Source: an uncultured Verrucomicrobiae bacterium (lineage in GTDB: Bacteria > Verrucomicrobiota > Verrucomicrobiia > Chthoniobacterales > Terrimicrobiaceae). From it: a stretch of 64,000 nucleotides of DNA. The DNA lies in NCBI GenBank assembly GCA_963706955.1, contig CAVPOC010000008.1:384001-448000 (forward strand), written 5' to 3'. The position numbers and the translations under genes are program-made. Shown here in pieces: positions 1-64,000 of the stretch. The notes below the pieces were generated by a model. The model searched no databases. It was not told where the DNA came from and worked only from the letters and a program-made list of their open reading frames with translations. How positions within the stretch are numbered: the first letter of the stretch is position 1; each line of letters starts with the position of its first letter.

Positions 1-146
1 CCCAGGCCGGCAACAATGCAAGACTCTCGTGCGACTATTCGCCCCTCCGCAACGGTATCCTGATTGGTGAAATACTCCGAGGTGACGTCGCCGGACCCAA
101 TGTCCTCAGCGAGCGCCAGGGCAATGATGTCGCCCTCAGGAGGCAT
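1..146 (-). CDS. nadC: Nicotinate-nucleotide pyrophosphorylase (carboxylating), N-terminal part; runs off the window start
   Basis: Manual translation from ATG at 146 gives MPPEGDIIALALAEDIGSGDVTSEYF...IVARESCIVAGL, with the typical NadC 'ALAED.G.GDVT' start; overlaps the rnd stop. Confidence 0.85.
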   Translation of the reverse strand, partial: MPPEGDIIALALAEDIGSGDVTSEYFTNQDTVAEGRIVARESCIVAGL

Positions 147-1209
147 GCACGCCACGCCCGGAAGTTTCAGGCTCGAGAAGCTTCTTTTGCCAGCGCATAA
201 GAAGAGGAGTATCAGCATCCAGGGAGGCCGCCTCCAGTGCGCCCCGAGGAGCAACGATCGATGAGTCAAGACCCAATTCCGCGGCGATCTTGTCTCTGGT
301 AGTCTTCAAGCGCTCGAATCGTTCGGTTTGCTCGCGACTGGGCCGCCGCCGCGTCGACCTGGAGGGGGCCGGCCACTCGCCTTCCGGAATATGGAGGGCC
401 AACGCGAGGATGATCTCAAAACTCTTGCGCCTCCGATTGCTCATTCTGGGAGTCGAGAACGCCTTCCCGTCGACCGCCTTCTCGGCAATGCGAACGATAT
501 CTTCGTTGCTCATCACATGGAAAGGAGGACGATCCCAGGAGCGTGCTTCCACATCGCGCCAATGCCAGAGGACACGCAAGACCGATTGCGCCCGCGGGGA
601 AAGCGCCGCCGTGCCCGGGATTCGCCACGCCTTCCCTTCATCTCGTCCACGCGGCTCACCGGCGGAGGCAATCATGCGATCACACGATTCGGAAAACCAT
701 TCCCAACGGTTTAGTCGCAAAAGCTCGGCTTCGAGAATTTTCGCGAGGGGCAACAAGTATTTGGTGTCGTTGATCGCGTACTCGACCATTTGATTCGAGA
801 GAGGACGCAAGGCCCAGTTGGCTTTCTGGGAAGCCTTCGAGAGCTTCACGCCGAAATGCTTGGCGACAAGCGCGGCCAGCCCCAATTCCTGGTATCCGCA
901 CAGCCGCGCGGCGATCATGGTATCAAAAATATCGCTTGGGACAAACCGCCCAGCGCGATGCAGCATGCGCAGATCGTAATCCGCACCATGGAAAACCAGT
1001 CGCTTGCTGGCAAGCACCTCATAGAGAGGCTGGAGCGAGAATCCGGCGAGTGGATCGACAAGCAGGTTCTCGTGCTCGGTGCTAATCTGGATCAGGCACA
1101 GTTTTTCGAAATAGCTATGAAGGCTATCCGCTTCAGTGTCCAAAGCGATTCGCGACAGGGGGGTGAGCTTGGCGATAAGATCGGCCAAGCCCTCAGGATC
1201 TGAAATCAA
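136..1209 (-). CDS. rnd: Ribonuclease D-like 3'-5' exonuclease with HRDC domain
   Basis: IALDTEADSLHSY, FHGADYDL, FDTMIAA, YAINDT (DEDDy motifs); HRDC-like 'WRDVEARSWDRPPFHV'. Confidence 0.9.
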   Translation of the reverse strand: MISDPEGLADLIAKLTPLSRIALDTEADSLHSYFEKLCLIQISTEHENLLVDPLAGFSLQPLYEVLASKRLVFHGADYDLRMLHRAGRFVPSDIFDTMIAARLCGYQELGLAALVAKHFGVKLSKASQKANWALRPLSNQMVEYAINDTKYLLPLAKILEAELLRLNRWEWFSESCDRMIASAGEPRGRDEGKAWRIPGTAALSPRAQSVLRVLWHWRDVEARSWDRPPFHVMSNEDIVRIAEKAVDGKAFSTPRMSNRRRKSFEIILALALHIPEGEWPAPSRSTRRRPSREQTERFERLKTTRDKIAAELGLDSSIVAPRGALEAASLDADTPLLMRWQKKLLEPETSGRGVHAS

Positions 1210-1817
1210 GGCTCGGCAATGAATTGGTCGCGCGGGAGTTCGTCTCCAGCCCGGCGCGCGCGGGGTTCTCGGACCTGTGTAGTGCCATCAGTCGGAGCCG
1301 TGACAAACGGCCCGCCAGCCAGTGGCGCCACGTCAGAAAATGCAACATCGGCAGCTTCGCTCGCTTTTCCTTCCAGCGGAAAATCCTTGCGCAGCGGAAA
1401 GTAGGGATATCCCTCCCACATCAAAATTCGGCGAAGATCAGGATGACCCTCAAACCGTATCCCCATCATGTCGTAGACTTCGCGCTCGTGCCAGTCAGCC
1501 GTCGGCCAGATGTCCGCGATGGTCGGGGCGACCGGATTGTCCTCGTCGGGGAGGAGCGTCTTCAGGCGAAGATGAATTCCTCCAGCCATCGAATAGAGCT
1601 CGTAAACCAACTCGAAGCGCGGGTAGTCGCCAAAATGGTCGACGCTGGAGACGTCAAGGAGGTAATCGAACCCGAGCTCTGCGCGGCAAAACTTGCAGAT
1701 GTCACGCAGGGATTCCATTTTGACAGAGAGCGATTGCTCGCCTCGGAAGTTTCCTTCCGAAAGGATTGCCTCGCCAAACGGCTTCTTTATGAGCGTCACA
1801 GCTTCGGCGAGGGTCAT
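1206..1817 (-). CDS. nuoC: NADH-quinone oxidoreductase subunit C
   Basis: [29 protein letters not shown] and PLRKDFPL signatures. Confidence 0.95.
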
Positions 1818-2335
1818 ACGGTTTCGGCGAGGGCCTTTTTTTGATTTTCGACTGACCGCTCGGTCATGATCTTCCTTTGCAACTTGATCAATCCGTCCAA
1901 CAAAGCTTCCGGCCTTGGAGGACAGCCGGAGACATAAACATCAACGGGCAACAAGTGATCGATCCCCTGGAGAACCGCATAACTGCGATACATGCCTCCG
2001 CTCGAGGCGCAGGCTCCCATGGCAATGCACCATTTCGGTTCAGGCATCTGCTCCCAAATTCGTTTCACCGCCAGGGCCATCTTGTAGGTAACGGTGCCGG
2101 CCACAATCATCACGTCGCTTTGCCGTGGAGAAAATCTCATTACCTCGGCCCCAAAACGGGAAATGTCGTAGCGGGACGAGGACGCCGCCATTAGTTCGAT
2201 GGCGCAGCAGGCAAGCCCCATCGGCATCGGCCAAAGGGAGTTGCTGCGCATCCAGTTTATAGCCGCATCCAGGCGCGTAAAGATCACATTACCCTCGATC
2301 TTCGAGTCGTACGCGACCGGGCTTGATTCCCTCAT
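1814..2335 (-). CDS. nuoB: NADH-quinone oxidoreductase subunit B
   Basis: [32 protein letters not shown] (N2 cluster ligands); ATG at 2335 chosen inside ORF 1814..2533. Confidence 0.95.
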
Positions 2336-2432
2336 GACAACGAACCTATTTTTCCTCGCGCAACCGGCAAGAGCAAATTTGCGAAATCCCTGCCGTCTGC
2401 CGACTTGAGTTTCCCGAGTGTTCATGGCACGC

Positions 2433-2993
2433 ATGCGAAATGGATCCTGTGAAACACGAGCCGTTCTTGCCGACGCATGCTCGGCTTTCGCCTGCAGCGT
2501 CGTGATTTTGCTGAGTTCCTGCGCTGATCGCACCCGGACGACGATTCCACCCGATCCGAAGGATCAATCAAGTCCTCGTCCGGCGGCAACGAAGGAGAGG
2601 AAGGCGCCGCCGCCCGAACGGGAAAGAAGCGTCGCGCCGCAAACCGTGGCACCGAAACCGCCGCCCAGCAAAGCGGAGCAGATAATTGGACTTGTTCGCG
2701 GAGGGCGGCTCGTCAATCAAGGCGACGGCGCGCTGGTCTTCTCGAAGTCAGGACTGACGCGCTCCTCGCGGTCTGGGCTTTACGAAGATGCCATCCTGCT
2801 CGCGCGATTGCGTCGCTCTCTCAAGGAGACCACTGGAGTTCCCGAAAGCGTCTCCGCCGGTGCCACCGTTCGCGAGGCCAAAGCATTTCTCGAGATCGAC
2901 GACAGCCTGCCAGCAGTGACGGCGGCAAGCGCGATCGACGCAGGCCTGCGCACTCCCGGGATCATCGCGGTTCAGGCGCGAACCGGGCAATAG
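2433..2993 (+). CDS. Putative lipoprotein with Pro-rich linker and BON-like C-terminal domain
   Basis: Lipobox-like VILLSSC; C-terminal '[12 protein letters not shown]...TVREAKAFL...TPGIIAV' resembles BON; start uncertain. Confidence 0.5.
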
Positions 2994-2995
2994 AG

Positions 2996-3726
2996 TTAGT
3001 CTCTTCAGAGTCTTACCGACACGCTGTGCGACCGACTTGACCACCTTCACACGGGCATACCACTTGTAATTTGCCGGTATGACGATCCAAGGAGCATGGT
3101 CAAAGGAGGTCTTCTCGAAAAGATCCTCGGCCGCTTCGTTGTGCTGGTCCCAATGATTCCGATTACGCCAGTCCTCGTCGCTGATTTTCCAATGCTTGTA
3201 GGGATCGGCTTCTCGGCGTTTGAATCGGTCGAGCTGCTCATCCTTGGTGATGTGAAGGTAGAACTTGATGAGGATCACGCCGTCGTCGGCTAACTGGCGC
3301 TCAAATTCATTGATCTCGCGGTAGGCGCGCTTCCATTCTGCCTCGGTGCAAAATTTCTCGACGCGCTCGACCAGGACGCGTCCATACCAGGAACGATCAA
3401 AGATTGTTATTTCGCCGTGAGGGGGCAGCTTCTTCCAGAACCGCCACATATAGTGGTGCTGGTATTCTTCCGGCGTCGGCTTGACGATAGAATAGACGCG
3501 CACAAGCCGCGGGTCGAGCCGCTCGGTTACACGCTTGATGGCACCACCCTTGCCGGCGGCGTCAGGACCCTCCAGAGACAACGATTAGCGACTTCTTGCT
3601 CTCTCTGAGAACAAGCTGAGCATTGAGAAGCTCCAGTTGGTACTTCTTGAGGAGCTTCTTGTACTGGTCTTGATCTAGAGATTTCGACTGGTCAAGCTCA
3701 TCGAGCCGGATGCGGTCTTTAGCCAT
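2996..3726 (-). CDS. ppk2: Polyphosphate kinase 2 family protein, single domain (two apparent 1-nt insertions at ~3575 and ~3000)
   Basis: MAKDRIRLDELD...SLIVV (ORF 3562..3894) joins EGPDAAGKGG...FDRSWYGRVLVERV (ORF 2748..3581); removing 2 nt gives 243 codons ending at TAA 2998-2996. Confidence 0.85.
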
Positions 3727-3875
3727 AGCATTGGGGATTTCATGGCCCTTTAGCTGGATTGACCGTGAAAGGGAAGCCTCGAAACCGTCATCCCGCACAT
3801 GCTCTGCGGGACCGGGCTCTGCTAACCCTCGCGCCGAAGCGCGATCGCTGGCGCGATCAGCTACGCATCCGCGAC

Positions 3876-4470
3876 TTAGTATTTGACGGAACAACCGTAT
3901 GGCTTCGTGTTCGGCACCGACACAGCCTTCCCAGAGGTCGCTTCCGTCAGCGCGGCCTTCACGAAGTTATTCGACCCTTTAACAGTTGAAGGATCAGGCG
4001 TCGGCTTGTCATCGATCGCTCCCGCATAGATCAGAGTCCCCTCAGGATCGACGACGAACATCTCGGGCGTCGTCTTCGCATTGTAGAGCTTGCCCACCTT
4101 GCCATCCTCATCCACGAGGTAAGCGCTGGCCGCCCAACCATATTCAGAGATGCCTTGTCTTGGCAGCTTCCGGAGTTTCGTTGCCCTGCTTTCCAGGAGC
4201 CGACGAACAGATCGAAAGCCAGACGACACCTTTATCGGCAAATTCCTTTTGCAACTTTTGCATATTCTCCGAGCCGTAGTGCTTCTTGACGAATGGACAC
4301 CCAAAATTCACCCATTCGAGCACGACATACTTTCCTTTGTAGTCAGAAAGCTCGTGCTGCTTGCCCGAGAGATCGGGAAGCGTAAAGTCGGGCGCTGGTT
4401 TGCCCACTTGCGGAGCGGCGTAAGCTGAAACAGCCAGAGCAACGGCGAAAAGTGCAGGTAAGATTTTCAT
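3876..4470 (-). CDS. Exported thioredoxin-fold redoxin (AhpC/TSA-like), frameshifted at ~4155
   Basis: Signal peptide, APDFTL, VLEWVNFGCPFV; second frame carries AKTTPEMFV, YAGAIDD, PYGCSVKY. Confidence 0.85.
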
Positions 4471-4522
4471 GGTCCGAGAAGTTATTCACTTCGGACGCTC
4501 GCGCAAGTTGTGAAGAATTTCT

Positions 4523-6602
4523 TTATCCTCGGGCCTTGGAAAGCGCATCGAGGACAATCCTTTCGGTCAACAGTTCCGGCAGAATGATCGGCTGATCAGC
4601 CTTGCCGCGGGGATAAAGCACGTAAAATGGCACTCCCACGCGCCCGAACTTTTTCAGAGCGGCGGTGATCTCGGGATTGGCATTGGTCCAATCAGCCTTC
4701 ATGGGGACAATACCATCTTTGGCGAACGCTTCGCGCACCGCAGGAACATTGATCGCGGTGCGCTCGTTGAATTTGCACGAGATGCACCAGTCTGCTGTGA
4801 AGTCGACGAAGACAGCTTCTCCGGCATTTAGCAACTGTTCGAGCGCGCTTGTGGAGAACGGCTTCCAATCGATGCCCTCACCCGAGCGCTTGGCGGTCTC
4901 AGGTGTCGCCGAACCCGCGAAGATACCCGGGAGAAAGGTTCGCGCACCGAAAAGGACGACCAGGGTGATGACCGTCAGCGAGATGAGCCGCGCTCGTCGG
5001 GACGAGAGCGGTCCGCAAAAGGCGCCATAAATCCAGCAGGCCAAGGCAAGACAGAGAAGGAACGCGCACGTCCCCAGGACGGCGGTGAGTCCCCTTTGAT
5101 TGCCAAGAATGTAGAGGAGCCAGAGGAGAGTCGCCAAAAGCGGGAATCCCATGAATTGTTTTACCCGTTCCATCCACGACCCCGGCTTGGGCAGCAGCTT
5201 CAACCAACCCGGACGGGCAGAGAGGAAAAAATAGGGAGCACTCATCCCGAAAGCTACCGACGCAAACATCGCCAGGATCACTATCCAGGACTGACTAAAG
5301 GCAAAACCAAGGGCGGTTCCGAGGAACGGAGCCGTGCAAGGCGTCGCGAGCAGTGTTGCAAAAATCCCTTGGAAGAAGGAACCGGCGTAGCCTTCCTGTG
5401 AAGAAGCGTCCGCCAGTGCGGTGCTCGCGCGGCCGGGTAAAACAATTTCGAAGACGCCGAAAAGATTGAGCGCAAAGACCAGCACGATGCAGCTGATGAC
5501 GAAGTTAAACCAGGGATTTTGAAACTGAAATGCCCACGTCACTTCACTGCCAGCGAGCTTCAGTGCCACAATGACTATTCCGAGCCCCAAGAACCACGCA
5601 AAGATTCCTCCGACAAACGCCAACCCATGGCGAAAGATCCTCTCTGGATGATCGCCGGCCTGGCGAATAAAACCAAAAATCTTCAGCGAGATCACCGGAA
5701 GCACGCACGGCATCAGGTTCAGGATCAGTCCGCCCACGAATCCGAAAAGCAACGCTTGCCAGAGACTTGTCGCGTTCGGGGCCGCCGCCGAGACCTGCGC
5801 GGGCATACCGGGGACGACCGATGTTTGCTCAGTCGAGGAGACCAGCCAGCCTTTGCGATCCTCCTCTTTTTCGACCACCAAGACCCCGCGAAACTCGCTT
5901 GAGTCTGCAAGCGTAATCGTCGATTGCCCGTCTTTGAATGGGTCCGTTCTTTGGATGAGTCACCTGTTCGCCCTTTGGTGGCAGAGGGTAAAGATCGACC
6001 GACTTGGCACCGGCTAAGTCGCTTACCGTCAGATCCAACGAAGTGCCACTCTTCGTCCACTTCAGCGAGTACGGCGGTGCTGTGGCTGCGGGAAGAATCG
6101 AGCGGAATTCGTCGAAGAGCTCCGCGTTTGCTCGTGCGGACTGATCGGCAACGGGAAGAGACAGTTCCAGGTTCGCTGATCCCGGAATGCATATTTCTGC
6201 ACAGACCAGCCAGTCGACCTTGGCCTGAAGTGTAACGGTAGTCTCCGAAATCTTCGCAGGGGCTACAATCGCCGTCAGGAGAAGAACCTTGTCTTTGTAG
6301 GCGTAGACTTCGATGTCACCCGGCTCGAGCACACGGTGCGGGAGAGGCCACTGGATCGGTCCGGCTACGAAACCTTCGGGAAGTGTCCAGCTAATCGAGG
6401 TGGGCAGCCCAGCGTCACCGGGATACTCCCAATAGGTATGCCAGCTAGGCTCCATCTCCAGCAGGACGCCGACTTCAAACGGCTTTCCGGGAACAATCGC
6501 CGTCGTATCGGCCAGGAGGGAAGCCTTGACGAGCGTCTTGCCCTCAAAGACCTGCGCGTGCGCGACTATCGTCAGCAGGCAAAAGAGAACGCAGCGAAGC
6601 AT
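4523..6602 (-). CDS. dsbD: Thiol:disulfide interchange protein DsbD (N-terminal DsbD/DsbC-like, membrane and thioredoxin domains), frameshifted at ~5936
   Basis: WHTYW..PGDAG and VCAEICIP; LNLMPCVLPV, LATPCTAPF, DFTADWCISCK. Confidence 0.9.
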
Positions 6603-6727
6603 GCCTTTCGCTTACCACACCGGCAGGTGGCGTGCAAATTGGGCCCGGAGAAGATCGACCGCTCGTAAGCAGCAGCCTTACCCCGGAAAAGTGCCGGAAC
6701 CCAATCTCCTAGCCCGCAGGAGACCGG

Positions 6728-7702
6728 CTAGTCGCCGTAGCCGTTCGGATTCTTAACGTGCCACGCCCAAGCGCTTTCCACAATGGTCCGGATATCCTGG
6801 TATCTCGGCTTCCATCCAAGTGCTTCCCTGATGCCGTCAGAGGAGGCAATCAGCCTGGGAGGGTCACCAGGCCGTCGCGGTTTTTCAACCGCCTTGATGT
6901 CCTTGCCGGTGACCTCCCGACAGGTTTGGATCACTTCTTTGACAGACGTTCCGCCGCCGGTCCCCAAGTTAAAGCGCGCGCTCTTCTCGGCTTTTAAGGC
7001 CAGGATATGAGCCTGCGACAGGTCGAGAATGTGAATGTAGTCCCGAATGCAGGAGCCGTCTGGGGTGGGATAATCGGTGCCGTAGATATCGACGGCTTCG
7101 CGCTGCCCAAGCGCAACCTTCAGAATATTGGGGATCAGGTGCGTTTCAATGCGATGATCTTCACCAAACTTTTCCGTCGCGCCGGCGGCATTGAAATAGC
7201 GCAGAGCGATATACTTCAAACCATGAATCTCATCGTACCAGCGGAGAACCTTCTCAAAGAGCAGCTTCGATTCTCCATAAGGGTTGATGGGGATTTGCGG
7301 CATCGACTCGTCGATGGGGACACGATCAGGAATTCCAAATGTCGCGCATGTCGAGGAAAAGACGAACTTCTTCACACCGCTCTCAACAGCGGCGTCGAGC
7401 AGGTTCACGCCGTTGGCCACGTTGTTTCGAAAGTATTTCGAAGGATTTTGCATTGACTCACCGACGAGAGCGTTGGCGGCAAAGTGCATGACTGCATCCG
7501 GCTTCACTTCACTCATCGCCCGGCTGATGACGGTGCGGTCCGCCAGATCGCCCTGAAAGAATTCTGCTTTGGGATTCACGGCTTTGCGATGGCCTTCCGT
7601 CAGATTGTCGAACACAGCTACTTCGTAGCCTTCGTTGAGCAATTGTTCGACGCAGATGCTGCCGATGTAACCTGCTCCCCCAGTGACAAAAATCGTCTTC
7701 AT
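6728..7702 (-). CDS. galE: UDP-glucose 4-epimerase
   Basis: VTGGAGYIGS, FSSTCATFG, PYGESK, LRYFNAAG, CIRDYIH; ATG at 7702. Confidence 0.95.
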   Translation of the reverse strand: MKTIFVTGGAGYIGSICVEQLLNEGYEVAVFDNLTEGHRKAVNPKAEFFQGDLADRTVISRAMSEVKPDAVMHFAANALVGESMQNPSKYFRNNVANGVNLLDAAVESGVKKFVFSSTCATFGIPDRVPIDESMPQIPINPYGESKLLFEKVLRWYDEIHGLKYIALRYFNAAGATEKFGEDHRIETHLIPNILKVALGQREAVDIYGTDYPTPDGSCIRDYIHILDLSQAHILALKAEKSARFNLGTGGGTSVKEVIQTCREVTGKDIKAVEKPRRPGDPPRLIASSDGIREALGWKPRYQDIRTIVESAWAWHVKNPNGYGD

Positions 7703-7790
7703 TGAAGAAAAGTTGCTATCTGGATTACACAGGACAATCAATAGCGGAAAAGAACTCCCCACCCCCTGGTCTCAACATTGGCAGATGCTA

Positions 7791-8095
7791 TAGGAGACTG
7801 TCGAAAAACTCACGACTGTCACGCGCGAGCTCTTTGGGGTAAATATCGGTGAAGCGACGAAGGAGCATCCCCTCAAGGGGCTGTAACTGAGGAGCGACGC
7901 CCGTGAGGGGAAGGGCCCCTCACCCTTCCAAGGTGCCCCAAAGAGTTCGCGCCCTCCGGGTTGCGCTAATTTTCGGCCCTCGCGGTGTCGCCAAGCTTGT
8001 CCGTAGCTCTGCGGCTACGACCTGCGCTTGGCTCCTTGCGATCTTCCGAAAATTGGCAGCAACGTGGCATACGTGAGTTTTTCAACAGTCTCCTA
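7791..8095. mobile_element. MITE-like non-autonomous element with 24-bp terminal inverted repeats and nested internal hairpins
   Basis: 7791-7814 TAGGAGACTGTCGAAAAACTCACG versus 8072-8095 CGTGAGTTTTTCAACAGTCTCCTA (23/24 reverse-complement match); no credible ORF inside; outer TA on both ends. Confidence 0.75.
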
Positions 8096-11000
8096 GGCGG
8101 CAGCCGCAAAACGGATGACGGCGTTTCTCAAACCACTTTCATCTCCCACCGCCAGACTTTCCGCCGCGCGAATTTCGAAGGTGAGCCCGGCATCATTGAC
8201 AATCTCGATGATCAGCGGCCTCTTGCCAGGAAATCGCCGAACAGCGTCGAGAATATCGGGGAGAACCCCTTCCGTGAGTTTTCCGCGGGCAAGTCGTAGA
8301 CGAACAGGCTTTAGGGAGGCTTTAGGCTTCAACGCCGCCAAGGAATTGATGATGGCCCGAACGCTGTCGTCGCGACGGGTAAGTCGAGCGGCAACCGAAA
8401 TCACGGCGCCAGGGTTCAGCAGAGAGCCCTTGTCTGCAAAAACTTCATCCCACGCGGTTAACTCCATCTGGCCGGAAAAGTCCTCCAGCACGATCACGCC
8501 AAACGGCTTGCCATCCTTCTTGGTGAACTTCTTTTCAACCGAACAAACGATGCCAGCGAGCCTGACCGTAGAAGATTCCTCGATCCGCTGCGCGGCGGAG
8601 ATGGTCGTAATCTTTGGACTATCGAAATGTCCTGAATAAACCTCCAGCGGATGGCCGGTGAGATAGAACCCCAGTAACTCCCGCTCGTAGGCGAGCATCT
8701 CGTTTCGCGGCCAAGGTTCTACGGTGGCCACCGGAGCTGCCGACCGATGGATGCCGTGCAGTTCTTCAAACAATGCTCCCTGCCCACTGGCTCGATCTCG
8801 CTGCAGACCCGCGGCGTGCAACATCGCCCTATCCAGATCCGCAAACAGCGCGGCGCGAGACTTCCCGAAGCAATCAAAGGCGCCACATTTGACGAGACTC
8901 TCCAAGATTTTTCTGTTCACAGTGCGCCCGTCAAGTCGTGCGCAAAAATCTTCGAGGGATCGGAAGAATCCCAACTTGTCGCGCTCTTCGATCACCGAAC
9001 GCATGGCGCCGGAGCCAACGTTCTTAATTGAGGCCAGTCCAAATCGAATGGCCATCCCTTGACCGAGCGGCTCCGGGGTGAAGTGCAGGCTGCTGGAATT
9101 GACATCCGGCGCCAGAATTTTGAGCCCCATGCGGGAGCACTCTGCGATAATCTCGGCCAGCCGATCGGTAGTTGATGCGTCATGGGTGAGCAGCGCCGCC
9201 ATGAATTCAACCGGATAGTGCGCCTTGAGGTAGGCAGTTTGATACGAAACCCATCCGTAGGCGGCGCTGTGTGACTTGTTGAAGCCATATTCGGCAAAGC
9301 GCGCGATGAAATCGAAAATAGCATTGGCGGTCGCTTCGGCTATGCCATTGACCCGCGCGCAACCTTTCACAAAGCGGTCGCGTTCCTTGGCCATCTTATC
9401 CCGGTCTTTCTTGCCCATGGCCCGCCGCAATAAATCGGCCTCACCAAGCGAATACCCGGCCAGCACGTTGGCTGCGCGTTGCACCTGTTCCTGATAAACC
9501 ATGATTCCGTAGGTTTCAGCGCAGACCTGCTCCAGAAGCGGGTGGGCATACTCGATACTCTTCAGGCCCTTCTTGCGGGCGATGTAATCGTCGATGAACT
9601 TCATCGGTCCCGGTCGATAGAGAGCTCCGATGGCAATGATGTCCTCAATGCACCCCACATCGAAGCGTCTGCAGCAACTGGTGATGCCGCCGCCTTCCAT
9701 TTGGAAGATTCCAAGCGTCTCGCCGCGGTTGTAGATATCGAAAGCAGCCAGGTCGTCGATAGGAATTGCTGCCAGGTCGAATCCTGGATTCGCTTCTCGG
9801 ATTCGTTGAACCGTCTCTTCAAGCACGGTGAGTGTTTTTAGTCCGAGGAAATCCATCTTGAGCATGCCGAGCTCAGTGAGAGCGTTCATCTGGTACTGCG
9901 TGATGACTTCGTTGTCCTTCCCGCGGCACAACGGGATGTACTCATCCAAAGGCCGATCACCAATGACCACCCCGGCCGCGTGAATCCCCGTGTTACGGCT
10001 CAGCCCTTCGAGGACGAGGGCGTAGTCCCAGAGTTGGCGGGTCGCTGGCTCGTTCTCCAGTGCCGAGCGGAGATCGGGATTCTTCTGCGCGGCGCTCGCG
10101 AGAGTCATATTCAACTCATTGGGGATCATCTTTGCCAGACGATCGGCGTCCGTGTAACTCCATCCAAGCACTCGGCCGACGTCGCGCACGACACTCTTGG
10201 CACCGAGGGTTCCAAAGGTGACAATCTGCGATACACACCGCTCGCCATATTTGCGGCGGACATAGTCGATCACTTCGCCGCGTCGCTCCATGCAGAAGTC
10301 CACATCGATATCCGGCGGGCTGATACGCTCAGGATTAAGAAAACGCTCGAAAATCAATCCATAACGGAGCGGATCGATGTCGGTGATGCCGAGGACAAAC
10401 GCGATCAACGAGCCCGCGGCAGAACCTCGTCCAGGCCCCACGGGAATTCCCCTCTGCCGAGCATAGCTAATAAAGTCCCAGACAATCAGAAAGTAACTGA
10501 CAAAGCCGGTCTTCTCGATGATGGAAATTTCGTACTCGAGGCGCTGACGAAGCTCGGCGTCAGATTCGGCCCTCGCACCATAGCGTTCGGCGAGGCCGCG
10601 CCAGCAAAGCTCGCGGAAAAATTTTTCCCGGGAAACTCCTGCGGGCACTTCAAAGGCAGGATATTTCGGCTGATCAAACTCGAGCTTCAGTTCACAACGC
10701 TCGGCGATCCGCAGGGTATTGCTCGAGGGCGTTCGGAAATTCGGAGAACAACGCGGCCATCTCCTCACCGGACTTGAAATAGAGCTCCGGAGCATATCGC
10801 ATCCGTTTCTCATCCAAGACCATCGCGCCGGTCCCGATGCAGAGCATCACGTCATGGGCTTCGTGATGCTCACGCTCGAGGAAATGGACGTCATTTGCCG
10901 CGACGAGATCAAGGCCCAAATCGCCTGCAATTCGCACCAGCCCGGGATTGCACCGCCGCTCTGCTTCGAGACCGTGATCGTGCAACTCGATGAAGAAATT

Positions 11001-11516
11001 CTCTCTTCCCAGCATCTCACGATATTCGCCCGCGACGCGTTTCGCTCCTGCAAAATCGCCTGAAAGAAGCTTGCTGTTGATCTCGCCCTTGAGGCAACCA
11101 CTCAACGCAATCAAACCGCCTGAGTGGATCGCCAGCAGATCCTTGTCGATGCGCGGCTTGTAGTAAAAGCCCTCCAGATGCGCGGCGGTGACAAGTTTGA
11201 CAAGATTGCGGTAGCCAGCCGCATCGGTCGCCAGCAACGTTAAATGAAAGGCGGCCTCCTTGCCGGTCGAGGCGTTGCGCTCGCGCAGAGAATTCGGCGC
11301 CACGTAGGCTTCGCACCCAATGATTGGTCGAATCCCGGCACGCTGAGCAGCCAGGTAAAACTCAATCGCGCCGTAAAGATTGCCGTGATCCGTTATTGCT
11401 ACTGCGGGCATCCCACAGGCGGCGGCCTTGGCAACGAGGTCCTTTGTGCGGATTGCGCCGTCCAGGAGCGAATACTCCGTGTGACAATGCAGATGGACAA
11501 AAGGGACCGCAGCCAT
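8093..11516 (-). CDS. dnaE: DNA polymerase III alpha subunit, with apparent 1-nt insertion at ~10721
   Basis: PHP domain HLHCHTEYSLLDG and AITDHG (ORF 10692..11516); GRGSAAGS, PPDIDVDF, YGFNKSH (ORF 8093..10813); 3424 nt minus 1 = 1141 codons. Confidence 0.95.
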
Positions 11517-11688
11517 CGAACCAGTCTAAAGCAGGTGGCTTATGCGAGTATAAGAAATTCTCTCGCTGATTGAACGAGTTGTCGGGACCCTTGGCACCAG
11601 CATACCTCCAAATTCGCCGAATTCATCAGCGCAGGACCCTAATACACGTGGAGAGACCTCCTCCCGAGCACGGCGCAAGCTTTCCCGC

Positions 11689-12018
11689 CTACGCCAAAGC
11701 TTCCAGCCGGCGGACGATCTCCGCTTTTCCGAGAACACCCACCGTCTGGTCGCGCTTTACCCCGCCCTTGAAGAAAAGCAGCGTAGGAATGCTGCGAATC
11801 CCAAACTTCTCAGAAACGGCAGGCGATTCGTCGACATTGACTTTGGTGACTTTGAACTTGCCGGCGTTCTCTCCGGCAATCTCCTCGACAACCGGCGAAA
11901 GCATGCGGCAGGGCGCGCACCAAGGAGCCCAAAAATCGACCAGCAACGGTTCAGATGCACCCGAGACGACAGTGTCGAAATTCGAATCGTTCAACTCTAC
12001 GACGTTTTCACTAGCCAT
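11689..12018 (-). CDS. trxA: Thioredoxin
   Basis: VDFWAPWCAPCR, IRSIPTL; ATG at 12018. Confidence 0.95.
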   Translation of the reverse strand: MASENVVELNDSNFDTVVSGASEPLLVDFWAPWCAPCRMLSPVVEEIAGENAGKFKVTKVNVDESPAVSEKFGIRSIPTLLFFKGGVKRDQTVGVLGKAEIVRRLEALA

Positions 12019-12099
12019 AAGGATGGAAAAATAGCAGAGGCTTGCTGAAAAGCGAGCCCAACACCCGCCTGCCATGGGCACGAAACCCCAGGAGCAAGC

Positions 12100-12906
12100 T
12101 TATTCCAGAATCATCCAGAGCTGGATCGCAACCGCTGCCGCCGAAGCAAGTAAAGCCAAAAGGCCCACACCGATGCCCACCGAAGGCTCAGCTTGAATTT
12201 GAGGCGCCACAGTGATCGCAGAACTCGTCGAAGCCGACTTCGAGGCCGGAACGGCAGCGACGGATGCGCCAGGCTTTTTCTGCAAGTGGACTGATGCCTG
12301 AGGTAACGGCCTCGAACCCGCGGCGCTCGGCGGGACCTTCGCCGTCTCCTTTTTAGGCTCAGAAGTAAGAGGCGGAGGCGCAGCTGCGACCGACGGCGCC
12401 TTTCCCAGGCCTGTCGGCGGTATCGTTGCGGATGGAATATTGAGGCCGGGAGGTTTCGGGGCGAGTGGAGCCGCACTGGCGAGTGAAGCCGGTCTGGCCG
12501 TCGCCGGAGGAGGCGGAACGTTCGCGACCGCAGGCGGCTTCGGGATTGACACGCTCCCTGGCATTCCCGGCGGCGGAGGGGGCGGTGAACTCACGGCGCC
12601 AGCAACGCCGGCGCCCGCGGCCGAGGACGGACCGGGCACAGGTGGCACGACCCCCGGAATCGACGGAGGCTTCGGCGGAATAGGCGGCGTCAGCGTTTGA
12701 CCACCAACCGGAGAAAGTGCCGGCGGCTTTGGGATCGAGGGTGCCACCTGCGATGGCGGCTGCGTTGAAATGGATCCCGGGGGTTTCTGAACCGGCTTGG
12801 GGGGCAAATTTATCATCGCGGTCTCCCGCGAACCTGAGGAAAGCGGTTGACCATCTCGGCGCGGGGGGAGAACGATGCGCACAGTTTCCTTCTTGGGCTC
12901 AGACAT
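12100..12906 (-). CDS. Proline-rich hypothetical protein with C-terminal membrane anchor
   Basis: 268 aa, low-complexity Pro/Ala/Ser, repeated PKPP and (K)KET motifs, hydrophobic C-terminus. Confidence 0.75.
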   Translation of the reverse strand: MSEPKKETVRIVLPPRRDGQPLSSGSRETAMINLPPKPVQKPPGSISTQPPSQVAPSIPKPPALSPVGGQTLTPPIPPKPPSIPGVVPPVPGPSSAAGAGVAGAVSSPPPPPPGMPGSVSIPKPPAVANVPPPPATARPASLASAAPLAPKPPGLNIPSATIPPTGLGKAPSVAAAPPPLTSEPKKETAKVPPSAAGSRPLPQASVHLQKKPGASVAAVPASKSASTSSAITVAPQIQAEPSVGIGVGLLALLASAAAVAIQLWMILE

Positions 12907-13006
12907 AGCATTTCATGAGTTAGGACGCGGCACGGGCGCTTCAAGACGCTCACAGATCGGCTGTGTGCTGTCAAACCGAATTAGTACCAAACGGGGACCT
13001 ATCGTC

Positions 13007-15178
13007 TCAAAGCGGCTCTTTTGGGATGCTGGCAGTTTTGGTGCGATTTCCCAGATCGATCAGGTCGCGCATGATGCGAAGGGCTTCATTGCGGATGGCA
13101 TCAGGCTCAGAGCCTTGCTTCTTGCCGTCGTCGTCTTCGTCGGGCGTCTCAAGCATATTTTTTTCTTGCTTACGATCGAAGGCGACCGGCCGCAATTTTG
13201 GCGCGCTGAGATCATCCAGGGTAAGCTCGAAAGCGTGGACGTCGAGGGCAGGACCGCGTGATTGCCTCTCCTTTTCCCGGAGTTCTTTTCGCTTCTTATC
13301 GTCGGCGAGTTCGTTGCGGCGCGCTTTCTCGTTCAAAGACATCACGTTTTCTTTGATCTTCTCGCGAACACGACTCATGTCTTCGATGGTGTAACGAAAC
13401 TCGTAATCGCCAACAATCCGCTGTGCGGAGCGCGCCCTGAGCTCGTCAAGGAAGAGCGGAGTTGCCGCCATCGAATCAACGATCTTGACTGGAGCGACTT
13501 CATCGTAGGCCAGCCTGTTCTTCAGCGAACCTTCGCCAATTTCAGAATTATCGGTCAACGATGGCAGGACGATGTCAGATTCCACGCCCTTGAGCTGAGT
13601 CGAGCCTCCTCGCACCCGATAAAATTTTTGAATCGTCAATTTGAGCGCTCCGGCATCGGCGGTTCCGAGGCTGAACGGCGACATCAAGCGCCCAAGGTCG
13701 AGAACTGTCTGGACGGTTCCTTTTCCGAAGCTGCGCTCATCACCAACGATAACGGCTCGGCCGTAATCCTGAAGGGCCGCGGCGAAGATCTCACTCGCGG
13801 ACGCGCTCAAGCGGTTCACCAACACAATCAGGGGACCATTGTAAACCAACTCGGGATTGGTGTCTTGAGAGACAGTGATCTTGCCGTTGGAATCCTTGGC
13901 CTGCACCACTGGTCCTCGTGGGATGAAAAGTCCAGTCAGGTTAATCGCCTCTTCGAGCGAGCCTCCGCCGTCACGACGCAGATCGATGACGAGGCCCTGG
14001 ATTCCTTCGCGCTTGAGGCGGGAGATCAGAGCAGCCACATCCTCGGTCGTGCTCTTCGGAGCTCCGCGGTTCTCCATGTTTGCATAGAACGAGGGCAGCG
14101 TGATCCAACCGATACGAACCGGAGTTCCGCTTTGACCGTCGAGGTCGAGCACCTCGGCCTTCGCCTCCTGATCTTTCAGCTTCACCTCGTCGCGGCGGAT
14201 TTCGATGATCTTGCGCTTGGAGGGATCGGTGGCGTCGCCAGGTATTACCAGGAGACGAACCAAAGTCCCCTTCTTGCCACGAATCTTTTCGACCACTTTG
14301 TCGAGCTTCATGTCGACAACGTCCTCGAACTCCGCCTCTCCTTGGGCGACCGCAGCGATTCGATCGTTGACGGTCAAACGTCCATCACGATCGGCCGGCC
14401 CGCCAGGAACAACTTCCTTCACTTTGGCATAGCCGTCCTCCGAAGAAAGGACGGCTCCCACGCCCACCAGCGAGAGCTTCATGGAGATTTGGAAGTTCTC
14501 GAGATCCGATGGGCTGAGGTACTCGGAATGAGGGTCGTACGTCTGTGCCAAGGCGCTGAGGAAAGTCTTCACGACGTCGTCTTCCTCCATTTCCCGCACG
14601 TTGCGCAGCACCTGCTCGTAGCGGCGTGTCACGGTCTCTTGCGGCGGACGCAGCTTGAGTTCCGCGAGGTCTTCCTTAAGGAGTTCGGCTTCGATGCGGT
14701 CCTGCCAGATTCGATCAGCCTCTTCCTGGTTCTTTGGCCAAGGCGCGTTCTGCCGATTGATCTCAACCGTGCGATTGCTGTCGAACGTGTACTTCTTCTG
14801 AGTCAACTTTTTGTTCTTGGTGACACGCTCTTCCACCCGTTGCTTGAAGCGGACAAAGATCTCGCGCGCCGGACCCAGATCGCCGCGCAAAACGCTGTCG
14901 CCGAGAGTGGAGGCATACTTGTTCTCGAATTCCTCGACATCCTTCTGGGTGAAATAGAGCTTGTTGTAATCCAGGGTCGTCAAATAGGTCTGCAAAAACC
15001 TCGCTGACATCTTCTCGTCGAGTTTCTCCCGAGTGTAGTGGCCCTGCTCTAGCCAACGCGCAACGGAGATGGCTACCTGACCAGGCTCGACAGAACTGCG
15101 GGCAAACAGAGATAGCGGAATGAGCCCTACCAAGGCGATGCATCCCGAACAACAAAATCGTGATAGAGCGCGCTTCAT
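13007..15178 (-). CDS. prc: Tail-specific (carboxy-terminal processing) protease, S41 family
   Basis: YDPHSEY, PDZ 'GVGAVL...PGGPA', DLRRDGGG, SASASEI, FGKGTVQ. Confidence 0.92.
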   Translation of the reverse strand: MKRALSRFCCSGCIALVGLIPLSLFARSSVEPGQVAISVARWLEQGHYTREKLDEKMSARFLQTYLTTLDYNKLYFTQKDVEEFENKYASTLGDSVLRGDLGPAREIFVRFKQRVEERVTKNKKLTQKKYTFDSNRTVEINRQNAPWPKNQEEADRIWQDRIEAELLKEDLAELKLRPPQETVTRRYEQVLRNVREMEEDDVVKTFLSALAQTYDPHSEYLSPSDLENFQISMKLSLVGVGAVLSSEDGYAKVKEVVPGGPADRDGRLTVNDRIAAVAQGEAEFEDVVDMKLDKVVEKIRGKKGTLVRLLVIPGDATDPSKRKIIEIRRDEVKLKDQEAKAEVLDLDGQSGTPVRIGWITLPSFYANMENRGAPKSTTEDVAALISRLKREGIQGLVIDLRRDGGGSLEEAINLTGLFIPRGPVVQAKDSNGKITVSQDTNPELVYNGPLIVLVNRLSASASEIFAAALQDYGRAVIVGDERSFGKGTVQTVLDLGRLMSPFSLGTADAGALKLTIQKFYRVRGGSTQLKGVESDIVLPSLTDNSEIGEGSLKNRLAYDEVAPVKIVDSMAATPLFLDELRARSAQRIVGDYEFRYTIEDMSRVREKIKENVMSLNEKARRNELADDKKRKELREKERQSRGPALDVHAFELTLDDLSAPKLRPVAFDRKQEKNMLETPDEDDDGKKQGSEPDAIRNEALRIMRDLIDLGNRTKTASIPKEPL

Positions 15179-15255
15179 GAAATGGTAAACGTCAAAAACT
15201 TGCAGACAGACTCCCGAAAATCAAACCTGGACATCATTTCTCTGACCATTTTCTC

Positions 15256-15867
15256 ATGAATCGGTTCAAAAGCTTCACCGGGGGTGTCTTCGACACCAAT
15301 TGCTTCTACTACCAGGCTCCAGAAGGCGGAATTCTTTTCGATGCGCCACAGGGCGCCGATTCTGCTTTCGCCAGCGAGCAGGTCGACTTGCTCCTGCTTA
15401 CCCACGGACATTTCGATCATGTCGTCGATGGCGCAGCAGTAATCAAGCGTCACGGCTGCCAGACCGCTTTCCATCCGGATACCGCCCCCATGGTCAACGA
15501 TCCTGAATTTTTTCGCCAATGGGGATTCGAGTTCGAGATTGAACCATTCACCGCCGACTTCTTTCTCGACGAAGGGGAACCTACCAAACTTCTCGGAGCG
15601 GCCATGCGCATCTACCATATTCCTGGGCACTGTCCTGGCAGTTTATGCTTTCACCTTCTCGATGAGAACGTTGTCATCGGCGGCGATGTGCTCTTCCGCG
15701 AAGGAATAGGCCGTTGGGACCTACCCGGAGGCGATGGGGATCTACTTCTCGCCGGCATTCGCCAGAAGCTGTTTCCCCTCGACGACGCAATCACTGTGCT
15801 TCCCGGGCATGGGCCACCAACGACAATCGGCTGGGAGCGCCGGAACAATCCTTTTCTCGTCGATTGA
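15256..15867 (+). CDS. Metallo-beta-lactamase-fold hydrolase (glyoxalase II/YcbL-like)
   Basis: THGHFDH, PGHCPGS, GDVLF, PGHG. Confidence 0.9.
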   Translation: MNRFKSFTGGVFDTNCFYYQAPEGGILFDAPQGADSAFASEQVDLLLLTHGHFDHVVDGAAVIKRHGCQTAFHPDTAPMVNDPEFFRQWGFEFEIEPFTADFFLDEGEPTKLLGAAMRIYHIPGHCPGSLCFHLLDENVVIGGDVLFREGIGRWDLPGGDGDLLLAGIRQKLFPLDDAITVLPGHGPPTTIGWERRNNPFLVD

Positions 15868-15940
15868 AAGGAATCTTTGCTCGACAGAAAAAGGGAGCGG
15901 TTCTACGTTTTTTTCTGTTTTCGTTTCCCTATAATTGTTC

Positions 15941-17227
15941 ATGCCACGCTATACATACGTTGCCCTTGATGCGCGCGGCCAGGAAGCTTCTGGAGTGATC
16001 GAGGCTGAGTCACAGAATGACGCGGTGGGGCAATTACGCCAAGCGGGTTATTTCCCAAAGGCGATTGCTGAGGAGGGCAAAGGGGGTAAAGCTGCGAAGG
16101 CGTTGAAAGCGGCCACACGGCAGCCTCCTGCTGCCAAGAAGCCAACCAGCGTATCGATTCCATTTTTCGAACGTAAGACGGTCAAGGGGAAGACCCTGAT
16201 GATTTTCACGCGTCAGTTGGCCACTCTGATCGACGCTGGTCTTCCCCTCCTGCGCGGTCTGACGGTTCTGGCAAAACAGGAGCCCGATCCGGTGCTGCGC
16301 AAGGTCATTGTTAATCTCGCGGAAACGGTGCAGGGAGGTGGAACCTTCTCCGAGAGTCTGGCTGGTCATCCCCGGATCTTCAGCAAGCTCTACGTCAATA
16401 TGGTCAAGGCCGGCGAACTTGGAGGCGTGCTCGAGCTGGTTCTCTTACGGCTGGCAGAGTTCCAAGAGAAGGCCCAAAAGATAAAGAACAAGGTCGTTTC
16501 CGCCATGTTCTACCCGATCATCGTGCTCTTGATCGCCATTTTGATCATGGGTTTCTTACTCGTATTCATCGTGCCGAAGTTTGAGGCAATCTTTGCAGAC
16601 ATGCTTGGAGGTAAGCCGCTGCCGGCGCTCACCCAGTTTGTCATCGGCGCCAGCACCTTCGTAAAGAGCAACATTTTGGTCATTATTGGAGCGATCATCG
16701 GGATCACGCTTCTCCTTAAGCTGGTTGCGAAGACGAGGAAGGGTGCCTTTGTCCTGGATAACTTCAAGCTAAGGATGCCGCTTTTCGGCAATCTGACACG
16801 CAAGAGCTCGATTTCGCGGTTCAGCCGCACGCTGGGAACGCTCGTCACCAGCGGCGTTCCAATTCTCCAGGCCCTCAACATCACCCGGGAAACCGCCGGA
16901 AACTCGGTTGTCGCCAACGCGATCACCAAGGTGCACGACAGCGTCAAAGAGGGCGAGTCGATTGTCCATCCACTTGAGGTCAGCGGCGTGTTCCCACCCA
17001 TGGTGATAAGCATGATTGATGTCGGCGAAGAGACCGGACAGCTTCCCGAGATGCTCTTGAAGATAGCCGAAGTCTACGACGACGAGGTCGATAATGCGGT
17101 CGCGGGGCTCACTTCATTGCTCGAACCGATCATGATCGTGTTCCTCGCCGTCGTCGTTGGCACCATCGTCATCGCGTTGTTCCTGCCGCTCATCAGCATT
17201 ATCAGCGGCATGCAACAGCAAACGTAG
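15941..17227 (+). CDS. pilC: Type II secretion / type IV pilus platform protein (GspF/PilC)
   Basis: FTRQLATLIDAGLPL, GELGG, GEETG.L, LLEP motifs. Confidence 0.9.
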   Translation: MPRYTYVALDARGQEASGVIEAESQNDAVGQLRQAGYFPKAIAEEGKGGKAAKALKAATRQPPAAKKPTSVSIPFFERKTVKGKTLMIFTRQLATLIDAGLPLLRGLTVLAKQEPDPVLRKVIVNLAETVQGGGTFSESLAGHPRIFSKLYVNMVKAGELGGVLELVLLRLAEFQEKAQKIKNKVVSAMFYPIIVLLIAILIMGFLLVFIVPKFEAIFADMLGGKPLPALTQFVIGASTFVKSNILVIIGAIIGITLLLKLVAKTRKGAFVLDNFKLRMPLFGNLTRKSSISRFSRTLGTLVTSGVPILQALNITRETAGNSVVANAITKVHDSVKEGESIVHPLEVSGVFPPMVISMIDVGEETGQLPEMLLKIAEVYDDEVDNAVAGLTSLLEPIMIVFLAVVVGTIVIALFLPLISIISGMQQQT

Positions 17228-17230
17228 TTC

Positions 17231-17692
17231 ATGAATCGCGCTTCTGTGGCGATGGGCGGTTTCACCATTCTGGAGCTGATCATCGTTATTGCCATCATCG
17301 CCATTCTCGCCAGTTTGATCCTCAACACTGCAGGATATATTCAAAAGAAAGGTGCCTCATCCCGAGCCGAGACGGAAATTGCGGCACTGACTGTTGCGCT
17401 CGAGAATTATAAGGCGGACAATGGCGACTATCCGCACGGAACGAACACGAACGGATTCGCCGCGCCCTCGAGCAACACCTTTCTGTTAACGAGCTTGATG
17501 CCAACGAACGGCAAGGTCTATTTCGAGTTTAACAAATCGATGACGAATGCCGGCGGCAACGTCGTGGACCCATTCGGTGAGAGCTACGGATATCAATACC
17601 CTGGGGATGCAAATCGTAGCGGCACCAATTTTTTCGATCTGTTCTCGCGCTGCGCATCCTCGGATACCAACCAATGGAAGGCTAACTGGTAG
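17231..17692 (+). CDS. Prepilin-type (GspG-like) pseudopilin
   Basis: G|FTILELIIVIAII methylation motif with E5; 'ALENYKADNGDYP' and 'DPFG..Y.Y' GspG-like segments. Confidence 0.85.
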   Translation: MNRASVAMGGFTILELIIVIAIIAILASLILNTAGYIQKKGASSRAETEIAALTVALENYKADNGDYPHGTNTNGFAAPSSNTFLLTSLMPTNGKVYFEFNKSMTNAGGNVVDPFGESYGYQYPGDANRSGTNFFDLFSRCASSDTNQWKANW

Positions 17693-18099
17693 CTATGCCG
17701 CGGTGCCGAATCGCCACCATTGATCTCGCCGCCGTCAAGGCCTGTTAACTGTTAATCGAGCCTCTGTATGGTTGCTGTTACGGCAGGTGTCCCCATCGCC
17801 GGGGAGCCGCCCACGACCGTGGGGACGCGGTCGCGACAATTGTTCGGCGCAACATATTCTTGTAATTCTCTAGCGCACGGCGGGCCTGCTATTAGCCCGG
17901 AGCAGCGCTCCAAAGGGACGTCGTGCCAGGAGAGACCAGAGCTTTGAAAGCGCGTTAAAGACAGCCCGCCTTGATCCAGACCCAACGACGCCCTCTGCCC
18001 AAGGGCAAAGGCGCTTCGACTCTCTCATTGTTCACAAGTTTCTTTCACTACTTGCCGTAACGGCTAAGAGGTGATGGTTCGAAATCCACGCCGCTTAGC

Positions 18100-19680
18100 A
18101 TGATCGAGTTTTTTTTCGCAGGACTGCCCATCGCGGTGCTGGTGGTTCTCATGACAAAGCCGAATCCGTTGCCGGCTCCGATCGCGTTTCTTCTGGCGGC
18201 TCTCTGTGCTTTTCTTGTGCGTCTCATCTATTTTCGCGCCGAAGTGCCCCTTCTGAGTGCGGCCGTGGTCGCGGGACTTCTGGAAGCCCTAACGCCAATT
18301 TCCATCGTCTTTGGGGCCATTTTCTTCTTCGTTGCCTTAGAAAAGTCCGGCGCCATGAATGTCCTCCAAGCGTGGCTTCGCGGTATCTCCAGCAACCGCG
18401 TGGCCCAACTCATGTTGGTAGGTTGGGCTTTCGTTTTCTTGATCGAAGGCGCCTGCGGATTCGGCACTCCAGCGGCCTTGGCAGCACCGATCCTCGTCGC
18501 GCTTGGTTTTCCGGCCGTCCGAGTATTATTGCTGTGTCTGATTTTCAATGCCATTCCAACGGTGTTCGGTGCGGTGGGGACGCCGATCTGGTTTGGTTTC
18601 GAGCTCCTTCAGCTGGGGCAACCTGAGCTCATCGAGATTGGCGGGAAGACAGCGCTCCTGCAGAGCCTGGTCGCGCTGATCATCCCGGTTATCTCCTTAC
18701 GCTTTATCGTCGATTGGGGGACCATTCGGCGAAATTTGGTTTTCATTTACCTATCTGTTCTTTCCTGTGTTGGCCCGATGCTCGCAGTGGCAATGGCTAA
18801 CTACGAGTTCCCCGCTGTCGTTGGTGGCGTAGTCGGACTAATCACCACGATCCTGCTTGCCCGATTTGAGATCGGGCTCGAACGGGGCGACGTCCGAGGC
18901 CCTCAGGGTCCGCTTCTCTCACGGCGCGTTGTCCTGGCGCTGACGCCCCTCATGGTTACTGTCGTGATCCTGCTGGTAACGCGCATCCCGGTTCTGGGTC
19001 TGCGAAGCCTGCTAACTTCTCCGGAACCGCACCTGAGGATTTCGCTCGGCGCGTTGGGCGAGGTTACAGTCAGTCCGTCGCTCGTTTTCCAGTTTCGAAA
19101 CATCCTTGGTCAAGGGCTTAACTGGTCGCATGCATTCCTCTACATTCCCTCCGTTATTCCGTTTTTTCTCACAGCGGGACTTGCGTTTGTTTTGTTTGGT
19201 TCGGCGGCTAGCACGACTTCCCTGGCCCTGCGCGAGACGGTGGCACGCATCGGCAAGCCGGTGATCGCCCTCTTCGGCGCCCTTGTCTTCGTGAACCTTC
19301 TGATGGTGGGCGGTGAACAATCCTCCACCATGATTCTCGGACATTCGCTCGCGCACGTAACCGGAGGCGCTTGGAAATACTTCGCCCCTTTTCTCGGCGC
19401 GCTCGGGAGTTTCTTTTCCGGATCCACGACCATCTCGAATCTGACGTTTGGAGGAATTCAAGCCTCAATCGCACATGACGTCGGCACGGATCCAGGGATG
19501 CTGCTCGCATTGCAGTGCGCCGGAGCCGCGATGGGTAACATCATCGCCATACACAACATCGTTGCCGCGTGCGCAGTGCTTATGCTCTCCAATGTCGAGG
19601 GCAAGATCCTCAAGGAAGCCTTTCCGGTCGTTGTTCTCTACGGACTACTGCTTGCTCTGGCGACGGCAATCCTCTTCTAG
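18100..19680 (+). CDS. Lactate permease (LldP/LctP family)
   Basis: FLIEGACGFGTPAAL, FGAVGTP, GSFFSGSTTISN; multi-pass hydrophobic. Confidence 0.9.
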   Translation: MIEFFFAGLPIAVLVVLMTKPNPLPAPIAFLLAALCAFLVRLIYFRAEVPLLSAAVVAGLLEALTPISIVFGAIFFFVALEKSGAMNVLQAWLRGISSNRVAQLMLVGWAFVFLIEGACGFGTPAALAAPILVALGFPAVRVLLLCLIFNAIPTVFGAVGTPIWFGFELLQLGQPELIEIGGKTALLQSLVALIIPVISLRFIVDWGTIRRNLVFIYLSVLSCVGPMLAVAMANYEFPAVVGGVVGLITTILLARFEIGLERGDVRGPQGPLLSRRVVLALTPLMVTVVILLVTRIPVLGLRSLLTSPEPHLRISLGALGEVTVSPSLVFQFRNILGQGLNWSHAFLYIPSVIPFFLTAGLAFVLFGSAASTTSLALRETVARIGKPVIALFGALVFVNLLMVGGEQSSTMILGHSLAHVTGGAWKYFAPFLGALGSFFSGSTTISNLTFGGIQASIAHDVGTDPGMLLALQCAGAAMGNIIAIHNIVAACAVLMLSNVEGKILKEAFPVVVLYGLLLALATAILF

Positions 19681-19865
19681 CACCGTCAGCATATCATTGC
19701 GTCAGGATCAGGCCGCCTCCATGGTTTCTACATCCGGCCGCGGCTATCACCACCCCAACGGGAACCGGCAGACACGCGCTGGGAAGGCCGTGGGAGGATC
19801 TTTCAATTTGAGGTCGGCTCAGGAATTGCTTGTCATTGCAGCACGGTTTGGAATTGTGGCGTGTC

Positions 19866-20876
19866 ATGGAATCTGAAAAGCCGCAAGTCGCTGTCTACGA
19901 TACGAAGCCTTACGATCGCGAGTATCTCAGCAAGGCTGCTGGTGCAGAGGACTTGGACCTACGGTTTCACGATTTCCGACTGGAGGCAGCCACTGCGTTC
20001 GCGGCGGAGGGAGCAAAGGCGGTCTGCGTGTTTGTGAACGATCAGGTCCGCCGGCCGACTCTCCAAAGTCTGGCCGAGCGAGGCGTCGGCATGGTGGCTC
20101 TGCGATGTGCTGGCTTTAACAACGTTGAGCTCGAGGTTGCGAAGGAATTGGGGATCGCCGTTACCCGCGTTCCCAGCTACTCACCCCATGCGGTGGCCGA
20201 ACATACCATCGCGCTCATCCTCACACTTAACAGAAAAACTCACCGCGCCTACAACAGGGTTCGTGAACTCAACTTCGCGCTCAACGGTTTGGTGGGGTTC
20301 GATCTCTATGCAAAGATCGCGGGAATTGTGGGAACAGGCAAGATCGGGCGCATCGCGGCGCAGATTCTCAAAGGATTTGGCATGCGCGTTCTGGCGTTTG
20401 ACCCTTTCGCTGATCACGAGTGGGCCCGCGAAAAAGGAATCGAATACGTGGAGATTTCAACGCTCTTCAAGGAGAGTGATGTGATTTCCTTACACACTCC
20501 CCTCACCCCCGAGACAGATCACATTATCGGGCCAGAGTCGATAGCCATGATGAAACCCGGGGTGATGCTGATCAACGTCAGCCGCGGCCGTTTGGTTGAC
20601 ACGACTGCGCTAATCGCCGGCTTGAAGCGTGGACACATTGGAGGAGTCGCGCTGGATGTCTACGAAGAAGAGGAAGGAGTTTTCTTCGAGGACCTCTCTG
20701 GTATCGTGCTGCAAGATGATGAGCTTGCCCGCCTACTTAGCTTCCCAAACGTTCTCATCACTTCGCATCAGGCTTTTCTTACTGAGGAAGCCTTGCGCGA
20801 GATCTCCCGCGTCACCGTCGAAAATCTGCGCCGTTTTGCCAACGGCCAGCCGCTCCTCGAAGGAACGGCGGTCTAA
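19866..20876 (+). CDS. ldhA: D-lactate dehydrogenase (D-2-hydroxyacid dehydrogenase)
   Basis: ALRCAGFNNV, RVPSYSPHAVAEH, GTGKIG, LDVYEEE, TSHQAF. Confidence 0.88.
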   Translation: MESEKPQVAVYDTKPYDREYLSKAAGAEDLDLRFHDFRLEAATAFAAEGAKAVCVFVNDQVRRPTLQSLAERGVGMVALRCAGFNNVELEVAKELGIAVTRVPSYSPHAVAEHTIALILTLNRKTHRAYNRVRELNFALNGLVGFDLYAKIAGIVGTGKIGRIAAQILKGFGMRVLAFDPFADHEWAREKGIEYVEISTLFKESDVISLHTPLTPETDHIIGPESIAMMKPGVMLINVSRGRLVDTTALIAGLKRGHIGGVALDVYEEEEGVFFEDLSGIVLQDDELARLLSFPNVLITSHQAFLTEEALREISRVTVENLRRFANGQPLLEGTAV

Positions 20877-21115
20877 GGCCCGCTGCCAGCAATTCCAGGT
20901 CGTCGAGGCACTGGACCCGTTTCTTTCGTTAATGATTTCTTAAGCTGCCGTAGTCCGTCCCCTGCGCAACGGTTATCATTTCCGGCATCTCGATTGCAAA
21001 GCTGGATGAAACTAAGGTCTTACGTTCTTTTGCGATGGCACGTTGATCGGCGCGAGAGCTTAGGGTCCCGACGAAGTTTTCGGAAAAGGCGACTTCTCTT
21101 TCGCCCTCTGTAGCC

Positions 21116-23821
21116 TTAGGCAGATTTGACTTGAGGGTAGACCAAACGAACGAGGACCTTCTCGAGTTCGACCACGATGAAGAAGACCACGCCTCCAAGG
21201 AGCAGCCATTTCCAGATCCAGAGCGGTAGGTTTTCGCTGCCGAAAATGTGGTGCATGAACGGTGCGTAGGTGAAGAGTGCCTGAAGCAGGACGACGCCGC
21301 CGATGGCCGCCGGGACGAGCGGGTTGCCCACGAGGGCACGAATCGAGAGGGAGGATTCAAATAAAAAGCGACTATTCACAAGGTAAAAGACCTGACCCAG
21401 GATCATCGCATTTACCGCGGCGGTGCGGGCAATTTCGATAGGCACGCCATGGTGGCTCAGCCAATAGAAGGTGCCGAACGTAAAAACCAGTAGCAGCAGC
21501 GAGATAAACGCGATACGCCAAATGCCGAACCGATTTAACAGAGGTTGATTGGCGATGCGTGGCGGCCGGCCCATAACATCCCGTTCGTGTGGCTCGAAGG
21601 AGATCGCGAGGGCCAGAGTTACCGAGGTGACCATATTGATCCAGAGGATCTGAGGGGGAGTTATCGGAAGCACGAGACCCAAGAAGATCGCCGCAAGGAT
21701 TGTCAAAGCCTGTCCACCGTTAGTCGGAAGCATGAAAAGGATGGCCTTCTCGATGTTATTGTAAACAGTGCGACCTTCCCGGACCGCAGCGGTAATCGAA
21801 GCGAAGTTGTCGTCGGCGAGGACCATCTCAGCGGCTTCCTTCGAAACTTCCGTGCCTTTGATGCCCATGGCAACACCGACGTCGGCTTGCTTAAGGGCCG
21901 GAGCGTCATTGACACCATCACCGGTCATGGAGACCACTTGGCCGGAAGCCTGCATGGCCCGGACAAGGCGCAGCTTGTGCTCGGGACTCGTCCGCGCAAA
22001 GACATCGATCCGCCGGCACTTGGCCTCAAGGGCATCGTCGTCGATTTCCTCGATCTGGCTGCCGGTGACATACGATTTGCCGTCGCCGATGCCGAGCATC
22101 TTCGCGATGCTGGCTCCGGTAACGGCGTGATCGCCAGTAATCATGGTGACGCGGATACCTCCCTGGTGACACTCCTTTACGGCGGCTATGGCTTCATCGC
22201 GCGGCGGATCGATGATGCCGACAAGCCCGAGGAGCACGAGTTCCTTGGTGAGGCCCTCGGCATGGAAAGTGGCTTCGTCGATCTTGGCGTCCGTTAGTCG
22301 AGCCAGTGCCAGCACCCTCTGGCCTTTGCTCGCGATCTCCTCGTTTTTCTTGCTCCAAAACTCACGGTCGAGCGGAGCCTGGATGCCATTAGAAAGTTCC
22401 TGACGGTTGCAGTAATTGATGACCACATCGGGAGCGCCTTTGACGAAAAGGAGCGAGTCGTGAAGAGTGGCCATGAACTTGTGCTCCGACTCGAACGGAA
22501 TCATGTTCGTTCGTGGGAGGGTGGCTATTTCAGTCTCCGCGGAAAGACCGACTTTGGCCGCGAAGGGCAGCAGAGCTCCCTCGGTGGGGTCGCCGGTAAG
22601 TTTCCACGCGCCATCCTCCTCGTGGATGGAGGATTCGTTACAAAGCACGGAGGCGCGGGCCATCGCTTCAAGAACGGGATTTTTGGCGGCGGGCTTGCCG
22701 TCTTTCAGAATTTCACCCCGGGGCGAGTAACCCTCACCCGTCACTTCGTATGAGGCGTCGGCGATCGCCACGGCGGAGACCACCATTTCATTGCGGGTGA
22801 GGGTTCCGGTCTTGTCTGAACAGATTCGCGATACTGACCCGAGAGTCTCAACCGCGGGAAGCCGTCGGATGATGGCGTGCCGCGCGGCCATGCGCTGGAC
22901 ACCGATGGCAAGGGTAATTGTGACGATGGCTGGGAGACCCTCCGGGATGGCAGACACGGCCACGCCGACGGTGGCCTTAAACATGTCCACAAAACCGATA
23001 TCCAGGAAGAGCCGGCCATACGCGAAGGTGATCGCGCAAACGATAAGGATTATGATAGTGAGGATTTTGCCAAACCTCTCGATCTGCCGGAGCAGCGGAG
23101 TCTCCATGGTCTTGACTCCCGAGAGCATCTGGTTGATATGCCCCAACTCGGTGTTTCCTCCGGTGGCGACAACAATCCCCTTGGCCCGACCCGAGACCAC
23201 GAGCGTGCCAGAATAAGCCATGCTCTTGCGATCGCCGATCTGAGCTTTGTCATCGACCGGATCCTCGATCTTATCGACTGGAACCGATTCCCCCGTCAAA
23301 GGCGCTTCCTCGACGCGGAGGTTCTTGACTTCGCAAAGCCGGATGTCACCGGGAATCTTGTCGCCTGACTGCAACAGGACCACGTCTCCGGGAACCAACT
23401 CTTCGGCTGAAACCATGCGCGTCTTTCCGTCGCGCACGGCCATGGCTTCGGATGAAAGCATGTTCCGGATAGAGTCCAAGGCCTTCTCGGCCTTTCCTTC
23501 CTGAACAAAGCCGAGCAAGGCGTTGATTATGACGACGCCTAAAATGACGGAGGCATCCAGCCATTCGCCGAGCAAGATCTTGCCCACGCCGGCGCCAAGC
23601 AGCACGTAGATGAGCACGTTATTGATCTGCATGAGGAAGCGCGTGAGCGGGCTCCTCTTGCCAGCAGTCGGCAACCGATTGGGACCGAACTTGGTCAGCC
23701 TCGCCGACACCTCTTCTGCTCGCAGGCCGGCGTCCTGATCTGTTCCCAGCTTCTTAATTAGCTCTCCAACCGGCAGCGCATGCCAGGATACATTGCTCTC
23801 GAGGGACCTGGATTCTGTCAT
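21116..23821 (-). CDS. Cation-transporting P-type ATPase (type II, Ca2+/CtpF-like)
   Basis: LTGES, IPEGLP, CSDKTGTLT, KGAP, MITGD, TGDGVNDAPAL; ATG at 23821. Confidence 0.95.
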   Translation of the reverse strand: MTESRSLESNVSWHALPVGELIKKLGTDQDAGLRAEEVSARLTKFGPNRLPTAGKRSPLTRFLMQINNVLIYVLLGAGVGKILLGEWLDASVILGVVIINALLGFVQEGKAEKALDSIRNMLSSEAMAVRDGKTRMVSAEELVPGDVVLLQSGDKIPGDIRLCEVKNLRVEEAPLTGESVPVDKIEDPVDDKAQIGDRKSMAYSGTLVVSGRAKGIVVATGGNTELGHINQMLSGVKTMETPLLRQIERFGKILTIIILIVCAITFAYGRLFLDIGFVDMFKATVGVAVSAIPEGLPAIVTITLAIGVQRMAARHAIIRRLPAVETLGSVSRICSDKTGTLTRNEMVVSAVAIADASYEVTGEGYSPRGEILKDGKPAAKNPVLEAMARASVLCNESSIHEEDGAWKLTGDPTEGALLPFAAKVGLSAETEIATLPRTNMIPFESEHKFMATLHDSLLFVKGAPDVVINYCNRQELSNGIQAPLDREFWSKKNEEIASKGQRVLALARLTDAKIDEATFHAEGLTKELVLLGLVGIIDPPRDEAIAAVKECHQGGIRVTMITGDHAVTGASIAKMLGIGDGKSYVTGSQIEEIDDDALEAKCRRIDVFARTSPEHKLRLVRAMQASGQVVSMTGDGVNDAPALKQADVGVAMGIKGTEVSKEAAEMVLADDNFASITAAVREGRTVYNNIEKAILFMLPTNGGQALTILAAIFLGLVLPITPPQILWINMVTSVTLALAISFEPHERDVMGRPPRIANQPLLNRFGIWRIAFISLLLLVFTFGTFYWLSHHGVPIEIARTAAVNAMILGQVFYLVNSRFLFESSLSIRALVGNPLVPAAIGGVVLLQALFTYAPFMHHIFGSENLPLWIWKWLLLGGVVFFIVVELEKVLVRLVYPQVKSA

Positions 23822-23992
23822 GCTAGCAGTGTGAGATGACAGGCCACACCAAGCAAGACTTAGTGGGACATCCGTGCCGGCCCGTCGCGATCGCATTACA
23901 CCTCGAACGAATCGCATCCGCAAAGCGCAGGTAGGATCTTATGCTCGTCTCATGCGCTCGCAAAAGGAGTCGCTTGAAATGGGGGGCGTTGT

Positions 23993-24121
23993 TGGGGAGC
24001 ATACTCATCCTCGCGTGTGGTGTTCGGCGTCTCGCCGAACACGGATTTCCGGCGGGACGCCGGAAATTGCGCACGCAGGAGGGGTGAAGGGGCCCCTCCC
24101 CCTTCTGGCGTGCGCTCCCCA
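23993..24121. repeat. REP-like composite palindromic element
   Basis: Outer TGGGGAGC...GCTCCCCA; perfect hairpins GTGTTCGGCG-TCT-CGCCGAACAC (24020-24042) and ATTTCCGGCG-GGA-CGCCGGAAAT (24045-24067); GCGCACGC...GCGTGCGC (24069-24115). Confidence 0.7.
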
Positions 24122-24216
24122 GAACACGAAAGTGACGCGACTACAAATTTCCGCTGGGCTCTAAGTTCAACGACCGATCGCGGGGATGAAAATTGGCAGA
24201 GATATACAGTCGAAAG

Positions 24217-25383
24217 TCAGCCAACTTGGAGGCGACCGCCGATGCGCCCGTGCTTCACCATTGTGGCGAGCGTGTCGACCATGGCCCGGACGGCCAGCAG
24301 GGAGGTAATGTCGGAGATGTCGTAGGGAGGGGAGACCTCGACGACCTCCATGGCGGCGATGCCTTCTTTAGCAACCCCCTGGATGATTTTGAGAGCCTCG
24401 CGCGGCAGAAATCCTCCCGGCTCCGGCCAGCCAGTTCCCGGAACAAACCCCGCATCCACGGCATCGATGTCGAAGGAGAGATAGACCGCACTGGCTCCTT
24501 TCCAAGCCACCTCCAAAGCGATCTCGATGGTCTTGTCGATCCCAATGCGTTCAATGTCGCTGACCGTGAGCACGGTGGTGCCCCGCTCCCGGCCGGCCCT
24601 CACGCCGGCGCGCGGAACCTGCCAGCCGCCAATGCCCAGTTGCACCAGATTCGATGGCGGCACGTTGGCGAGGTTGGTGGCGTGGAACCATGGACAAGTG
24701 TGCATGATCTCATCCATGTCGCGCTCCTGGGTGTCCACATGCCGGTCCAGATGAATGATGCCGACCTTGCCCTCTACGCATTGGGCTACCCCTCGAACGC
24801 ATGGATAGCCAATGGAATGATCCCCACCCATGATCATCGGCAGGGTGCCTTGGGAAAGAATATGCGCCACCCCCTTGGTGATCTGGTCATGGGCCTTGGT
24901 GATGTTCGCCGGACAGAAAACGTCGCCGACATCGCACATCTTGAGCGACTCCCCTAAATCGACTGCGTGTTCAAAACTATACTTTTGGTAAAGCGCCGAG
25001 ATTCGGCGCATCCCCTGAGGGCCGAACCGTGTTCCCGTGCGAAAGGTCGCCGCAATGTCGAACGGAACGCCCACAAAGGCGACGTCGTATTCGCCCACTT
25101 TGTGAACGTCCTCGAGATAGGGCGCACGCAGGAGAGTATTGATGCCCGACCAATGCGGAAGACTGCCCCGCTGGAAGCAGCTGAACTCAGTCTTGTCCTC
25201 GATGGACTCCGCCGGCTCCAGGCCGAGTTCCTTGATGCGGAGATTGTCCGCCGCCCACTTCTTTTTCGGCAGGCTCGTCTCGCCACCTGCCGATTTCATG
25301 CCCTGGAATTGTCCGACATCCGGAAGCTTGCGATTGTGCTCCCTATAGTTTGGAGCATGGGAGTCAAAAAAGGCCACGGACAT
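24217..25383 (-). CDS. gdmH: Ureohydrolase/agmatinase family; guanidine hydrolase (GdmH-type)
   Basis: GGDHS, HLDRHVD, FDID metal ligands; 'DTQERDMDEIMHTCPWFHATN...LVQLGIGGWQVPR' is, from memory, near-identical to cyanobacterial GdmH; ATG at 25383 preceded by AGGA. Confidence 0.78.
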   Translation of the reverse strand: MSVAFFDSHAPNYREHNRKLPDVGQFQGMKSAGGETSLPKKKWAADNLRIKELGLEPAESIEDKTEFSCFQRGSLPHWSGINTLLRAPYLEDVHKVGEYDVAFVGVPFDIAATFRTGTRFGPQGMRRISALYQKYSFEHAVDLGESLKMCDVGDVFCPANITKAHDQITKGVAHILSQGTLPMIMGGDHSIGYPCVRGVAQCVEGKVGIIHLDRHVDTQERDMDEIMHTCPWFHATNLANVPPSNLVQLGIGGWQVPRAGVRAGRERGTTVLTVSDIERIGIDKTIEIALEVAWKGASAVYLSFDIDAVDAGFVPGTGWPEPGGFLPREALKIIQGVAKEGIAAMEVVEVSPPYDISDITSLLAVRAMVDTLATMVKHGRIGGRLQVG

Positions 25384-25925
25384 TTCCTGAAGGGCTGTCC
25401 AAGGAAAATCAAGCGAGAAAGGCGTCTTGCTGACGGTCGGCCGCTCCCCAAATCTGACGGCCAGCTCCGACGATCCCAAGCAGAGTTCACAAATGGAACG
25501 CTCACCGGGCGATGGGAAGAAGCATCGTTGCAGTTACGAGCAAGGAGGAAACAATTAGTCCAATAGAAAGGCGGTCGACTGCTCTGACCCGCCGACAAAT
25601 ATCCGCTCAGCACAGCGGTGAACGTCCTTGGATTGAGTCGTCCAAGCAGAACCTCTTCTTCTTGACTTGGGTCTTCTGCCTGTTACCAAGCACGCAACTT
25701 CCGGCGGTTATCGCCGAACATGAAAGCTCAAAAACGCGCGATGCCTTTGCTGACCGTTGCCGCCTCTTGCGCCAGCGATGCCATGTCGAATTAGGAGAAG
25801 CGAGCGGATTTTTGCATGGTGTCAGCCATGGTTTCGCCGGCATTACTATCTTTGTCCGATGATTGCGGCTCTCTGGGCAGCGCAGACTGGAGGCCACGCG
25901 ATTTCGGCGATCGCAAAAATGAGGT

Positions 25926-26423
25926 TTGGCTGAAGTGAAGACCGCGGCGCGCTCTTTGCTTCCGCGCTTTGTCGCGCTGCTGGTTTTCTGGTTGATCCTT
26001 GAAGGAGCAAACCCGCCTGGGCTACTCATCGGCCTACCGACAGCAGCCCTCGCGACCTGGATTTCTACAAAGCTGATCCCGCCCCGGGGCGGGTATACCT
26101 CTCCTGCAGCATTGCTTGCATTCTTCGGCCATTTTCTGTGGGGCTCACTGGTCGCGGGGATCGATCTGGCGATCCGAGCGCTGCACCCGCGGTTGCCGCT
26201 CCGGACGGGATTTGTCTCCTGCCCCTGCGCGATTTCTCGTGGGCCGCGGCGCGATCTTTTCCTGGCGACGAGCAGCCTCATGCCAGGTTCCCTGCCCGTA
26301 GAGGATGGAAACGGGCTAATTATCTTGCATGCACTGGATGTCGAACAACCGCACGCAGCGCAAATGGCCGAAACTGAGGTCCGATTCGCGGACGCTACGG
26401 GAGACCGCCCGCTCGATGCGTGA
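25926..26423 (+). CDS. mrpE: Na+/H+ antiporter subunit E
   Basis: 'SLMPGSL...LHALD' MnhE-type motif; first gene of overlapping operon; start uncertain (25926 or 25935). Confidence 0.85.
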   Translation: MAEVKTAARSLLPRFVALLVFWLILEGANPPGLLIGLPTAALATWISTKLIPPRGGYTSPAALLAFFGHFLWGSLVAGIDLAIRALHPRLPLRTGFVSCPCAISRGPRRDLFLATSSLMPGSLPVEDGNGLIILHALDVEQPHAAQMAETEVRFADATGDRPLDA

Positions 26424-26700
26424 GTTCTTCTTTGGCGCGGCGGGTTTGGTGCTTGCGTTGGTCGCTATCGGCCTGCTGCGCATCTTGCGCGGCCCGCAAA
26501 ACGTCGATCGAATGATGGCGGCGCAACTGCTCGGGAGCGGAGGCATTGCCGTCTTGCTGCTGGCTGCTGGGGGTGGGCTGCCTGGAGCTGCGGATGTGGC
26601 GCTGACGCTGGCGCTGCTTGCCTCTTTCGTCACGGTCGCATTCGTCGAGTGCGGAGCTTCGCGGCCAAATGCAGACCAGGAACGCGACAGAGCGGAATGA
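26416..26700 (+). CDS. mrpF: Na+/H+ antiporter subunit F
   Basis: RILRGP..DRMMA, DVALTLALL. Confidence 0.85.
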   Translation: MREFFFGAAGLVLALVAIGLLRILRGPQNVDRMMAAQLLGSGGIAVLLLAAGGGLPGAADVALTLALLASFVTVAFVECGASRPNADQERDRAE

Positions 26701-26981
26701 GCGCGGCGCTCAATGTCTTTAGCGTTGCCGCGATTTCTTTAGGCGTGTTCTTCTTTCTCGCGGGGACGGTCGGTTTGCTGCGTTTTCCCGACACCCTGAC
26801 ACGCCTGCATGCCCTGACGAAGGCAGATAATCTAGGCCTTGGCTTGACGATGCTTGGGCTGCTTCCACACGTGGCGTGGCCGTTCGGCGCGCTCAAATTA
26901 TTCGCGATTTGGCTGCTGGTTATGGTGGCGAGCGCAGGTGCGTCACAGCTTGTGGCACGCGCGGTTCGGAACAAACCATAA
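26697..26981 (+). CDS. mrpG: Na+/H+ antiporter subunit G
   Basis: GLLRFPDTLTRLHALTKAD; ATGA overlap. Confidence 0.9.
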   Translation: MSAALNVFSVAAISLGVFFFLAGTVGLLRFPDTLTRLHALTKADNLGLGLTMLGLLPHVAWPFGALKLFAIWLLVMVASAGASQLVARAVRNKP

Positions 26982-26982
26982 G

Positions 26983-27918
26983 ATGGAGCTGATTTTTTCC
27001 ATCGAACTGGCGGTGCTTATCGTCGCCTTGGCCGTCTATGTTGCCGTCGGACGTGGCACCTTTTCGGTGATTGTCGGTTTTGTCGCCTTTGGTCTCCTCC
27101 TCTCGCTGGTGTGGATGGGACTGGCCGCGCCCGATGTGGCGCTTACCGAAGCAGCGCTGGGTGGAGGGGTAACCGGCACCTTACTGCTGAGAGCGCACGC
27201 CAAGCTGCACCGACCGAAGGAGGAGCCAGAATCAGTCGGAATGTTCGAACGTATGGCAGCCCTCTTCTTGTGCCTAGGCGTTTCGGCGTGCCTGATCATC
27301 GTCGTGTTGACGCTCCCGGCTCCGGCCCCGACACTGGCCCCGGAAGCGCTCGCCCACCTGGCAGAGACAGGGCTGGGGAACGCGGTCACGGCGGTGCTGA
27401 TGGTTTATCGGGCCCTCGATACGTTGCTCGAAAAGGTGGTGCTCCTGCTTGCGCTGGTGGCGGTTTGGTCTTTGGCGGCCGATCGGAATTGGGGCGATCG
27501 GCCAGTGTTTGAAAGCCGTAAAGATTCCGAAGGGCCGCTCATCTTTTTGGCGCGTGTATTGATTCCCCTGGGCGTGATGGTCGGGATCTATCTCTTCTGG
27601 GTCGGGGCAGACGACCCCGGCAGCGCGTTTGCAGGCGGCGCAATGATCTCAGCAATGGCCCTTCTTGGATTTTTTGCCGGCGTCTACGCGGTTCCCAGAG
27701 TGGATGGAGTTTGGTTGCGGATTGCGCTGGTGATCGGAATTGCAGTCTTCCTCGTCATCGGACTGGCCGGCCTTGCCGCAGGCTCCGGCTTTCTCACTTA
27801 TCCGAGCAATTTCGCCAAGCCTGTCATCGTCTTGATCGAAATTGCGATGACCCTCTCGATCGGCGTGACCCTAGCGATGCTGGTGGTGGGACCGCCGGGA
27901 GAGTCTTCCCCTCCATGA
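26983..27918 (+). CDS. mrpB: Na+/H+ antiporter subunit B (DUF4040 + MnhB domains)
   Basis: APDVALTEAALG, NAVTAVL..YRALDTLLE, PGSAFAGG. Confidence 0.85.
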   Translation: MELIFSIELAVLIVALAVYVAVGRGTFSVIVGFVAFGLLLSLVWMGLAAPDVALTEAALGGGVTGTLLLRAHAKLHRPKEEPESVGMFERMAALFLCLGVSACLIIVVLTLPAPAPTLAPEALAHLAETGLGNAVTAVLMVYRALDTLLEKVVLLLALVAVWSLAADRNWGDRPVFESRKDSEGPLIFLARVLIPLGVMVGIYLFWVGADDPGSAFAGGAMISAMALLGFFAGVYAVPRVDGVWLRIALVIGIAVFLVIGLAGLAAGSGFLTYPSNFAKPVIVLIEIAMTLSIGVTLAMLVVGPPGESSPP

Positions 27919-28250
27919 GCGTTGCCGCCATATTCGGCATTTCCGCCTCCTTGCTCGTGGGGATCGGTCTTTACGGCCTGATCGTGCAACCGCATCCGTT
28001 AAGAAAAATGCTTTCGTTCAATGTCCTAGGGGGTGGAACTTTTCTCCTTTTCGGAGCGATCGCCCGACGCGGTGCAGCGGCCGGCTTTGGTGGTGATCCA
28101 GTGCCGCAGGCGCTGGTCATTACTGGCATGGTCGTGGCGTTTTCGGCGACGGCGCTGGGAGTGGCGATTCTGCTCCGTTTCTTTAAGGAGACCGGCCAAG
28201 CGTCGCTGCGCGATCCGATGCAATCCACGCCTACGGAATCGGATCGTTGA
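27915..28250 (+). CDS. mrpC: Na+/H+ antiporter subunit C
   Basis: DPVPQALVITGMVV; ATGA overlap. Confidence 0.9.
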   Translation: MSVAAIFGISASLLVGIGLYGLIVQPHPLRKMLSFNVLGGGTFLLFGAIARRGAAAGFGGDPVPQALVITGMVVAFSATALGVAILLRFFKETGQASLRDPMQSTPTESDR

Positions 28251-29716
28251 TGGCATTTCTCCCTCTGGCGCTCGCCCTTCCTGTAGCGGGCATTCTGTTG
28301 ATCGCTCTCGCCGGAGGGCGTTACGCGCGCGGTATCGCATTGGGTGCGCTCGTTCTGGGAAGTGGTGTCACCGCCGCAATTGTGACAATTCTATGGTCAA
28401 CCGGAGAGCCGCTGACCTATTTATCCGGCGCGTGGGCGCCTCCCATCGGGATCAAGCTCCGCGCCGACGGGCTTTCCGCCGCCATGATGGTGGTGACGAG
28501 CTTGGTCGTCCTCGCCGCGGCGTTGTACGCGCCAAGCGAGTACCGCGTGACTCCCCGAGGGCGTGAAACCCGCGCGTCGTATTCGTTTTGGATTCTCCTC
28601 CTTGGAGTGTGGGGTGCGATGAACGCAGTTTTTCTTGGCAACGATCTATTCAACCTCTACGTCGCACTTGAGCTGCTCACCTTCGCCGGGGTGCCGCTGG
28701 TTTGCTTGGCCGGAAGCCCCGCGACGTTGATCGCCGCGCTCCGCTACCTGCTTTTTGCCCTGCTCGGGTCGGTGATCTACCTGCTCGGTGCCGTCCTGAT
28801 TTACGCCAATTATGGGACACTGGACATCGGACTGCTGTCCGGCGAACTGCGACCCGAACTTGGCTCGTGGCTGGCGATTGCTCTCATGACCGCGGGCCTG
28901 GCGGCCAAGACCGCTCTCTTCCCTCTTCATATCTGGCTACCGCCCGCTCATTCGGGCGCGCCGCCCGCCGCGAGTGCGTTGCTCTCCGCGCTGGTCGTCA
29001 AGGGGTCGTTTTTTCTCGTGGTTCGTCTCTGGTTCGATTTGGCGCCAACAATCATCGGAGAAATGGCTGGCCAGATTCTCGGCACGATGGGTGCCGGCGC
29101 GATCGTCATTGGCGGGGTGGTCGCATTGGGGCAGGCGCGGTTGAAACTCCTCGTCGCCTACTCGACCGTGGCGCAGATCGGCTACCTTTTTCTGATCTTT
29201 CCACTTGCGAAAGAGAGTAGTGCGCTAACGGGCGGCATCCTCCAGGCCATTTCGCACGCATTTGCCAAGGCTGCGATGTTCATGGCCGCGGGTCTCATGG
29301 CCGGAGTTCTCGGACACGATCGGATCGCTGATCTGCGGGGGATCGGACGGGCTTTGCCGGTCACAGTCCTTGCCTTCGTCGTGGCCGCGGTGTCGCTGGT
29401 TGGGGTGCCTCCTTCGGGCGGGTTTCTTGCAAAGTGGCTGTTGCTCTCGGCGTCGTTTGCATCCGGGCAATGGTGGTGGGCAGCGGTCATTCTCACGGGA
29501 GCTCTTCTCGCAGGAGGGTACATGTTTCGCGCCTTCGCGTCCGCCCTGGCGGATTCCGAGGCTCCCTTGTCCATCGCGGCGCCCGTCCCAAGGGCTCGCG
29601 AATTGGTCGTGCTGGCCCTAGCGATCTGCGCGTTGTTGATTGGAATGTTTCCAAAGATCCCGATCGAGCTCCTTCAGATTGGGCGGCCACAGCAATCGGG
29701 GATCGCGCTGCCATGA
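28250..29716 (+). CDS. mrpD: Na+/H+ antiporter subunit D (proton-conducting membrane subunit)
   Basis: DLFNLYVALEL, KTALFPLHIWLPPAH, AYSTVAQIGY, HAFAKA, GFLAKW. Confidence 0.9.
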   Translation: MAFLPLALALPVAGILLIALAGGRYARGIALGALVLGSGVTAAIVTILWSTGEPLTYLSGAWAPPIGIKLRADGLSAAMMVVTSLVVLAAALYAPSEYRVTPRGRETRASYSFWILLLGVWGAMNAVFLGNDLFNLYVALELLTFAGVPLVCLAGSPATLIAALRYLLFALLGSVIYLLGAVLIYANYGTLDIGLLSGELRPELGSWLAIALMTAGLAAKTALFPLHIWLPPAHSGAPPAASALLSALVVKGSFFLVVRLWFDLAPTIIGEMAGQILGTMGAGAIVIGGVVALGQARLKLLVAYSTVAQIGYLFLIFPLAKESSALTGGILQAISHAFAKAAMFMAAGLMAGVLGHDRIADLRGIGRALPVTVLAFVVAAVSLVGVPPSGGFLAKWLLLSASFASGQWWWAAVILTGALLAGGYMFRAFASALADSEAPLSIAAPVPRARELVVLALAICALLIGMFPKIPIELLQIGRPQQSGIALP

Positions 29717-31344
29717 CTCGCGAATCCCTGCTCGCTGGCGCTATCGTCCTGCCGCTTGCCATGTTGTTTGCGTGCGTATCGGCAAGCGGGAGGAGGCACA
29801 TGACGAGTTGGCTTTGGCTTGCTCCATTACCGGCGCTCACGGCCGCAATATTCGGCAGCTGGAATTTTCCCCTAATCCTTAGCAGGACGCCGGACCGACT
29901 AAGTTTGATGCTCGACCCCTCCGGTTGCATGCTGATGATGGCCGCTTCGGCGTTATGGATCGCGGCAGGAGCTTCCGTTCCAGGTTTTTTTCGGGGAAAG
30001 CGCATCGGCGGGAGCTTTCCAGTGTGCTGGCTGCTCACGCTCATTGGCAGCATCGGAATATTCCTCGCCGCCGACCTTGCGAGTTTTCTGGTGTTTTACG
30101 CGCTCGTCAGCCTGCCCGCCTATGGACTGATAACTTATGATGGCACGCCCGCCGCTCGTCGTGCAGGCGCCATTTACATGGGCTTCGCATTGCTTGGCGA
30201 GAATCTACTTCTCGTGGGCTTCGTGCTACTTGCCTCGAATGCTCCGAGCGGCAGTTTGATAATCGCAGACCTCGTCGCCGCCCTTTATGCGGCGCCCTGG
30301 CGGGATGTGATCCTTTCGTTGTTGATAGGAGCCTTTGGCATCAAGATCGCTCTGCTGCCAGTGCATTTTTGGATGCCGCTCAGCTACACAGCGTCGCCGG
30401 TTCCGGCGGCCGCGGTTCTCAGTGGGGCCGCTGTGAAAGCCGGAATTATCGGGCTCATTCGATTTTTGCCTCTCGATGTGGCGCTTCCGGACTGGGGAGA
30501 ACTGCTGACGATCGTCGGACTTTGCGGAGCGTTCTATGGCGTTGTGGTGGGTATCACGCAATCGGATCCCAAGACCGTGCTAGCCTATTCCAGCGTCAGC
30601 CAGATGGGGTTTTTGGCGGCGGTCCTTGGCATGGGACTTTCTGCCGGCGATGGCGAAGCCGCACCGATTGCCGCCTTTTACGCAGCTCACCACGTTCTGG
30701 TAAAAGGCGCTCTGTTCCTCGCGGTAGGAGTCGCTGCCGTGATTGGAGCACGTCGGATGGCCCTGGTGCTGGTGCCTGGAGCCGCCATCGGCCTTGGCCT
30801 GGCGGGATTGCCGCTGACCGGAGGCGCCTTAGCTAAGCTTGCCGCGAAAGTTCCCTTCGGCTATGGACTCGCCGGGGTACTTGCGACTTGCTCGGCAGCC
30901 GGGACAGCACTCTTGATGCTCCATTTTCTTCAGCGCATCGCCTCGACGGCGAATCAGAAGGCTGCCAAGGAGCCGCCGACCATACCGGTGATCGCATGGC
31001 TAGCGACGGCTTGTCTATGCGTCGGACTTCCTTGGGCGGTCTATCCAATGGCGGGGCTAGGCTCCTTCTCTGATGCCTTCGCCCCAGCGATTATTTGGAA
31101 AACGCTCTGGCCAGTGCTGGTCGGTGTAGGATTGTTCATTGGCCTGCGGCACTGGCGCCCTCCGCTCCCCAGCATTCCGAGCGGCGACATCGTGGCGCTT
31201 GGCGCGGGCCTCTCGCGCGCCATCCCCACCTGGGGAGCCATGATCGCAAGACTCGACGGCATTCTGCGATTCTGGACTGCTGCATGCCTGATGCTCCTTT
31301 TGATTGTGCTCCTGCTGGTCCTGGCGATGGGGGCCGGAGGTTGA
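29713..31344 (+). CDS. Second MrpD/MrpA-like (NuoL/HyfB-like) proton-conducting subunit
   Basis: KIALLPVHFWMP, LAYSSVSQMG, HHVLVKGALFL; ATG 29713 overlaps the previous stop. Confidence 0.85.
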   Translation: MTRESLLAGAIVLPLAMLFACVSASGRRHMTSWLWLAPLPALTAAIFGSWNFPLILSRTPDRLSLMLDPSGCMLMMAASALWIAAGASVPGFFRGKRIGGSFPVCWLLTLIGSIGIFLAADLASFLVFYALVSLPAYGLITYDGTPAARRAGAIYMGFALLGENLLLVGFVLLASNAPSGSLIIADLVAALYAAPWRDVILSLLIGAFGIKIALLPVHFWMPLSYTASPVPAAAVLSGAAVKAGIIGLIRFLPLDVALPDWGELLTIVGLCGAFYGVVVGITQSDPKTVLAYSSVSQMGFLAAVLGMGLSAGDGEAAPIAAFYAAHHVLVKGALFLAVGVAAVIGARRMALVLVPGAAIGLGLAGLPLTGGALAKLAAKVPFGYGLAGVLATCSAAGTALLMLHFLQRIASTANQKAAKEPPTIPVIAWLATACLCVGLPWAVYPMAGLGSFSDAFAPAIIWKTLWPVLVGVGLFIGLRHWRPPLPSIPSGDIVALGAGLSRAIPTWGAMIARLDGILRFWTAACLMLLLIVLLLVLAMGAGG

Positions 31345-31465
31345 ACACCCGCCAGTGCGATTTTTCGCTGGCCGTTCGTATCGGCTATGCTCTTCCCCAG
31401 GAGAAGAGATAATCTTCTCGCCCTGACTTCGCGCTTCCACGAAGCTCTGGGAAATTTTGCCGGGC

Positions 31466-32578
31466 ATGCATCGCAATATCACCTTGTGGGTTCTCTTTCA
31501 TAGGATCGGATTGCTAACCGCTCTGGTCTGGGTGAGCGGATGTTCTCCAGACGAAAAGCCAGCGCCCGCTGTTCCGCCGGTCCAGACCTTTGTTCTTGGA
31601 GCCTCCAGCGAGGCGCCGTTCCGACGTTTCCCAGGCGAGGTCGCCGCTTCCGACAGCTCAAACATGTCTTTTGACGTGCCAGGCCGGCTGATCGAATTTC
31701 CTGCAACCCAGGGCATGGTCTCTAAGTATGGCGAACTTTTGGGGCGCCTTGACGAAACGAACTTTGTTGCCCGGGTAGACTCTGCGCGTGCCGACTTCAG
31801 TAACGCCCACGCCGAGGTCGCCCGGCGCCGTCAGCTCTTCCAACGCGGGGTGATCTCCCGCAGTGAACTGGATGGATTTCAACGCGCCAACGATGTGGCG
31901 GAAGCAACGCTTCGCGAGGCGCAGCGCGCGCTCGACGACACGCGCCTGCTTGCTCCATTCGACGGACGCGTCGCCCGAACCCTGGTGAACAACTTTCAGA
32001 ACGTGCAGGCCCACCAGCCTGTGCTCGTCTTTCAAAACATCTCGATTTTGGAAGTCGATATCGAGGTGCCGGAAACGGACATGTCCGGAGCCGAACGTGG
32101 CATCACTGCCCGGAATGCGCGCGACCTCCTGGAGGCCAGGGCCGAGTTCCCGACGATCCCGGATCGACAGTTTGATCTCGAGCTGAAGTCTTTCAGCGCG
32201 GCGGCAACACCGGTCACCCGGACGTTTAGGGTGACCTTCAACCTATACCCGCCTGAGGGTCAGAACATCCTTCCGGGCATGACCTGTACCGTTCTCCTGA
32301 GGCAGAGGAGCCGGCTCAGCAGCCAACTGGCTGAAGAAGGCGCCTTCGAAGTGCCGGTGCGGGCCGTTTCCACGGCCAACGGAAAGAGCTCGGTGTGGAA
32401 GCTGAATCCCACATCGATGCAAGTTAGCCGTGTAGATGTCGATATGGTTGGAGTAGCCGGCGCCTCGATGAAACTGCGAAGTGCCGCTCTCGCCGCAAAC
32501 GACGAAATCGTCACCTCCGGCGTTCGCTTTTTGTCGGAGGGGATGAAGGTGCGCCGGATGCAAGCGAACAATCCCTGA
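31466..32578 (+). CDS. RND efflux periplasmic adaptor (membrane fusion protein), putative lipoprotein
   Basis: Lipobox VSGC, LLAPFDGRV, TRTFRV, LPGMT. Confidence 0.9.
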   Translation: MHRNITLWVLFHRIGLLTALVWVSGCSPDEKPAPAVPPVQTFVLGASSEAPFRRFPGEVAASDSSNMSFDVPGRLIEFPATQGMVSKYGELLGRLDETNFVARVDSARADFSNAHAEVARRRQLFQRGVISRSELDGFQRANDVAEATLREAQRALDDTRLLAPFDGRVARTLVNNFQNVQAHQPVLVFQNISILEVDIEVPETDMSGAERGITARNARDLLEARAEFPTIPDRQFDLELKSFSAAATPVTRTFRVTFNLYPPEGQNILPGMTCTVLLRQRSRLSSQLAEEGAFEVPVRAVSTANGKSSVWKLNPTSMQVSRVDVDMVGVAGASMKLRSAALAANDEIVTSGVRFLSEGMKVRRMQANNP

Positions 32579-32585
32579 TGCGGCA

Positions 32586-35500
32586 ATGAATATTGCTGAG
32601 GCGTCCATTCGAAAGAAGACGGTCACGCTCGTCTTCGCTGTCCTCATGGTCGTTTTGGGCATTTGGTCCTACATTCACTTGCCGCGGCTGGAAGACCCCG
32701 AGTTCACGATTAAAGACGCCCTTATTGTTACGCCCTACCCTGGTGCGTCCGCCCAGCAGGTGGAGAAAGAGGTCAGCGACGTTATCGAACGCGCAGTCCA
32801 GCAGCTCGAGCAACTCGACCGCGTGGTCTCCCGCTCCGAAAGGGGACGCAGCACAATCACCGTCACGATCAAGGACCAATACGACCGACACACGCTTCCA
32901 CAGGTATGGGATGAGCTCAGGCGTAGGGTCTCCGATTCCCAGCGCCATCTGCCACCGGGCGCCGGGCCATCCCTGGTGGTCGATGATTTCGGTGACGTCT
33001 TTGGGATTTTCTATGCGCTCACGGGACCGGAGTTCTCAGACGCGGAGCTCTACGATACGGCGAAATTGCTCCGACGCGAACTGCTCTTGGTTCCCGACGT
33101 TAAGAAAATCGAGATCTTCGGGCACCAGCAGGAGGTTATTTATATCGAACTCGCCCGCGATCGCATCGCCCAACTAGGTATTCGCCCAGAGACGATTTTT
33201 GCCGCTCTGCGCGAGCAAAATCTTGTTGTTCAAAGCGGAGCTGTGGACGTCGGGCCACTCGCGCTAACGATCAATCCGACCGGGGAATGGACGGGCGTCG
33301 AGGATTTCGAAAACTTGCTCATCCGCGGCGGAGGCGATGGCGGTGAACTCATCCGTCTAAGCGATATTGCGAATGTCCGTCGCGACTACATTGACCCTCC
33401 AACGACATCGCTGCGCTATGATGGTGAACGGGCCATCGGCATTGGCATCTCGACGGTGGGCGGCGGCAACGTAGTCACCATGGGCGCGGCCGTCGAGCGG
33501 CGCATCCGAGAACTTGGCTCGCGGATCCCCCTGGGTATGGAGCTACACAAGATCTCCTTTCAGGCGGATACTGTGACTGAAGCGATCGATGAGTTCATTC
33601 TCAACCTGGGCATTTCGATCGTGATCGTCTTCGTTGTGCTGCTCCTTGCGATGGGCATTCGTAGCGGGCTGATCATCGGCGGAATCTTATTCATTACGAT
33701 GTGCGGCACGATGATCGTCATGGCGCAAACGGGCCTGATTCTGGAGCGCATCTCCCTCGGTGCCCTCGTCATCGCTCTCGTGATGTTGGTCGACAACGCT
33801 ATCGTGATTACCGAAGGCATGCTCGTTGCCATGCAAAAAGGCCACGATAAATTGCGGGCGGCGAAAGATGTCGTTTCGCAGACCGCAATCCCTCTCTTGG
33901 GTTCGACAGCAATCGCGGTGCTCGCCTTCGGGGCGATTGGACTCTCGGACGATAAGACCGGAGAATACTGCCGTTCCCTCTTTGTAGTTCTCCTGATCGC
34001 TCTCGGCTTGAGCTGGATCACCGCGGTCACCATCACCCCGCTTTTTGGTTACTTCTTCTTGAAATCTGTCCCGTCAAGCGAGGACATCAAAGCGAAAGAT
34101 CCCTATGCGGGTTCCATTTTCCAGGGATACAAAAAAATTCTCCTCGCCTGCATGCGGGCGCGCGGCCTGACCGTCGCAGTCCTCGTGGGAATGCTCGCGC
34201 TGTCCATTTTCGCATTCCGGTTTCTCAGCAACAGCTTTTTCCCGGAATCGACCCGCGCACAATTCATGGTCGATGTTTGGCTCTCTGGGGGGACTCGGCT
34301 TGATCAGACCGACCGCGTGACCCAGGAGATGCGCAACTTCATCGCGGACATTCCCGGAATCACACACATCACCACGTCCGTCGGCCAAGGCGCCTTGCGC
34401 TTTCTTTTGACCTATTCGCCTGAGCGATTCGATCCATCGTACGCGCAATTTCTCATCGATGTGAAGGAGCAGTCTCTCATCAACGAGGTTTTGCCACGCG
34501 TGCAGGCCGAACTCACCGAGAAGTATCCCGATGCCCAGATCATCGCCAAGCGATTCCTCTTAGGCCCCGGCGAAGGCGGCCGCATACAAGTGCGCTTTTC
34601 GGGGGATGACTATGGCACCCTTCGTTCCCTCGCCGCGCAGGCCATGGAAATTCTCCGCGCTGATGGCGGAGCCAAGGGGATCCGGATTGATAGTCGCGAG
34701 CCAGTTCCCACGCTGCGCCCGCAGTTTTCTGAAGCGCAGGCTCGCCTGACAGGAATCACACGCACGGACCTCGGCCGAACGCTTGAAGCCGCCTTCAGCG
34801 GACAGCGTATCGGTGTTTATCGTGAGGGCGACGAACTTCTGCCGATTATGGCACGAGGCCCTGAGGCCGAGCGCGCCGACCCTGACCTTATCCGAGATGT
34901 GCAGATCTTTAGCCCAGTGGCGAATCGTTTTCTGCCGGTAAGACAGATTGTTTCCGATTTCACCACCGATTTGGAAGATCCGATCCGCATGCGAAGAAAC
35001 CGCTTGCCGACGATCACCGTGCACGCGGACCAGACTTCCGGCCTTGCCAGCACGCTGCTCAACCGGGTGCGAGGACAAATTGAGGCCATCCCTCTGCCCT
35101 ATGGTTACAGGATGGAGTGGGGCGGCGAATACGAAGACTCCTCGAAAGCGAAAGCGGCGCTCGCTGGCACGCTACCGGCCTTTTTGCTGTTGATGGTGCT
35201 GATCGTGATCTGCCTCTTCAATTCTCTGCGCGTCACTCTCATCATCTGGTTGACCGTGCCGCTTTCCATCATTGGAATCGTGGTCGGTCTGCTGCTTTTC
35301 AACCAACCTTTCGGTTTTATGGCGCTGCTCGGCGCACTCAGCCTGTCGGGCATGCTCATCAAAAACGGAATCGTTTTGATCGACGAAATCAACTCCCAGC
35401 TCACTTCGGGCAAGGCGCCCTGGGACGCTGTGGTCGATGCCTCGGTTAGCCGCGTGCGCCCAGTATCGATGGCGGTTCTCACCACCGTCTTCGGGCTAAT

Positions 35501-35681
35501 CCCACTGCTCTTCGATGTGTTCTTTGGGGCGATGGCGGTCACGATCGTCGTCGGTCTCCTCTTCGCCTCCGCGCTTACCCTTTTCGTCGTCCCCGTCCTC
35601 TATGCGATGTTTTTCAAGGTCCGGCCCGAGAAGGAGCCAATTTCAAGGTATGCAGAAGCAGGTGCCGCCTCGCGCGCCTAG
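32586..35681 (+). CDS. RND efflux transporter permease (AcrB family)
   Basis: 1031 aa; EDPEFTI, YPGASA, MLVDNAIV, KNGIVL, SRVRPV. Confidence 0.95.
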   Translation: MNIAEASIRKKTVTLVFAVLMVVLGIWSYIHLPRLEDPEFTIKDALIVTPYPGASAQQVEKEVSDVIERAVQQLEQLDRVVSRSERGRSTITVTIKDQYDRHTLPQVWDELRRRVSDSQRHLPPGAGPSLVVDDFGDVFGIFYALTGPEFSDAELYDTAKLLRRELLLVPDVKKIEIFGHQQEVIYIELARDRIAQLGIRPETIFAALREQNLVVQSGAVDVGPLALTINPTGEWTGVEDFENLLIRGGGDGGELIRLSDIANVRRDYIDPPTTSLRYDGERAIGIGISTVGGGNVVTMGAAVERRIRELGSRIPLGMELHKISFQADTVTEAIDEFILNLGISIVIVFVVLLLAMGIRSGLIIGGILFITMCGTMIVMAQTGLILERISLGALVIALVMLVDNAIVITEGMLVAMQKGHDKLRAAKDVVSQTAIPLLGSTAIAVLAFGAIGLSDDKTGEYCRSLFVVLLIALGLSWITAVTITPLFGYFFLKSVPSSEDIKAKDPYAGSIFQGYKKILLACMRARGLTVAVLVGMLALSIFAFRFLSNSFFPESTRAQFMVDVWLSGGTRLDQTDRVTQEMRNFIADIPGITHITTSVGQGALRFLLTYSPERFDPSYAQFLIDVKEQSLINEVLPRVQAELTEKYPDAQIIAKRFLLGPGEGGRIQVRFSGDDYGTLRSLAAQAMEILRADGGAKGIRIDSREPVPTLRPQFSEAQARLTGITRTDLGRTLEAAFSGQRIGVYREGDELLPIMARGPEAERADPDLIRDVQIFSPVANRFLPVRQIVSDFTTDLEDPIRMRRNRLPTITVHADQTSGLASTLLNRVRGQIEAIPLPYGYRMEWGGEYEDSSKAKAALAGTLPAFLLLMVLIVICLFNSLRVTLIIWLTVPLSIIGIVVGLLLFNQPFGFMALLGALSLSGMLIKNGIVLIDEINSQLTSGKAPWDAVVDASVSRVRPVSMAVLTTVFGLIPLLFDVFFGAMAVTIVVGLLFASALTLFVVPVLYAMFFKVRPEKEPISRYAEAGAASRA

Positions 35682-35864
35682 ACAGAGTGAACTTATCCCT
35701 AAGTTTGCGGCGCTTTCTCAGCCTCAGAGCAGGGCCCGCCGTTCCACCCTCCGATGCGAATACCGTTCTCCACGGCCAGAGAAGGTCGCATTAGCCAGCG
35801 ACGGCTGCTTCGCTCCAACCGAACTCCGAAAAGATTCCCGGCTTTCGCTGGTTGCTCGGTAGGA

Positions 35865-38196
35865 TTAGTTGGATTTCCTCGCCGGGACTAGCCGCCATGT
35901 CACCCTGCCTACCTCTTCGTTCTCGAACCACTGGCGCGCGAAGATCTCGAACTGGTGCTTCCGCATCTCGCGCGGCACATTTACCAGCAATCGCATCGGA
36001 ATCCGCGATTTGGCCGGAAATACCACCTCGGGAAATGAGGTGCGCCCGCAAGGATTCACCGGAGCATAGACCACGCGGCGCTGTTTCGCTCCCTTCACCT
36101 GCGTCGGCTGCGCTTGGAGCAGTTGTGCCCAGTCGAGTGAAATTTCCAGGACCGCCGCCGACCCTTTTGGCAACCGACCCACCACTTCAAGCCGCATCCG
36201 CCGCGCCCTGTCTGGCGCACCGGCCGCCAAAAATGGCAGCGGCACATAGTTCGGCGGTTCGCCTGAGGGCGGAGGGGTGTTATTGACCACATTGAAATTC
36301 CGCCACGTCACGTTGTTGTTGGCGCGGATAAAAAGCCGAAAGTTGTCCCAGCTCAAAAAATCAGCTGGTGCCGGTGCCGGATCGTGCGCGTGCCCGATCA
36401 ACGCAACGAAACAATAGTGTCCGGTCGTGGGTATTGCGCCCGAGGACCAGACGATGGCATCTGATACTGTCAACAGATCGCCGGTCGGCACGCTGGGGAG
36501 AGTCGTTGAGCCAACCAAGGTCCAAAGGTCTGGGGTCACCAACGTCGCGACAGGGGCCCAATACACTGTCGCATCGACGTTAGCCGCGACCGAGCTACCC
36601 CTGTTGCGGACGCGCACATAGACGAAGTTGTCCTGCCCGGCCTCTGCTTCGAAGCCCAGGGTTGGGCTGTTCTCCGTCCCGCTTCCTTCACCGAACGATG
36701 CTTGCGGGTCCGATTCCGCGGTCGGCCGCAGAATTACATCTGGGCTGGCGGAGATCGCCCCTGTGTGCGGGTCGCCTACATCGCCGACGAAATCCCTCAG
36801 GTAGAGATCGGGCGCGAGATTTAGCACGTCGCCATCTATGATCGCGCGCAAATTAGGCATCACCCCGATGCGATCTCCCGGAGGGTTCTGGGATGCTGTT
36901 CCGTTCGCCGGATCGCTTAAGATTGCGCGGCACGGCCCGGGGCCGAAGCGATGCCCCAGATTTGCTTCAGCCAGCCCCTGCAGTGCCAGTGCCGCGCCCG
37001 TGACGATGGGAGAGGCGCTCGACGTGCCGCTGAAGCTCGAGGTGTAGAGATTCGTCGCCGTATTGGTTCCATCGGAGGACAATGTGTCGACGTTCTCGCC
37101 CCAGCCGTAGCAGTCAATTCGACTGCCGAAGCAGGAAAACGCGAGGCGAGTGTGAGGAGCAATGGAGCTTGCCGCTCCGACGATAATCGCTCCGGAATCC
37201 TGGAAGTCCGCACTGGCGCGATTCAAGATCTGCTGCCCACTTGGGTTGACCACGGTGTCCAAGTCAACGCCACCATTGCCCGCCGCCTCGACGACCACGA
37301 TACCGAGCGCTGTGGCCAAACTGATCACATCGAACACCGCTGGTTCGATCTCCACGGGAACTAGCGAGTAACCCCACAAAGTCGTTTGTGCCTCTAGCAA
37401 CAAGACATCGCCGAAGCTCATGACGGATACCGCATCGGCAATAGCTTGCGACGTGCTATACCCTCCGCCCGTCAGCCATTGACTCACGCAACGGACAGAG
37501 CCCAGCGCGGGAACAATCCCAACGCACCCCACCGCGTTATCCACCGCGCTCAATTCGCCCAGCACGCCCGTGCCGTGGAAAAAGTACCGAGTGGTTGATG
37601 CCGGAGATAAGGGTGATGCCGTGGGCCGCGAGGTCCTCGTGGTTGAACGTCCACCCCCATTCCAGATCCACCAGCGATTGGCCTGCGCCGTCCCCTCCTG
37701 GAAAGCTCCAGGCGTACTCGGCACCGATTCCATCCGGGGCCGGATCAAGGTAGCCTTGGTTGGGGCTGCGCGGATCGTCCGCCGGGTTTACTGCCGGTGG
37801 CTCCACCGGCGGCGGTTCAAGGTAGGCAAACAAAACAGAGGGCCAGCTTGATAGTGCCTTAGTCAATGTCTCCGGATCTACTCCGACGGGGACCTTCACT
37901 GCGTAATAACTTAAAAGATCGGGTGAGCGATATGTCGGATCGGCTGCCGCCGCTCGCCTGACCAGGCCGAGGATATCGCTGCGCTTTTTCGACGCAAAGA
38001 GCGGCTCGATCGTAATCCCCTTGAACTCTGCGGCAAGTCGTTGCCACGGGCCGATACCGCGTTGTTCGATCTCTCTGGCTGCGCTCTGCCCGTGCCGCAA
38101 CTGAATGTGGTCACGAAACTTTACAATGACTCGCGGACGGTATTCTCCTCGAGATCGCCTCGGCGATTTACCACGGCGAGATTTCTTTGCTGGCAT
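35865..38196 (-). CDS. Subtilisin-like S8 serine protease with C-terminal beta-rich domain, frameshifted at ~37588
   Basis: VDLEWGW (Asp) in ORF 37537..38196; HGTGV (His), AAGNG and SGTSSASP (Ser) in ORF 35865..37748; 2332 nt minus 1 = 777 codons. Confidence 0.88.
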
Positions 38197-38473
38197 ACGC
38201 TCTCCTCGTTTATTCCCGCCGGCAGCTTTCTAAGAATGCCAGCGCTACTTACAAAGATATTTGCAGCCTCGAGTTTCAGACTTTAACCGAAATCGATGGG
38301 CGATTCGGAGCAACGTCAGGGGAGACGAAGAAGCGCCTCGCTGACAACCAGCGTCCGAAATCTTAGTTTGATCTCGGTGTCGGCAGTTATCGGTAGCGAG
38401 CGAGCGACGCTCGCCGCACTCGGATTATTGCCAGCCCTGGGATTTCCTTTGCGACTTGCCCGAGCTCCCTACC

Positions 38474-40798
38474 CTAGTCGGCGCTGGCACCCGGTTCGAT
38501 CGGATCGGTCGCCGTGTCGAACGAGATCGGCAAAGTCACTTGCGGGGCGTCCTTGAGCGTGAGGATAAAAAGAACGCCGAGGTCCGGTTGGTCCTGACCT
38601 TCGCTTTCACGCACCTGCGCTCCGAGGGAGGCGACCCAACTCGAAAGGTCACGATGGATCATGTAGCGTTGGTATTGCCAGACCTGGGAGAAAAACTCGT
38701 ATTGCTCATAAACGCTGACACCCCAGTGATCGTTGATGCGCAAATATGCATAGAAATCAACCTGGCTATTGTCAGCAAAGAACGTGTTGTTATCGATATA
38801 CTGGTGGCCGACACGAAAGGTGAAGTTCCGGGTGGGCATGAAATTGAACCCCGTGTTGAACTCGTAAAACCCCTCGTCGACGATCGGAAGCTGAGAGGCG
38901 ACCGTCAACGTAAACCATGGCACCGGACGCAGAGTGTAAATGCTAAAGAGATTGGAGACGTCGGCGTCCGAGTACGGGTTATCGAAGTTGACGTCCATGA
39001 AAGTGTCCAGCGTCATCCACTGAAGCGTGCCCTGATCTCGTCGGGTTTGCAGACGATTGCGGACGCCAAGACGCAAAATGTTCCACGTGTCGATGGTATC
39101 AATGGCAGTAAACTGGGGAAAGCTTATCGGCAGCAACTCGGTGGAGGGCACCACGCGGTCGAACTGAAGAATCTCCTGCGGAGAGGCCCCAAAATTCTCT
39201 ACCAGCGAATAGTTAACGTACGGCTGAATCACATGGCGAAGTCCATCCAGGCCAAGCCACCGGGACTGAACACGCTCATAGGCTTTGGACATCTTGGTCG
39301 ATACCTCGACGCCGAAATTCACGACCGGCCGGAAACGCCCACCACTGGTCACCAGATCAGGCGTGGGAGCATTGAGCGGCGTGCTCTCAATGGAAGGTGT
39401 CGCGATAACCTGCGGAAGTCCGGTGACCGGATCGATTTCAGTGGTCTCTCCTCCAAAGCTTTGGAAAGTGCCGCTGCGGTTGTAATAGGTCGCGCGAAAG
39501 CCCACGCGCGGCGTGATGTTGAGCCAACCGAAGAACTGGGCTGGATAGGAAAGCTGGTGAAAAGTATCGAACCGAAGGGCGTTATAGTCAGGAAAATCGA
39601 AGATGTCGAATTCGGGACCTACGGGAAAGGCGCGCCGATATTCCCCGACGCTAGACTCGCCGTCGTAATAGACAGGCCACCCAAAGAGACGGTGCTGCTT
39701 AAAGTCGAAAACCAATTCCGGCAGACGCTCGGTAGTCTCCTGAAAATCGTTGATCTGCCAGCGCGCCCAAAGGTTGAGGGTGTAAAACTCGTCCCATTTC
39801 GTTAAGGCGAGGAAATTATCCGGTTGGGGATCAACCCGGAACTCTCCCGGGAAATAATCCTCCAAAAAATCAACATCGCTCAGCAGGTTTAGGTCAGCGG
39901 TCGCATAGATATCATCGGTGAGGAATAGCCGGTGCTTGAAAGTGACGCGGTAGCGGCCCTCCTCTCCTGGTTCGACCGGTTCGCCTGGACCGCTCAATTG
40001 TTGGTCGGGCTGCGTGTCGAAAGCGTAGTAGGAAATAAAATCGCCGTAGCTTCGATCGTTCTTTCCGTATTTAAATCTGGTGTCGAATCCCACTGCCGCG
40101 CCGAGCTCGGTGCGTAAATCGAGATGCACCTTTCCGATCATGCTATCGCCGCTCCCGATCGGGAAGCTATAGGCGGTCAGCAAATAGGCGCCCCACGGCG
40201 AGTAAAACCCCGGGAGAAATTCGAAACCGGTATTGTTAATATTAGCAAAAATATAAGGAAACCAGAAGATCGGCGTTTGACCGATGTAAATGGTCGAATT
40301 GGAAAAGATGACCCTGCTATCCGGATAGATGCGCACGCTTTTGGACCTGACATGGAAGTCAGGTTTGGAGGAGTCATCGGTCGTAAAGAGGGCATCGCGC
40401 ACGCGGAACTCGCGCGTCGAAGGCGCCCGCAGACTGAAGGCATGGAAAAACAGTGGAAAATGCGCTCCGGAAAACTCGAGCGCTCGCATCTGCTTTGTTT
40501 CCAGATTAAAGAGGGCTCGCTGGCCGGTGAGGACCTCCTTGGGAGTGTAAAGGCGAATATTGCCAATGAGAAGCACATCACGGGTGTCGGGATTGTACTC
40601 CGCGTAGTCGCAATAGATGCTGTAGTCGCCGTAATGGATCTGGACATTGTCTTCAGCGATAGCCACCCCACCCTCGAAGCGAGTAGCTCCATCCGCGGTG
40701 ATTGAGACGGGAACATCCCCAAAGCTTCCGAATTGGGCCACGGCGCCGACCATTGCGGCCAACCAGGCGAGTCCAAGCAGCAAAAGAGTCCTTCTCAT
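38474..40798 (-). CDS. lptD: LPS-assembly protein LptD
   Basis: Signal peptide, OstA-like N-terminus (SITAD..., FTTDD..KPDF), TERLPE, LRHVIQP; aromatic beta-barrel C-terminus. Confidence 0.85.
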   Translation of the reverse strand: MRRTLLLLGLAWLAAMVGAVAQFGSFGDVPVSITADGATRFEGGVAIAEDNVQIHYGDYSIYCDYAEYNPDTRDVLLIGNIRLYTPKEVLTGQRALFNLETKQMRALEFSGAHFPLFFHAFSLRAPSTREFRVRDALFTTDDSSKPDFHVRSKSVRIYPDSRVIFSNSTIYIGQTPIFWFPYIFANINNTGFEFLPGFYSPWGAYLLTAYSFPIGSGDSMIGKVHLDLRTELGAAVGFDTRFKYGKNDRSYGDFISYYAFDTQPDQQLSGPGEPVEPGEEGRYRVTFKHRLFLTDDIYATADLNLLSDVDFLEDYFPGEFRVDPQPDNFLALTKWDEFYTLNLWARWQINDFQETTERLPELVFDFKQHRLFGWPVYYDGESSVGEYRRAFPVGPEFDIFDFPDYNALRFDTFHQLSYPAQFFGWLNITPRVGFRATYYNRSGTFQSFGGETTEIDPVTGLPQVIATPSIESTPLNAPTPDLVTSGGRFRPVVNFGVEVSTKMSKAYERVQSRWLGLDGLRHVIQPYVNYSLVENFGASPQEILQFDRVVPSTELLPISFPQFTAIDTIDTWNILRLGVRNRLQTRRDQGTLQWMTLDTFMDVNFDNPYSDADVSNLFSIYTLRPVPWFTLTVASQLPIVDEGFYEFNTGFNFMPTRNFTFRVGHQYIDNNTFFADNSQVDFYAYLRINDHWGVSVYEQYEFFSQVWQYQRYMIHRDLSSWVASLGAQVRESEGQDQPDLGVLFILTLKDAPQVTLPISFDTATDPIEPGASAD

Positions 40799-40960
40799 CC
40801 GATCACCGGAGGCTATTTTGCCGACTCTCGCTGGCAAGAGAAAAACGTCTTATTCCTCCGACCATTTCGAAACCCGTTAAAAGCATGATTTTCAACGCAC
40901 CGGGGCGACCGGCGCAGTCGAAATCCGACCCGGGGCATGTGGGCGCCGAAGGACATCACT

Positions 40961-41401
40961 CTAATGCCTTTCACTGAGAAATACCACGGCAACTCCACCG
41001 AGGATCAACGCCCCGCCGACAAGGGTCTGCCAGGTGAATTGTATGTCGCGAAAAAACAGCCACGCGAATATCGCAACGAAGAATGGATACGAGATTTCGA
41101 TCAGAGAGGCGAGGGTGGCGTTCTTTTCTCCGATCGCGATGTAGATGAGAAGCCCGCCGGCCACTGAAGATATGATCGCTACCAGAAGCCAGATCCAATC
41201 GTGTTCCAGCGAGCGAAACTCGGAAACCAGCGCTCCCGCCTTTCCACTAACCACCAGAGCCGCGGCGGCTGCCGCAGCTCCAAAAAAAGTGTACAAGAAG
41301 AAAAAAACCAGCGGCGTCATCCCGCGCTCAATCACTCTGCCGCTGGCGGCGTAGCTGATACCCCAAATGATAGCCGCGGCGAGAGCATAGACGATCCACA
41401 T
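40961..41401 (-). CDS. EamA/DMT family small membrane transporter
   Basis: MWIVYALAAAIIWG, ASLIEISYPFF, GGALILGGV. Confidence 0.8.
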   Translation of the reverse strand: MWIVYALAAAIIWGISYAASGRVIERGMTPLVFFFLYTFFGAAAAAAALVVSGKAGALVSEFRSLEHDWIWLLVAIISSVAGGLLIYIAIGEKNATLASLIEISYPFFVAIFAWLFFRDIQFTWQTLVGGALILGGVAVVFLSERH

Positions 41402-41526
41402 GAGCCGGATTAAACCGCGTATCTGCCAAACCAAAATGCAAAATAGCACCAATTCCTTGGAAACGAGACCGGCGGCGCTGCTTTTCGTCCCGCCGTGAAA
41501 ACGAATCGTTTGCCGCCAACTCCCGT

Positions 41527-42330
41527 TTAGCCACCGACTGACTCGTATCGGCGCAAACCAGCCCGCCACATCAGTCGAGCGCCGGCAAAGGCCGCCGCCA
41601 CCCAAGCAGCCTGCACGAGCAGCCCGCCCCAAAGTTCAAACCCGCGCACCTTTTCCAACAAAATGGCCACTGGAAAATAGAGCTCGTAAGTAAAGGGCAG
41701 AAACTTGAGCACGTTTCGCAGCCAGTCCGGCATGACGTCGAGCGGGAAAAGGCGGCCGCTCAGGTAATATTCAAACGAGTAGAGAATGAAAACGACGGTG
41801 GAAATCTCGAGGATCCAAAACGCCAGCATGGCCAAGGCATAGGCAATGAGGAACTGCAGCGCCGCCGCCATCACCAACGAGACGGCGAACAGTGGCCAAG
41901 TCAGGGGATCCCGTGGCAGCACGATGAATTCGTGGAACCAGGCAAAGACTCCGATGACGGGACCGATGGTCACCGCCGTATAGAGCAGCCTGGCACTGAG
42001 AAAAAGACTTGCACGATAGGCGAGGTGATCAACCGGTTTGGAAAGAAAATTGTTGATTTGGCCTTCGCGAATCTCGGCCGCAATTTGCCACTCATCATCT
42101 GTCGGGGTCACCAGGTTGTCGACGAGGAGAACGACCATGAAGTAGTAGACTATCTGGCCGAAATCGTAGCCTCGTATGTCTGCTCCTCGGGACTCGAAGA
42201 GGGCTCGCCAAATAAAAACGGTTCCAGCCAGCGGAATGATGCCAAAGAGCGATCGAAGTAAAAAATTCCATCGGTAAACGAAGGTGTTCTGCAAACCCGT
42301 GGTGAACACGCTCCAATACTTGATGATCAT
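41527..42330 (-). CDS. ABC-2 type transporter permease (DUF990-like)
   Basis: YRWNF, IREGQINNFLSKP, LSGRLFPLD, GLRRYESVGG. Confidence 0.85.
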   Translation of the reverse strand: MIIKYWSVFTTGLQNTFVYRWNFLLRSLFGIIPLAGTVFIWRALFESRGADIRGYDFGQIVYYFMVVLLVDNLVTPTDDEWQIAAEIREGQINNFLSKPVDHLAYRASLFLSARLLYTAVTIGPVIGVFAWFHEFIVLPRDPLTWPLFAVSLVMAAALQFLIAYALAMLAFWILEISTVVFILYSFEYYLSGRLFPLDVMPDWLRNVLKFLPFTYELYFPVAILLEKVRGFELWGGLLVQAAWVAAAFAGARLMWRAGLRRYESVGG

Positions 42331-42431
42331 TCAGACGAGTGAGTGATGGTCCCCGGCTGGGCGCAAGAACTTTCACTCGTCACTTGTCACCAGCCTATCT
42401 TCCCGCCAGCATCGGAGCCTTCTCGCCCTTC

Positions 42432-43955
42432 ATGAGAATACAACGCGCGCTGATATCAGTTTCTGACAAGGCCGGTATCGTTGATTTTGCCCGCGAAGTG
42501 CAGCGCCTGGGCGTTGAAATTCTCTCTACAGGTGGAACGGCCAGTGCATTGCAATCCGAAGGTGTGCACACGACCGGGGTTTCTCAATTCACAGGCTCGC
42601 CTGAGATTCTCGAGGGACGCGTCAAGACATTGCATCCAAAGATTCACGGCGGCCTGCTCTATGTTCGAGGCGACGAGGAGCATGAAAAGCAGGCGGATCA
42701 GCACGGGATAGTTCCCATCGATCTGGTGGTGGTAAATCTTTATCCCTTCGAGGCGACCATCGCCCGCGAGGATGTCACGCTGGCCGAAGCGATTGAGCAG
42801 ATCGACATCGGCGGCCCCTCCTTAGTGCGCAGCGCCGCCAAAAACTATCAATCGGTCACCGTGGTTACTGATCCCGCCGACTACGCGGCGGTTTTGCAAG
42901 ACATGAGCAAGGGAGGAGGTGGCACCAGCCGCGCGTTACGCGAACGGCTCGCCATCAAGGCCTTCACGGTCACGGCCGCCTACGACCGCGCCGTCGCTGG
43001 ATTTCTTAATCGCAAACAGGAAACGTTCGCCGCTTTCCGGCTGGATCTTCCACTGGAGCTTCGCCTCCGCTACGGCGAAAACCCTCACCAACATGCCGAA
43101 CTCTATGGCGACTTCGGCTCCTACTTCGAGAAACTGCAGGGCAAGGAACTCTCGCACAATAACATTCTCGATATCAGTGCGGCCGCGGAACTCATCTCTG
43201 AGTTCTCAAAGCCGACGGCAGCGATCCTCAAACATACCAACCCCTGCGGGGTAGGCTCCGCCCAGGATTTGCGAGACGCTTGGGACAAGGCATTTGCCAC
43301 GGACAAGCAAGCGCCTTTCGGAGGAATCATCATCTGCAATCGTCCAGTCACGCTCGCGCTGGCGAAGGCGATTTCGGAGATTTTCAGTGAAGTGATCATC
43401 GCTCCGGAATTCAACGCCGACGCACGCTCCCTCCTCTCGAAGAAGAAAAATCTCCGGCTGATGAAGATGCTTAAATCGCCGCCGGAGCGTAGTCGTGATG
43501 TGCGCTCGGTGGTGGGAGGCCTTCTTGTTCAAGACGCCGACTCCATCGATGTCGCTGGGCTGGAGCAGAAGGTCGTCACACAGCGGCCGCCGACCAAGGA
43601 CGAGATTGAAGCCATGGAATTCGGATGGAAAGTGGTCAAACACGTCAAATCAAACGCCATCGTCTATTCAGGCCGAGATCGCACCTTAGGTATCGGCGCA
43701 GGCCAGATGTCCCGGGTGGATGCCTCTCGCATCGCCGTCTGGAAGGCTCATGAGGCTGGCCTCTCCCTAAAAGGAAGCGCTGTCTGCAGCGACGCCTTCT
43801 TTCCATTCCCCGACGGACTCATCACTGCCGCGGATGCGGGCGCGACCTGCGTAATTCAGCCTGGCGGCTCGGTTCGAGATGACGAGGTAATTGCGGCCGC
43901 CGATGAACGCGGCCTGGCGATGGCGTTCACCGGCGCGCGTCATTTTAAACACTAG
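42432..43955 (+). CDS. purH: Bifunctional AICAR transformylase / IMP cyclohydrolase
   Basis: RALISVSDK, GRVKTLHP, IDIGGP, RYGENPHQ, SDAFFPF, RHFKH. Confidence 0.97.
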   Translation: MRIQRALISVSDKAGIVDFAREVQRLGVEILSTGGTASALQSEGVHTTGVSQFTGSPEILEGRVKTLHPKIHGGLLYVRGDEEHEKQADQHGIVPIDLVVVNLYPFEATIAREDVTLAEAIEQIDIGGPSLVRSAAKNYQSVTVVTDPADYAAVLQDMSKGGGGTSRALRERLAIKAFTVTAAYDRAVAGFLNRKQETFAAFRLDLPLELRLRYGENPHQHAELYGDFGSYFEKLQGKELSHNNILDISAAAELISEFSKPTAAILKHTNPCGVGSAQDLRDAWDKAFATDKQAPFGGIIICNRPVTLALAKAISEIFSEVIIAPEFNADARSLLSKKKNLRLMKMLKSPPERSRDVRSVVGGLLVQDADSIDVAGLEQKVVTQRPPTKDEIEAMEFGWKVVKHVKSNAIVYSGRDRTLGIGAGQMSRVDASRIAVWKAHEAGLSLKGSAVCSDAFFPFPDGLITAADAGATCVIQPGGSVRDDEVIAAADERGLAMAFTGARHFKH

Positions 43956-43972
43956 CGTGATCCAAAATCGAT

Positions 43973-45640
43973 ATGGGCCACTCCCCCGACGGCTTGGCTC
44001 TTCCTGACAAGCGAAAAACATCCATTTGGCTCGCCCTTAGAAATCCGGTCTTTAAGGGATATTGGCTGGCTGCTCTTGTTTCGGGAACCTGTGTCGCCGC
44101 CCACAACACCGCCGCCTTCTCGGTGCTGGGCCAGGAGAGCAACTCGACCATCCTTATCTCTCTCATGTCAACCCTCTCGTCCCTGCCTTTTGCCTTGTTC
44201 ACCTTGCCAGCAGGGGCGCTGGCCGACATGACGGAGCGCAAAAAAATTCTTTATGGAACGAGCCTATGGCAAGCCTCGGTTGCACTCTGCCTGACCATCC
44301 TCGCGCTGACGGATTCGCTCAGTCCGCATGTTATCCTGGCGAGCGTATTCCTGTTCGGGATTGGATTTGCCTTTGCTTCCCCGGCATCTGCCTCGGTCGA
44401 AGTGGAGATGGTTCCACCCGATCACTTGGCTTCAGCCAACACGCTTGGGGGCTTGCAGATGAACATCGCGGGCATCATCGGTCCTCTCATTGGAGGTTTC
44501 CTCGTGTCCCTTTCAGGACCCGGCAGCGCATTTGCTGCCAACGTTGGAGGCTTCCTAGTGCTGCTCCTGGCGATCTCACGTTGGAAGAGGCCGGCATGTG
44601 AGGCAAAAACTGCGCCCGAGGATTTCTTTGCGACAATCGAGACGGCGCTTCGCTACGTCCGCTACACGCCGGGCATAAGAGTTGTCCTGGCCCGAATCGC
44701 TCTTTTTTCCTTCTTCATCTCCATCATTCCAGCGCTCATGCCGGTGGTCGGCTTAAAGGAATTGCACTTGGATGCATCGGAATTGGGATACCTTTTCACG
44801 GCCATGGCGACCGGATCGGTGGCCGCAGCGGTCTGCGTCATGCCGCTAGCGCGGGCGCGCCTTTCGCCAAATAGGTTGACTCTTTACGCGAACCTCCTGC
44901 TCATCCTTAACTTGTTCTTGATGGCCTTCGTCAACTGGCCGTACGCATTTCTGCTGCTGGCGGCCCTCGGTGGCGCAGGCTGGACGCTGTCGGCCACCGA
45001 GCTATGGATCGCCGCGCAACGCGCCATGCCGGACTGGGCTCGGGGACGCTTGAATGCGACCATAGTCATGTGTTCACAGGCGGCGACAGCTTTGGGTGGC
45101 GTGATTTGGGGATCGGCAGCCGCGACGGCGGGGGTGGTGCCTACTTTTCTTGGCGCCGGCCTTCTCGCCATGGTCACTCTGGTAGTCGTCCATTTCGCGG
45201 TGCAAAAGCGACTCTCCATCGACTTCGCGGCCGACCTCAATTTGCAGCCGGCCGCTGTCACGATTTTTTCCCACGACCTGGACCCGATGCGGCTATCACA
45301 GGCGGAAGAGAACCCCGTCTCCATTATCACAGAGTTTGCCATCGATCCGGCAAACCGCGCGCAATGCACTGATTTGATGCGAGAAATCCGGCTTGTTTAT
45401 CTCCGAAATGGCGCCCGCAATTGGCATTTATACGAGGATTGCCGCCGGTCAAACCGCTTCCAAATGGAAGTGGTCGCCTCTTCGTGGAACGACTACCAAC
45501 GACAACACGAACGCTTGACCAGGGATGAAAAGGAACTTTTTGACAAGCTCGCCAGCCTGCGCGTGGACCCCGATTCGCACGCAGAAAGCATCCGTATTTC
45601 GATCAACAAGGAAGTCATCAAAAAGAAATCGGCGTCCTGA
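43973..45640 (+). CDS. MFS transporter (DUF894/MFS_3 type) with C-terminal soluble domain
   Basis: LPAGALAD, multiple TM segments, C-terminal 'RNGARNW.LYED...SWNDY.RQHER'. Confidence 0.85.
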   Translation: MGHSPDGLALPDKRKTSIWLALRNPVFKGYWLAALVSGTCVAAHNTAAFSVLGQESNSTILISLMSTLSSLPFALFTLPAGALADMTERKKILYGTSLWQASVALCLTILALTDSLSPHVILASVFLFGIGFAFASPASASVEVEMVPPDHLASANTLGGLQMNIAGIIGPLIGGFLVSLSGPGSAFAANVGGFLVLLLAISRWKRPACEAKTAPEDFFATIETALRYVRYTPGIRVVLARIALFSFFISIIPALMPVVGLKELHLDASELGYLFTAMATGSVAAAVCVMPLARARLSPNRLTLYANLLLILNLFLMAFVNWPYAFLLLAALGGAGWTLSATELWIAAQRAMPDWARGRLNATIVMCSQAATALGGVIWGSAAATAGVVPTFLGAGLLAMVTLVVVHFAVQKRLSIDFAADLNLQPAAVTIFSHDLDPMRLSQAEENPVSIITEFAIDPANRAQCTDLMREIRLVYLRNGARNWHLYEDCRRSNRFQMEVVASSWNDYQRQHERLTRDEKELFDKLASLRVDPDSHAESIRISINKEVIKKKSAS

Positions 45641-45709
45641 CAGTCAAGGGAGTTTGCCAAACGCGAACTGAGAGTTGAAACTTCCCGGCGGAAGTGGTGT
45701 TTCTTCGAT

Positions 45710-46027
45710 ATGGATAAGGACGACGAGAACGATGCCTTGTGGGAGCTTCTAGGCCAGGCTCGCAGGGTCGAAGCATCTCCCTATTTCGCGCGGCGGGTCG
45801 TTGGAGCGATCCGAAACCAGCAAAAGCCCTCTCGCTTCTCGCTAAGTGTCCTTCTTCGCTGGCTTATCCCCACTGCGGCGCTGGCCGGACTCGTCCTCGG
45901 CTGGTTTGCCTACCAGAATCAGGAGCAGGATGTGTTCGACGCGGACTTCAATCGCACCGCGGATCTCCAGTCGCTCGTGAGTTCGGAGGATAGCTTCCTC
46001 TGGGTCGAGGAAGATTCTGCATTGTAA
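45710..46027 (+). CDS. Small single-TM hypothetical protein (anti-sigma-like)
   Basis: N-terminal 'DALWELLGQA...SPYFARRV', one TM, acidic tail. Confidence 0.6.
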   Translation: MDKDDENDALWELLGQARRVEASPYFARRVVGAIRNQQKPSRFSLSVLLRWLIPTAALAGLVLGWFAYQNQEQDVFDADFNRTADLQSLVSSEDSFLWVEEDSAL

Positions 46028-46046
46028 GCACTTATTTCAAGCCAGC

Positions 46047-46535
46047 TCACGTGGCATTCTGAATCAGGAGCCGCTCGACCACCTTGCGAGCCGGACGAGA
46101 TTTGCGGCGGTAGAGAACTTCTAGACTCTCGTCGGGCGACCCCCATTCCAAAATCTCGATGGTGACCTCCCGGACGCCCCATCGATGCATGGCACGGCTA
46201 TTCGGCTTGAAAAGGTCAATTGTATTTGTGCCAACAATCGCACCTCCGATGTCATCGATGATGTATTCACGACCGGTCTCAACAACTCGAAAGCGTGTCC
46301 CCAAGGGCCAACGCGACCAATCCGCCGCCGCACTGCTGAGCGCGCCCGACTTCAGACGCGTGCCAATGGAATTCGAATTGGCATGCGCACCATTTTCGGC
46401 TGCGCCGTGGGTATAGGCTGTCGTCCGGACCTTTTCAAACCGTTGTCCAATCTGGTTGTCGATGTCAGGGGCGCCAAACAACGAAGCCGCGGCACTCAAT
46501 AACGCTGCCGTGCAAAATAGGGGTCTCGGTTTCAT
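46047..46535 (-). CDS. 3D-domain (MltA-like) exported protein
   Basis: RTTAY, AAADWSRWPLGT, IDDIGGAI, TIDLF. Confidence 0.85.
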   Translation of the reverse strand: MKPRPLFCTAALLSAAASLFGAPDIDNQIGQRFEKVRTTAYTHGAAENGAHANSNSIGTRLKSGALSSAAADWSRWPLGTRFRVVETGREYIIDDIGGAIVGTNTIDLFKPNSRAMHRWGVREVTIEILEWGSPDESLEVLYRRKSRPARKVVERLLIQNAT

Positions 46536-46603
46536 CGGGCCGGAACGATACGCAGCAGCCAGGATTGTGCAAATAGTATTTTTTCTAATAGTGCAACATG
46601 CCC

Positions 46604-47593
46604 TTATTTCTCGAGAAGCTCGATGATCTTCGGGTAAACGATATCGATTCGCTGGTTGGTTTGGTTCGGATCGATAAAGTCGTGTGGAATCTCTTGATCG
46701 GCAGGGAATTGGAATGTCTCAATGCCAGTGGGGCGGAGAGCCCGCCAATTGGCGATAAGTTGCTCGGTAACTGCGTTATTTGCAGCGATATCTGAAGCGG
46801 ATGTTATCGTGAGGATGAGAGGGCATTTCGGTGGAAGGACGCGAGATTGGTCCAACACTGATCGTCCGAGAAACATCGTCTCGCCGATGACCCGGGTGGG
46901 AAATCTCGGGTAGGCATAGGGTGGTCCTGCCAAGTTTTCTCTTTGTCGCGGGTCCCACCAGAAAAACATGTTGGGAAGTCGGAGAAGGAGACGTTCTAGA
47001 GGTAGCAAAACGAAGTCTGGCAAATTGAAAGGAGCAAAAAACGGAGCAAGGAGAACCGCCTTGTGTAAATCTTTGCGATTCTGTGCCATCCAGGCCACCG
47101 TGGCCCCGTTGATCGAGAGGCCGGCGACGATAACGTTTTGGCCAAGACTCCGCGCCAAATCGGCTGCCTGGTTTCCACCTTCCAGCATATTTTCGCCGGT
47201 AAGGCCGCCCCACTCCGTCGCGAGTCGATTTTCCTCCCCATGATAAGGAAGAAGTGGAATGAGAACGTTGTGGCCGCGTTCAAATAGCTGCCGACCAAGT
47301 TCGCTAAACTGCGCCGGGCAATTGGAGAGCCCATGAAGAAGGACAAAGACCCGCTCGGTGGGCCGGCCATGCTCAAGAAGCTGAAGGGTGCAATTGCGTC
47401 GAACAGTCGTCGGCGCAGCAGCGGCCAGCGCTTTGATCGCCTGCACCGCTTCGTCGTAGCCAAGCAACTTCTTCTCGGCTGTATCGTGGAAGAATGGCCT
47501 TCGATTTACCGGGAGAAAGAAGACAGCGGCCAGCGCTCCCAGCCCCAAGACGGAAGCCATCAAGGTCGCTCGACGAAGCCGTCTGCTATTCAT
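46604..47593 (-). CDS. Alpha/beta hydrolase (esterase/lipase-like) with N-terminal anchor
   Basis: LLHGLSN, AGLSING nucleophile elbow, SASD, IPHD. Confidence 0.8.
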   Translation of the reverse strand: MNSRRLRRATLMASVLGLGALAAVFFLPVNRRPFFHDTAEKKLLGYDEAVQAIKALAAAAPTTVRRNCTLQLLEHGRPTERVFVLLHGLSNCPAQFSELGRQLFERGHNVLIPLLPYHGEENRLATEWGGLTGENMLEGGNQAADLARSLGQNVIVAGLSINGATVAWMAQNRKDLHKAVLLAPFFAPFNLPDFVLLPLERLLLRLPNMFFWWDPRQRENLAGPPYAYPRFPTRVIGETMFLGRSVLDQSRVLPPKCPLILTITSASDIAANNAVTEQLIANWRALRPTGIETFQFPADQEIPHDFIDPNQTNQRIDIVYPKIIELLEK

Positions 47594-47637
47594 CGAGCGG
47601 GGAATAGTCTACTTGCCAACACAGGCGCACCAGATCG

Positions 47638-48312
47638 TCATACTCCACGAGCCCGAGGCTCCCAGATAAATTTGTGAATTTGGAGCTGAAATCGTGCAGG
47701 CAACCGATCTGCCAGCATCCAGTCCACGATCTGGCGCGGCTCAATCGAGCCGAAGACGGGGCTCAGGAGCACCGCCTTCACACGCTCGGCCAGCCGGTGA
47801 CTGTTAATCTGGCTGCGTGTCCATTCGTAGTCTTCGCGTGATCCGATGACAAACTTCACCTCGTCGCGTTGGCCTAAACACGCGATATTCGAATAGAGGT
47901 TCTTGTCCACTTCGCCGCTGGCAGGCGTCTTGAGGTCCATAATGCGGTGAACGCGAGGGTCCACCTTGGAGATATCATGAGCACCGCTCGTCTCGATGAG
48001 CACGGTGCGGCCTGCGTCGCACAGCGCGGTCATCAGCGGAAGGACGTTTTTCTGCAGGAGTGGCTCGCCGCCCGTGATTTCTACCAACGAACAGTCGAAC
48101 GCCAGCACCTCCCTGAGAATATCGCCCAAGGTCCTTCGGACTCCCTCGTAAAAGGCATACTCGGTGTCGCAATAGGTGCACCGCAAATCACAGCCGGTAA
48201 GACGCACGAAAACACACGGGAGGCCTGCCCACGTGCTCTCGCCCTGCACAGACAGATAGATCTCGTTGATCTTCAGCCGAAGGTTTTCGTCCACCACAAA
48301 AAGTTGGTGCAT
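47638..48312 (-). CDS. queE: 7-carboxy-7-deazaguanine synthase (radical SAM)
   Basis: SVQGES, RLTGCDLRCTYCDT, ITGGEPL, QIHK. Confidence 0.9.
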   Translation of the reverse strand: MHQLFVVDENLRLKINEIYLSVQGESTWAGLPCVFVRLTGCDLRCTYCDTEYAFYEGVRRTLGDILREVLAFDCSLVEITGGEPLLQKNVLPLMTALCDAGRTVLIETSGAHDISKVDPRVHRIMDLKTPASGEVDKNLYSNIACLGQRDEVKFVIGSREDYEWTRSQINSHRLAERVKAVLLSPVFGSIEPRQIVDWMLADRLPARFQLQIHKFIWEPRARGV

Positions 48313-48350
48313 TCAGGCGTTTAAAGCCAAAACATTTCCAAATGGTGTGG

Positions 48351-49523
48351 CTATGGCTCTGATCCTAGCAATTCCAGGACTTCTCCGACCAAAAACAGCG
48401 AACCCGTAATTAACGTCTTGCCGTGGGATGCTTCCAGCGCCTCTCTCGCGTGGGCAAAAATTCGATGCGGCACACGACATGCGGATGCGAGGATCTCGGG
48501 AGCTGCCGCGCGCTCGCTGCGAACTGGGACGAGGAGGACTTCGCGGCTGATCGGCGCAAGGATCTCGAGCATCGTCGAGTAATCCTTGTCACTAAGTGCG
48601 CCGAAGATCATGTCCGCCTGCTCTGTGCCAAATAGATCTCTCCAGTTCAGGAGCAGTTGCTGCGCGGCATGCGGATTGTGGCATCCGTCGAGAACGAATC
48701 GTTCTCCGATCATTTGAAAACGGCCTGGCCAACGAACATCGCGCAACCCCTGCGCGATGGCAGCATCCGAAATGTCCAGGCCGGCCGCTCGAAGTGACGC
48801 GATGGCCAGCGCCGCATTTCTTTTTTGGTGCCTGCCCCGCAAGCCGAGCTCAGCGCCGTCCCAAGCTGCTTCCGCAAACGTCAAGGAGCACCCCAGTTCT
48901 CCCGCACGCCTGACGATCACCTCCGCAGCCGCTGGATCCTGTGGCGCGCTGACGACAGGCACGCTTGGCTTGATGATCCCCGCTTTTTCCCATGCGACCT
49001 CGGCCACTGTCTTCCCAAGCCAACGCGTGTGATCCAATGCAATGGGAGTGATCACCGAGACAACAGGCATTACCGCGTTTGTTGCGTCCAACCGTCCGCC
49101 CATTCCGGTCTCCAGAGCGACGAACTCGCAGTCCGATTCGGCGAAATGCTGCAAAGCAAGGGCGGTGGCAAACTCGAAGAACGTGGGCGAATGATCCCAG
49201 CTGGCAGCGAGTCGGCGGAGGTTCTCCAAGCCTCGCGAGGCTGCCGCGCGCGGGATCTTATTTCCGCACACACGGATGCGCTCTCGAAAATCAATCAGAT
49301 GAGGCGAAGTATATAATCCAGTCTTATAATCGGCAGCGCGGAGGATCGCCTCCAACATAGCGCAAACCGAGCCCTTGCCGTTCGTTCCGGCCACGTGCAG
49401 GAACGAGAGCTGCTCGTGGGGATCGCCCAACGCCTTTAGAACCCTTCGTATGTTGTCGAGGCCGAGCTTAATTCCAAACTGCTGCGTGGAATAAAGCCAG
49501 CCGAGCGACTCTTCGTAGGTCAC
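48351..49523 (-). CDS. folC: Folylpolyglutamate synthase / dihydrofolate synthase
   Basis: HVAGTNGKGS, TSPHL, ETGMGGRLDATN, WPGR, DGCHNP, TGSLFLVG. Confidence 0.95.
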   Translation of the reverse strand: MTYEESLGWLYSTQQFGIKLGLDNIRRVLKALGDPHEQLSFLHVAGTNGKGSVCAMLEAILRAADYKTGLYTSPHLIDFRERIRVCGNKIPRAAASRGLENLRRLAASWDHSPTFFEFATALALQHFAESDCEFVALETGMGGRLDATNAVMPVVSVITPIALDHTRWLGKTVAEVAWEKAGIIKPSVPVVSAPQDPAAAEVIVRRAGELGCSLTFAEAAWDGAELGLRGRHQKRNAALAIASLRAAGLDISDAAIAQGLRDVRWPGRFQMIGERFVLDGCHNPHAAQQLLLNWRDLFGTEQADMIFGALSDKDYSTMLEILAPISREVLLVPVRSERAAAPEILASACRVPHRIFAHAREALEASHGKTLITGSLFLVGEVLELLGSEP

Positions 49524-50368
49524 TTCCGCGTCGGCGACAAGTAATCGAGAAGCTGACCGATGGTTGACCGCAACCTCGAACGCGGAACAACCATATCAAT
49601 CAAACCGTGCTTCTCCAAAAACTCTGCCGTCTGAAATCCTTCCGGCAGATCCTGGTGCGTTGTCTCCTTGATGACACGAGGCCCGGCGAATCCTATCATG
49701 CTTTTGGGCTCGGCAATGATAACGTCGCCCAGGGAAGCGTAACTGGCCATCACCCCGGCCGTGGTTGGATTTGTCAGAATGGAGAGGTAGAGAAGGCCTG
49801 CCCCGCTATGCAACGCCAGCGCTCCGCTGGTCTTGGCCATCTGCATCAGGCTCAACATGCCCTCGTACATCCTCGCGCCTCCCGAAGCACAGACGATCAC
49901 AACCGGCCACTTATTTTTTGTGGAGAGTTCAATCGTTCGCGTGATCTTCTCGCCGACTACCGAGCCCATCGTGGCCGCCAGGAAGTTAAAATCCATGACG
50001 GCGAGGGCCAGGGAATGGCCCAAAATTTTGGCGGTCCCGGTGGTCGCAGCGTCTTTCAATCCGGTTTCCTCCTGATAGCTTTTGAGACGATCCGCATAGG
50101 TGGCCACGCCTTTGAATTCCAAAGTATCCACCGACGTAAGCTCCGCGTCGGTCTCCGCGAAGCTCGCCGGATCGATCAGGCTGGCGATTCTCTGGCTGGC
50201 GCTCATGGTGAAGTGATAATCGCACTTTGGGCAAACGCGCAGGTTCTCCTCCAGGGCGAGATTATGAATCACCTCCCCGCAAGACGGGCATTTGGTCCAA
50301 AGCCCCTCTGGCATCTCGCGAGTTTTGCCTCCCATGGCCTTGAGAATCGGTTTTCTAAAAATCGGCAT
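49520..50368 (-). CDS. accD: Acetyl-CoA carboxylase carboxyltransferase beta subunit
   Basis: LWTKCPSC...VCPKC zinc ribbon, GSVVGEK, SGGARM, FAGPRVI. Confidence 0.97.
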   Translation of the reverse strand: MPIFRKPILKAMGGKTREMPEGLWTKCPSCGEVIHNLALEENLRVCPKCDYHFTMSASQRIASLIDPASFAETDAELTSVDTLEFKGVATYADRLKSYQEETGLKDAATTGTAKILGHSLALAVMDFNFLAATMGSVVGEKITRTIELSTKNKWPVVIVCASGGARMYEGMLSLMQMAKTSGALALHSGAGLLYLSILTNPTTAGVMASYASLGDVIIAEPKSMIGFAGPRVIKETTHQDLPEGFQTAEFLEKHGLIDMVVPRSRLRSTIGQLLDYLSPTRK

Positions 50369-50506
50369 GATTAAGAGCGCGCGACGGCGCTAATAGCGTG
50401 CAAGAACGGACTTCGGAGCGCAAGGCGAACCACAGCAAATTCAAGCAAGCACGTCACTGCTGGCACGTCATTTAACCTGCACCAGATTGCGGCGCAACGA
50501 CAAGCT

Positions 50507-51226
50507 TCAACCACGAGCCACCGTCAAAGCGGAGATCCCCTCAGCTCCGGCGCCCAGGAGCATGCGGGCGCACTCGTCCAACGTCGATCCGGTAGTCAAG
50601 ACATCATCTACCAGCAGCAGCCGCTTTCCTTTGACTGCGGCGTTTCGGCGGACCCGAAAAGCGTCGCGCAGGTTTCTCATGCGACGGCGACGATCGAAGT
50701 GCGTCTGAGTGACCGTGTAGCGAGTTCTTTGGAGGGCGTCACAAAACTCCCACCCTTGATCTCGCGCCAGATCGCGCGCAAGAACTTCGGCCTGATTAAA
50801 TTCCCGCTCCCTTCTTCGCAACGGATGGAGCGGCACCGGCACCACCGCGTCAAAAGGTTTGCCAATCAGGCGGGCATCGCGCAGGCCTTGCCTAAGCATT
50901 TGCCCAAGCAATCCGGCGAGCCATGTCTCGCCGCCATACTTGAAGCGATGAATCAGCTCACGCACGACCCCGCGTGACTGCATCACCGCCACCGCATGCC
51001 TGAAATGAAACGCCTTCCCTCGACAGTTGGAACAGACGAACGATTCGAGCGACCCGGAATACGGTCGCGAACAAGTTTCGCAGCGCGGAGGCTCCACCGC
51101 GATCAGCAAATCCGAACAGTCTCCACACAACCAGCCCGAGCGTATCGCCACGGCACAACCGGCGCAGTGCCGAGGAAAAAACAGGTCGCCCAGCGTCTCA
51201 AGAACTACGCCGGTCCGCAGAGGCAT
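50507..51226 (-). CDS. comF: ComF family protein (double zinc ribbon + PRT domain)
   Basis: Four CxxC pairs, VPVPLH, FNQA, LLVDDVLTTGST. Confidence 0.9.
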   Translation of the reverse strand: MPLRTGVVLETLGDLFFPRHCAGCAVAIRSGWLCGDCSDLLIAVEPPRCETCSRPYSGSLESFVCSNCRGKAFHFRHAVAVMQSRGVVRELIHRFKYGGETWLAGLLGQMLRQGLRDARLIGKPFDAVVPVPLHPLRRREREFNQAEVLARDLARDQGWEFCDALQRTRYTVTQTHFDRRRRMRNLRDAFRVRRNAAVKGKRLLLVDDVLTTGSTLDECARMLLGAGAEGISALTVARG

Positions 51227-52130
51227 TCCTGAGATAATACCAGAGGCCCAGGCCGGTCAAGACGAGGGCCCCGAGTGGAAGGAGGCCGGTCGGCACTGCT
51301 CCGCTGACGACATTTGGGCCGATCCAAGGCCAGAAGACGTCCGGTGGCTTCGCCCGATACCTCGCCAGCAATTGAAGAGTTTGCTGGCCAAAGATCCAGC
51401 CCCCGTGAAGCCCAATTGCCAACCAAAGCGAACGCGTCCGGAGCGTGGCGACTGCGAGGATCAACCCGGCGACCACCAGAGAAACAAAGCCCGACCAGAG
51501 CAGCCATGGCGGCGGCACGGCATCGACGAATCCTACAATCTGGGCAAATCCAGACCACCATTCCACTACCGAGTCCTCCTTTTTGGCGGGCCTGAGAAAG
51601 TGGACGCCCGCAAAAACCAGGGAAACTCCTGCTGCGGCTGGCCACCGTCCGAATGCTTTGGCCGCCAGCCCCAACAAGACGCCCCGAAACAGAAATTCTT
51701 CGACGAGCGCGACGAATCCGGCCGTCATCGCAATGCGTAAAAGCAACCAAGGAACGAGATCCTGCTTGGCTCGATAAACGTCGAACATCAGGTAAAGACC
51801 GGCGAGCAGGGCGCCGGGGACCAGGGCAAGCGCCACACCGGCGAACGCGTCTCTGGCTGCGTGAGGATTTGGCTCGAGGCCGAACTCCCGGATGCTACGA
51901 ATTCCCAGCCAGAAGAGCAATGGCGCGAGCAAGACAAAAGCCGTGACCTGCGTCACCCGGCTGAGATAGCGATAGAATGGAAAATCCACCGCGGGGTGGA
52001 GCATCCAGTAGATCGGAGGCGAGAGGATGGCGCCAAGAAGCACAACGACCAGCAGATACAGCAGGATTTTCCCTAGGGCGGGCACCCCGAAGAGAAAATG
52101 TTGTCGAGCCGGTTGTGTCAACCGCCCCAT
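51198..52130 (-). CDS. CPBP family (CAAX/Abi) intramembrane metalloprotease
   Basis: EEFLFRG, FAGVH, AIGLHGG. Confidence 0.88.
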   Translation of the reverse strand: MGRLTQPARQHFLFGVPALGKILLYLLVVVLLGAILSPPIYWMLHPAVDFPFYRYLSRVTQVTAFVLLAPLLFWLGIRSIREFGLEPNPHAARDAFAGVALALVPGALLAGLYLMFDVYRAKQDLVPWLLLRIAMTAGFVALVEEFLFRGVLLGLAAKAFGRWPAAAGVSLVFAGVHFLRPAKKEDSVVEWWSGFAQIVGFVDAVPPPWLLWSGFVSLVVAGLILAVATLRTRSLWLAIGLHGGWIFGQQTLQLLARYRAKPPDVFWPWIGPNVVSGAVPTGLLPLGALVLTGLGLWYYLRNASADRRSS

Positions 52131-52141
52131 GATGCCGGCAT

Positions 52142-53437
52142 GTGAATAACGATCCCCTCATCGTCGCTGAAAAGCGGCACGTCTGGCATCCATTTACGCA
52201 AATGCAGGCATGGTGCGCCCTCGATCACGAACCTATCGTCCTGGTCGAGGGCCAAGGCTCGATCCTTTGGGATCGTCACGGTCGTGAATACATCGATGGC
52301 AATTCATCGATCTGGACAAATATCCATGGTCATAACCATCCCGCCATAAACGCGGCCATTAAATCGCAACTCGACAAAGTGGCACACGTCTCATTCCTGG
52401 GTTCAACCAACGCCCCTGCGATTGAACTCGCCGAAAAGCTTGCCGGATGTTTTCCGCGCGGGACTTTGACGCGCACGTTTTATTCCGACGATGGCTCGAC
52501 CGCTGTGGAAGTGGCTGTAAAAATGGCGCTGCAGTATTGGCAACTGCGCGGCCAACCGGAAAAGTGTCGCTTCGTCGCCTTCGAGAATGCCTATCACGGC
52601 GACACTGCCGGCGCGTCCAGCCTCGGGGGAGTGGAGGCTTTCACGAGCCGGTTCACTGCCATCCATTTCCCGATTGAGCGGGCAGCCAATGTCGATGCAC
52701 TCGCGTCTCTGAATCCTGACCGGCTCGCGGCGGTGATCATCGAACCTCTCGTTCAAGGCGCCGCAGGAATTCGCCTCTGGCCAGCAGGCATGCTTCGCTC
52801 CCTGCGCGCATGGTGCGACGCGAACGATGTGCTCCTTATCTTCGACGAGGTCCTCACCGGCTTTGGACGAACCGGACGACTTTTCGCCTGCGAGCACGAG
52901 AGCGTTCTTCCCGACTTTCTGTGCCTGGCCAAGGGTCTCAGCGGTGGTTATCTCCCGCTCGCCGCAACTATGACCACCGAACAGGTTTATGACGCCTTCC
53001 TCGGCGAATACCAGGACCTCAAGACGTTTTTCTATGGTCATAGCTATTGCGGAAACGCACTCGGCTGCGCGGCAGCTCTTGCTAATTTAGAGATCTTCCA
53101 AGAGGAGAATGTCCTTGAATCGCTAAAGGGCAAAATCACCTTTCTCCGGCAGTTGCTGGACGGATTGCAGGAACTTCCGAACGTCGCCGAAATCCGGCAG
53201 TGTGGAATGATCGCAGGGATTGAAGTCCGGAAAACCTCCGGAGAGCAGTTCCCCTGGCATCAGCAGACCGGCGCCCGAGTCTGCATCGCGGCACGAAAGT
53301 ACGGCCTGCTCACGCGTCCCATCGTCGATACAATCGTCCTTATTCCTCCCCTGTGCATCACGCGCGCGCAGTTGGAACGCGCGACCGAAGCTATTCACCA
53401 CGCAATCGAGGACGTCTGCGAAAACTCTGCGCCTTAG
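52142..53437 (+). CDS. bioA: Adenosylmethionine-8-amino-7-oxononanoate aminotransferase
   Basis: WHPFTQM, DDGSTAVEVA, YHGDT, DEVLTGFGRTG, AKGLSGGYLP, GHSY. Confidence 0.93.
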   Translation: MNNDPLIVAEKRHVWHPFTQMQAWCALDHEPIVLVEGQGSILWDRHGREYIDGNSSIWTNIHGHNHPAINAAIKSQLDKVAHVSFLGSTNAPAIELAEKLAGCFPRGTLTRTFYSDDGSTAVEVAVKMALQYWQLRGQPEKCRFVAFENAYHGDTAGASSLGGVEAFTSRFTAIHFPIERAANVDALASLNPDRLAAVIIEPLVQGAAGIRLWPAGMLRSLRAWCDANDVLLIFDEVLTGFGRTGRLFACEHESVLPDFLCLAKGLSGGYLPLAATMTTEQVYDAFLGEYQDLKTFFYGHSYCGNALGCAAALANLEIFQEENVLESLKGKITFLRQLLDGLQELPNVAEIRQCGMIAGIEVRKTSGEQFPWHQQTGARVCIAARKYGLLTRPIVDTIVLIPPLCITRAQLERATEAIHHAIEDVCENSAP

Positions 53438-53455
53438 AGCTCGATTCGGCTCTTC

Positions 53456-54382
53456 TCAGTAGCTAAACGTTAGTCCACCGCTGGCCCAGACCTCGTTTTC
53501 CTGTTCGATTTGTTGAAGCGCAGTCAAAGCCACGCTGTAGTTGATTCCGCCGAATATCGAGACGAATGGATTAATCCTCCAACTGGCTAAGAGACCGAAC
53601 TGAAAATTGTTCCAACCGTAGTAATCGGTTGTATTATAGCCAAGGTTTATGCCGAGAAGGACATAAGGCTGCAGCTCGAAAATTTCCTTATAGACACGAA
53701 TCTCCCCATCAAGTCGAACCTCCAAATACGAGGAAGGCAGATGGACTACGTCGCTGACAAAAAACATCCCGGGCGTGACGTGCGGGATCACTGAGGTCCC
53801 TAAGAAAAAGAAGAGCTCGTGTCCATAACCGTCGGACGATTGCGCGGACTCGACAGGATCGCGCTCCTTCTGAACCTGTGCCTCGCGGTGAGTTCTCCCT
53901 AGAGAATGCGCGTGCGCTTCATTCGCAGGTCCCGCAGCCTGAGGCACAACGACGCTTCGCTGGTAGCTGAAATTGTACCCCGGAGTGATGAAGACCGGGC
54001 CAAGCTCAAACGTGGAGGAGACGGTGAAATCCCATTCCTGGTAACGGTTTCCAGTGCCGAACCCCCACCAACCGCCAAGGGTTAGATTTTGGAGGCGCAC
54101 CGCAAGCTCCATCGTATAGGCACCGTAGTCGCCCGTCTGGTCGACTCCATACTGAACTTCGCGGCTGGTCCAACCTGTTGAAAGCATCGCGGCCCAGCGA
54201 CGTTCCTTCTCCTTTCCCGTGGACGGTGCCGAAGATGAAGCGCTCGAGAAAGTTCGCTCTTTCCCATCCTCAAGCGGGTTCTGTGTTTCCTCTGTTCGGG
54301 ACAGGTGGGCGCCAATACCGTGAGACCAGACGCGGTTTATCTGAAGAAAGCTAATTGTCAGCAATAGAAACACTCTTCTCAT
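53456..54382 (-). CDS. Putative outer-membrane beta-barrel protein
   Basis: Signal peptide from ATG 54382; amphipathic aromatic strands; C-terminal GGLTFSY; His-containing N-terminus and loop. Confidence 0.7.
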   Translation of the reverse strand: MRRVFLLLTISFLQINRVWSHGIGAHLSRTEETQNPLEDGKERTFSSASSSAPSTGKEKERRWAAMLSTGWTSREVQYGVDQTGDYGAYTMELAVRLQNLTLGGWWGFGTGNRYQEWDFTVSSTFELGPVFITPGYNFSYQRSVVVPQAAGPANEAHAHSLGRTHREAQVQKERDPVESAQSSDGYGHELFFFLGTSVIPHVTPGMFFVSDVVHLPSSYLEVRLDGEIRVYKEIFELQPYVLLGINLGYNTTDYYGWNNFQFGLLASWRINPFVSIFGGINYSVALTALQQIEQENEVWASGGLTFSY

Positions 54383-54484
54383 CTCGGCGCTCTCCAGCAA
54401 ACGGCTGCGGGCGTCTGCAGCCCCTTCGCGCGAGAGTAGAGCACGCGTTCGCCCACGCCTAGATCTAAGTGTTTCGGCGAGGAT

Positions 54485-54501
54485 ACTTCCTAACAGGAAG
54501 T
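54485..54501. promoter_or_regulatory. Candidate operator (perfect 7-3-7 inverted repeat)
   Basis: ACTTCCT-AAC-AGGAAGT, ~100 nt upstream of the beta-barrel gene. Confidence 0.3.
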
Positions 54502-54585
54502 CGTTCTTAGCATCGGCCGCTTCGCTGTGCGCCACCAGCAAAGGACTTTGAACTCGGCCGAACGGTTCCAGCCGAGGAGTGCGCG

Positions 54586-55044
54586 CTAAACGGCCACCGC
54601 GTCCTGAAGTGCCACCACGACCGCTTCATGCCAGCCAGCGAGCGCCTCTTCGAAATCGACGTCATTGTCAACGCGGGCAAGCAATCGGCTGGCGCCACGT
54701 TCCTCAAACATCCGGTCGAGGTCCCGACCGCACTGACAGAAATTGTCGTAGCCCGTGTCACCGAGCGCGAAGACGGCAAACCGCAATCTACGAAGGGTCG
54801 CTTCTCCAAGATCTTTGACGTAATCGAAAAAAGAGATGCCATCATCCGGCGGCTCCCCATCCCCCCACGTACTGATCGCCAGGAGCACGGTTGATTCTTG
54901 GAGAAAATCGCGGGAATCGTAGTGCGCGAGATCGTGCACTCGTGCGGAAAGACCGGCCTTCCGCAGCGCCGTCGCGGTTTTCTCTGCACATTCGCGGGCG
55001 TTGCCAGTCATCGTCGCGTAAAGAATGGCGATATCCGTTCTCAT
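54586..55044 (-). CDS. Flavodoxin (MioC/YqcA-like)
   Basis: YATMTGNA, STWGDGEPPD, FALGDTGYDNFC. Confidence 0.92.
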   Translation of the reverse strand: MRTDIAILYATMTGNARECAEKTATALRKAGLSARVHDLAHYDSRDFLQESTVLLAISTWGDGEPPDDGISFFDYVKDLGEATLRRLRFAVFALGDTGYDNFCQCGRDLDRMFEERGASRLLARVDNDVDFEEALAGWHEAVVVALQDAVAV

Positions 55045-55931
55045 GTCTGGTCAGTGGAAAAATTTCGCGCAAGCTCGCGGAGGTGTCCGTTCCAGGTATC
55101 GAGCTCTGCGTCGACGGCGGCGACCACCGCGCAGACGAAACGACCTTCCGGGTCAAATGCCTTGAGCGCCAGGGATTGGGCGATCGTCTGGAGGAATACT
55201 TCCGCAAGTTTCGTAACCCGAAGGTGAACTCCAGCCACCTGGTCCCCGACGAAGATCCACTCCCGATCGCGGCGAAACATAGTCGGCGTCATGGCGACGC
55301 CCTGCACAGCCCCTTCATTGCCCACGATGATTTGGAAGCCCGCTCGTTCACCAGTGGCCACCTGGAAGAATGTCGAGAGTGCTTCGGACCGAAGCGTCTC
55401 CCCGCCCGTGGCGGACAACAGGAATGAATTCTCGAGCCACGACGCCACGCGGACACCCTCAAAGCCACGTGATGCGGAGGAGCTTTGGTTCAATTCGACC
55501 CAGGCGCGAAACGCCTCGAAGTCGGAATGCTCGGTGAGACAGATCTTGTGGATGACTTCTCCGCTGTGGTCGGAGAACTCGACGGCGTAAAGCCAACCCT
55601 CCCGGCGCGACTCGACGACTGCAGTTCCGCGCGCCCAAGAAGTAAAATCAAACTCGAGCGAACCGTCCACGGCACGGCCGCGATGGCCGCAAGGCACCGA
55701 AACCATCTGTGGGTATTCGGCAATGGTGCCGAGCACCGCGTAGCCATTCCGAGTAATCGCAAGGACCGGACCAAAGGCCGGCAGTTCCGAAAGGAGAAAA
55801 GGCCAACCCTCCCAAAGCCCAATCACGGCGCGGCCGTCCGCGACGCGGACATTCTCGCGAAGCACTGAGGCGACGAGCGGATTCTGAATCAGGCTCGATC
55901 CTCTGTCGTTGGGCTCGGTCCGATGCGGCAT
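55041..55931 (-). CDS. HemS/ChuX-like heme-utilisation-fold protein (two repeats), divergent
   Basis: GPVLAITRN..AV, W..., VEFSD..GEVIHKICL, VGNEGAVQ, GVHL, AFD..G pattern matches the HemS duplicated domain; start may be 55949. Confidence 0.7.
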   Translation of the reverse strand: MPHRTEPNDRGSSLIQNPLVASVLRENVRVADGRAVIGLWEGWPFLLSELPAFGPVLAITRNGYAVLGTIAEYPQMVSVPCGHRGRAVDGSLEFDFTSWARGTAVVESRREGWLYAVEFSDHSGEVIHKICLTEHSDFEAFRAWVELNQSSSASRGFEGVRVASWLENSFLLSATGGETLRSEALSTFFQVATGERAGFQIIVGNEGAVQGVAMTPTMFRRDREWIFVGDQVAGVHLRVTKLAEVFLQTIAQSLALKAFDPEGRFVCAVVAAVDAELDTWNGHLRELARNFSTDQT

Positions 55932-56041
55932 GCTAGAATTCAGCCACATCTCAGAAAAACGCGCTCACGCTCGATTGCAAAAAATTAGCGGCGACTTGCT
56001 TTGAGGCCTCGTCGCAGCTCCCAAGCGAGGACTCGAAAAAC

Positions 56042-56106
56042 TTGTGGAGGCGCTTGTGCCAAGCGCCTGTGATTTCGCCGGGCGCTTGACACAAGCGCCC
56101 CTACAA
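56042..56106. repeat. Inverted REP doublet (REPIN-like)
   Basis: TTGTGGAGGCGCTTGTGCCAAGCGCC (56042-56067) and GGCGCTTGACACAAGCGCCCCTACAA (56081-56106), each with an internal GGCGCTTG/CAAGCGCC hairpin; GTAG/CTAC-type end. Confidence 0.7.
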
Positions 56107-56120
56107 CACCAAGCCCGCAA

Positions 56121-57329
56121 TCACCCAATCGACGGTCGCATTTTGACTCCAGTGAGGAGTCGAGCTCCCAAGGCCCCCGCTGCGGCCGTAATCAGGCAGG
56201 TCGTCCAGACTGGCAGGGTGAATTTCATTATCTCCCCCCAATTGCCATTGGCCCAGACGCTAAGCGAATTGACCAGCGCGACAAGATAGTAGGAAAAAGG
56301 CATCGCCTTTTGGATCGCCGCCGGCTGGGCGAAGTAGCTCAGCGGAATGCCGACACCGGCGCCGATCAAGAGCCCCAACCGGACTGCCACGGGATGCACT
56401 CGTTCGAGACCGCGCGCGAGGACATAGGGAACCCCAATGAGGAAAATGGCGCTAAGCATCTCGTTATTTTGAAATCTAAGCCCCATAAGCATCGACACGC
56501 TCCGATGCATTAGAATCAGGCCGACGCCGATGACAAAGCCCAACCTTCTGCTCGCCAGGGCAAAAAAGGCAATTGCCTCAAGGACCACTCCGCTTGCGAA
56601 AAGTCCCCTCGCCATCCAGGGATGCTCCAGCAACCAGATCGCCTCCGGTGGGTCGCCTAGATCCGCCGGATTGAACCGGCTGAAATAGTGCTGCCTCTGT
56701 GTCTTGATCATATCGAGCGCGATGTAATGGGCATTCCAAAACCACATCCCACCGGTCGCGAACAGTTTAGTCAGGAATGACACCAGATAGGTCCCGGTAA
56801 CCACGACCTGACTTTGAACCAGAAGCCAGGAGTTGAGCAATGCGTCCGGAGGCTGCAACCGAAGGCCCTTTAGCACGGAGTAGTAGACGACGGTAACAGC
56901 CTGGACGAGCAGGGTCAGACCGATGATCTGATATCCGTGATGCGTGTAACCCTGCGAGTTATAGAGCGTGAACATCAGGCTGTAGGCGACCGCGAGCAGG
57001 GGAAGAACAATGGGGAGAAGCCAACCGGACGCGTAGACGAGAAGCAATAGGTAGAGGAGACCACGATACGCCGATAACTTCTCTGGATCGGATAGCCACG
57101 TCAGATCAAAGAAGCGCGCCAGGCCCACCGGATGGGGTTGATCGTGAAAGGGCACCTGCAAAGACAACGTCGAGGCAACCACGACCCCGAAAAGTAAACG
57201 GAGAAAAAAGCCCTCCAGCGAGCTGACTGTCGGCAGAGAAAAGAAGCCGGCCGCAAAGTTCCGCAGAGAAACGATCGCGTTATTCGGCAAAAAGGACACG
57301 CTTCTTCTCCTTGATCTCTCCGTCTTCAA
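56121..57329 (-). CDS. HTTM / vitamin K-dependent carboxylase-like multi-pass membrane protein, copy 1
   Basis: SQGYTHHGYQ, Q....TYLVSFLTKL, LEAIAF, LMHRSV.MLMGLRF; TTG start overlaps the upstream gene by 50 nt (start uncertain). Confidence 0.65.
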   Translation of the reverse strand: MKTERSRRRSVSFLPNNAIVSLRNFAAGFFSLPTVSSLEGFFLRLLFGVVVASTLSLQVPFHDQPHPVGLARFFDLTWLSDPEKLSAYRGLLYLLLLVYASGWLLPIVLPLLAVAYSLMFTLYNSQGYTHHGYQIIGLTLLVQAVTVVYYSVLKGLRLQPPDALLNSWLLVQSQVVVTGTYLVSFLTKLFATGGMWFWNAHYIALDMIKTQRQHYFSRFNPADLGDPPEAIWLLEHPWMARGLFASGVVLEAIAFFALASRRLGFVIGVGLILMHRSVSMLMGLRFQNNEMLSAIFLIGVPYVLARGLERVHPVAVRLGLLIGAGVGIPLSYFAQPAAIQKAMPFSYYLVALVNSLSVWANGNWGEIMKFTLPVWTTCLITAAAGALGARLLTGVKMRPSIG

Positions 57330-57759
57330 ATCGAATTTCCACGAGATGGAGTTGCAGCTTTTCGGGAAGGTCTTTCTCTCGCTTGGCCGACTGCTCCCTT
57401 AGCATTTGAAAGATCTCGATGCCGACCATGCGGTCCCGATCTCCCCTGCTTTGACCAGAGAGAGGATTGGTTTGTCGGCCGAGCTCTTTGGACTTCTTCC
57501 GATACGCCTTGCCCACTTGCGACGCAGTGACACCGGTTAAACTGCCGATAGGGATGGGTTGTCCGTCACCATCCGTGACCAGGAAGTATCCCCGTTCCGC
57601 ACTGGGGCGAGCGTACATCGGAAAGTTCGAAAAGGGGAAATTCTCTTTGGCGATGAGGCAGACCACCACGAAGATCACCAAGGCCGTCAGCGGCGTGTGC
57701 CATAGAAGCCGCGGCCATGGCTCCTGGCGTGAAAGTGCACTCGTCGACCGGCCGTTCAT
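57280..57759 (-). CDS. Small membrane-anchored partner protein (PFSxFPM motif), copy 1
   Basis: One TM, then ENFPFSNFPMY, VTD..GQPIP, LTGVT, ending LFAE; ATG 57759. Confidence 0.7.
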   Translation of the reverse strand: MNGRSTSALSRQEPWPRLLWHTPLTALVIFVVVCLIAKENFPFSNFPMYARPSAERGYFLVTDGDGQPIPIGSLTGVTASQVGKAYRKKSKELGRQTNPLSGQSRGDRDRMVGIEIFQMLREQSAKREKDLPEKLQLHLVEIRFEDGEIKEKKRVLFAE

Positions 57760-57769
57760 TGTTGGGACG

Positions 57770-58378
57770 CTACAACGTTTCCCAGGCGTCCAGCACAATT
57801 TGCGACCACGATTCGAGTTTGTCTCGCTGTTTCCGGAGTTCTTCGGGTGCGAGAAAACGGAGCTCGCGGATCGCTCTCTCCCGGGCGCGAACGGCGTCGT
57901 GGCGCAGCTCGACCACATGTACAACGCCAAGATGGACTTGCCCGACTTCAGTCGAGTCGTCGTTAATTAAAGCGGCGAGTCGATCCTCCCACGTTCCCTC
58001 GAACTTGAGTTCCTCGGCCACCTCCCGATGAACCGCGGCGCGGTAGGCATCCTTGTCGAAAGAGAAAAGACTCTCATCGCTGTCATTAATGTGGCCTCCG
58101 ATGCCGATCGAGCCCTTGTCGACCAGTCGCTTTTCACCAGATTTGGCTCCGCGCACGTAACGCAGAATCGTGTTCTCGAAAGTGAAGATCACGTAAGGAA
58201 TGATCTGCTTGAAGGCAGGATCCTGCTCTGCGCGTGACCGAGGCAGGAAAAAATTGTTTTGCCGTGTCATGAACGTCTCGATGTAGCGATCTACATCGCG
58301 CTCCAAGCCCTGGAACGCGCCAAGGTCATCAAAGAGAGCGCGGCGTATCACGAGCACATTTTCTTCATTCTTCTGCAT
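57770..58378 (-). CDS. NUDIX-family predicted phosphoesterase (COG4112-like)
   Basis: AEQDPAFKQIIPY, SIGIGGHIN, REVAEEL, VGQVHLG, LESWS. Confidence 0.85.
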   Translation of the reverse strand: MQKNEENVLVIRRALFDDLGAFQGLERDVDRYIETFMTRQNNFFLPRSRAEQDPAFKQIIPYVIFTFENTILRYVRGAKSGEKRLVDKGSIGIGGHINDSDESLFSFDKDAYRAAVHREVAEELKFEGTWEDRLAALINDDSTEVGQVHLGVVHVVELRHDAVRARERAIRELRFLAPEELRKQRDKLESWSQIVLDAWETL

Positions 58379-58453
58379 CCGCGATGAATGCTGCTTATGT
58401 GAAACAGCTCCGCCAAGCCTTATTCTCGGACCAACCGCGACGCTCGGGATCCT

Positions 58454-59662
58454 CTAGATTCGAAGACGATGCTTTCGAAGCGTTCCGCCGAGCAAGCGGG
58501 CGCCAATCGCACCGGCAAGAGCCATGGCGATGCAAGTCATCCACATCGGGAGCGTGAAGCGGAGAAAGTCAGTCACTCGGCCATTGTGCCAGACATCAAG
58601 TGACTCGATCAAGTTGCTGACGTAGACCGGGAGCGGCATTGCCGTTTGGATCGATGCAGGTTGGGCGAAATAACTCAGTGGAATCCCGACGGCAATTCCG
58701 ACGAGCACGCCCAGGCGCACCGTAGGATTGGCGATACGATACAAACACCATGCCACCAGAAACGGGAGGCCGACCAGGTAAATGGCGCAGAGCATCTCAT
58801 TGTTGTCAAACCTCAGACCCATCAGCCCGGCGATGCTCCTGTGCATGAGAATCAGCGCGACGCCAATCACGAAGGCAATCTTCCGGTTGGCAAGAGCAAG
58901 AAACGCGATCGCCTCCAAGAAGAAGCCCGTCCCAAACAGCGCGCGAGCCATCCAGGGATTTTCCAGCAGCCACATTGCTTCAACAGGATCCCCTGCATAG
59001 TTCGGATCGAGCGAGCCGTAGTAGAGCTGCCGGCGCGACTTAATCAAGTCGGTGGCAATGTAACTGGAGTTCCAGAGCCACAGCCCCCGAGAGTTGATCA
59101 ATTTCGAGAAGACCGAGATCAGATAGGTTCCCACGACGATCACTTGGCTCTGCCAGAGGAGCCACGAGTTGAGAAGCGCATCGGGAGGACGCAAGCGAAT
59201 GCCCCGGCAGAACGCGTCGTAAAGAACCGTGCCCGCCTGGGCAACCAAGGTCAGGCTAACAATCTGAAAGCCATGATGCGTGTAGCCTTGAGAGTTATAG
59301 AGAGTGAATGCCAAGACGTGTCCGAGCGCCAGCAGCGGAAGAGTGATCGGCAGCAGCACTCCAGCCGCGTAAAAGAAGAGGAGGGAGTAGATGACGCCCC
59401 GAAATATCGAATAAGAGAGAGGATTGGATAACCAGGTCAGATCAAAAAAATGGGCGAGTCCCGTCGGATGCGGTTGCGTGGAAAAAGGCACTTCAAACCG
59501 CAAGGTGTACGCCACCACGACAGCAAAAAAGACACGCAAGAGTAGGCCCTCAAGCTGCGTGACCTTCGGAGGAGAGAAAAACCCCGCCAGGAGGCGGCTG
59601 AACGGCCTTTGACTATTCCGCAAAAAGGAGCTCCTTGGTCTCTGTGACCTTCCCGTCGCCAT
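58454..59662 (-). CDS. HTTM / vitamin K-dependent carboxylase-like multi-pass membrane protein, copy 2
   Basis: Paralog of 56121..57329 (SQGYTHHGFQ, TYLISVFSKL, LEAIAF, LMHRSI); ATG at 59662 overlaps the upstream gene by 50 nt. Confidence 0.65.
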   Translation of the reverse strand: MATGRSQRPRSSFLRNSQRPFSRLLAGFFSPPKVTQLEGLLLRVFFAVVVAYTLRFEVPFSTQPHPTGLAHFFDLTWLSNPLSYSIFRGVIYSLLFFYAAGVLLPITLPLLALGHVLAFTLYNSQGYTHHGFQIVSLTLVAQAGTVLYDAFCRGIRLRPPDALLNSWLLWQSQVIVVGTYLISVFSKLINSRGLWLWNSSYIATDLIKSRRQLYYGSLDPNYAGDPVEAMWLLENPWMARALFGTGFFLEAIAFLALANRKIAFVIGVALILMHRSIAGLMGLRFDNNEMLCAIYLVGLPFLVAWCLYRIANPTVRLGVLVGIAVGIPLSYFAQPASIQTAMPLPVYVSNLIESLDVWHNGRVTDFLRFTLPMWMTCIAMALAGAIGARLLGGTLRKHRLRI

Positions 59663-60074
59663 ATTGTATCTCGACGCGAAACAGTTGAATGCCTGGCGGA
59701 AGAACCTGCCCGCGCCGAGTTGCCTGATCCCGTAGCATAGTGCAGATCTCCCGGCCAATTTCGTCGTTCCTGCCCGCGTTTGGCCCTTCTGCTGTCTCGA
59801 TCGCGCGTTCGCGTTGACGCGATTTTCGCCAGTGCATCTTTCCAATCTTCGGAGGGGTAACGCCGGTGAGCCTCGAAATTGGCAGAGGCTGACCGGCAGA
59901 ATCGGTCACCATGTAGTACGCCCTTGGCGCTGTCGGTGACGAAAACATGGGAAAATGCGAAAACGGGTAGGTCTCTTTGAGGATCAACGAACCGGCCACA
60001 AAGATCGCCAGGGTTGTCAGCGGTGTCTGCAAAGCGAGCCGATACCAGGGTATTGCGGAAGTAGAAGCGAACAT
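59613..60074 (-). CDS. Small membrane-anchored partner protein (PFSxFPM motif), copy 2
   Basis: Paralog of 57280..57759 (TPLT, ETYPFSHFPMF, VTD..GQPLP, LTGVT, LFAE). Confidence 0.7.
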   Translation of the reverse strand: MFASTSAIPWYRLALQTPLTTLAIFVAGSLILKETYPFSHFPMFSSPTAPRAYYMVTDSAGQPLPISRLTGVTPPKIGKMHWRKSRQRERAIETAEGPNAGRNDEIGREICTMLRDQATRRGQVLPPGIQLFRVEIQYGDGKVTETKELLFAE

Positions 60075-60203
60075 GTCCTATGACTTGCCCAATGCTGACC
60101 TCGCAGGCTGAGCTCGCCAAGCTTGTAATCGAGCGGCAATCGAGCGATTCCCATGGAAACCAGCGGCCTTGCGCACCGCGGTGAACTCGCCGAGACTCCG
60201 CAG

Positions 60204-60722
60204 ATGCGTCTCATTCCAATTCTTTTGATCATCTCAGGCTCAGTCTGCGTGGCTCAGCAGGAGAGCGAGAAGGAACGCGCCGGTCGCATGTTCTTTCCCC
60301 CGGAATCGAAAGAATCGACTAACTCGCCAAAGCAAACTTCCGGTCCGCGGCGCGAAACCAGCGCTTCTGACCTCATCGATATGTTTTTCCTCGGCTTGAA
60401 GGCCGGGCAAGTCGATGCGGCGTACGACGGTCTCGTGAAAGGGAGTGTCATCGCCGACCGCAGCGAGGATGTCGCCGGTCTTAAGGATCGCACCCGCCGT
60501 GCGCTGGATAACTTTGGCCCGATTTCCGGCTACGAAGTTCTGGAGGAAAGGACCGTTGGCAGCACGCTTCTCCGCCGAACCTGCATTTCGTTCAATTCCG
60601 ATTTGCCGTTGCGCTGGAGATTCTACTTCTACAAGGCCCAGGGCACGTGGAAGCTGGTTGACTTGCGCGTCGATGATGGCTTGGTGGAGCTTTTCGAGGA
60701 AAGTATCCGCCCACGCAAATGA
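60204..60722 (+). CDS. Exported hypothetical protein
   Basis: Signal peptide MRLIPILLIISGSVCVA; 'PLRWRFYFYK...W' C-terminus; ATGA-coupled to the next gene. Confidence 0.7.
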   Translation: MRLIPILLIISGSVCVAQQESEKERAGRMFFPPESKESTNSPKQTSGPRRETSASDLIDMFFLGLKAGQVDAAYDGLVKGSVIADRSEDVAGLKDRTRRALDNFGPISGYEVLEERTVGSTLLRRTCISFNSDLPLRWRFYFYKAQGTWKLVDLRVDDGLVELFEESIRPRK

Positions 60723-61558
60723 TCAGCCGCTTCCTTAGCTTCATCCGTTTTTCGCATACGATCTTCGCACTACCTTTTGCGCTCGGTTCGATGTTTGTCG
60801 CGGCTCACGGGCTGCCCTCGTTTCGGGTATTTGCACTTGTCGTCATGGCGATGGTCTTCGCGCGCACAGCGGCGATGACCTTCAATCGTCTCGCAGACTG
60901 GGAAATCGACAAGCGCAACCCCCGCACCGCGGGCAGGCACAAACTGGTTTCGAAGCGTCTGGCAATCGGCGCTTGCCTTCTGTCGGCTTTGTCGTTTGTC
61001 GGCACCGCCTGGATGATCAATCCCCTCTGCTTTGCGCTCTCACCGGTCGCACTCCTGATCGTATTCTTCTACTCGCTGACCAAGCGTTTCACGCACGGCG
61101 CCCAGTTTTTTTTGGGCCTGGCACTCGGGGTGGCCCCGATTGGAGCCTGGATCGCGGTCACCGGCAGTTTCGCCATGCCGCCGCTCGTCCTGGGTGCCTC
61201 CGTCCTCTGCTGGGTAGCCGGGTTCGATATCATCTACGCGACGCAGGACCTCGACGTCGATCGACGTGAAAATTTACATTCCATGGTCGTGTGGCTCGGA
61301 GTTCCCCGGGCGCTCGCCATGGCGACGTTACTTCACGCGTTCGCGCTGGCCGGCTTTCTGTTCTTCGGGGCGATCGCCCGCCTCGGTCCCGTTTACTTTC
61401 TCGGACTGGGCTTGGTTGGCGCCGGACTGGTTTACGAACACCTTTTGGCGGTCAAGGGAACGGTCGCTGCAATTAACAAGGCCTTTTTTCAAGTCAACGC
61501 CGCGGTGAGCGCGATTTTCGTTTTGACTATCCTTGTCGACCAACTCGTTGCCAGGTGA
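60719..61558 (+). CDS. UbiA-family polyprenyltransferase (MqnP-like)
   Basis: FSHTIFALPFA, AMTFNRLADWEIDKRNPRT, YSLTKRFT, WVAGFDIIYATQD. Confidence 0.88.
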   Translation: MISRFLSFIRFSHTIFALPFALGSMFVAAHGLPSFRVFALVVMAMVFARTAAMTFNRLADWEIDKRNPRTAGRHKLVSKRLAIGACLLSALSFVGTAWMINPLCFALSPVALLIVFFYSLTKRFTHGAQFFLGLALGVAPIGAWIAVTGSFAMPPLVLGASVLCWVAGFDIIYATQDLDVDRRENLHSMVVWLGVPRALAMATLLHAFALAGFLFFGAIARLGPVYFLGLGLVGAGLVYEHLLAVKGTVAAINKAFFQVNAAVSAIFVLTILVDQLVAR

Positions 61559-61650
61559 AAGCCCGCCGGCGGCGAGCCATTGACGTCAAGCTCGCTGGCA
61601 CGTTCTCGCAGTTCAAGACGTGAGAGTCGATTCTGTCTTTGTGGGAGTAG

Positions 61651-62844
61651 ATGCCTGACATAGCAAAGCTCCAGGGTAATCTTACGCTCAGGCTGTCTAT
61701 CCTCCTGGCCATGGTACCGCTGACCGGAGCGACCATCGATATTTACGTGCCTTCTCTCCCGGCGATCGCCGAACACTTTGGAGTTCCGGCTCAGCTCGTT
61801 CAGTGGACTATTCCGAGCTACCTCATCGGCTACAGCCTGGCGCAACTCTTCTGCGGAGCTTTTTCCGATGCATGGGGACGGCGCGGCCTTTTGATCATCG
61901 GAGTAGTTCTCTATATAGGGGCGAGCTTACTGGCGGCATCCGCTTCCAGCATCAGCGTGCTCATTCTGATGCGGTTTGTGCAAGGCTTGGGCGTCGCAGC
62001 TCCGGGAGTGCTGGCACGAGCAATTGCCAGCGACAGCTTCGCTCTCGAGCGCTTGCCGCAGGTCACTAATTACATCACGCTGGCGTGGGCCTTGGGACCC
62101 ATTATCGCCCCATTGATCGGGGGTTATTTGCAACACGTTTTTGGGTGGAAGGCGGTCTTCTACTTTTTGACGGCTTATGGCGGCATTGTTCTCCTTCTTG
62201 TCTATTTTCTCTTGCCGGAGACGAACGCTCATCGCCATCAACTAAGGCCCGATAAGCTGTTGGATCACTACAAGGCCGTTTTGGCGAGTCCGTTGTTCCT
62301 GGGCTGCGCCTTCGTGCTTGCGATCATCTATGCGCAACTAATTCTCTTCAACGTGGTCGGGCCTTTTCTGATCCAGACGGTCTTAGGCGAGTCACCGATT
62401 GTTTTTGGACGTGTCGCGCTTAGCCTTGGAGTTGCCTGGTTCATTGGCAGCCTGGCGAATCGAATTCTCGCCGCGACCTTTCCGCAGCTTCCAGTGATGC
62501 AGATTGCTACTGCCGTGGCCTTCGTCGGCAGTACCACTATGGCCTGGCTTGCCGTTGCGAGTCCGCTCTCGCTATCCAACCTGGTTATTCCGACCGCAGT
62601 GGTCTTTATGAGCGGCTCTATTATTTTTACGCGATGTTTTGGTCTGAGCATCCGCCTTTTTCCCGATCAGGCCGGCACGGCCAGCGCTTTGGTCGGGACT
62701 TTGTTCATTGCCGGATCCGCGCTGGCGGGATTTGGAGCAAGCTTCCTCGAAGCGGCCACGGCAATCCCTCTCGCTTGTTCCTTCGTGGGACTCAGCGTCC
62801 TTGCCGCAATCGTGCAACGAACTTTCAAGATATCGGACGCTTGA
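61651..62844 (+). CDS. Bcr/CflA-family multidrug MFS transporter
   Basis: IDIYVPSLP, SDAWGRR, RFVQGLG, APLIGG, LPET, AGTASAL. Confidence 0.9.
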   Translation: MPDIAKLQGNLTLRLSILLAMVPLTGATIDIYVPSLPAIAEHFGVPAQLVQWTIPSYLIGYSLAQLFCGAFSDAWGRRGLLIIGVVLYIGASLLAASASSISVLILMRFVQGLGVAAPGVLARAIASDSFALERLPQVTNYITLAWALGPIIAPLIGGYLQHVFGWKAVFYFLTAYGGIVLLLVYFLLPETNAHRHQLRPDKLLDHYKAVLASPLFLGCAFVLAIIYAQLILFNVVGPFLIQTVLGESPIVFGRVALSLGVAWFIGSLANRILAATFPQLPVMQIATAVAFVGSTTMAWLAVASPLSLSNLVIPTAVVFMSGSIIFTRCFGLSIRLFPDQAGTASALVGTLFIAGSALAGFGASFLEAATAIPLACSFVGLSVLAAIVQRTFKISDA

Positions 62845-62920
62845 CACCAGCCCCCTTGCGACTCTTGGGCTCTAGAATTTCGTATACATCAGTAGAAGTC
62901 TCGCTTAGTGGCATATCGGA

Positions 62921-63304
62921 ATGCCCAGGAAGTTTATTAGCTCAGGCTCGACCTTCGAAGAACTGATCGGTTACTCGCGCGCCGTTGTCGACGGCAAGTG
63001 GATCTTCGTTTCTGGGACGACCGGCTTCGATTATAAGACAATGTCGATTTCGGACGATCTCCTCGAGCAAACTGAACAGTGTCTAAAAAACATCGAGGCG
63101 ACCTTGCATCAGGCGAACGCGACCCTCAAAGACGTGGTCCAAGTCTTGTACATCCTTCCGAATGCCTCGGAGTTCGAACACTGCTGGCCGGCGCTGCGAG
63201 GATGCTTCGGGGACGTCCGGCCTGCCGCCACCATGATTTCGGCGGACCTGGCCGACCCGAGAATCAAGATCGAGATTCAAGTCACGGCACGAAAGTCCGC
63301 CTAA
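62921..63304 (+). CDS. RidA/YjgF/UK114 family protein
   Basis: GYSRAV, VSGTTG, RPAATM, KIEIQVTA. Confidence 0.9.
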   Translation: MPRKFISSGSTFEELIGYSRAVVDGKWIFVSGTTGFDYKTMSISDDLLEQTEQCLKNIEATLHQANATLKDVVQVLYILPNASEFEHCWPALRGCFGDVRPAATMISADLADPRIKIEIQVTARKSA

Positions 63305-63429
63305 GCCATCCAGGCAGACAGCAGCGACCTCGGTAGTCAAAGCAGGCCAGCGTGGTCAACTCCCGATTATTGTCTTTGTTGCGCCTGCAAATCCTCGGCA
63401 AATTCGTTCACTGCCGGCAGAGTGCACGC

Positions 63430-64000
63430 ATGTGGCACGAGTTCCTTTACGCTGTCGGAATTTCCATCGCGGCAATGTTTCCGATCGTTAACCCCGTCGG
63501 ACATGCGCCGATGTTCTTTGCAATGACGGCGGACGAGTCGTCCGGATTTCGCCGGGCCCAAGCTTTCAAGATCTCCCTCTGGGTGACCGCAATTCTGGCG
63601 ACCTCTCTCCTGCTCGGCCGTTGGGTGCTCGAGTTTTTTGGCATCACACTGGATGACCTGCGCATCGCGGGAGGATTGCTCGTCGCCCACACCGCCTGGG
63701 GCATGCTCAACAACCAAAGCCGTATGACCAACGACGAGCATGCGGCGGCGGCGGATAAGACAGACATCGCACTGACTCCCATGGCGACTCCGATTCTCGC
63801 TGGACCTGGTTCAATGAGTCTAGCCATCGGCATGTCGACCTATGGAAGTAGTTGGATGAACTATAGCGGATACTTGTTAGGCTTCACCGTCATCGGATTA
63901 ATCACCTGGGCAAGCTTTCTTTCCGCTGAGCGGCTGGTTCGCTTCCTGGGCGTCAATGGGGCTGGAGCTCTCAACCGCATCCTCGGCCTGTTCATTCTCG
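63430..64000 (+). CDS. marC: MarC family membrane protein, runs off the window end
   Basis: Manual translation MWHEFLYAVG...FPIVNPVG...FFGITLDDLRIAGGLL...PMATPILAGPGS...NRILGL. Confidence 0.85.
   Translation, partial: MWHEFLYAVGISIAAMFPIVNPVGHAPMFFAMTADESSGFRRAQAFKISLWVTAILATSLLLGRWVLEFFGITLDDLRIAGGLLVAHTAWGMLNNQSRMTNDEHAAAADKTDIALTPMATPILAGPGSMSLAIGMSTYGSSWMNYSGYLLGFTVIGLITWASFLSAERLVRFLGVNGAGALNRILGLFIL

Follow-up and report, generated by a model that had tools for sequence, protein, structure and literature searches.

The locus examined here raises the question of what a duplicated pair of membrane-protein genes, set on either side of a Nudix-fold gene, does in an uncultured Verrucomicrobiae bacterium. 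It lies in a 64,000-nucleotide stretch of DNA, the whole of which was analyzed and is called the window below. An ORF scan found five genes spanning 56121-60074 in the minus-strand order A2-B2-Nudix-A1-B1, and all five ORFs are present where an initial annotation had put them. That annotation had read the locus as a split, HTTM-like enzyme kept in two copies. The HTTM likeness of B, the pairing of A with B, the maintenance of both copies, and the lack of an SdpC-like precursor all stood up to analysis, while a kinship of A with SdpA and a general linkage to the Nudix gene did not. Taken as a whole, the locus is best explained, we judge with moderate confidence, by A and B being the two subunits of one membrane carboxylase-like enzyme that is present in duplicate. 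The features are as follows.

59613..60074, minus strand: A2, ORF of 153 aa; matches the A profile at 8.4e-69
58454..59662, minus strand: B2, polytopic membrane protein of 402 aa from an ATG; ORF open to 59845
57770..58378, minus strand: Nudix-fold gene of the TM1382 type, 202 aa; adjoins the A1-B1 copy, directly upstream
57280..57759, minus strand: A1, single-pass protein of 159 aa from an ATG; ORF open to 57930
56121..57329, minus strand: B1, polytopic membrane protein of 402 aa from a TTG start
60153-60722, plus strand: divergent 189-aa protein without a family match; context, membership uncertain
60719-61558, plus strand: UbiA-like polyprenyltransferase (Pfam UbiA), MqnP-like, menaquinone type; context, membership uncertain

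The public gene call for B1 (P0001) is 392 aa long versus the 402 aa used here. Given the starts used here, A and B share 50 nt in both copies, and the Nudix-fold gene is separated from B2 by 75 nt and from A1 by 10 nt; on spacing alone, it would be cotranscribed with A1-B1. Because the tandem A2-B2-Nudix-A1-B1 order was found again in three other genomes (L006, L008, and L010; L numbers denote the other loci compared), the arrangement is not an assembly artifact.

B1 and B2 are identical at 238 of 398 positions (60%; E 2e-170), and A1 and A2 are identical at 74 of 155 (48%; E 5e-49). The motifs by which the paralogs had been recognized are all visible in these alignments, namely, PFSxFPM, VTDxxGQP, LTGVT, and a terminal LFAE in the A proteins and QPHPxGLA, YNSQGYTHHGxQ, NSWLLxQSQ, TYLxSxxxKL, LEAIAF, and LMHRS...MGLRFxNNEML in the B proteins.

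Assignment of B to the HTTM superfamily

Searches of Pfam and NCBIfam gave no match for the A or B proteins. The Pfam HTTM model (PF05090) matched neither B1 nor B2 at E ≤ 1, and it found no match among 29 B-family members at E ≤ 10 or among 112 representatives at E ≤ 0.01. This model is itself insensitive, since it matches 10 of 14 annotated HTTM/SdpB proteins (E ≤ 0.001; best, 9.7e-10) and misses the other 4; because it does recognize those 10, we regard the 14 proteins as a valid reference set. B1 has 117 homologs, and the family comprises 618 representative clusters. A profile of 89 B proteins aligned with the 14 reference proteins in hhalign at a probability of 97.3% (E 2.2e-11, score 90.1, 253 columns), against scores of 23.9 for the reversed template, 16.6 for the best of 20 column shuffles, and 35.7 for the best of 20 block shuffles. 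When the six-frame ORFs of the window and of 26 other loci (5621 in all) were searched with an HMM built from the same 14 proteins, there were 13 matches at E ≤ 10, and 13/13 were B ORFs; B2 was matched directly at E 3e-4. The Atlas neighbors of B1 carry PF05090 in 21 to 25% of their members.

The AF2 model of B1 is all-helical (pLDDT 83.4, pTM 0.83). Among the Foldseek matches listed for it, 13 entries for the vitamin K-dependent carboxylase GGCX came first (probability, 0.80 to 0.99), and every non-GGCX match listed had a probability of ≤0.28. GGCX heads the list and is alone in matching consistently, although the match is weak in absolute terms (E 0.13, TM-score of 0.36 on the query, rmsd of about 10 Å). 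B would not qualify as a GGCX ortholog, since in GGCX one chain also includes a C-terminal luminal domain, whereas B is a 402-aa, all-helical protein. Profile-profile similarity over the whole core nevertheless places B, as judged from sequence, in the HTTM superfamily, and the proposed HTTM likeness holds through this similarity, through the catalytic-site residues described below, and through the weak but specific GGCX match, and only through these.

Conserved residues of B

The residues R44, H131, Y181, K188, W196, E251, H275, and F286 (B1 numbering) are invariant across the B family. K188, W196, and H275, the Lys, Trp, and His expected of the HTTM superfamily, occur in 89/89 B-family proteins. 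In the alignment with the 14 reference proteins, W196, H275, and G102 face the same residue in 14/14, K188 and Y181 in 13/14, and R44 in 11/14, and an M-G-L motif is common to both sets. According to a study of GGCX (PMC12647623), its Lys218 is the base and Trp223 the stacking residue, with Asp263 and Phe299 also implicated; taking these roles as given there, B has the catalytic Lys, stacking Trp, acidic residue, His, and Phe in the same order.

The putative substrate side of B is different. Its invariant motif of S125, Q126, and H131 is aligned with a nonmatching D-G-G-D-N stretch in the bacterial HTTM proteins, and the Asn-His Glu-binding motif of GGCX (Asn159/His160) is not kept in B, which would have S125-Q126...H131 in the corresponding region. 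It does not follow, then, that Glu would be the residue carboxylated.

It is conceivable that B is only distantly related to HTTM proteins and serves a non-redox role, as a scaffold, a transporter, or a lipid-handling protein, with A as its structural partner. The missing Pfam and NCBIfam matches and the low TM-score to GGCX would fit such a role, as would the lack of a redox partner gene in the window, where no substrate, DCC1-like, or VKOR-like gene was seen and no DUF393/DCC1 gene adjoins A-B. But the counterparts of the quinol-deprotonating Lys, the stacking Trp, and the acidic residue, along with a His and a Phe that are conserved in HTTM proteins, are invariant in 89/89 B-family proteins, a pattern hard to reconcile with loss of redox chemistry, and one B-family member (P0310, 1 of 112 representatives) carries a fused C-terminal DCC1-like thiol-disulfide oxidoreductase domain. 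We regard the non-redox role as highly improbable, the least credible of the readings weighed here. The best reading is that A-B represents a new branch of the HTTM superfamily together with a new partner subunit, and this branch is probably quinol dependent.

A as the partner of B

A is predicted to cross the membrane once, and it belongs to no known family. The AF2 model of A1 (pLDDT 78.8) has a transmembrane helix at residues 23 to 40 followed by an alpha/beta domain, with the conserved motif at residues 41 to 52 modeled at a pLDDT below 50; in A2, too, an N-terminal transmembrane helix precedes the conserved E-N/T-Y-P-F-S-x-F-P-M motif, and an alpha/beta domain comes after it. None of 59 A1 homologs has a Pfam domain, and a fold search of the PDB with A1 gave no match (best probability, 0.25). 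The tie to B is close. In 30/30 pairs from 26 other loci, the gene immediately upstream of B is an A gene, so that the linkage is kept in 26/26, and 4 of 145 representatives are fusions, 3 in the order A-B and 1 in the order B-A. These observations support the earlier claim that the two proteins act together, and the A-B pairing is conserved across Verrucomicrobia.

Comparable pairs are known. In Bacillota and Actinomycetota, DUF5819 and HTTM proteins, with or without a DCC1-like protein, form pairs that are known so far only from structure prediction, with Lys, Trp, and Phe conserved near the predicted menaquinol site (10.64898/2026.08.19.745780). These residues correspond to K188, W196, and F286 of B. 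The DUF5819-HTTM pairs also resemble A-B in gene order, the gene for an HTTM-type protein of ~300 to 450 aa coming right after that for a small protein with one N-terminal transmembrane helix and a domain outside the membrane, in the extra C-terminal helices that GGCX lacks, and in the occasional DCC1-like fusion. Annotation of the loci that we fetched likewise puts the partner gene first, with DUF5819 then HTTM in 8 plasmid loci and SdpA then SdpB in 3 loci. They differ in that A has no detectable DUF5819 sequence similarity, and B has no Pfam HTTM match and an invariant S-Q-G...H where they have D-G-G-D-N. Moreover, the DUF5819-HTTM loci fetched are plasmid borne, whereas A-B is chromosomal, duplicated, and without an adjacent DUF393/DCC1 gene.

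The SdpA/SdpB (YitP/YitO) system of Bacillus subtilis likewise consists of two genes, the first for a small partner and the second for an HTTM-type protein, and the sources describe both proteins as jointly needed for a single step, the maturation of a toxin (10.1101/2025.03.21.644447; PMC6818787). A-B might, in the manner of SdpAB/YitPO, mature a secreted peptide with antimicrobial activity whose gene lies at another site in the genome. The sdpA-sdpB-like order, with a small single-pass protein upstream of and overlapping an HTTM-type protein, invites this idea, and SdpB-annotated proteins are among those in the reference profile that B matches. The suggested SdpA-like nature of A, however, is a likeness of architecture only: hhalign of A against DUF5819/SdpA gave a probability of 0.3%, the Pfam DUF5819 domain was found in 0/29 A proteins at E ≤ 10, and a search of the 5621 ORFs from the window and the 26 loci with the SdpA/DUF5819 profiles found nothing at E ≤ 1. 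As had been noticed from the window at the outset, there is no SdpC-like precursor; phmmer with three annotated SdpC-family queries returned no ORF at E ≤ 1 from the same 5621. Neither SdpI nor SdpR families occur among the Pfam matches of the A-B neighbors. SdpAB is a toxin-immunity locus, whereas the neighbors of A-B are housekeeping genes that differ between lineages, and the A-B locus has no plasmid match, quite unlike a mobile toxin cassette. Peptide maturation is, in our estimation, very unlikely.

Genomic neighborhood and candidate substrates

The gene pair on the plus strand, divergently upstream of A-B, offers a different lead. Its UbiA-like product matches Pfam UbiA at E 6.6e-49 and NCBIfam TIGR01475 at 269 bits, above the cutoff of 180.8, and it reaches 215 to 257 bits with the MqnP models, below their cutoffs of 375 to 430. 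The 189-aa and UbiA-like genes are found together in the same position in L003-L007, L009, and L010 but beside A-B in none of L011-L026; only close relatives show the linkage to a menaquinone-type prenyltransferase.

B may have retained the HTTM fold and quinone site but have a small molecule or lipid, not a protein, as its substrate, for example in a quinone-metabolizing or -modifying step or in the carboxylation of a lipid-linked intermediate, in the manner of MloH. That the MqnP-like gene is a conserved divergent neighbor in the Terrimicrobiaceae-type loci (the window and the seven loci just named) speaks for this possibility, as do a UbiE/COQ5-type methyltransferase 3.5 kb upstream of A-B in L023 and the substrate-side motif of B, which differs from the motif of GGCX and from that of the bacterial HTTM proteins alike. 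MloH is itself an HTTM enzyme with a nonprotein substrate. But because the UbiA linkage is missing from all of L011-L026, it may be no more than inherited synteny, four unrelated genes lie between A-B and the L023 methyltransferase, and in none of the loci examined is A-B part of a biosynthetic cluster. MloH, in contrast, belongs to the natural-product cluster for malonomycin biosynthesis and acts on a carrier-bound intermediate; by its description, it resembles the A-B and B-A fusions as a bacterial HTTM enzyme with an accessory region attached. We consider a small-molecule or lipid substrate unlikely.

Proposed mechanism

In the two-subunit carboxylase-like enzyme that we favor, B would be the catalytic subunit, with a conserved core of ~300 residues and a C-terminal helical extension. 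K188, held by the stacking W196, and the acidic E251 would be the counterparts of the quinol-deprotonating residues of GGCX, the invariant H275 and F286 also being kept. The N terminus of A is probably cytoplasmic, and its alpha/beta domain would therefore lie outside. The invariant Pro- and aromatic-rich segment of A directly after the transmembrane helix may pack onto B, where it would cap the active site or supply a missing part of it and determine which substrate is accepted. DUF5819 or SdpA fills the equivalent role for the classical bacterial HTTM proteins; in GGCX, which is one chain with fused luminal cap and clamp domains, the fused luminal domain does so, and the separate protein A probably takes that part here. 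By homology, menaquinol and O2 would generate a strong base, which would deprotonate a substrate bearing a carboxylate on the external side of the membrane, with carboxylation following. The substrate may be an endogenous envelope or periplasmic molecule, as opposed to a secreted toxin.

A narrower version of this scheme would make A-B a chromosomal, menaquinone-dependent housekeeping carboxylase of two subunits that carboxylates the cell's own periplasmic or envelope proteins posttranslationally in Verrucomicrobia and more widely across the 618 representative clusters. We think this distinctly unlikely, and we know of no Gla-type substrate or propeptide in these bacteria. If true, it would provide a bacterial counterpart of Gla modification, in which the new A subunit is a substrate-recognition clamp and the two copies serve two substrate sets.

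Duplication and the Nudix-fold gene

The Nudix-fold protein is homologous over residues 5 to 194 to the uncharacterized Thermotoga protein TM1382 (PDB 3e57; E 1.5e-21), while its score with Pfam NUDIX (PF00293) is 19.5 bits, below the gathering cutoff of 21.1. The gene had been read as cotranscribed with the duplicated A-B module. It is kept upstream of A1-type genes, but in only 8 of 26 loci (L001-L006, L008, and L010), always beside the A1-B1 copy and never beyond close relatives of the Terrimicrobiaceae type. The pair may have been duplicated in the ancestor of the Terrimicrobiaceae-type lineage, the A1-B1 copy then becoming coupled to the TM1382-type gene.

Both copies have been maintained, as originally proposed. 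Compared with L008, all five genes have dN/dS values of 0.08 to 0.21 (0.08 for the Nudix gene) at unsaturated dS values of 0.44 to 0.71, and all five are under purifying selection. The B1 and B2 clades are sisters in the tree, the B2 clade comprising 6 rows with an SH-aLRT of 99. They are separated by 22 clade-specific fixed differences, 12 of which fall in residues 161 to 240; this clustering around the catalytic Lys suggests that the two copies have two substrates.

A duplicated two-gene module

The locus consists of five minus-strand ORFs, in the order and at the positions that the initial annotation had given:

59613..60074, minus strand, A2, small single-pass partner protein
58454..59662, minus strand, B2, polytopic membrane protein
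57770..58378, minus strand, Nudix-like gene
57280..57759, minus strand, A1, small single-pass partner protein
56121..57329, minus strand, B1, polytopic membrane protein

In pairwise alignments, B1 and B2 are 60% identical (238/398; E = 2e-170) and A1 and A2 are 48% identical (74/155; E = 5e-49), and all of the shared motifs originally quoted for the two families are present. Because the A and B genes overlap and the remaining gaps are short, the five genes look like a single putative operon. With the start codons chosen here, the A/B overlap is 50 nt in both pairs (the stored public gene call gives B1 as 392 aa, for which the A1/B1 overlap would be 20 nt), and the gaps are 75 nt from B2 to the Nudix-like gene and 10 nt from there to A1. 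A promoter and terminator scan returned 0 promoter-like sites, and its terminator-like sites lay mostly within genes.

That the duplication is an artefact of assembly was ruled out because the same five-gene tandem order recurs in three other genomes (loci L006, L008, and L010). Two further genomes hold the pairs on separate contigs (L001 with L009; L002 with L007). The proposal that two diverged copies have been retained is borne out by dN/dS values of 0.08 to 0.21 against L008 across all five genes and by a quick maximum-likelihood tree of B, in which B1-type and B2-type proteins (6 rows each) form two clades (SH-aLRT 99) that are sisters (93) and are nested in a long-form Verrucomicrobial group. 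Over 399 columns, 146 are fixed and identical in the two clades and 22 are fixed and different; 12 of these 22 differences fall in residues 161 to 240, close to the Lys helix and the loop between Lys and Trp.

Other genomes also carry more than one A-B pair. A Prosthecobacter MAG (L016) carries short-form and long-form A-B pairs in tandem (4373-5925 and 6503-8173), and in Verrucomicrobium sp. BvORR106 (L013/L019) and BvORR034 (L014/L020) a single long-form locus is accompanied by a single short-form locus. The possession of several A-B pairs per genome therefore has more than one origin.

B as a member of the HTTM superfamily

Neither A nor B matches any Pfam or NCBIfam model at E ≤ 1. Close homologues (117 for B, 59 for A) are all unnamed or "hypothetical," and their named sources are Terrimicrobiaceae, Verrucomicrobiaceae, or Verrucomicrobium. 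A full HMMER scan of 1.84 billion representatives with a 29-sequence B profile gave 618 matching clusters at E ≤ 0.001, a number that falls to 434 at 1e-10 and to 228 at 1e-30. Since most B-family proteins among the matches listed are ~300 aa long and cover profile positions ~10 to 300, the window B proteins combine a conserved core with a C-terminal extension of ~90 residues. The Pfam HTTM model (PF05090) matches 0/112 B-family representatives at E ≤ 0.01 and 0/29 closer members even at E ≤ 10; B is thus outside Pfam HTTM as now defined. A word-indexed search with a broad alignment recovered that Verrucomicrobial set again, without a single protein annotated by Pfam, sequence searches of PDB chains with the B and A profiles gave noise or nothing, PADLOC defence models matched neither A nor B, and tblastn of plasmids with B1 and the B-family representative P0260 found no match. 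Our search of the literature on HTTM, including HTTM in Verrucomicrobia, and on DUF5819 found no paper on the A-B family. P0260 itself (571 aa) has a C-terminal extension of ~250 aa (residues ~320 to 571) without a Pfam match.

Three independent leads pointed to HTTM. In a protein-language-model Atlas, the clusters nearest to B1 have PF05090 in 21 to 25% of their members (score, 0.91 to 0.92). The AF2 model of B1 is all helical (pLDDT 83.4, pTM 0.83), and its top Foldseek matches are 13 entries of human GGCX (probability, 0.80 to 0.99, with every non-GGCX match at ≤0.28), a match that is poor in absolute terms (E = 0.13, TM 0.36, rmsd ~10 Å). Finally, the representative P0310 ends in a DCC1-like thiol-disulfide oxidoreductase domain (E = 2.6e-13). 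We used this domain to find annotated DUF393/DCC1 plasmid genes with HTTM and DUF5819 genes beside them, and aligned, as a reference set, 14 proteins that named plasmid records annotate as HTTM or SdpB. Pfam HTTM at E ≤ 0.001 matches 10/14 of these, the best at only 9.7e-10, which indicates that the set is valid and that the Pfam model is insensitive.

Compared with this reference alignment by hhalign, an 89-sequence B profile scored 90.1 over 253 columns (probability, 97.3%; E = 2.2e-11). Control scores were 23.9 for the reversed template, 16.6 for the best of 20 column shuffles, and 35.7 for the best of 20 block shuffles (block length, 20 columns). The full 14-protein alignment was needed, as single HTTM sequences gave probabilities of just 31% and 66%. 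Conversely, an HMM of the 14 references run against 5,621 six-frame ORFs from the window and 26 loci of other genomes gave 13 matches at E ≤ 10, all of them B ORFs, with the window B2 matched at 3e-4. These comparisons uphold the HTTM likeness first suggested for B and place it in the HTTM superfamily.

Conserved residues

Eight residues are invariant over 89 B-family proteins: R44, H131, Y181, K188, W196, E251, H275, and F286. The profile alignment relates most of these to the references as follows.

B positions and their counterparts in the 14 HTTM/SdpB references (profile alignment)
R44: R in 11/14
G102: G in 14/14
Y181: Y in 13/14
K188: K in 13/14
W196: W in 14/14
E251: Q in 7/14, E in 3/14
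H275: H in 14/14
M282-G283-L284: M-G-L motif
F286: one column off the reference Phe

The correspondence between B and GGCX numbering is putative, drawn through the bacterial references and the order of GGCX motifs. The substrate-side segment differs, in that B has an invariant S125-Q126-G127...H131 whereas the bacterial HTTM/SdpB references have D-G-G-D-N. According to PMC12647623, the base in human GGCX is Lys218, on which Trp223 stacks and beside which Asp263 lies; Phe299 holds CO2, and the substrate Glu is bound by Asn159, His160, and Tyr395. For a bacterial HTTM protein, a 2026 preprint (10.64898/2026.08.19.745780) places Lys189, Trp195, and Phe273 next to a modelled menaquinol. Judged by the matches to the references and these published roles, B retains the putative cofactor-activating residue set.

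The partner protein A

A-B synteny, initially proposed as a check on the pairing, proved very strong: an A gene lies directly upstream, on the same strand, of 30/30 B genes in the 26 loci from other genomes. Among 145 representatives there are also three A-B fusions (P0238, P0261, and P0267) and one B-A fusion (P0319). The A match ahead of B in one MAG (L001:6324-7047) is divided between two reading frames (profile positions 1 to 53 and 51 to 159), which suggests a frameshift or sequencing error.

A is modelled with one TM helix (residues 23 to 40), followed by a segment in which P42, S44, P47, M48, and P52 are invariant and F43 and Y49 nearly so, and then by an alpha/beta domain. The invariant segment has a pLDDT below 50 when A is modelled alone. 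A matches no Pfam family and, by sequence, no PDB chain; no PDB fold is a credible Foldseek match to its model (best probability, 0.25). A is a new protein family.

In gene order, A-B resembles two known pairs: DUF5819 precedes HTTM in 8 plasmid loci, and SdpA precedes SdpB in 3. Although the order agrees, hhalign shows no resemblance of A to DUF5819 or SdpA, either with whole alignments or with alignments trimmed to the TM-plus-motif region. In another plasmid locus (L028), a hypothetical 168-aa gene lies ahead of the HTTM gene, and no small partner is annotated for either of two archaeal HTTM genes. We saw no SdpC-like gene in the window, in agreement with the first reading, and no SdpI, SdpR, DCC1, or VKOR gene there.

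The same preprint (10.64898/2026.08.19.745780) predicts that the TM helix of DUF5819 replaces a GGCX helix, that its domain occupies the GGCX clamp position, and that two of its residues soon after the TM helix touch the quinone pocket. By analogy, the invariant segment after the TM helix of A may play the same part, and we propose that it would reach the quinone pocket of B.

Proposed function and significance

The initial annotation read A-B as a split, two-subunit HTTM-like enzyme kept in two specialised copies. The HTTM likeness of B and the two diverged copies stood, but A proved unlike SdpA and B lies outside Pfam HTTM. As a structural description, an HTTM-superfamily enzyme that is putatively split into two subunits and retained in two diverged copies is largely right. 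By homology, its chemistry would most likely be quinol dependent, base generating, and probably carboxylating, on the outward-facing side of the membrane.

The vitamin K-dependent carboxylase has many bacterial relatives, and to our knowledge a substrate is known for almost none of them. The A-B module represents a large branch (the 618 representative clusters) overlooked by curated family libraries, one with apparently retained quinol-activating residues and a constant partner subunit from a family not described before. Its chromosomal location, its phylum-wide conservation, and its duplication, with divergence near the putative active site, make it a clean genetic system for the roles of HTTM enzymes in bacterial envelopes. 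In the animal enzyme, a luminal domain is fused to the carboxylase chain, and A-B could show how a separate subunit substitutes for it.

Neighbouring genes

The link to a NUDIX gene held in part. The gene occurs upstream of A1-type genes and nowhere else, in 8/26 loci, but these are all close relatives. Its product is homologous to the uncharacterized Thermotoga protein TM1382 (PDB 3e57; E = 1.5e-21) and scores under the Pfam NUDIX cut-off. The module is flanked on its two sides by the following genes:

60153..61558, plus strand, divergent from A-B, 189-aa protein of no family and UbiA-like polyprenyltransferase (start overlapped)
54586..55949, minus strand, directly downstream of B1, HemS/ChuX-type haem-degrading protein and flavodoxin (overlapping genes)

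Both flanks are kept in Terrimicrobiaceae-type loci and occur in none of L011 to L026. The UbiA-like enzyme passes TIGR01475 and scores 215 to 257 bits with MqnP menaquinone-prenyltransferase models, under their cut-offs. Its pair with the 189-aa gene, upstream of A-B and in divergent orientation, is shared by the window with close relatives only (L003 to L007, L009, and L010), and the HemS/ChuX and flavodoxin genes lie directly 3' of B1 also in L001 to L004, L006, L008, and L010.

Several neighbours match no known family. Downstream of the flavodoxin gene, a 361-aa protein (window 53456-54541, minus strand) without a Pfam or NCBIfam match is kept in L002 and L010. In six Verrucomicrobiaceae-type loci, a protein of ~620 to 700 aa, likewise without a match, is encoded divergently upstream of long-form A-B (L011:4341-6344, L012:4510-6360, L013:4281-6359, and L017:744-2834; also L014 and L018). 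Its copies are mutually 53 to 59% identical, and the protein may be a functional neighbour of A-B or a candidate for its substrate. A different no-family protein of ~690 to 800 aa follows the UbiA gene in L007 (3050-5128), L003 (2070-4469), L004 to L006, L009, and L010; tblastn did not detect it in the window; there, the gene directly after UbiA encodes an MFS transporter.

Other features of the window

DNA polymerase III alpha (8093-11516, minus strand) is split into two overlapping ORFs, with the PHP domain in 10692-11516 and the rest in 8093-10813, which suggests a frameshift or sequencing error. Over the genes for Mrp/Mbh-type antiporter subunits (26001-32000), the AT skew is strongly negative (-0.22 to -0.29) and the G+C content is elevated (0.60 to 0.61).
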